Part shown: positions 1 to 27,976 of the stretch, one piece after another | How the letters are laid out: each line of letters begins with the position of its first letter | Numbering within the stretch: position 1 is the first letter of the stretch | Assembly: GCA_041694815.1 (NCBI GenBank) | Contig: JBGFSC010000040.1 | Span: 1 to 27,976, forward strand | Direction of reading: 5' to 3' | DNA: 27,976 bases | Source of the DNA: Elusimicrobiota bacterium | Lineage (GTDB): Bacteria > Elusimicrobiota > Elusimicrobia > UBA1565 > JACRDR01 | Notes under the pieces: model-generated | What the model saw: only the letters and a program-made list of their open reading frames with translations | What the model was told of the DNA's origin: nothing | The model's database searches: none | Translations under genes and position numbers: made by a program

Positions 1-26
1 CCGAACAACGTGTTATAATGGGACAT
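1..26 (-). CDS. N-terminus of IS4-family transposase (DUF4372-type), partial
   Basis: ATG at 26 reads MSHYNTLFG..., like the M(S/A)HxNT(V/L)FxQL start of DUF4372 transposases; preceded by GGAGG. Confidence 0.7.
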
Positions 27-114
27 AAGAATCCTCCGTCGGTAAGATGGTTCCTGAACAAAACCATTCTACCAATCAGACGGGGGATTCTCTATTTTTC
101 TTGGGACACTACTG
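1..114 (-). mobile_element. Left end of an IS4-family insertion sequence (truncated by window start)
   Basis: Minus-strand terminus CAGTAGTGTCCCAAGAAAA from 114, extended -10 TGGTAGAAT (74-66), SD GGAGG and ATG at 26. Terminus and peptide resemble IS4 elements with DUF4372 transposases (recall, not searched). Confidence 0.75.
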
Positions 115-248
115 CCTTTGGACACTGCGATTCGCATGCCGACCCAATCGTCATCAAGCTTGAAGCACGTTCGGCCGTCTCGCTGGATGACGGGGAGGTT
201 GATCGAGCATTTCCCGCAAGGGCCTCGCTTTATTTATCGAAAGAATCT

Positions 249-1466
249 TCACAACTTAAATCGCTCCTGGGCGGTCTCCGTCACCACGCTCTCCGCCGGC
301 TTCGCCTTGCGGAGTTGTTCCTGCAACTCTTTCAACTCCTGCTTGGAAGGAAAAACTTGCCATATTCTAATACGGGCCCCGCGATCATCAAATCGGTCTC
401 CTCCACGTCTGTGATTCTCGATGGTCACCGCATGGATGCCATCTGGAAGAAATAAAGCCCCTGCACCGCCTTCGAGTATCCTTAACGCATCGCCGGTGAC
501 GGCATCCCAGACGATCGAGGTCCCGTCATCACTCGCGTCGATGATCTTGCTGCCGTCGGGGCTATAGGAGACGCTACGGATCCAAGGGCAACTGCCTGTC
601 TTCATGTATTTTTCCCAATGCCCCTTTAGGTCCAAAAGCAGCAATCCATTACGCGGGTCCCAGACCCGCACATGCCCATCGAGTCCAGCGGTCGCAAGCC
701 GCAAACCGTCTGGGCTAAAAGAAGCCGACATGACAGATTCGTGGGACAGCTTTATTTCTTTTCGGCCAAGACCAAAAAGACCGGATGGAATATTTAGGTA
801 TCGAACGATTACATCGGCGGCATCAGAACCCAAGGTCACCAAAATAGACCCATCCGGACTCATCAAAGCGTATTTCCCCGCATAATAGCCACGTTCCTCA
901 AACCGCATTATTTCTTTCCTCGTTGTTTCGCTCCAAAGTATCGTCTCTCTGTGATTGCCTTTGCCTTCGCGTGTGAACACAATCGACCCATCTTGGTTGA
1001 AGGCCGCAAACTTTATACGGGAACCGAAAATCTGTGGCTCGCCTAACGTGGCGACTTCCGCGCCAGTCGCAACATCCCAGAGAATCGTCTCCCGGGAATT
1101 GCTCGTTAGTATCCTGGAACCATCAGGACTAAAGCTTACCGAACCCATGCTTCCAGTTCCACGCCGAATCTCCAGCAGCGATTTCCCGGTGCTTATATCC
1201 CAGATCGCAAGCACGCCGCTAAGATTATTTCTTTTCAAGGCGCCGCCCGCGATTGCAACCTTACCTCCATCAGGACTCAACGCGACGGCCTCGATAGTTC
1301 GTGGGCCCTCAATCTCGCGGATTAACTCCGGTGAATTTAACGCCTTTATGTCCAGCCAGCCATTATTTTTCGGCATGACAAGTTGATTCAACGCGGTCAC
1401 ATCGAAGAGAAATTCCATCTCCGCGCGGGCTGCGGCGGACAGAAACATCATCAATAAAAGCAGCAT
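249..1466 (-). CDS. Secreted WD40-repeat beta-propeller protein
   Basis: Signal peptide MLLLLMMFLSAAARA; repeated SFSPDG...WD motifs (e.g. SASFSPDGLRLATAGLDGHVRVWD). Confidence 0.92.
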   Translation of the reverse strand: MLLLLMMFLSAAARAEMEFLFDVTALNQLVMPKNNGWLDIKALNSPELIREIEGPRTIEAVALSPDGGKVAIAGGALKRNNLSGVLAIWDISTGKSLLEIRRGTGSMGSVSFSPDGSRILTSNSRETILWDVATGAEVATLGEPQIFGSRIKFAAFNQDGSIVFTREGKGNHRETILWSETTRKEIMRFEERGYYAGKYALMSPDGSILVTLGSDAADVIVRYLNIPSGLFGLGRKEIKLSHESVMSASFSPDGLRLATAGLDGHVRVWDPRNGLLLLDLKGHWEKYMKTGSCPWIRSVSYSPDGSKIIDASDDGTSIVWDAVTGDALRILEGGAGALFLPDGIHAVTIENHRRGGDRFDDRGARIRIWQVFPSKQELKELQEQLRKAKPAESVVTETAQERFKL

Positions 1467-1475
1467 GTTTCCTTA

Positions 1476-1564
1476 AGGATAAGGGAGTACGTGGGCAGCG
1501 CCTGAGGCAAAGGACCTAGATGGAACAGCCGAAAGGCCTATTACTGACTAGGCCTACTCGTCCT
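1476..1564 (-). promoter_or_regulatory. WD40 gene promoter with arrayed TAGGNC-N4-GNCCTA operator copies
   Basis: Minus-strand copies TAGGCCTTTCGGCTGT (1540-1525) and TAGGTCCTTTGCCTCA (1518-1503), extra TAGGCCTA at 1549; -10 TATCCT at 1481-1476. Confidence 0.6.
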
Positions 1565-2699
1565 TGCCGGCCTTAACTCGTGGAGGCTTTCCGGCGGCGA
1601 GCCAATTAAGATATTCCTGGATGAAGGGATCGAGGTCTCCGTCCATGACGGCCTGGATCTGGGAGGTGTCGTAGCCAGTGCGCAGGTCCTTGACCATCTG
1701 GTAGGGCATGAAGACGTAGCTGCGGATCTGATGCCCCCAGGCGATGTCGCCCTTCTCGTCGTAGTGCTTCTCCAAGGACGAGCGTTTCTTGTCGAGCTCG
1801 ATCTGGTAAAGCCTGGCCTTGAGCATCTTCATGCAGTTGACGCGGTTCTGCATCTGCGAGCGCTCGGTCTGGCAGCTGACGATGATGCCGGTCGGGATGT
1901 GAGTAATGCGCACCGCCGTCTCCACCTTGTTGACGTTCTGCCCACCGGCCCCGCCCGAGCGGAAGGTGTCGAGCTTGATCTCGGAATCGGAGACCTGGAT
2001 GTCAATATTCTCCTCGATGTCGGGCAGCACGTCGCAGGAGGCGAAGGAGGTGTGCCGCCGCTTGTTCGCGTCGAAGGGCGAAATGCGCACGAGACGGTGC
2101 ACGCCGACCTCGCCCTTCAGGTAGCCGTACGCGTAGCTTCCGCGCACGAAGGCGGTGACGCTCTTGACCCCCGCCTCCTCGCCCTTGAGTATGTCGGTGA
2201 TGACGAACTGGAAACCCTTTCGCTCGGCCCAGCGCATGTACATGCGCAGCAGCATGTCGGCCCAGTCGCAAGCCTCGGTGCCTCCGGCTCCGGCGTGCAG
2301 GCTGAAAATGGCGTCGAGGTTGTCGAACTCGCCGGAGAGCTTAAGCCTCGTGTCCATGTCGGCGACCGTCTTCTCGAGATCGGCGAGTGAAGCGGAAATT
2401 TCAGCCAGCTCCCCAGCGTCCTGGATCTCAACCGCCAGCTGCAGATGGGCTCCGATATCCTCGCGGCCACGTTCGGCCCGGTCGAACTCGGCGATTAGCT
2501 TCTTGAGATCATTGAGCTCCTTCGACTTCTTCTTCGCCTTGGCCGAATCCGCCCAGAAGGAGGGATGCGCGGCCTCCGTTTCGCGCGAGAGAACCTCGCG
2601 GCGCTTGAGCGGAAGATCGACGAGCTTGGCCATGCGCTCGAGCGCACCCCGGCATCGCTCCAGCCGTTCCTCCGCCTCTTTAAACGTGGGTTCCGCCAC
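1554..2699 (-). CDS. prfB: Peptide chain release factor 2 (continuous ORF, no frameshift)
   Basis: SPF anticodon motif (RISPFD), GGQ motif, [20 protein letters not shown] start with GGAGG. Confidence 0.97.
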
Positions 2700-3606
2700 C
2701 GATCCTCCAAGTCTCCGCCAGCCTCAGGGCGACCTTCGCCGTCTGCGCGTGCAGCGCCGCGGTCTCTTCCATGCTCGAAGCGTAGCCGCCGCCCAAGGTC
2801 AGGACAATGGGAATGGAGCGCGAAAAACAGCCTTCGAACACGGCCTCGTCGCGCCGCGCGATGCCATCGGCGCTCAACTCGAGCTCCCCGAGCATATCCC
2901 CCGCGTAGACGTCCACGCCGGCCTGATAGACCACCAATTGGGGACGATGCGAGTCCAGCGCGGCGGGGAGCTGCTCTAACAATATTTTAAGATATTTGGC
3001 GTCGCCCGTGCCCGCCTCCAGGCCGATATCGAGGCTGCCCGGAGGCTTGCTGAGAGGATAGAGATTCTCCTGATGCATCGAAAAAGTGAAGACGGCCGGC
3101 TCCTCGGCGAAGATCGAGGCGGTGCCGTTGCCTTGATGCACGTCAAGGTCCACGACCATGGCCCGTTCGATGCGGCGCTCCTTGAGCATCTGGCGGACGC
3201 CGCAGGCGATATCGTTGAACACGCAAAAGCCCTCGCCGTGATCGGCGAAGGCGTGATGCGACCCTCCCCCGAAATGCAGCCCTAGCCCCTGCTCGAGCGC
3301 CAGGCGGCAGGCGAGCAGGGTCCCCGAGACCGAAAGGGCGTGAGCCTCGGCCACCTCCTTCGAGCAGGGCAACTCCAGCAAGGTCTCTTCCTCAAGGGTG
3401 AGCCGTCCGGAAAGGGCACGATCGACCCAATCGGCGGTATGCACCAGCAGCAGCTGCTCGCGCGCCGGCGGTCGGGGCTCGACGCCGTCCTCCGGGCTCA
3501 ACAAGCCTTCGCCCAAGAGCAGGCGCGCGGCCGCCTCGAATTTCCTTGTCGGAAAAGCGTGATCACCGATATCGATGCTGTATTTAGGAGAGAAAACGAA
3601 ACGCAT
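2680..3606 (-). CDS. Histone deacetylase family (Zn-dependent) deacetylase
   Basis: [24 protein letters not shown] and GGGY motifs. Confidence 0.93.
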
Positions 3607-3612
3607 GGCCCG

Positions 3613-4407
3613 TCAGTTCTCGAGCCGGAAGTAGATGGCTTGGCGGACGGTGACCTTCGTCGGGACCGAGGCCTTGAGCGCCGGCTCGAAGCGCATCAAT
3701 TTGGCGACCGAGCGCGCGGCGGCGTCGAAGGAACTCCCGGCCGACTGGAGTATCTCGACGGCGCCGACGATTCCGTCCTCGCGTATCTCGACGCCGACGA
3801 TCACCTGCGCCTCGCGGCCGGCCCGGCGCTCTAAGTCTGGATAAAAGCGCCGGAGATTGGCGCGCACCTCCTCGCGGTTGATGAGCCGTGGCGGCCTATT
3901 GACGATAGCCTCCCCGGTCCCGGGTCCGCCGCCGGAGCCGCCGCGCCCGAACTGTCCGCCGGGGCCGCTGCCGTCCGGCGCCGTGAAGGCAGGAGGCGGA
4001 GCCGGGGCGCCACCACCTTCCAAGGTCGGCTGCTCGAGTTTCTTGGTTTCCGGCGTGGGGAGCACCCATTCTTTGGGTTTTTCCGAAGGAGTTCCTTCCT
4101 GGGCCGAGACGTTGGGAGCCGGGGGCTTGGGCTCCGGCGCGGGGGGCGCCAGGACGGGGGCCTTTTTCGCCGACTCGGGAGCGGGGGCGCCCGGCACGGT
4201 GCCGGGCAGCCTGGTGTCCCAGGGCGCGCGGGGCCGAAACGGCGTGCGGATATCGACTTCGATCGGCTCCTCGAGCAGGCGGCTTGGGTGTCCCTGCCAG
4301 GAAAGCGCGGCCCAAATCAAGGCGTGGGCGCCGAACGACGCCGCGAAGGACGCCTCGAAAAGCGAGAGCTTGCGCCCGCGCAGAGCCGGGGATTTTAGGG
4401 AAATCAT
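3613..4407 (-). CDS. tonB: Energy transducer TonB family protein
   Basis: N-terminal TM with SFGAH (S-x3-H), Pro/Gly-rich linker, C-terminal YP...VEILQSAG...FEPA domain. Confidence 0.88.
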   Translation of the reverse strand: MISLKSPALRGRKLSLFEASFAASFGAHALIWAALSWQGHPSRLLEEPIEVDIRTPFRPRAPWDTRLPGTVPGAPAPESAKKAPVLAPPAPEPKPPAPNVSAQEGTPSEKPKEWVLPTPETKKLEQPTLEGGGAPAPPPAFTAPDGSGPGGQFGRGGSGGGPGTGEAIVNRPPRLINREEVRANLRRFYPDLERRAGREAQVIVGVEIREDGIVGAVEILQSAGSSFDAAARSVAKLMRFEPALKASVPTKVTVRQAIYFRLEN

Positions 4408-4805
4408 TTCCGCCGTACTTCGAGCCCGATCCGCTTGACGCCGCTGGTCTTGATCAAGTCCAACAGGGAGATCACCTCCCCGTAGGGAATAGCCTCATCG
4501 GCGGCCACGGCCACGTGCGCCGCCGGCTGCAGCTCCACGACGCGCGCGAGCTCCCGAGCTAAGTCCGGCTCGCTCAGTCGCCGGCCGTCCAAGCGCAGTT
4601 GCCGCTGGGCGTTGAACTCCAGGCGCATCGTCTGCGTCGCCACCCGTTCGGACTTCGCCGCCTTGGGCAGGCTGACGTTCATGGCCTTCCGCTGCATGAG
4701 CGGCGCGCTCGCCATGAAGATGATGAGCAGCACCAGGACGATGTCAACGAGCGGCGTGACATTGATGCCGGTGATCGTCTCGGAATCATTGGGTGAGACG
4801 TGCAT
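4404..4805 (-). CDS. exbD: Biopolymer transport protein ExbD/TolR
   Basis: INVTPLVDIVLVLLIIFM; AADEAIPYGEVI. Confidence 0.93.
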   Translation of the reverse strand: MHVSPNDSETITGINVTPLVDIVLVLLIIFMASAPLMQRKAMNVSLPKAAKSERVATQTMRLEFNAQRQLRLDGRRLSEPDLARELARVVELQPAAHVAVAADEAIPYGEVISLLDLIKTSGVKRIGLEVRRK

Positions 4806-4808
4806 CGG

Positions 4809-5429
4809 CTATTTCGCTCGGACTTTAAGCCGCGCGAGCAGGAGTCGGTTCATCGATTCGGCTCCCGCGAAGAGATCTTTTACCCGCTTCTGAAAATAGT
4901 TATAGGCCATGACGCAGGGAATGGCGACGAAAAGTCCCACCGCAGTGGCAATGAGAGCCTGCGAGAGGCCCTGCATCACCGCCTCGGGGCCCGCGTCGCT
5001 ATTTTGGGCCAGATCGTGGAAGGCCTTGATTACGCCCAGAACCGTCCCAAATAGTCCGATAAACGGAGCGTTGTTGCCCAAGGTTCCGAGGATCAAAAGC
5101 CTCAGCTCTACCGCCTGCCGGCCGGCCAGCCCCTCGGCGGCCATGTGTTCCTCGACCGCTGAAACCCCGTTGCCCGCCTGAGCCAGCCCCGCGCGAAGCA
5201 TTTGGCTAGCCACGCCGGGAACGTGAGCAGCCTCCTTGGCCACGTTGGCGAGATCATCGTCGGCGAGACGAGCGGCGACGCGCTGCCTTAAATCCTCCAG
5301 CCAGCGCAATTCGCGCAGCAGGACCGTGGCGCGCTCGATGATGATGGCTCCCGCGAGCACCGACCCCAGCAGCAGCAGATAGATGACCCAGTCTCCGCCC
5401 GACAACGCCAAGGAATTAAGCGCGCTCAC
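4809..5429 (-). CDS. exbB: MotA/TolQ/ExbB proton channel protein
   Basis: APFIGLFGTVLGVIKAF; GLSQALIATAVGLFVAIP. Confidence 0.93.
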   Translation of the reverse strand: MSALNSLALSGGDWVIYLLLLGSVLAGAIIIERATVLLRELRWLEDLRQRVAARLADDDLANVAKEAAHVPGVASQMLRAGLAQAGNGVSAVEEHMAAEGLAGRQAVELRLLILGTLGNNAPFIGLFGTVLGVIKAFHDLAQNSDAGPEAVMQGLSQALIATAVGLFVAIPCVMAYNYFQKRVKDLFAGAESMNRLLLARLKVRAK

Positions 5430-7006
5430 TTTGTCTTCCCCCCTTTGCCCGCAGCATAGAGGCGCAGCAAGGCCGCGCAGAATTCGGCCCGCACGAAGTT
5501 ATTGCGCTCCTGCGGAAGATTCATGAGCAGGCGTGGGAAATCATCCGCCGTGCCGAACTCGCCGAGATAACGGATCGCCAGGGCGCGCACCAGCCAGTCG
5601 AAATGGATCCAATGGCGTATGAGAATGTCCCGCCCGGCGGGGTCCCCCATCCGCAGCTGGAGAGAGGCCGCGTACACCTGTAGCGCGGGCGAGAGGTCCA
5701 TCCGCGCCACGCTGCCGATATCGCCGAGAGCCTCGGGTTGTCCCCAGGCGTAGAGCGCCTCCACGGCGCCCCATCGGACGGTGATGTCCTGGCTCAGGAG
5801 AGCCTCCTGAAATACCCCGCGATCCTGCGGCTTCTTGTCGTAGGCGATGGCCATCATCGCCGCCGCGCGAACCTGCGGATTGGTCCCCGAGCGCGCCACC
5901 TTGAGTATGCGCTCACGCAGCAGCAGATCGCTGGTGCCGGCCAAGCCTTCGGTCAGCAGGAAGCCGAGCTCGGTATAACGAGTCTTAAGCTGGAAACCTC
6001 GGGGAGAGCTCAAGGCGTTGAGGGCCTTGATTGAAGGGTCATCGAGCTGCTCCACGGTGGGGCGCGCCTCGGCCTTATTCTCCAGCAGGCGCATGAGGTT
6101 GATATTGATGCGTCCGTCGATGAGCGCGGTGGCCGGGATCTTAAGGCGCGGCGCCGTAACGACGAGAGGCTCGAGCTCGTATTCGTTCGCCGCGGCGCCG
6201 GGCGCGGGGGCTCTTGGCGGCGGGGCTCCCGGCACCGGCTGGTACTTGGGGAACAATTTGAGCCCCGCGATCGCCATCTCGGCGATCACGAAATCGTTGG
6301 TCTGCTCGCGCGACATGCGGTCGAGCATGAGCGTGTAATCGCGGCCCTGGCCCAGCTCTCCCAGATAGCGGGCCGCCATGGCCCGCGCGATCCAATCGCC
6401 GCTGTCGAGCTCCTTGAGCAGGAATTCGCGGCCCTTGGGGTCGCCGCGCCTCAAGAGGGCCTGCGCGGCGTAGATGCGCACCACCGGCGAGAGGTCCTGC
6501 CGGGCGACACGCTCGAACTCGGCCTTGGCTTCGGGCGGTCCCCAATTCTCCAGACCCTCCAAGGCGGCAAAGCGTATGCCCGGGTCTATGTTGATCAGGG
6601 CTTCCTGGTAATATTTGAAGTATTTCGGCTCCTTGCGGGCCGCCACCGCGATCAGGGCGACGGCGCGTATCTCGGGATTGCGCTCCCAGCGGGCCTGTTC
6701 GATCATCTGGGCCTTCAGGCGCGGGTCCTGGGCAACGGCCAGGCCCTCCGAAAGGGAGGCCCCAAGATGGGTATAACGGGTGCGCAGCTGGTATCCCGAG
6801 GGGGTGCCGAGCTCGATGATGTCCTTGAGCGCCGTTTCCGTGAAGTCCGAGCTGGCGGGTTTGGTGTTATCCTTGACGTTTAGGAGGTCCAACAAAGCCG
6901 AGACAATCTGCGGGTCGTACTCCATGCTGGGCCCCGATTGGACCCCGGTCTGGGCGCGCACATGGCAGGCGGTGGCGAGCAGGCAGGACAGGAGAATGGG
7001 ACGCAT
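5426..7006 (-). CDS. Exported HEAT-repeat protein made of two duplicated halves
   Basis: Signal peptide MRPILLSCLLATACHVRA; HEAT-like repeats (IRAVALIA, VRWGAVEAL). Start moved to 7006 because -10 TACAAT (7023-7018) is too close to ATG 7015. Confidence 0.85.
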   Translation of the reverse strand: MRPILLSCLLATACHVRAQTGVQSGPSMEYDPQIVSALLDLLNVKDNTKPASSDFTETALKDIIELGTPSGYQLRTRYTHLGASLSEGLAVAQDPRLKAQMIEQARWERNPEIRAVALIAVAARKEPKYFKYYQEALINIDPGIRFAALEGLENWGPPEAKAEFERVARQDLSPVVRIYAAQALLRRGDPKGREFLLKELDSGDWIARAMAARYLGELGQGRDYTLMLDRMSREQTNDFVIAEMAIAGLKLFPKYQPVPGAPPPRAPAPGAAANEYELEPLVVTAPRLKIPATALIDGRININLMRLLENKAEARPTVEQLDDPSIKALNALSSPRGFQLKTRYTELGFLLTEGLAGTSDLLLRERILKVARSGTNPQVRAAAMMAIAYDKKPQDRGVFQEALLSQDITVRWGAVEALYAWGQPEALGDIGSVARMDLSPALQVYAASLQLRMGDPAGRDILIRHWIHFDWLVRALAIRYLGEFGTADDFPRLLMNLPQERNNFVRAEFCAALLRLYAAGKGGKTK

Positions 7007-7030
7007 GATTTCCATTCATTGTACAAAATA

Positions 7031-7143
7031 TGGGTCTTTAGGCCCAAAAGGATAGGACTTTCGGGTAATCTCCCTTAGGCCTAATGCCTTCTATCGGATT
7101 GGGCCCTTCGCTTCTTTTTCTGCGCCGCCATAACGGCTATATT
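7031..7143. promoter_or_regulatory. Divergent promoter region with four operator copies
   Basis: TGGGTCTTTAGGCCCA (7031), TAGGACTTTCGGGTAA (7053), TAGGCCTAATGCCTTC (7076), TGGGCCCTTCGCTTCT (7100); plus-strand -10 TATATT at 7138. Confidence 0.6.
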
Positions 7144-7176
7144 GACGCTCGCAAGGTTACTGCTAAAGGAGAATTA

Positions 7177-7554
7177 ATGAAAAGTTACCTGTTCGCTGTA
7201 GCCATCGTGACTTTTGCCGGTTCTGCCTTCGCGAGTGGAAGCGATGAGTTCGAGCGACTGCTGCGGGAGAAGCTCGAGCGCGTCAAGGAATTGAACGAGC
7301 ATGGTCCGGCAGACCAACTCAAAGAAATCCGCCGCTTCCAGGAGCGCTATGGCCATAGCATCGCTAAGGTAAAAAGCGTCAACGGGGGAATTGGTATCAC
7401 GAAGCGCCAGGGGCGTTGGGCCATTAAGATCAACATTGACGGTAGCCGCGATATCGAGGAAGTCCGCGCCGAGCTGTTGGAGAAGTTCCCCGCCCTCGCT
7501 GATACGCCCCACATCCTCGAAGTGGTTGGTCGCATAAAGGCCCGAGGAATATAG
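7177..7554 (+). CDS. Small secreted hypothetical protein
   Basis: SD AAAGGAG before ATG 7177; signal peptide MKSYLFAVAIVTFAGSAFA. Confidence 0.8.
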   Translation: MKSYLFAVAIVTFAGSAFASGSDEFERLLREKLERVKELNEHGPADQLKEIRRFQERYGHSIAKVKSVNGGIGITKRQGRWAIKINIDGSRDIEEVRAELLEKFPALADTPHILEVVGRIKARGI

Positions 7555-7590
7555 ACGCCCCAGAACGACTATTCCCGAAAGGAGAGTCCT

Positions 7591-8028
7591 ATGACTAAAA
7601 TCGTCCTTACGCTGGCAGCCGTTGCAATATCTTTTCTGAGCTCAGCCGTCGCCGCTGATTATGTCCCAAAAAACGCCTTTGAAAAAGAGGTCTTGAGCCG
7701 CGACTTGGATCCGGCGGCGCGCGCAACGCTCGAATTGTTGTTCCTAATCCGGGGACGAGTTCAGGACCCGAAGATCTTCGAGATTAGGGGAATCCCGATT
7801 TTGTCCGCCGTGCCCTGGATCACAAGGGATCATCCGACGCCGATCACGATAAATGTCATGATTCCTGATCGGGAGGAATCGCTGCAAGCCGTCCGCGGTA
7901 TTCTAAGGGACTTGAAAGAATACGGCGTTATCGAAGCGGATGAGGCGGTTAAAAAACAGACGTACGCTACGGCTGAGTTTGTCTATAAAGGATACGCAAT
8001 TTACTTTACCAGGGTCACCCTTCATTAA
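7591..8028 (+). CDS. Small secreted hypothetical protein
   Basis: SD AAAGGAG; signal peptide MTKIVLTLAAVAISFLSSAVA. Confidence 0.8.
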   Translation: MTKIVLTLAAVAISFLSSAVAADYVPKNAFEKEVLSRDLDPAARATLELLFLIRGRVQDPKIFEIRGIPILSAVPWITRDHPTPITINVMIPDREESLQAVRGILRDLKEYGVIEADEAVKKQTYATAEFVYKGYAIYFTRVTLH

Positions 8029-8084
8029 CGGCACCGCTTAAGAGCGACGTTGAGCCTCGCTGGGCTCGGATCTCTTGAAGCCCT

Positions 8085-8609
8085 TTATGGACCGCCGACC
8101 GTTTCTTCTACCCTGAGACGGAAAGTCTTCGGATCAACGGCGGGATAACGATAGAGAAAAGGCTCGATACGGTTAAAATGTTCCAGGAGCCTTTGCCGAT
8201 CGATCAGGCCCCGGCGTAGCATCTCGCGAACGTCTTCTAGATCCTGTTGGTGACTACGTTCGATCTTGGCGAGCGCCTGCGCGTAAAGATCGTAATGGTA
8301 GTACGAGATCTTCCCTTCGCGGCCAATGGAGCGGCTCCGTTGCTCCCAACCCTCCAGCGGGGGAATGAACTGATCGGGAGAAGCCAATTCGACGTTAATT
8401 TTTAAGGACTCTTTAAGATGCGGGATCGCGTGCAGCAATGCGTCCTGCTCAGGCACGAATTTCACGTCCACATCGATCGTGCCGTGGCGCCATCCTTCGA
8501 GAACGGCCGTGGCGCCACCGGTAAAATACACGTTCGCTTCCTCGGTCGCTGCCGCGCCTAAAGCCCTCATAAAGCGGCGCAGCCGCTCGGCGTCGGTCAG
8601 CTCGCGCAT
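8085..8609 (-). CDS. DUF6036-like nucleotidyltransferase (putative TA component)
   Basis: VYFTGGATAV...TIDVD (GG...DxD), ALAKIER..QDLED. Confidence 0.8.
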   Translation of the reverse strand: MRELTDAERLRRFMRALGAAATEEANVYFTGGATAVLEGWRHGTIDVDVKFVPEQDALLHAIPHLKESLKINVELASPDQFIPPLEGWEQRSRSIGREGKISYYHYDLYAQALAKIERSHQQDLEDVREMLRRGLIDRQRLLEHFNRIEPFLYRYPAVDPKTFRLRVEETVGGP

Positions 8610-8881
8610 TCCAGACTTCGCTCGAAGCTCACCAGGCGACGAATCAAGGCGTTATAACGCGAATGCGCCGAATCGGGGTCCTCATTACGTAGATGTTCGT
8701 AAAGGCGATGTTCCGCGGAAGGGATCGGTCGGGGAATGATGACTCCGCTGCGGCGCAGTCTGGGTTCGCCAATGGACACAAGCAAGGACTCGACGGTTTC
8801 ACGGCCGGAATCAAGATCCGCCATTCCCTGCGTTACTAAATTGCCCCCCGGCAACCCTCGAAAGTCCAACTTCTTCCCCAT
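8597..8881 (-). CDS. Small partner protein of the nucleotidyltransferase
   Basis: 94 aa from ATG 8881 (MGKKLDFRGLPGG...YNALIRRLVSFERSLE); overlaps the NTase start; TGCTATACT lies 8 nt upstream. Confidence 0.7.
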   Translation of the reverse strand: MGKKLDFRGLPGGNLVTQGMADLDSGRETVESLLVSIGEPRLRRSGVIIPRPIPSAEHRLYEHLRNEDPDSAHSRYNALIRRLVSFERSLECAS

Positions 8882-8936
8882 GATTAAAAAGTATAGCAGG
8901 CGCCTTATAACGCCGCAACGCTCGAATATTCCCGAC

Positions 8937-9779
8937 TCATTCGACCGGCCCCTCCCCAGGCATTCGACGATAAACTCGATACGGCGGCTTGTCGTCCTTA
9001 AAAGAAACAAGCCTAAGGGGAGGAACCCGAACCTCATCGGCAATTTTCTCCAGGGATACCGCTAAAAGAACGCCGGACTGATATACGTTAACCTTGAGTG
9101 TCTTCAAGCCTTCAATGGAAGACAGCCAGGCCTGCACTTGTTGCGACGCGGGGGAATGAGCGTCGTCATCGTGCTCCTCAGAATCAAGAATTTTCGTGAG
9201 AAGCAAAACGATATAAAGCCTTCCCGATTTCTTCAGAATCCGTCCGTATTGTTGGAGAACAACATCAAGATGAGGCGTGTAGGAAGCGGCCCCGTAGACG
9301 TCCGTAATGATATCGGCCCGAGGAAATGTATCGGGCGCGTATTCCTCGATCGGTCTACCTTCTCGATATTGAAATAGGACTCCCCATCGCTGTATCGCCC
9401 TGTCCAAGAGTTGATCGGCTGGTTTCTGAACGGAGACCGCCACGCAGACAGGGCCTACCTGCGTCTTCTCTAGTAATTCGATCTGAGCCTTGGCCGAGCC
9501 GGCCCCGACGTCAATCCAGACTCCTCTAGGCGTGATCCTCCTCAAATCGGCAGAAAAAAGATCGCCAAAAGCCATCTCATACTGCCAAAGCCCGCGGGAG
9601 ACCTCGAAATCATTTTTTTTAATCCTATCGCGATTCTCGGCTATTTCCCGGCCGGTGTCAGCGATCGTTTGGCGAAGAGCATGGGGCCATTCGCTCCAGA
9701 CGGCCTTTTCAAATTGGGAAGCCCCAATATCGAATGCGCCGCCGAAACAAATAATAAAAAGGATGATGAAACGTTTCAC
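8937..9779 (-). CDS. Class I SAM-dependent methyltransferase-fold protein with N-terminal signal/anchor
   Basis: Motif I VWIDVGAGSA, ADIITDVYG, RILKKSGRLYI; hydrophobic N-terminus MKRFIILFIICFGGA. Confidence 0.75.
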   Translation of the reverse strand: MKRFIILFIICFGGAFDIGASQFEKAVWSEWPHALRQTIADTGREIAENRDRIKKNDFEVSRGLWQYEMAFGDLFSADLRRITPRGVWIDVGAGSAKAQIELLEKTQVGPVCVAVSVQKPADQLLDRAIQRWGVLFQYREGRPIEEYAPDTFPRADIITDVYGAASYTPHLDVVLQQYGRILKKSGRLYIVLLLTKILDSEEHDDDAHSPASQQVQAWLSSIEGLKTLKVNVYQSGVLLAVSLEKIADEVRVPPLRLVSFKDDKPPYRVYRRMPGEGPVE

Positions 9780-9854
9780 AACTTTAGTTTAATCGGTGGA
9801 CCAAGGTAAGTCCAAGAAAGTTTCTATTAATAAAATTATTATTGTATTTAAATG

Positions 9855-11354
9855 CTAATTTGAGATCCTAAACTGGCTCTTGAACGCCGCCTGTAAGGCT
9901 GCTAGCATAAGACAAACCCATCCGAACCAGTCACCATATCGTGAATAGAATGATCCTTGCGAGAAGTCAGCCACATGGATAGTTGCCTTTAATATCCCGG
10001 CGCTGAGCAGCGCCTTTTGCGCCACGATCACGCCATACGGATCGATCACCGCCGAGATTCCGGTGTTTCCAGAACGCAGCACGATGGCGCGGTTCTCGAT
10101 CGCACGAAAGATATTCGTATAAAAGTGCTGGTAAGGTCCCCACGTATCCTTGTACCAGCCGTCGTTGGTCAGATTGGCCAGGATTCGGCTTCCCAGTTCG
10201 ACCGAGACCCGGCTGAGTCTTGGAAAAACGGCCTCATAGCAGATACTGACTCCGACGGGACCTAACGGCGTTGAAAGCGGCGCCTGCCGCTCTTCTCCAG
10301 CGTCGAAATCGCCCAATTGAGACAGGATGCCGATGTAGGGCTGCAGCCAAGCCCGCATCGGCACGAATTCCCCAAAGGGTACCAGTTGCCGCTTGTAATA
10401 GACCCCCGCCGTTCTGCCTTCGGGCCCGATTAGGACCGCGGCGTTGTATTGCGCCCGCTCCGTACCGCTGGCGGCCCCGAGCAATTGATGCGCGCGCAGT
10501 CGGCGAGACCAAGCGGCGGCCCAGGCAAAGAGCTCGGGCTCCTCCAGCCAACCGGGCAAAGCCGATTCCGGCCAGACGACCAGGGCCGGCTTTTCTTTAG
10601 CGGCCTCCGTCAACAGATGGTCGAATATCTTACGAATGGTCCCAATTGAGGATTCATCCCATTTCCGATATTGATCGATGTTCGGCTGAAGGAATACGAC
10701 CGTGTGGCCTTTCGCGGACTCCGCTCGATGAGCCAGCGTCCAGGCGCCGTAACCCCACCAAGCGGCGCATAGCGCCGCCGGCAAGGCGAGGGGTCGAAGG
10801 CGCCTTTCTTCGAACCATCGAGCCAGGTGGGCGTTGGCGAGGACGATTAGAAAACTCAGGGCATGCGGCCCGGCCCACGCGATCCCTTGCAGCCAGGCGA
10901 GATGCCTCCACTGAGTATAAGCCAACAAATCCGCCGGAAGGCGCGGGGTCCAGCGCGCGGAGGCGAACTCCAACGCCGCCCAAAGCGCGGCGCAGGCCCA
11001 CGGCCACAAGGGCGCCGGCGTTCCAGCGACCAGCCAACGGATCAGGGCCGTCGCGGCCGCCCATTGCAGCGCGGAGAAGGCGGCCAAGGCGGCCCAGGCC
11101 AGCAGGGCGGCGGGAACGGGAACGCCCGCGAAGCGGCAGGTCGAGTAGATCCAGTAGAGCGCCGTGGCGAAGAAGCCGGCGCCGAAGAACCATCCCAAAA
11201 GCGCCGAACGCCGTATGGAGACGGCTCCTCGAATCGTGTGCAGGAGCGGGGCCAAGGCGAACCAGGCCAAGAAGCAAAGGCCGGGCTTGGGCAGGCAAAG
11301 GGCCAGCAGCGAGCCGCAGGCGAGCCCGGCGGCGGGCGTCAGGCGCCGTGGCAC
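9855..11354 (-). CDS. lnt: Apolipoprotein N-acyltransferase
   Basis: QPNI, VVWPESA, YYKRQLVPFGEF, ICYEAVF, TNDGWY, RAIEN, GNTGIS. Confidence 0.95.
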   Translation of the reverse strand: MPRRLTPAAGLACGSLLALCLPKPGLCFLAWFALAPLLHTIRGAVSIRRSALLGWFFGAGFFATALYWIYSTCRFAGVPVPAALLAWAALAAFSALQWAAATALIRWLVAGTPAPLWPWACAALWAALEFASARWTPRLPADLLAYTQWRHLAWLQGIAWAGPHALSFLIVLANAHLARWFEERRLRPLALPAALCAAWWGYGAWTLAHRAESAKGHTVVFLQPNIDQYRKWDESSIGTIRKIFDHLLTEAAKEKPALVVWPESALPGWLEEPELFAWAAAWSRRLRAHQLLGAASGTERAQYNAAVLIGPEGRTAGVYYKRQLVPFGEFVPMRAWLQPYIGILSQLGDFDAGEERQAPLSTPLGPVGVSICYEAVFPRLSRVSVELGSRILANLTNDGWYKDTWGPYQHFYTNIFRAIENRAIVLRSGNTGISAVIDPYGVIVAQKALLSAGILKATIHVADFSQGSFYSRYGDWFGWVCLMLAALQAAFKSQFRISN

Positions 11355-14023
11355 TTCTTGTATTTCTTGCCGCTGCCGCAGATGCAGGGATCGTTTCGGC
11401 CGATTTTCTGGATCGCGGTCGGGACTGCCGGCGCCGCCTTTTTAAACGGCGAGACCGGCCCCTGACCCTTGCCGTTGGTCGCCTCGGGCTTTTCCGCGCG
11501 CATCACCGGCGGAAGCGTCGGCTCGATGCGCCGGGGGGCCTGGATGCGGAAGAGGTATTCCACCGTCTGCTCGCGCACGCGCCCGAGCATGGTCTCAAAT
11601 AGGGCGAAGGACTCCTTCTGATACTCGACCAGCGGGTCCTTCTGCCCGTAGGCGCGAAGCCCGATCGACTTCTTTAAATGATCGAGATCATAGAGATGGT
11701 TCTTCCAGGCCGAATCGATGATCTGCAGCAGCACCATCTTCTCTAAGTCCTTGAAATCGTAGCCCTTGAACTCCTCGGCCCGCGCGGCGTAGCGCTCGCG
11801 CACCTTCCGGAGCAAATCCTCCTTGAGCGACTCGGAGTCCATCCGGTAGAGCTCCTCCGGCTTCGGCCCCCAGTCGATATCGAAGGTGCGCTCGAGATAG
11901 GCGGCCAGGCTCGTCGCGTCCCAGGCCTCGGGATGCGCGTCCTTGGAGGCCCAAAGCGCGACCTTCTCCTCGAGCTCCTCGTCGATCATGCGCGCCACCT
12001 GATCGGTGACCTCGGCGCCGTCGAGTATTTGGTTGCGCAGGCTGTAGACCACCTCGCGCTGCTTGTTGAGCACCTTGTCGTAGTCGAGGAGCTGCTTGCG
12101 GATGTCGAAGTTATGCGTCTCCACCCGGCGCTGCGCTCCGGCGATCTGCCGGCTGACCAAGGTCGATTCGATGACCTCGCCCTCCTCCATGCCCAGCTTC
12201 TGCATGATGGTCGAGAGCCGATCCGAGCCGAAAAGGCGCATGAGCTCGTCGTCTAGGGCCAGATAGAACCGCGAGGATCCGGGGTCGCCCTGGCGGCCGC
12301 AACGGCCGCGGAGCTGGTTGTCGATGCGGCGGGCCTCGTGCCGCTCGGTTCCCAGGACGTGCAAGCCGCCGACCGAGACCACGAACTTCTGGTCCTCCAA
12401 GTCGGGCGGGTTGCCCCCCAGGATGATGTCGGTGCCGCGCCCCGCCATGTTGGTCGCGATCGTCACCGTGGCCGAGTGCCCGGCTTGGGCGATGATCTGG
12501 GCCTCCTGCTCGTGGTATTTCGCGTTGAGCACCTGGTGCGGGATGCCCTTGGCGCGTAGCATCGACGCCAGCTTCTCGGACTTCTCGATCGAGCGCGTGC
12601 CCACCAGCACCGGCTGGCGCTTCTTCCAGAGCTCCTCTATCTCGGCGACGATGGCATTGTATTTCTCGCGCTCGGTTCGGTAGACGAGATCGGGATGGTC
12701 GATGCGCGCGTTAGCGCGGTTCGGGGGGATCTCGACGACGTCGAGCTCGTAGATCTCCCAGAACTCGTCGGCCTCGGTCATGGCCGTGCCGGTCATGCCG
12801 CCCAGCTTCTTGTAGAGCTTAAAGAAGTTCTGGAAGGTAATCGTGGCGAGGGTCTGGTTCTCCTCCTTGATGGGAAGGTTCTCCTTGGCCTCGACGGATT
12901 GGTGCAGGCCCTCCGACCAGCGGCGTCCCGGCATCAGGCGGCCGGTGAATTCGTCGACGATGACGACCTCCGCGTCCTTGACCACATAATCGACGTCGCG
13001 CTTGTAGAGATGGTGCGCCCGCAGGGATTGCGTGATGTGGTGGACCCATTCGCCCTGCAGGTCGTCGTAGAGGTTGCTCAGTCCCAAGAGCTTCTCGGCC
13101 TTGTTGATGCCCTGCTCGGTCAGGACGGCGGTGTGGTTTTTCTCATCGATGACGGCGTCGAAGCCCTTGCCAAGGTCCTCGCCGCTGTACTTGGACTGGA
13201 TCTCCTCGTTCTCGGTGATGAAGCGGACCTGAAGATGCGGCACGATGCGGTTGATGATCGCGTAGCGCTCGGTGGATTCCTCGGCCGGGCCGGAGATGAT
13301 CAGCGGCGTGCGCGCCTCGTCGATCAAGATCGAGTCGACCTCGTCGACAATGGCGTAATGATTTCCGCGCAGCACGCGGTCCTCGGCGCGCACCACCATG
13401 TTGTCGCGCAGGTAGTCGAAGCCGATCTCGTTGTTGGTGACGTAGGTGACGTCGCAGGCGTAGGCCGCGCGGCGCTCCTCGTTGGACATGTCGTGCTGGA
13501 TGTAGCCGACCGTAAGACCCAGGAACTGGTAGACGGGGCCCATCCATTGGCAGTCGCGCTTGGCTAGGTAATCGTTGACCGTCACCACGTGCGCGCCGCG
13601 CCCGGCCAGCGCGTTGAGGTAGATCGGCGCCGTGGCGACCAAGGTCTTTCCCTCGCCGGTCTTCATCTCGGAGATGGCCCCACCGTGGAGGACCATGCCT
13701 CCGAGCAGCTGCACGTCGTAATGCCTCAGGCCGATGGAGCGCGCGGCCGCCTCGCGCACGGCGGCGAAGGCCTCCGGAAGCACCGCGTCGAGCACTTCCT
13801 TCTCTCGGCGGCGGAACTCCTTGGGCTCCAAGCCCGGCGGGATGGCGGCCAGGCCCGGAGCGATGCGCTCGCGGAATTCCGCCGTCTTGGCCTTCAAGGC
13901 CTCGTCGGATAGCGCCTTATACTCGTCCGCGAGCGCGTTCACCCTGGCCAAAAGCGGCTGCAATTGCTTGATCTTGCGCTCGCTGGGCGAGCCGAAAATC
14001 GAATACACCAGTTTTTGGATCAT
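11339..14023 (-). CDS. secA: Preprotein translocase ATPase SecA
   Basis: MKTGEGKT, DEVDSILIDEARTPLIISG, ATNMAGRGTDI, C-terminal SEC-C GRNDPCICGSGKKYKKCHG. Confidence 0.99.
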   Translation of the reverse strand: MIQKLVYSIFGSPSERKIKQLQPLLARVNALADEYKALSDEALKAKTAEFRERIAPGLAAIPPGLEPKEFRRREKEVLDAVLPEAFAAVREAAARSIGLRHYDVQLLGGMVLHGGAISEMKTGEGKTLVATAPIYLNALAGRGAHVVTVNDYLAKRDCQWMGPVYQFLGLTVGYIQHDMSNEERRAAYACDVTYVTNNEIGFDYLRDNMVVRAEDRVLRGNHYAIVDEVDSILIDEARTPLIISGPAEESTERYAIINRIVPHLQVRFITENEEIQSKYSGEDLGKGFDAVIDEKNHTAVLTEQGINKAEKLLGLSNLYDDLQGEWVHHITQSLRAHHLYKRDVDYVVKDAEVVIVDEFTGRLMPGRRWSEGLHQSVEAKENLPIKEENQTLATITFQNFFKLYKKLGGMTGTAMTEADEFWEIYELDVVEIPPNRANARIDHPDLVYRTEREKYNAIVAEIEELWKKRQPVLVGTRSIEKSEKLASMLRAKGIPHQVLNAKYHEQEAQIIAQAGHSATVTIATNMAGRGTDIILGGNPPDLEDQKFVVSVGGLHVLGTERHEARRIDNQLRGRCGRQGDPGSSRFYLALDDELMRLFGSDRLSTIMQKLGMEEGEVIESTLVSRQIAGAQRRVETHNFDIRKQLLDYDKVLNKQREVVYSLRNQILDGAEVTDQVARMIDEELEEKVALWASKDAHPEAWDATSLAAYLERTFDIDWGPKPEELYRMDSESLKEDLLRKVRERYAARAEEFKGYDFKDLEKMVLLQIIDSAWKNHLYDLDHLKKSIGLRAYGQKDPLVEYQKESFALFETMLGRVREQTVEYLFRIQAPRRIEPTLPPVMRAEKPEATNGKGQGPVSPFKKAAPAVPTAIQKIGRNDPCICGSGKKYKKCHGA

Positions 14024-14039
14024 GGGACGGACTTCCCAC

Positions 14040-14048
14040 AGTATAGCA
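14040..14048 (-). promoter_or_regulatory. Extended -10 promoter of secA
   Basis: TGCTATACT, 16 nt upstream of the ATG. Confidence 0.6.
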
Positions 14049-14094
14049 TTTGGTGCCAGGTATCCACTTTCTACACTTTCTCTACTTTCTTCAA

Positions 14095-14133
14095 CAGGTC
14101 CTAAGACCTACGCAATCTAGGCCCTAGGTCCTA
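14095..14133. promoter_or_regulatory. Two operator copies 23 bp apart
   Basis: CAGGTCCTAAGACCTA (14095-14110) and TAGGCCCTAGGTCCTA (14118-14133). Confidence 0.65.
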
Positions 14134-14135
14134 GG

Positions 14136-14164
14136 TTATCCACCGGTGGATAAGCTGTGGATAA
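14136..14164. promoter_or_regulatory. Cluster of three DnaA boxes
   Basis: TTATCCACC (14136), GGTGGATAA (14145) and perfect TGTGGATAA (14156; reverse complement of TTATCCACA). Confidence 0.7.
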
Positions 14165-15485
14165 CTGCCTTTCCAATGTCTCGGGCCAGGGCCGGCAGGC
14201 TGGGGTCCCGCGCCCCCATGATGAGCACTACGTCGCCGGGCCGGGCCGCCCGGGCTATCTCCTCGGGCAGCTTGCCTCGATCCTGCGCGAAGCGCGCGTC
14301 GCGGCCACCGGCGGAGATAGCGCCGGCGATCTCGCGGGCCGAGATGCCGCGGTCCGCCGTGCCCCCGGCGTAATATATTTCCGGCATCCATAAGATATCC
14401 CTGGGTTCGAGGACGCGGCCGAAGGTTTCGATGAGGGCCTGCCGGTGGAAGCGGGCCGGGGCGAAGCCGTGTATCTGGAATACGGCGAGGAGGCGGCCGC
14501 CCTTTAAATGCGCGGCCTCGACGGCGGCCTCAACCTTGGCGGGATTGTGCGCGAAATCGTCGACGACGAGCACACCGCAGCCCTCGGCGACCTTCTCGAA
14601 GCGGCGCGCGACGCCCCGATAGGCCGAGAGGGCCTCGGCCGCCGTCGGCAGCGGCACCCCCGCAATGGAGCAAGCGGCGACCGCCGCCAGGGCGTTATCG
14701 ACATTATGGCGGCCGGGCAGCGGAAGATGGAATCGGACCCCTTCCAAGGTGAATTCCGAACCTTCGGGGGCTAAGCTCATCGAATTCGCCTTCCCGAATA
14801 GGGAGCTGCCTTTCTCAAACTCGACCATCCCCGGCGAGCCCTCATGGACTAGGAATTCCGCGCAGCGCGACCGGAAGGTCCTAAACATCGGCAGGATTTC
14901 CGAGATTTCCTTATGATCGCGATCGATGTTGAGCAGCACTCCCAGCCACGGCCTATAGCCGACCAGCGTGCCGTCGCTCTCGTCTGCTTCGACGACGAGC
15001 AGGTCCGAGCTCCCCTTGAAGGCGTTTCCGGCGAGCCCACGGTCTTTTAGCGCGAGCAGGGCTCCCCCGGTGATGATCGAGGGGTTTTTGCGCGCATGCT
15101 CGAGTATCTCGAAGATCATCGCCGCGACGGTCGATTTTCCGCTGGTGCCGGCCACCGCGATGGTTCGATGGGCCGCGACGTACTGCGACAGCTTCTCGGA
15201 GCGGTGGAGGATGGGGATGCCCAAGGCCTTCGCCCGGAGCAGGTCGGCGTTATCATCCTCAATAGCCGTGGAGGCGACGACGCGCTCTGGGGGGGTCTCG
15301 AAGGCGCTGCCGTCCTGCGGGAAAAGCCGCACGCCCAGGGCCTTAAGCTGCGCGGCTAGTTCCGAGGCCTGCCCCCGGTCGAAGTTCCGGTCGGATCCGG
15401 TGGCCACGCCCCCCTCCATGGCGTGGAACTGGGCCAAGGCGCTCATGCCGCTGCCGGCCACGCCGACGAAATGGAGCCGTTCCAT
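14136..15485 (-). CDS. murC: Mur ligase, UDP-N-acetylmuramate-L-alanine ligase-like
   Basis: HFVGVAGSGMSALA, AVAGTSGKST, VEADESDG, DDFAHNP, MGA. Confidence 0.85.
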   Translation of the reverse strand: MERLHFVGVAGSGMSALAQFHAMEGGVATGSDRNFDRGQASELAAQLKALGVRLFPQDGSAFETPPERVVASTAIEDDNADLLRAKALGIPILHRSEKLSQYVAAHRTIAVAGTSGKSTVAAMIFEILEHARKNPSIITGGALLALKDRGLAGNAFKGSSDLLVVEADESDGTLVGYRPWLGVLLNIDRDHKEISEILPMFRTFRSRCAEFLVHEGSPGMVEFEKGSSLFGKANSMSLAPEGSEFTLEGVRFHLPLPGRHNVDNALAAVAACSIAGVPLPTAAEALSAYRGVARRFEKVAEGCGVLVVDDFAHNPAKVEAAVEAAHLKGGRLLAVFQIHGFAPARFHRQALIETFGRVLEPRDILWMPEIYYAGGTADRGISAREIAGAISAGGRDARFAQDRGKLPEEIARAARPGDVVLIMGARDPSLPALARDIGKAVIHSLSTGG

Positions 15486-15490
15486 CCGCG

Positions 15491-15940
15491 CTAGGACCCG
15501 TCTTCCCCAAGCGAGGCGATGTCCGCGATATCCCTGGGCCGGCCCGTCGCGAGCTTATTCTTGATCAAGGCCTGCTTGCCGATGAAGAAAACGACCTGCT
15601 CGCCGAAGGGCCCCTTTTGCCGGCTATCCCAGATCTCCTCTGCCGTGACGCCGTCGAGAACCGTGAGCAGATCGATGCGCATGGGCGGAGATCCTAATTG
15701 AATCACCTGGCCCGAGAGAATGTCTTGTTCATTTAGGGATAAGGACTTAAGCCCGAACTCCGCGATGGCGCGCAAGAGGGCCTGGGCATTGGCGGGCGTC
15801 GGGCGAATCCAAATATCGACGTCGCCGGTAAAACGCGGCGCGCCCAGGAAGGCCAACGCGTATGCGCCGACGATCACGTGCTCGACGCGGTTGCGCTCGA
15901 GGGCGGCGAGGAAATCAGCGAAGTCGGGATGCACGTTCAC
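15491..15940 (-). CDS. Nucleotidyltransferase (DUF6036-like, putative TA component)
   Basis: IVGAYALAFLGAPRFTGDVDIW; NKLATGRPRDIADI. Confidence 0.8.
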   Translation of the reverse strand: MNVHPDFADFLAALERNRVEHVIVGAYALAFLGAPRFTGDVDIWIRPTPANAQALLRAIAEFGLKSLSLNEQDILSGQVIQLGSPPMRIDLLTVLDGVTAEEIWDSRQKGPFGEQVVFFIGKQALIKNKLATGRPRDIADIASLGEDGS

Positions 15941-16557
15941 GGCCGCGCCCTCAATTGGACGGCGCGCGCCAACCGTGGCAAGCTCTTATAACCCGACATC
16001 GCGTAATATTGCCGCCTTAAAAACTCCACCGCCGCGACCCGCTCGGCCGGGGATTTCGCGAGCCAAAAATTCAGATCATCCCGCGGATCCTTCTTGGCGA
16101 CGATCCGAGCGGGCATGCGCTCGCGCGTGAGAGGCCCGCCTGGCACCCTCGCGAGTATCGTCTTCAGATACTCCTTGTTGGGCGTCCTGGGATAAACCCG
16201 AATCACCCGAAACAAAAAGCGCTTTTCTCCTAGGCGGAATTCTCCGCCTCGCTTATGATTACAGACAAAGCCGTCGAGCAACGCGGGAGGCTTTAAACCC
16301 GAGGCCTCAAAATGCTCGCGGGATAGAAGCAAGAAATCGTCGGTTTTGAGGAAGGCTCGCACCAAGCTGCGTTGGGAAAATTGAGCTTCTTCCTGGGGCC
16401 GGCAATAAAGCCCTCGCCCGAGCTTACGCACCCAACCGTTATCAACCAAGGTTCTGAGATCCCGATCAACGGCCTTCGAAATTCCTCCCAACTCCTGGCG
16501 GCGATAAACCCGCCCCGGACGCATGGATTCTCTCAATCTCTCGGCGTTTTTGGACAT
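15937..16557 (-). CDS. DUF6088/AbiEi-like wHTH protein fused to a small NTase-partner domain
   Basis: PGRVYRR...VDRDL...GLY..P, LVRAFLK, NHKR.G.F.LG; C-terminal DDLNFWLAKSPAERVAAVEFLRRQ. Start set at 16557 from promoter geometry. Confidence 0.7.
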   Translation of the reverse strand: MSKNAERLRESMRPGRVYRRQELGGISKAVDRDLRTLVDNGWVRKLGRGLYCRPQEEAQFSQRSLVRAFLKTDDFLLLSREHFEASGLKPPALLDGFVCNHKRGGEFRLGEKRFLFRVIRVYPRTPNKEYLKTILARVPGGPLTRERMPARIVAKKDPRDDLNFWLAKSPAERVAAVEFLRRQYYAMSGYKSLPRLARAVQLRARP

Positions 16558-16563
16558 GATCTT

Positions 16564-16597
16564 AGAGTAACATGTTTCATGCAATTTTTCAATTGCA
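16564..16597 (-). promoter_or_regulatory. Sigma70 promoter with overlapping inverted-repeat operator
   Basis: TTGAAA (16592-16587), 17 nt, TACTCT (16569-16564), 6 nt, ATG; TGCAATT-N4-AATTGCA at 16580-16597. Confidence 0.65.
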
Positions 16598-16634
16598 ATA
16601 TTATTTTTCATGCATTTGCTTTGATTTCAGAAGC

Positions 16635-16724
16635 TAGGCCCAAGGACCCCTGCTACCTAGGCCGAAAGAATTTTTCGCGCTAGGTCCTTTGATCCCTGCG
16701 CGAGCGCTTCGGCGGGCTTATCCT
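16635..16724 (+). promoter_or_regulatory. Three operator copies at 23-bp period plus -10 box
   Basis: TAGGCCCAAGGACCCC (16635), TAGGCCGAAAGAATTT (16658), TAGGTCCTTTGATCCC (16681); TATCCT at 16719. Confidence 0.65.
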
Positions 16725-16730
16725 AGCGCG

Positions 16731-17267
16731 GTGAGCCGTTATGCTGTCTGCCTTATTTCGACCGTCGCCCTCGGCGTCTGGGCCCCGCTTAAGGCCGCCG
16801 CACTGGCCGTCGGCGATTCGGTCACGGTGCATTTCAAGGACGGCTCGAGCGTCGGCGGGACCTTGCTCGAGATGGGACCTGCCGTCGCCGTCAGCGTCGC
16901 GGGAAACGCACTCCGCTGGAACCTGGACTCCGTCGCTCGCATTGAATCGACGACGCCCTCGGCTGGACCTCCAATCACTCCCGCGCCTCCCACGTTCTCT
17001 CCGCTCATGAGCCCAGCGCCGATGGGTTACGCCTCCCCGGCTCCGATTTTTGGTTTCGGCTCGGCGCCCGTGACGGTCGTGACCATCGCTCAACCGCTTA
17101 CCCCTCAACAGCAGGAGGCTTTCCTCAAGCAGCAGGAATCCGATCGAGAAGCTCGCCGGAGACAGGTGACGACGCCGGAATCCGATTTTCAATTCAGGCT
17201 GCAGCAGGCGCTCGACCGCCGCGCCCGCGGGCTGCCGTTCGTAGCGACATCGGCGGACAAACAATGA
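16731..17267 (+). CDS. Secreted hypothetical protein (small beta domain, Pro-rich linker, helical tail)
   Basis: GTG 16731 gives signal peptide MSRYAVCLISTVALGVWAPLKAAA, then DSVTVHFKDGSSVGG. Confidence 0.7.
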   Translation: MSRYAVCLISTVALGVWAPLKAAALAVGDSVTVHFKDGSSVGGTLLEMGPAVAVSVAGNALRWNLDSVARIESTTPSAGPPITPAPPTFSPLMSPAPMGYASPAPIFGFGSAPVTVVTIAQPLTPQQQEAFLKQQESDREARRRQVTTPESDFQFRLQQALDRRARGLPFVATSADKQ

Positions 17268-17292
17268 CGCAAAATCGAGCAAAGGAGAGAAC

Positions 17293-17670
17293 ATGAAATA
17301 CGCAATAGCCCTACTAGCGGCCCTGTGGTGGCTTTCCCCGGCCAGCCTGGTCCATGCCGCCGACGCCGCCCAGGCGAGCAAGATCATCGCCAAATGGTCG
17401 CAAGGAGCTCAACTCACAGACGAAGAGAAGAATATTGCCGTCTCACACCTAACAGAAGAGAAGGAGAAGCTAGCCAAGCTACCCCCCGCCGAGTTCCGCA
17501 AGCAGATGCTCAACTCGATCGATCAGATGGCACAAGCGGGTCAGATATCCGAGGAGCAGGTCGCTCAGGCGCGACAATTCATCGGAGCGCTCCCGGATGC
17601 AAAGCTCGCCGAGGCGAAAGAGCAGGCCATCAAGCAGTTCGACATGATGATCAAGCTGATCAAAGGCTGA
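17293..17670 (+). CDS. Secreted helical hypothetical protein
   Basis: SD AAAGGAG; signal peptide ending ASLVHA. Confidence 0.8.
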   Translation: MKYAIALLAALWWLSPASLVHAADAAQASKIIAKWSQGAQLTDEEKNIAVSHLTEEKEKLAKLPPAEFRKQMLNSIDQMAQAGQISEEQVAQARQFIGALPDAKLAEAKEQAIKQFDMMIKLIKG

Positions 17671-17689
17671 GCCGCTTTTTCAGCAGCCG

Positions 17690-17724
17690 AGAAGCCCTCC
17701 GATTCGTTGGAGGGCTTCTTTTTT
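17690..17724 (+). terminator. Rho-independent terminator
   Basis: AGAAGCCCTCC-gattcgtt-GGAGGGCTTCT followed by a T-run. Confidence 0.85.
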
Positions 17725-17737
17725 GTATAATTTCGCC

Positions 17738-18073
17738 ATGTTCTTTAAAAAGGATGTCCCGGCCATCAGCGTCCAAGAGCTCCAGGAGCGCCGCAAGAAG
17801 AAGCTACCGCATTTCCTCCTCGACGTGCGCGAGGCCGACGAGTACGCCCATTGCAAGATCGACGGTTCGACCCTGATCCCGCTCGGCGAGCTCGAGTCCC
17901 GAATCAGGGAGCTGCCCAAGGACCGCGAGATCATCGTGCATTGCCACCATGGCGGGCGCTCGGCGCAGGCGGTGCGCCTGCTTGAGCAGGCGGGGATCAA
18001 GAACGCCAAGAACCTCGACGGCGGCATCGACGCCTGGTCGGCCGAGATCGACCCGTCTGTCCCTAGGTATTAA
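17738..18073 (+). CDS. Single-domain rhodanese sulfurtransferase
   Basis: LLDVRE, HCHHGGRS active-site loop, NLDGGIDAW...DPSVPRY; TATAAT 6 nt before ATG 17738. Confidence 0.92.
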   Translation: MFFKKDVPAISVQELQERRKKKLPHFLLDVREADEYAHCKIDGSTLIPLGELESRIRELPKDREIIVHCHHGGRSAQAVRLLEQAGIKNAKNLDGGIDAWSAEIDPSVPRY

Positions 18074-18924
18074 TTTAGGCGTTTTTTCTGAAACACCAGC
18101 AGGAAATTGTTGAGCCGCTGCCCGCGGGCGGCATATCTCTGAATAATAGGGTCGCTCTGATTTTCGCTGAATTTACCCCACCACTCCGTCGTCGGATAAT
18201 CAGCAGGGGCTCTATCCGCTTGGGGATCATCGAATATGGCAATTAGATCCCATTTATTTGAGATAAGGAAAATCCTAGCGATCTCATCTCGGACCCGCCT
18301 ATTGACCGATATATCATAGCTATGACTATGCGCAATGAGGAAAAAGCCCCCTTCGCGTACTATATCCATATACCCCCGCAAACGTCTGTCCCAAGGACCA
18401 AAATTCATATCCAGGAACGCAACATGCGCCAAGTCGATCGTGCCCGGTTTAGGGAAACGTGAATCGTTAAAATCCGTCAATACGACGATATCTTTCCAAT
18501 CTTGTTCTGGGTTTGCCCCAAACTTCGGCCCGCGCCTGGTAAGTACCGGATAAATTATAGGCTTCGCCAGATCGAAACCAAGCACGGCGGCAGAGGAATC
18601 AAGCCACGGCTTTCCCAAAATATCCTTCTGCCAGCGCCCACTCCCCGCATCGCCATTGAATACTGTTTTTATGATTCGACCGTTGAAAATCTCGGACAGG
18701 CTACGGACTTCCGTTTCGCCGAGCCTCCGAGCTATTTCTAATGCAACCGCATCGACTGGAGACGCTTTTGGCTTCGCTAGACCCGCTAACGAATGGGTGA
18801 GCTGTTCCAGCGCCCTTAAGGCGCTATTGTCGGCCCATACGGAAACCGTCGGAAGAATGCCAAGGCCGGGATGCAACAGAACCGCAAGCGATATCCGAAG
18901 CAAACGTTTGGCACCCTTTGTCAT
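18070..18924 (-). CDS. Secreted SAM-methyltransferase-fold-like protein, paralog 2
   Basis: Signal-like N-terminus; VFNGDAGSG, VREGGFFLI; clear paralog of 18921-19784. Confidence 0.7.
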   Translation of the reverse strand: MTKGAKRLLRISLAVLLHPGLGILPTVSVWADNSALRALEQLTHSLAGLAKPKASPVDAVALEIARRLGETEVRSLSEIFNGRIIKTVFNGDAGSGRWQKDILGKPWLDSSAAVLGFDLAKPIIYPVLTRRGPKFGANPEQDWKDIVVLTDFNDSRFPKPGTIDLAHVAFLDMNFGPWDRRLRGYMDIVREGGFFLIAHSHSYDISVNRRVRDEIARIFLISNKWDLIAIFDDPQADRAPADYPTTEWWGKFSENQSDPIIQRYAARGQRLNNFLLVFQKKRLN

Positions 18925-19784
18925 TGTGCACCTCTGTCAACAATGCGTTGCTTTCGAAACACTAATAGGAAGTTATGGGTTTCGAAGTCGAGGAGGTCGA
19001 GGTTGATCAATCGACCTTTCCCCCTTTCTGCAGCCTTCTCGAATTTGTCCCACCATTCCGTACGCGGATAATCCTTCGGGACCCCTCCGTTCGCGAAACT
19101 GTCTTCGAAGGCGGAATCCAGCTTCCAATCCCCGGCCTCTAAAAAGGCTCGAATGACGGTTTCCCGTACGCAGGCGCGGGCGGACCCCCGAGGGTCGCGA
19201 AACATGCCGTCATACCCGTGGCTGTGCGCGATGACGAAAAATCCACCGGGACGGACGAGATCCCTGTATAAGCGCAATCGCGTCCTCCAGTCGTTTTGCA
19301 TGTCCATGAAGGCGACATGCGCCAAGTCGACGGTGCCGGGTTTGGGGAAACGGGCGTCCCGCGGGTCCGTCAGCACCAGGATGTCCCGCCAGTCCTTGCT
19401 CGGCGCGGCGCCAAACAGGGTCAATTTGTCATCCTGGATGCTCGAGTAGTGCCTCGGCACGGGCAGATCGAAGCCGATAATCACGGGATCGGATTCAAGC
19501 CAATTCATGCCGATGATGTTCTTTTGCCAAAGGCCGCTGCCGGCGTCTCCATTGAATACCGATTTGATTTTTTCATCCGCGAAAATCTCAGCCAAGCTTT
19601 TACGGACATTATGAGCGGCGAGCTCCAATGAAACTGCAACTACCCGAGGCGGCGCTTCAACAACGGTCTCTACCCCGGCCGTTTCGCGCAGCGAGGCGAG
19701 AGCGTCATGCTGCGCCCGTAGGGGCAGCGGAAACAGAAAGGCCAAGAGGAGAATGCGCGAACTGTCGAAGCGTTCCATACTCAT
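18921..19784 (-). CDS. Secreted SAM-methyltransferase-fold-like protein, paralog 1
   Basis: Signal peptide ...ILLLAFLFPLPLRA; VFNGDAGSG, LVRPGGFFVI. Confidence 0.7.
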   Translation of the reverse strand: MSMERFDSSRILLLAFLFPLPLRAQHDALASLRETAGVETVVEAPPRVVAVSLELAAHNVRKSLAEIFADEKIKSVFNGDAGSGLWQKNIIGMNWLESDPVIIGFDLPVPRHYSSIQDDKLTLFGAAPSKDWRDILVLTDPRDARFPKPGTVDLAHVAFMDMQNDWRTRLRLYRDLVRPGGFFVIAHSHGYDGMFRDPRGSARACVRETVIRAFLEAGDWKLDSAFEDSFANGGVPKDYPRTEWWDKFEKAAERGKGRLINLDLLDFETHNFLLVFRKQRIVDRGAQ

Positions 19785-19905
19785 AACGAGAATAGCCTTA
19801 TCAGCTGCAAACCGCTAGGAAAGAAATGTTCAAGAAAAATGCCCTTATTTATCCATATCTTTTTAAAACTAGGCCTTATATATTGAGTGCGTCGAGAAGG
19901 ACTCC

Positions 19906-19934
19906 TTGACTTGATTATAATGCGATGTTAATCT
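19906..19934 (+). promoter_or_regulatory. Sigma70 promoter of the TA operon
   Basis: TTGACT, 17 nt, TAATCT with extended TG. Confidence 0.65.
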
Positions 19935-19970
19935 ATTAGGGCCTAAAAGGTTAACTATTGGAGGGCACTC

Positions 19971-20333
19971 ATGAATGCCTTTAGCCTTCTGCGGACTACG
20001 GAATATATCGGGGCCAAAGAGCTTCGAATTAATTTGGAAAAGATCCTCCGTCAACCGGATCATCCCTACCGGGTCATGCTCCATAACAAGCCAACGGTGG
20101 CCATTCTTCCAGACGATCAATTTCTTCACCTGCTGGAAATTCTCGAGGAACTCAAGGATTCCGGCCTTCTGGAGCAGGCCGTGCGGAAGCTCCAGGAGGA
20201 AAGCAAGAGAAAGCATGTTTGGTTTTGGTCTGAGTCCTGGCAAAAGGGAGAGCGGGAAGTAGATAAGGAGATTTCAAGCGGCCGAACGAAACGATATAAA
20301 TCGGTAAAGGCGCTGCTCAAGAAACTCGGCTAG
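19971..20333 (+). CDS. Type II antitoxin, Phd/YefM-like N-terminus
   Basis: IGAKELRINLEKIL...VMLHNKPTVAIL; C-terminal WFWSESWQKGEREVD; SD GGAGG. Confidence 0.75.
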   Translation: MNAFSLLRTTEYIGAKELRINLEKILRQPDHPYRVMLHNKPTVAILPDDQFLHLLEILEELKDSGLLEQAVRKLQEESKRKHVWFWSESWQKGEREVDKEISSGRTKRYKSVKALLKKLG

Positions 20334-20594
20334 GTGATCGTCGAACTTGCGGGGCATTTTCAGAAGGGCTACCGCCAATTGCCGAAGCCGATACAAAATA
20401 AAGTCAAGAAAGCCCTCGCTCTATTGGAGAATAACCCTCGCCATCCTTCCCTAAATTTGGAAAAGATCGATTTCGAGCGGGATATATGGTCCGGCCGAAT
20501 TGACCGCTCTTATCGTTTTACCTTCCAGTGGATCCCGGGCGGGATACGGCTTAGAAAGGTCGGCTCGCACGAATACGCCTACCGAAGCCCCTGA
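20334..20594 (+). CDS. RelE-superfamily mRNA interferase toxin
   Basis: FQKGYRQLP, NPRHPSL, WSGRIDRSYRFTF, VGSH; abuts the antitoxin. Confidence 0.85.
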   Translation: MIVELAGHFQKGYRQLPKPIQNKVKKALALLENNPRHPSLNLEKIDFERDIWSGRIDRSYRFTFQWIPGGIRLRKVGSHEYAYRSP

Positions 20595-20605
20595 TCGCGG
20601 CGGAA

Positions 20606-21739
20606 TTAGCGGTGCGCGGCCTTGAGCGCCTGGCCCTTGCGCTCGATGCCGAGGATCAGCTCGTCGTAGGAGTCGACGAAGGCCTTGACCCCCTCTTCCT
20701 CGAGCTTGCACGTCACCTGGGACATGTCGATTCCGGCCTGCTCCAAACCTTGCAGGATGGAGATCGGCTTGGCCTCGTTTTCCTCCAGGGATTCCCGCAC
20801 CCGGCCGTGGTCCCGGAAGGCCTCGAGCGTCGGCAAGGGCAGGGTATTGACCGTGTGTTTGCCGATGAGCTCCTCGACGTAGAGCACGTCGCGGTATTTG
20901 GGGTTCTTGGTGCTAGTGCTCGCCCACAACGGCCTCTGGTGGCGGGCCCCCTTGGCCTGCAGGGCCTTAAAACGCGGCTCGACGATGGTTTTCTGAAACA
21001 ATTGATAAGCCGACTTGGCGTTGGCGATGGCCGCCTGCCCAAGCAGGGCCTCTAAATCACGCTTATCCGCCGGCCGGGCCTTGTCGATCTTGGCCTCGAG
21101 CAGCGAGTCGACCATCGTATCGACTCGGCTGACGAAAAAGCTGGCGACCGAGGCGATCTCGGAAAGTTTCTTGCGCGCCTTGGCGGCGCTTTCAAGCCCC
21201 GTCAGCCAGGCGTCGAGCATTTCCTTATAGCGTTCCAGCGAAAATATCAATGTTACGTTGATATTGATGCCCTCGGCTAGGGCCTGCGTGACGGCCGGCA
21301 GCCCCTCCTTGGTCCCGGGGATCTTGATCATCACGTTGGGCCTGCCGACCCTGCGGTGAAGCTCCCGCGCCTCATCGATGGTCTTCTGGGTATTCCAGGC
21401 GAGATGCGGGTTGACCTCGATGGAGACGAAGCCATCGGCCCCTTTGCTCTTTTCATAAACGGGCTTGAAAAAGTCGCAGGCCTCCTGGATGTCTTCCACG
21501 GCTAGGATGTCGAATATCTCCTGGGCGCTCATGTCTTTTTTCAGCATCATCTCGATGGAGGCATCGTATTCGGAGCCCCCGGCGATCGCTTTCTGAAATA
21601 TAGTCGGGTTGGAGGTGACTCCGCTCAATCCGTCCGACTCGATAAGCCGCGCGAGCTTGCCCTCGTGCATGAAGCGGCGGGTAATAAAATCTAGCCAGAT
21701 GCTCTGCCCACGAAGCCCCAGTTCCAGGAGTGGATTCAT
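20606..21739 (-). CDS. tal: Transaldolase
   Basis: GVTSNPTIF, VSIEV, NVMIKIPGT, NVTLIFS, SFFVSRVD, RPLWAST. Confidence 0.97.
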   Translation of the reverse strand: MNPLLELGLRGQSIWLDFITRRFMHEGKLARLIESDGLSGVTSNPTIFQKAIAGGSEYDASIEMMLKKDMSAQEIFDILAVEDIQEACDFFKPVYEKSKGADGFVSIEVNPHLAWNTQKTIDEARELHRRVGRPNVMIKIPGTKEGLPAVTQALAEGININVTLIFSLERYKEMLDAWLTGLESAAKARKKLSEIASVASFFVSRVDTMVDSLLEAKIDKARPADKRDLEALLGQAAIANAKSAYQLFQKTIVEPRFKALQAKGARHQRPLWASTSTKNPKYRDVLYVEELIGKHTVNTLPLPTLEAFRDHGRVRESLEENEAKPISILQGLEQAGIDMSQVTCKLEEEGVKAFVDSYDELILGIERKGQALKAAHR

Positions 21740-21785
21740 GAAGCCATTCTACAACATTCTTCTAATGGCGGGCATGACGGCCCAA

Positions 21786-21814
21786 TTGCAGCCCTGTGCC
21801 AAAACCGCTAGCAT
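21786..21814 (+). promoter_or_regulatory. Leaderless-type promoter of the hom operon
   Basis: TTGCAG, 17 nt, TAGCAT, 6 nt, GTG. Confidence 0.65.
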
Positions 21815-21820
21815 TCCGGT

Positions 21821-23116
21821 GTGGCGAAAATCGTGCGCATCGGCGTGGCGGGGCTCGGCACGGTGGGCGCCCAAACCGTCCGGCTGCTGCGCGAGCGCTC
21901 GCCGGAGTTCGCACGGCGCCTCGGATCGGAACCGCGCGTGGAGGCCGTCTGCGACCATCGCGCCAAGGCCGAGGCCCGCGCGCTCGCCTTCAAGGGCCGC
22001 CTCTACACCGATCCCCTGCGGCTGGCCGCGGACCCCAACCTCGATATCATCGTAGAGGCCATTGGCGGGCTTAAGGACGCCCGGGCGCTGGTGCTGGCAG
22101 CCCTCAAGAACGGAAAGCACGTCGTCACGGCCAACAAGCGCCTTCTCGCGCATCATGGAGAAGAGCTCTTCGAGGCCGCTCGCAGAAGCCGGCGCCGCCT
22201 CTTCTTCGAGGCCTCCGTAGCCGGGGGCATCCCCATCCTGCAGGCCATCGGGCAAAGCCTCGCCGCCAATCGCATCCGCCGGGTGCTGGGCATACTCAAC
22301 GGCACCACTAATTTCATCCTGACCCGCATGATCCACGACGGGCTCCGGCTAGAAGAAGCCCTGGTCGCCGCCCAAAGGCTGGGCCTGGCCGAGCGCGACC
22401 CCGGCATGGACCTGCGGGGTACCGACGCGGCTCACAAGGCGGCGATCATCGCGTCGCTGGTGACCGGCGGATGGCTCAAGCCCGGCTCGGTGGCGCATGC
22501 CGGCATCAACGCCCTCCAGCCCGAGGACATACGCTTCGCCGTGAAATCACTCAAGCGCACCCCGCGCTTGCTGGGCGTCGTGGAGGTGGACTGGGACTCC
22601 AAGCCAGTCGGCGTTTCGGCCCATGTCCACCCCACGCTCATCCCCCTGGAACATCCCTTGGCCGCGGTTCACGACGAATACAATGCCGTGCTGCTGGAGG
22701 CCTCGGCCGCGGGAGAGCTCATGTTTTACGGAAAGGGCGCGGGGGCGGGTCCCGCCGCCTCGGCGGTGGTCGGCGACATTTTCATGTTGAGCCAACAGCT
22801 GGGCGCCTCCCACCCGCAGCTCGAAAACGAGTTCAGGCCGATCCGTCTTATGCCCTTCGAGCGGACTCGCTGCCCCTTTTACCTGCGTCTCTCCGTGCTC
22901 GATCGCGCCGGCGTTCTCTCGCGCATCACGGGCATCCTGGGCAAAAACGGCATCTCGATCGCCCAGATACATCAGGAGGCCCGTTCGGGTTCCGGCCGAG
23001 CCTCGGTCTTCTTGGCCACACACCCCGCGAGCCAGCGTCAGATGGACCGAGCGTGCGGCGCCATCCTGGCTCTGCGCGAGGTCTCCAAGGCCCATACGCA
23101 GCTGCGGATGCTATGA
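21821..23116 (+). CDS. hom: Homoserine dehydrogenase with C-terminal ACT domain
   Basis: GLGTVG, VVTANK, FEASVAGGIP, GILNGTTNFIL, GKGAG. Confidence 0.96.
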   Translation: MAKIVRIGVAGLGTVGAQTVRLLRERSPEFARRLGSEPRVEAVCDHRAKAEARALAFKGRLYTDPLRLAADPNLDIIVEAIGGLKDARALVLAALKNGKHVVTANKRLLAHHGEELFEAARRSRRRLFFEASVAGGIPILQAIGQSLAANRIRRVLGILNGTTNFILTRMIHDGLRLEEALVAAQRLGLAERDPGMDLRGTDAAHKAAIIASLVTGGWLKPGSVAHAGINALQPEDIRFAVKSLKRTPRLLGVVEVDWDSKPVGVSAHVHPTLIPLEHPLAAVHDEYNAVLLEASAAGELMFYGKGAGAGPAASAVVGDIFMLSQQLGASHPQLENEFRPIRLMPFERTRCPFYLRLSVLDRAGVLSRITGILGKNGISIAQIHQEARSGSGRASVFLATHPASQRQMDRACGAILALREVSKAHTQLRML

Positions 23117-24186
23117 CGGCGGCCCGAACCGGGATCATCGAGCGCTACCGGGCGTTTCTGCCCGTCGGCGACACCACCCCGGTGGTGAGCCTCTCCGAGG
23201 GCTCCACGCCCCTAGTCCCGGCCCCGCGCCTGGCAGAAGCCTTGGGGCTTGGCTCCGAGGCCGTGCAGCTGAAGATCGAGGGGATGAACCCGACCGGCTC
23301 CTTCAAGGACCGCGGCATGACGGTGGCCGTCTCCAAGGCCAAGGAGTCCGGGGCGCGGGGGGTGCTCTGCGCCTCGACCGGGAATACCGCCGCCTCGGCG
23401 GCGGCCTACGCGGCCCGAGCCGGCCTGCGCTGCGTCGTGCTGCTGCCCCACGGCCACGTCGCCGCGGGAAAGCTATCGCAATCCATGATCCACGGCGCCG
23501 AGATCATCGCGGTCCGAGGGAATTTCGACGAGGCCTTGGGCCTGGCGCGGGAGGTCTCCGCGGAGTACGGGCTCTCGCTCGTCAACTCCATCAACCCACA
23601 CCGCATCGAGGGGCAGAAGACGGCGGCCTTCGAGATCGTCGAGTCCCTCGGCAGGGCGCCGGACTACCAGTTCATGCCGGTGGGAAACGCGGGAAACATC
23701 TCCGCGTATTGGAAGGGCTACTGCGAGCTCGCCGCGCGCTCCGGCACGGCTGGGCCCCGGATGATCGGGCTCCAAGCCTCGGGCGCGGCGCCGATCGTCC
23801 TGGGCCGCCCCGTTCGCAAGCCCAAAACGGTGGCCACGGCCATCCGCATCGGCAATCCCGCCTCTTGGAAATCCGCCCTGGCCGCCAAGGAAGAGTCTCG
23901 AGGCGCGATCGAGCGCGTTTCCGACCGCGAGATACTCTCCGCCTACCGGCTCCTGGCCTCGCTGGAGGGCGTCTTTTGCGAGCCCGCCTCCGCGGCCGGG
24001 GTCGCGGGGCTCATCCGTTGGGCCAAGGAGGGATGCCTCAAGGCATCGGAATCACTGCGCGTCGTCTGCGTGCTCACGGGTCACGGCCTCAAGGACCCCG
24101 AGACCCCATTGAAGCTGCCCAAGCGTTGGAAAACCGCCTCGGCGGAACCCAAGGCCATCCGCCGCGCGCTGGGAGCGGCGCGATGA
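23113..24186 (+). CDS. thrC: Threonine synthase
   Basis: NPTGSFKDRG, CASTGNT, PVGNAGNI, CEPASAA; ATGA overlap with hom. Confidence 0.96.
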   Translation: MTAARTGIIERYRAFLPVGDTTPVVSLSEGSTPLVPAPRLAEALGLGSEAVQLKIEGMNPTGSFKDRGMTVAVSKAKESGARGVLCASTGNTAASAAAYAARAGLRCVVLLPHGHVAAGKLSQSMIHGAEIIAVRGNFDEALGLAREVSAEYGLSLVNSINPHRIEGQKTAAFEIVESLGRAPDYQFMPVGNAGNISAYWKGYCELAARSGTAGPRMIGLQASGAAPIVLGRPVRKPKTVATAIRIGNPASWKSALAAKEESRGAIERVSDREILSAYRLLASLEGVFCEPASAAGVAGLIRWAKEGCLKASESLRVVCVLTGHGLKDPETPLKLPKRWKTASAEPKAIRRALGAAR

Positions 24187-25103
24187 GCAAAATCCTTGTC
24201 CGCGTGCCTGCCAGCACCTCCAACTTGGGCCCCGGCTTCGATCTCTTCGGGCTAGCCCTGACCCTCTACAATGAGATCGAGCTCGAGGCCTCGCCCGAGC
24301 CCGGCCCGATTTCCGTTGAAATCGAGGGCGAGGGGGCCGAATCCTTGCCGCGGGACTCCTCGAACCTCGTCGTGCGTGCCGCGCTGCGCTCGGCCGGGCT
24401 GCCTCGGCACCGCCACTCCCTACGCTTTCGCCTGCGCAACCGGATTCCGATCGCCCGCGGCCTGGGATCTAGCGCCGCGGCGCGTTTGGGCGGGATCCTG
24501 GCGGGCCGCGCGCTGCGCTGGGGCGCGCGGCGCGCGAAGGACCAGCGGGCCTTGGAGGAGGCTTGCCGACTCGAGGGGCACCCCGACAACGCCTGCGCCT
24601 CGTTTTACGGCGGTCTGCGCGCGGTTATCAGGCATGGGGGCCGCCTGATCCAATTCGATCTGCGAGCCGCAAGCGACCTGAACGCCGTGGTCTGCGCGCC
24701 GGATTTCCATCTTTCGACCGAGAAGGCGAGGGGGATCCTGCCGGAGCGGGTGCCGCGCGCCGATGCCGCCGCTAATGTGGCCAACGCTGTGCTCTTAAGC
24801 TATGCCCTTGAGCACCGGCGCTATGAATGGCTTCAGGCTGCCATGGAGGACCGCCTCCATCAACCCTACCGGCGGCGCCTTATCCCGGGCATGGAATCCG
24901 TCATAAGATCGGCCCTGAAGGCCGGCGCCTGGGGGGCGGCTCTCTCGGGTTCGGGCCCTTCGATTTTCGCCTTCAGCCCCAAGTCGAAGGCCCGTCAGGT
25001 AGCCGCCGCCATGCAGAAGGCGTTTGGAGCCCACCGGGTGCGCAGCCGCCCTTGGGTATTGGGCATCGACCGGCGCGGGGCCGTCGTGGAGCGCAAGGCA
25101 TGA
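24183..25103 (+). CDS. thrB: Homoserine kinase
   Basis: VPASTSNLGPGFD, IPIARGLGSSAA, EGHPDN, SGSGPS; ATGA overlap with thrC. Confidence 0.96.
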   Translation: MSKILVRVPASTSNLGPGFDLFGLALTLYNEIELEASPEPGPISVEIEGEGAESLPRDSSNLVVRAALRSAGLPRHRHSLRFRLRNRIPIARGLGSSAAARLGGILAGRALRWGARRAKDQRALEEACRLEGHPDNACASFYGGLRAVIRHGGRLIQFDLRAASDLNAVVCAPDFHLSTEKARGILPERVPRADAAANVANAVLLSYALEHRRYEWLQAAMEDRLHQPYRRRLIPGMESVIRSALKAGAWGAALSGSGPSIFAFSPKSKARQVAAAMQKAFGAHRVRSRPWVLGIDRRGAVVERKA

Positions 25104-26329
25104 GCCGGCTTGTCGTGATGAAGTTCGGCGGCTCCTCGGTCGCCGACCCGGAGAAGATCCAGCGGGCCGCCGAGCGCGCCATCGCGCTGCGCCGCACCGG
25201 AGCGCGCGTCGTCGTTGTCGTTTCGGCGCCGGGGGACACCACCGACGATCTCATCGCCCTGGCCCGCCGCGTCAGCCCGCGTCCGGACTCCCGTGAGCTC
25301 GACATGCTGCTGGCGACCGGCGAGCAGGTCTCGATCGCGCTGTTTGCCATCGCCTGCCGCGCGCGCGGGGCCCTCGCCGTCTCGCTTACCGGGCCCCAGG
25401 CGGGCATCCGCGCGGACGACCGGCACACCAAGGCCCGCATCGTCTCCATCGAGCCCAAGAAGGTGCTCGACGAGCTCGCGCGCGGGCATATCGTGACGGT
25501 GGCCGGCTTCCAGGGGCTCAACTCGCGCGCGGACATCGCGACGCTCGGCCGCGGCGGTTCCGACCTCACCGCGGTGGCCCTGGCCGCGGCGCTCAAGGCC
25601 GACCGTTGCGAAATATTCACCGACGTGCACGGGGTCTATACCGCCGACCCCCGCGTCGTGCCCCAGGCGCGGCTCATCGACCGCATCTCCTACGATGAGA
25701 TGCTTGAACTCGCCGGGGCGGGGGCGCAGGTCATGCAATCGCGCTCGATCGAAGTGGCCAAGAAATTCGGCGTGCGCATCCGGGTCTCGCACGCCTTCGA
25801 CGTGCGCTCGAGGGGGACATGGATCATTGGGGAGGTGCCGGCAATGGAAGACGTGATCGTGACGGCGATAGCGTTGGACCGAAACCAGACCAAGGTGACC
25901 ATCCGGGACGTGCCCGACCGGCCGGGCACCGCCGCGCGCGTGTTCGGGGCCTTGGGGCAGGCGGGCATCAACGTCGACATGATCATCCAGTCGGCGGGGC
26001 GCGGCCGCGTCAACGACATTTCCTTCACGGTCGCCAAGGAGGACCAGGATTCGGCGCTGCGCGTCTTGCGCCAGGTGCAGCGGCTCGTCCGCGCCGGGTC
26101 CTTGGAGCGCAACGCCGGCGTGGCCAAGGTCTCAGTGGTCGGCGTAGGCATGAAGGCGCACGCCGGGGTGGCGGGAAAGATGTTTAAGACCCTCGCCGAG
26201 AACGGGATCAATATCCAGATGATCGCCACCTCCGAGATCAAGATTTCCTGCATGATTGACCAAAAGGAGAGCGAAAAGGCGCTGCGCTGCCTCCACCAGG
26301 CCTTCGGCCTCCAGCGGAGGAAGCGCTAA
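25100..26329 (+). CDS. lysC: Aspartate kinase (alpha subunit)
   Basis: KFGGSSV, VAGFQG, TLGRGGSD, two ACT domains; ATGA overlap with thrB. Confidence 0.96.
   Translation: MSRLVVMKFGGSSVADPEKIQRAAERAIALRRTGARVVVVVSAPGDTTDDLIALARRVSPRPDSRELDMLLATGEQVSIALFAIACRARGALAVSLTGPQAGIRADDRHTKARIVSIEPKKVLDELARGHIVTVAGFQGLNSRADIATLGRGGSDLTAVALAAALKADRCEIFTDVHGVYTADPRVVPQARLIDRISYDEMLELAGAGAQVMQSRSIEVAKKFGVRIRVSHAFDVRSRGTWIIGEVPAMEDVIVTAIALDRNQTKVTIRDVPDRPGTAARVFGALGQAGINVDMIIQSAGRGRVNDISFTVAKEDQDSALRVLRQVQRLVRAGSLERNAGVAKVSVVGVGMKAHAGVAGKMFKTLAENGINIQMIATSEIKISCMIDQKESEKALRCLHQAFGLQRRKR
25844..26329 (+). CDS. Nested aspartate kinase beta subunit (internal start Met249)
   Basis: In-frame ATG preceded by GGAGGT (25831-25836), right before the ACT domains. 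Confidence 0.7.
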   Translation: MEDVIVTAIALDRNQTKVTIRDVPDRPGTAARVFGALGQAGINVDMIIQSAGRGRVNDISFTVAKEDQDSALRVLRQVQRLVRAGSLERNAGVAKVSVVGVGMKAHAGVAGKMFKTLAENGINIQMIATSEIKISCMIDQKESEKALRCLHQAFGLQRRKR

Positions 26330-26331
26330 GG

Positions 26332-27249
26332 GTGGATCCGGTCACCCACACCCTCGCGGGCGTCTGTTTGGGCGAGGCCTTCTTCCGTGACCGCTTGGGT
26401 TCCCGCGCTGTCGCCGTGTCGGCCATCGCCGCCAATCTTCCCGATATCGACGGGATAGTCCATGCCACTGGTTCCGCCTCGGCCGTGCTTCTGCGACGCA
26501 GCTTCGGCCACTCGCTCTTCCTTTTGCCCTTATGGGCGTTCGGCCTAGCCTGGGCGCTTAAGCGCTGGAAGTATCCCGATCTCGCGATCCCGACGCTCCT
26601 GGCGCCCATCGCCGTGGGGGCGGCGTCGCATTTATTACTGGACCTGATCAACTCCTTCGGCGTGGTCCTTCTTTGGCCCTTGAGCGAGTGGCGGCCCGAG
26701 CTGGCGATCGCCTTCATTATCGACCTGTTCCTAACGGGGCTGCTGGCCCTACCCTTGCTGCGGCGCTGGTGGCCTGGCCCATTTAGGGACGGCTCCCGCA
26801 TCGCCCGCTTGGCCTTGGCTGCCGCCGGAGGCTACCTGATCCTCTGCGGCATAAGCCGCTCGCGCGCCATGGATATGCTCGCAAGAGAGGGACCGGCCGA
26901 TTTCGCCTACGCCTTCCCCGAGCCCCTAGGACCCCACCGCTGGCGCGGAGTGTTGCGGCAAGGAGGAAAGTACCGGGTCTATCTGCTTCGCCCCTGGAGC
27001 GAAACGGCCGAGCTACGCCGCGAGATCCCGGCGGCGCACGAGCGCGTCTGGCTCGCCCGCGCGACGCCCTTGGGCCGGAAGTTGGACTGGTTTTTCAAGG
27101 CCCCGGTTTGGTCTGTCGACGGAAACGAGTTTCTCGCCTACGACCTCCGGTTCTCCTCTCTGGTGCTCGAGCGCCCTCCCGTCTTCTCCTTCCGCCTGCG
27201 CCTGACGGCGGAGGGCGCCGTCTCGTTGGTCAAGGACCGATTGCTGTGA
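26332..27249 (+). CDS. Membrane metal-dependent hydrolase (YdjM/DUF457-like)
   Basis: MDPVTHTL, ANLPDID, RRSFGHSL, SHLLLDL...FGV. Confidence 0.85.
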   Translation: MDPVTHTLAGVCLGEAFFRDRLGSRAVAVSAIAANLPDIDGIVHATGSASAVLLRRSFGHSLFLLPLWAFGLAWALKRWKYPDLAIPTLLAPIAVGAASHLLLDLINSFGVVLLWPLSEWRPELAIAFIIDLFLTGLLALPLLRRWWPGPFRDGSRIARLALAAAGGYLILCGISRSRAMDMLAREGPADFAYAFPEPLGPHRWRGVLRQGGKYRVYLLRPWSETAELRREIPAAHERVWLARATPLGRKLDWFFKAPVWSVDGNEFLAYDLRFSSLVLERPPVFSFRLRLTAEGAVSLVKDRLL

Positions 27250-27854
27250 GAGACGACCCCCAGCGCTTCGCCACCTTCGTCGTCGGGACCTTCATGCTGG
27301 TCTTCTACGGAGTCGTCGCATTCCAGACAGTCCGAGTCTGGAAGGGCATCGGGCGCTGCCCCATCCTATGGGGCGACGATCGGCGCGAGCGGTTGCGCGC
27401 CTTGGCGGGGTTCACCTGGCCCTTGATTGTGCTGGCGTGGGCCCATTGCCCCGAGTGCTTCCGTTTCCTGCCATCCCTCCGTATCCTCGAGAATTGGCCC
27501 GTCCGCCTGCTCGGGGTGCTCTGCTTGTCAGCGGGCGCCGCCCTACAGGCCACCGCCTACGCTGAGTTGGGCCATCATTGGCGCATCGGCGTCGATCCCT
27601 CGCAGCCTCCACACCTGGTCCGTACGGGCATCTACGCCTCGGTGCGACACCCCGTATTCACGGCGTTATGGCTCATGTCCCTGGGAATATTCCTCTTGGC
27701 CCCGAATATCCTATTCGCCGTGCTCTGGGCGCTGGGCGGATCGATCTTGGCCGTTCAGGCTGAACACGAGGAGCGCTTCCTGGAGCGGACCCTGGGGGAC
27801 GGCTACCGGCGCTACAAGGCCTCGACCGGCAAATTCTTCCCTTTGGTGTACTGA
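27246..27854 (+). CDS. Isoprenylcysteine carboxylmethyltransferase/PEMT family membrane protein
   Basis: LGHHWRIG, LVRTGIYASVRHP, EERFL...Y..Y; GTGA overlap with the upstream gene. Confidence 0.88.
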   Translation: MRDDPQRFATFVVGTFMLVFYGVVAFQTVRVWKGIGRCPILWGDDRRERLRALAGFTWPLIVLAWAHCPECFRFLPSLRILENWPVRLLGVLCLSAGAALQATAYAELGHHWRIGVDPSQPPHLVRTGIYASVRHPVFTALWLMSLGIFLLAPNILFAVLWALGGSILAVQAEHEERFLERTLGDGYRRYKASTGKFFPLVY

Positions 27855-27858
27855 CTCC

Positions 27859-27976
27859 TGTCAAACGAGAATAGAAATGTCCGGTAGTTAAGGAGAATAG
27901 AAACGTCCTGATGTTTGGGGTGAGTGAGAAGATCGTCGTCGGCAGTTCCTTTCTTTTTTGCTTCTTTTTTCTTTGT
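27859..27976. mobile_element. End of an IS1202/ISNCY-like insertion sequence (truncated by window end)
   Basis: Begins TGTCA, then two subterminal repeats GAGAATAGAAAYGTCC (27867, 27893); abrupt drop in GC. Confidence 0.7.

Follow-up and report, generated by a model that had tools for sequence, protein, structure and literature searches.

Short palindromes recur in tandem in four intergenic regions of a 27,976-nucleotide stretch of an Elusimicrobiota genome (the whole stretch is hereafter the window; the genome is G000). This raises the question of which protein reads them, which genes they serve and whether they are a local curiosity. The answer proposed here, which sequence comparison leads us to hold with a probability of roughly 80%, is that the boxes are binding sites of one NarL-type response regulator and that two insertion sequences target the distal edge of the arrays.

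Tandem palindromes and their promoters

A preliminary description of the window listed the copies of the motif, and all lie at the positions given. Within the window alone its pattern, at up to two mismatches, matches 12 times against 8.8 expected, and 19 of 100 shuffles reach 12. Since this count is not above chance, the genome-wide statistics decide, and they show the motif to be real and genome-wide rather than local. A genome-wide matrix refines the 16-bp palindrome to TRGGHCY-WW-RGDCCYA: G4 and C6 of the 16 positions are the most strongly kept, and the flanks outside the 16 bp show no conservation. A spacer of 4 gives 20 exact matches in the genome; the 15 other spacers give 0–4 each. At a matrix score of at least 14 there are 125 non-coding and 39 coding sites (0.39 against 0.016 per kb), which disposes of the concern that the motif might be equally common inside genes; ten permuted control matrices gave 1–5 non-coding matches. 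Spacings between pairs peak at 23 (30 pairs) and 24 bp (31), then at 46 (15) and 47 (14), as the suspected periodicity of about 23 bp would have it, and a spacing of 21 bp is rare (3 pairs). Such a period equals 2.2–2.3 helical turns, so that the proposed binding on one helix face holds approximately only. G000 has 110 arrays, and tandem palindromes are found across most of the class Elusimicrobia.

In the first array of the window (boxes are given without strand, with their matrix scores) the proximal copy at 1503..1518 (12.9) is joined at 22 bp spacing by a second at 1525..1540 (9.7); a third, tentatively placed at 1549, is a half-site only (−1.5). The −10 box, TATCCT (1476..1481, minus strand), stands at offset 37 from the proximal box, and the target gene (249..1466, minus strand) encodes a signal-peptide WD40 protein (Pfam WD40); it is near-leaderless, starting 3 nt after the predicted +1. 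The second array runs from its distal and strongest box at 7031..7046 (20.0) through 7053..7068 (6.6) and 7076..7091 (10.9) to the proximal copy at 7100..7115 (7.4), with TATATT at 7138..7143 (plus strand, offset 38). Its target (7177..7554, plus strand) encodes a 125-aa signal-peptide protein without a Pfam or NCBIfam family and is followed by a second signal-peptide protein gene (7591-8028). A further array consists of a distal box at 16635..16650 (14.7), one at 16658..16673 (7.4) and a proximal copy at 16681..16696 (7.7), with TATCCT at 16719..16724 (plus strand, offset 38). The target here (16731..17267, plus strand) encodes a 178-aa signal-peptide protein of no family, is leaderless (start codon at the predicted +1), and also precedes a second signal-peptide protein gene (17293-17670). 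The three −10 boxes are thus as first described, and the three downstream genes do encode products that start with hydrophobic export signals.

Two of the original suggestions did not survive. The boxes upstream of secA (14095..14110, score 15.9; 14118..14133, score 18.7, the window's sole exact match to the pattern first described) lie at offset 65 from the extended −10 (14048-14040) and so are not in activator position; moreover, 1 of 30 secA loci, the window's own, has an array, and co-regulation of secA is not supported. Box 7031..7046 overlaps the divergent HEAT-ExbB-ExbD-TonB promoter (TACAAT at 7023-7018) from −35 to −20, but a box covers this promoter in 1 of 27 loci, and repression of the operon is not a conserved feature.

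Across the genome the last copy of an array lies 38 bp ahead of a −10 box, with its centre at −42.5, and 83 promoters of this array-plus-−10 type were found. TAnnnT occurs at offset 38 from 32 of 99 proximal sites, and oriented sites (n = 538) give independent peaks at 38, 60–63 and 84–85, bearing out both the fixed distance to −10 and the idea of an activator-type site next to −35; 39 of the 110 arrays have no TAnnnT at 37–39. Of 82 targets, 36 have their start codon within 5 nt of the predicted +1, as against 223 of 1,292 controls, an excess that supports the −10 calls.

Target genes and the candidate regulator

Export signals begin the products of 60 of the 82 target genes compared with 240 of 1,292 controls, where signal peptides were called by a hydropathy rule, not SignalP, and some wrong divergent-strand picks in the target list were scored as misses. 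The notion of a co-regulated secretome therefore stands as an enrichment for exported proteins and falls as a statement about the whole secretome: of 465 predicted signal-peptide proteins, 46 bear an array. Against that figure, 4 of 8 signal-peptide Lon, FtsH and other ATPases have one. Targets include proteases, a nuclease and WD40 proteins alongside the ATP-driven Lon and FtsH. Most are not conserved between genomes; small-genome relatives have the same architecture at 12 of 15 loci. A second export tag shared by the targets was also considered and dropped, as it gave weak, uncorrected enrichments only (best pattern, 12/60 against 67/636).

The motif had not been recognised and no regulator had been seen in the window. 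The candidate regulator sits elsewhere in the genome, and the motif is not wholly unknown, being a close match to DosR/OsdR boxes. The only GerE-domain protein of G000 is a NarL-type response regulator (G000:C27:50865-51545) in which PF00072 and PF00196 both score above cut-off. Its phosphorylation residues D14, D59, S87 and K109 are present in 113 of 113 orthologue rows and D13 in 112. The recognition helix, KTVKN, aligns with that of DosR: K186, K189 and N190, invariant in all 113 rows, align with DosR K179, K182 and N183, which are described as reading bases (PMC13486717). On the DNA side, G4 and C6 of the box are equivalent to positions G5 and C7 in the 18-bp Dev box, given as its two essential bases in an account that places boxes at −42.5 and −63.5 (PMC3177182), and the published OsdR consensus (PMC5069765) scores 13.0 of a maximum 22.1 on our matrix.

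The regulator and the site also occur together. An exact site is found in 124 of the 130 genomes of the class that have a close orthologue (six lack such a site) and in 3 of the 16 without, two of these three having contig-broken orthologues at 72–80%; the genomes counted are related and hence not independent. The gene follows two HisKA kinases (dCache-HAMP-HisKA and REC-HisKA) at the end of a kinase cassette, 10–15 kb behind the Tad pilus ATPase, and synteny with Tad is seen in 25 of 33 genomes. HisKA_3 (PF07730), the usual partner kinase of NarL-type proteins, gives no match in either G000 or G011, and the matches in G046 and G121 adjoin a paralogous regulator. In G000 no array lies upstream of the flp-tad operon or of the regulator's own cassette, and autoregulation and control of the Tad operon were rejected on this ground. 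Two USP genes likewise have no array (best upstream scores 2.1 and 4.8), and no universal stress protein is among the 59 targets scanned.

It is quite improbable, in our judgement, that the boxes serve as activator sites of another protein, such as the OmpR-type protein that the cassette also encodes or a factor from a family beyond the three DNA-binding families covered by our search. The OmpR-type protein probably has the same distribution as the regulator, and homologues at 46–52% identity with the KTVKN helix occur in array-poor or array-free genomes (G102, G250, G267, G043), so that the regulon cannot be predicted from the helix by itself. However, the sites of OmpR-type proteins are direct repeats at 11-bp intervals, a period not seen in the spacing histogram, and the agreement of the palindrome with DosR/OsdR boxes extends to single positions. 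Other candidate readers were rejected: Crp/Fnr because G046, which has the motif, lacks a Crp-type HTH, and XRE/cI, first prompted by the 23–24 bp period, which resembles that of lambda, because G000 has no protein matching the cI-like one of G046.

Insertion sequences at the distal edge of arrays

Two unrelated insertion sequences, IS-A and IS-B, sit at the promoter-distal edge of arrays. One such junction forms a fifth window locus that the first reading overlooked: an IS4-family end filling positions 1-114 and a box remnant at 115-123. The former is the left end of IS-B (1..114, minus strand; transposase start codon at 26-24, minus strand), which recurs at 7 contig ends, the remaining element being unassembled. 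The latter (115..123, plus strand) is the 9-bp target duplication, comprises positions 6-14 of the split box and is shared with the 3′ flank of contig C17, whose 3′ end carries the rest of that box and two more copies (array at 0/23/47) together with their promoter (−10 at offset 38).

IS-B, of the IS4 clade, inserts inside the last, promoter-distal box at 6 of 6 sites in G000, and relatives in five other genomes do so at 5 of 6; ends of sister elements lie at such a box in 0 of 34 cases (a chance terminal-repeat match in L252 and two sister ends with flanks under 40 bp were left out). Duplications are of 9 bp, and orientation is identical at all six sites in G000. IS-A inserts 7 bp beyond the promoter-distal box in 8 of 9 cases, with a 4-bp duplication and no sequence conservation at the cut site; this count omits two 12-mer matches to the IS-A end that are not contig-end junctions (a nested remnant in C49 and a chance match inside secA). 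No relatives of IS-A were found in metagenome, order, class and plasmid searches with about 120 bp of each end, the two metagenome matches and those with 2–3 mismatches being unrelated coding DNA. A full-length IS-B relative in G009, about 1.28 kb long with an identical terminal repeat core, stood in for the unassembled body in G000 and scores 259 bits against the IS4 profile NF033592 (cut-off 115). IS4Sa elements are defined by a single DDE transposase with a Y(2)R(3)E(6)K motif, ends CA------T, a length of 1150–1750 bp and 8–10 bp duplications, as set out in PMC2266710; IS-B fits in ends, length and duplication, and Y290, R293, E297 and K304 of that motif are invariant in 11 of 11 sequences. 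Relatives in plasmids reach at most 43% identity.

The insertions might be explained with the regulator uninvolved, if transposases read naked or intrinsically bent DNA and selection purges harmful insertions. We give this somewhat less than an even chance. Some IS4-family elements have conserved target arms, according to PMC2266710, IS-B adds no domain over its non-targeting sisters, and insertions into proximal boxes could be purged; selection against promoter-damaging insertions could in any case add to the pattern. Yet a strong second box lies 23–25 bp away at 6 of 6 IS-B sites in G000 compared with 183 of 1,825 comparable non-coding sites, the shared orientation of these six insertions also argues against such an explanation, and an unrelated element with a different duplication uses the same edge without conservation at the cut. 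That the arrays themselves are REP- or MITE-like repeats or scars of insertion, their link with promoters being secondary, is hardly credible. It would accommodate two insertion sequences at arrays, as some are reported at REP elements (PMC1525189), and targets that are mostly unconserved, but the conserved unit is no longer than a protein site, the distance to −10 and to start codons is fixed, G000 has 15 array-side junctions to 110 arrays, and IS-B-like transposases occur in 21 of 351 class genomes while the motif occurs in most.

Proposed mechanism and comparison with known systems

If the NarL-type protein is the reader, it would switch on about 70–80 weak promoters, mostly of exported proteins. 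The neighbouring kinases would phosphorylate D59 in response to a surface or contact signal; predicted dimers would load cooperatively from the strong distal box to the weaker proximal one; and, by analogy with DosR, the dimer centred at −42.5 may bring in sigma-70 RNA polymerase at promoters with a degenerate −35. Because short boxes readily come together into an array, the set of targets would change quickly. The insertion sequences would recognise the occupied tandem array, through either the bend that the protein puts into the DNA or the protein as such, and would go in on the side left free by RNA polymerase. The terminal CA of IS-B would rebuild the split box, so that the downstream gene would stay controlled. 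A bolder proposition, which we think rather unlikely, is that a Tad-pilus contact signal, acting via one ancient regulator, triggers an attack in which hydrolases and ATP-driven proteases are exported to a compartment of a host or prey cell that contains ATP, and that two transposon families are led by the activator to a place where insertion does no harm, one of them restoring the site from its own terminus. Most Elusimicrobia would then be contact-dependent predators or parasites.

Literature searches, with most subscription journals outside their coverage, returned no paper on the motif or regulon and none on insertion targeting of such arrays. For a nearly unstudied bacterial class this would mean a master switch whose protein is named, whose site is precise and whose targets follow from a rule based on sequence only. 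That rule would group many orphan exported proteins, together with Lon, FtsH and other ATPases whose signal peptides are puzzling, into a Tad-tied programme that makes the lifestyle of Elusimicrobia testable. Two transposon families converging at base-pair register on a transcription-activator array constitute a clean natural case; should the regulator prove to be their guide, bacteria would have here a simple means of directing insertions to the neighbourhood of chosen promoters.

Among known systems the nearest are DosR/DevR of Mycobacterium tuberculosis (PMC3177182, PMC13486717) and OsdR of Streptomyces coelicolor (PMC5069765), for which these sources likewise describe tandem strong and weak palindromes, essential G5 and C7, a proximal box at −42.5 to −43.5 and a K/K/N recognition helix. 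Differences are nonetheless plain: DosR boxes lie 21 bp apart in helical phase, whereas the period here is 23–24 bp; the partner of DosR is a haem-GAF kinase of the DosS/DosT type, whereas dCache-HAMP-HisKA and REC-HisKA kinases adjoin this regulator; and DosR controls universal stress and dormancy targets and itself, whereas here the targets are exported proteins, and the USP genes and cassette have no array. VraR, moreover, is a nearer relative of the regulator protein than DosR, which ranks no nearer than NarL. In Bacillus subtilis and Listeria monocytogenes, DegU of the DegS-DegU pair has the same KTVKNH helix (7X1K; K194/K197/N198 in PMC9263151), and phosphorylated DegU controls genes for degradative enzymes. 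Phospho-DegU, however, is thought to use direct repeats, in the account of PMC9263151, and the system has no Tad link. Such a link is provided by PprA-PprB of Pseudomonas aeruginosa, where a NarL/LuxR-family regulator is tied to a Tad/Flp locus (PMC3510237), but PprB activates the tad genes themselves, while here flp-tad has no array and the output is dispersed exported proteins. As to the insertions, ISPpu9, ISPpu10 and ISRm22 are reported to enter a repeated intergenic palindrome, the REP (PMC1525189), and in transposon capture by H-NS a host DNA-binding protein guides insertion (PMC11335895). The present case differs from both: an activator array is the target, two unrelated elements enter it at base-pair register from the promoter-distal side, and one of the two restores the site.

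Box sequence, promoter geometry and distribution

The four tandem arrays of a 16-bp palindrome (hereafter box) lie where the preliminary description placed them. Its pattern, TAGGNC-N4-GNCCTA, is matched 12 times within the window alone against 8.8 expected, which is not above chance; the search was therefore extended to the whole genome (G000; 2.77 Mb in 54 contigs, the window being contig C51). Exact matches in G000 number 20 at the 4-bp spacer versus 0–4 at each of 15 other spacers. A score matrix trained on non-coding matches, with genes called by our own hexamer model, converged on the consensus TRGGHCY-WW-RGDCCYA: conservation is highest at G4 (0.92) and C6 (0.95), and no conserved position was found in the box flanks in G000. 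The sites are predominantly intergenic (125 non-coding and 39 coding at a score of at least 14), while each of ten permuted matrices gave 1–5 non-coding matches. Strong sites are present in 2 of 65 convergent, 27 of 215 divergent and 45 of 591 tandem gaps. Phasing had been proposed at 22–24 bp; genome-wide pair spacings peak at 23–24 and 46–47 bp.

The distance from box start to a TAnnnT −10 sequence was profiled, independently of the gene model, for all 538 oriented sites scoring at least 12. The profile peaks at 38 (count 40, with 14 at 37 and 16 at 39), with further peaks at 60–63 (15–20 each) and 84–85 (22 and 24) over a background of mostly 1–7; the three peaks correspond to successive box copies, counted outward from a single −10. 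A fixed distance to the −10, as originally claimed, is evident in 71 of 110 arrays (TAnnnT at 37–39 on one end; on both ends in 8). The proximal box occupies −50 to −35, centred at −42.5, beside a degenerate −35 hexamer in which G at −33 is retained in 41 of 57 promoters. An independent sign that the −10 boxes are genuine comes from start codons, which are no more than 5 nt away from the predicted +1 for 36 of 82 targets versus 223 of 1292 control genes. The reading of the boxes as putative activator sites is well supported.

The strict pattern occurs in all 41 close relatives and, phylum-wide, in 131 of 251 genomes. Almost every genome of families f1–f5, f8 and f11 carries it, in families f6, f7, f9, f10 and f12 none or one does, and in other classes single matches were found in 4 of 105 genomes. 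The regulon is real and class-wide.

Target genes

Eighty-three promoters passed the filter in G000. The proposed enrichment for exported proteins is borne out: an N-terminal export signal, predicted by a hydropathy rule, is present in 60 of 82 first genes versus 240 of 1292 controls chosen with identical code, and array-bearing genes make up about a tenth of the secretome (46/465). A Pfam scan of 59 of the 82 targets left 36 without a family; the remainder include peptidases (Lon, FtsH, a free M41 domain, M16, M28, subtilase, trypsin-like, zincin), endonuclease I, a lytic transglycosylase, FGE-sulfatase-like domains, an 899-aa AAA protein, TPR and DUF885. Some cytoplasmic genes in the list are probably wrong-strand picks. 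BLAST places the window's WD40 protein and eight other targets in a single paralogue group. Arrays precede 4 of 8 proteins combining an export signal with a Walker A motif; besides Lon and FtsH, such proteins are encoded at C2:22715, C15:3073, C25:55338 and C9:74299, among them Clp-like ones and a kinase-like one labelled from the motif only. Of 15 loci sampled from five small-genome relatives, 12 have a signal-peptide gene preceded by this arrangement, and among those 12 genes only one has either a homologue in G000 or a Pfam family: the architecture of the arrays is conserved across relatives, their cargo is not.

Co-regulation of secA, also proposed, is not supported: an array occurs at 1 of 30 secA loci, the window's own, and relatives retain the same extended −10 with the boxes absent. 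Of the suggested repression of the HEAT-TonB operon, the overlap of its promoter by the 7031 box is confirmed here and conservation is not (1 of 27 loci; at two others a box lies about 290 bp away). Both links look like local accidents, with an effect possible in this strain. Beside the secA array, window 14060–14165 holds clustered DnaA-box-like words (at 14060, 14136, 14146 and 14157); two form an inverted pair, and similar pairs occur on contigs C29 and C49.

Three toxin-antitoxin-like pairs, comprising AbiEi-like and nucleotidyltransferase-like genes (window 15491–16611), a DUF6036 pair (8085–9043) and a ParE-like gene with its upstream partner (19971–20594), adjoin secreted genes that are driven by arrays, which suggests that both use the same insertion hot spots. 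Window 18070–19784 encodes, in tandem, two paralogous proteins of 284 and 287 aa that are signal-peptide-like and have no Pfam family.

Insertion sequences at the boxes

Most G000 contigs terminate in collapsed insertion elements, and the most surprising part of the analysis, directly observed, is that two of these elements are targeted to boxes. IS-A, of which only the ends were seen, makes a 4-bp duplication. One of its ends has 9 junctions, with 8 distinct flanks because C3 and C38 have theirs in common. In 8 of these junctions (7 of the flanks) a box scoring 8.6–21.7 stops with exactly 7 bp left to the element; the remaining junction shows a weak copy at this position and another two farther inward. 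The chance of a box at this register is 0.3% per non-coding position. IS-A therefore begins 23 bp past the first position of the last box, in the place that a further copy would take. A nested remnant, two IS-A ends back to back beside a full end, lies at C49:1–150, and a truncated end at C37:8810–8904.

IS-B, an IS4-family element whose left end fills window 1–114, makes a 9-bp duplication that corresponds to box positions 6–14 in 6 of 6 junctions, its terminal CA supplying positions 15–16. The rebuilt box outscores the empty site in 5 of 5 pairs (4.4 to 12.2 at the window's locus), and at all six junctions a second box scoring 9.8–16.1 lies 23–25 bp inward; such a partner accompanies 183 of 1825 comparable non-coding sites. 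A −10 stands at 37–38 at the end of the array opposite the element in 5 of 9 IS-A and 4 of 6 IS-B junctions (two more having CAnnnT), and both elements therefore enter at the promoter-distal edge.

IS-B transposases of other genomes form one clade (support 100/100; tree of 18 rows, partial sequences left out) with no extra domain found. Of six such elements examined there, five, from five genomes belonging to two other families, are inserted into a box with the register seen in G000, the exception being in genome G408; four of the five have a second copy at 24–25 bp, the flank in G227 being too short to show one. As controls, no box near the 26 ends of the sister IS4 element IS-C in G000 scores higher than 6.4, and none of 34 sister-element ends elsewhere, 17 of them from motif-positive families, lies at the box register. 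The transposases may read either the regulator protein or the DNA, and selection may contribute. Window 27859–27976 is the TGT end of a further insertion sequence present in multiple copies, and no box adjoins it; this end occupies four contig ends, and its partner end three more.

A candidate regulator and known systems

G000 encodes one GerE-domain protein, a NarL-type response regulator of receiver-HTH architecture (C27:50865–51545), which is the candidate reader of the boxes. Among 146 class genomes, 130 have a close orthologue, and 124 of these carry the exact site; it is also present in 3 of the 16 others, and two of those three have contig-broken orthologues. Counting against it are the same recognition helix in 46–52% homologues of genomes where arrays are rare, and that no HisKA_3 kinase was found in G000. 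The regulator comes last in a cassette with an OmpR-type regulator, a single receiver, a dCache kinase and a hybrid kinase, downstream of secretin, Tad ATPase and TadB/C-type genes; in 25 of 33 genomes it shares a strand with the Tad ATPase and lies 10–15 kb from it. The ATPase itself (775 aa; C27:38865–41192) carries a fused N-terminal ParA/MinD-like domain; with a set threshold, this form was recovered from 44 of the 52 genomes searched. Many genomes of the order (families f2 and f3) have a second regulator copy, of 72–85% identity, away from the Tad cassette. Cargo type and Tad linkage are what point to possible predation, for which Myxococcus and Bdellovibrio may provide parallels.

The regulator's helix, KTVKNH, aligns with KTVKNY of DosR, whose K179, K182 and N183 read the box (PMC13486717); across all 113 orthologue rows the counterparts K186, K189 and N190 show no variation. 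In the 18-bp Dev box, G5 and C7 are essential and boxes stand at −42.5 and −63.5 (PMC3177182), the same bases and proximal position as in G000 arrays; the OsdR consensus scores 13.0 on our matrix. At the promoter the arrays would work like those of DosR; spacing, kinases and targets differ, and this is not a DosR regulon. Unlike PprB (PMC3510237), the regulator seems not to control tad genes; DegU has a matching helix and is a functional parallel for degradative enzymes. The closest reports to the insertion targeting are REP-targeting elements (PMC1525189), IS4 subgroups, some of which have conserved target arms (PMC2266710), and H-NS capture (PMC11335895).
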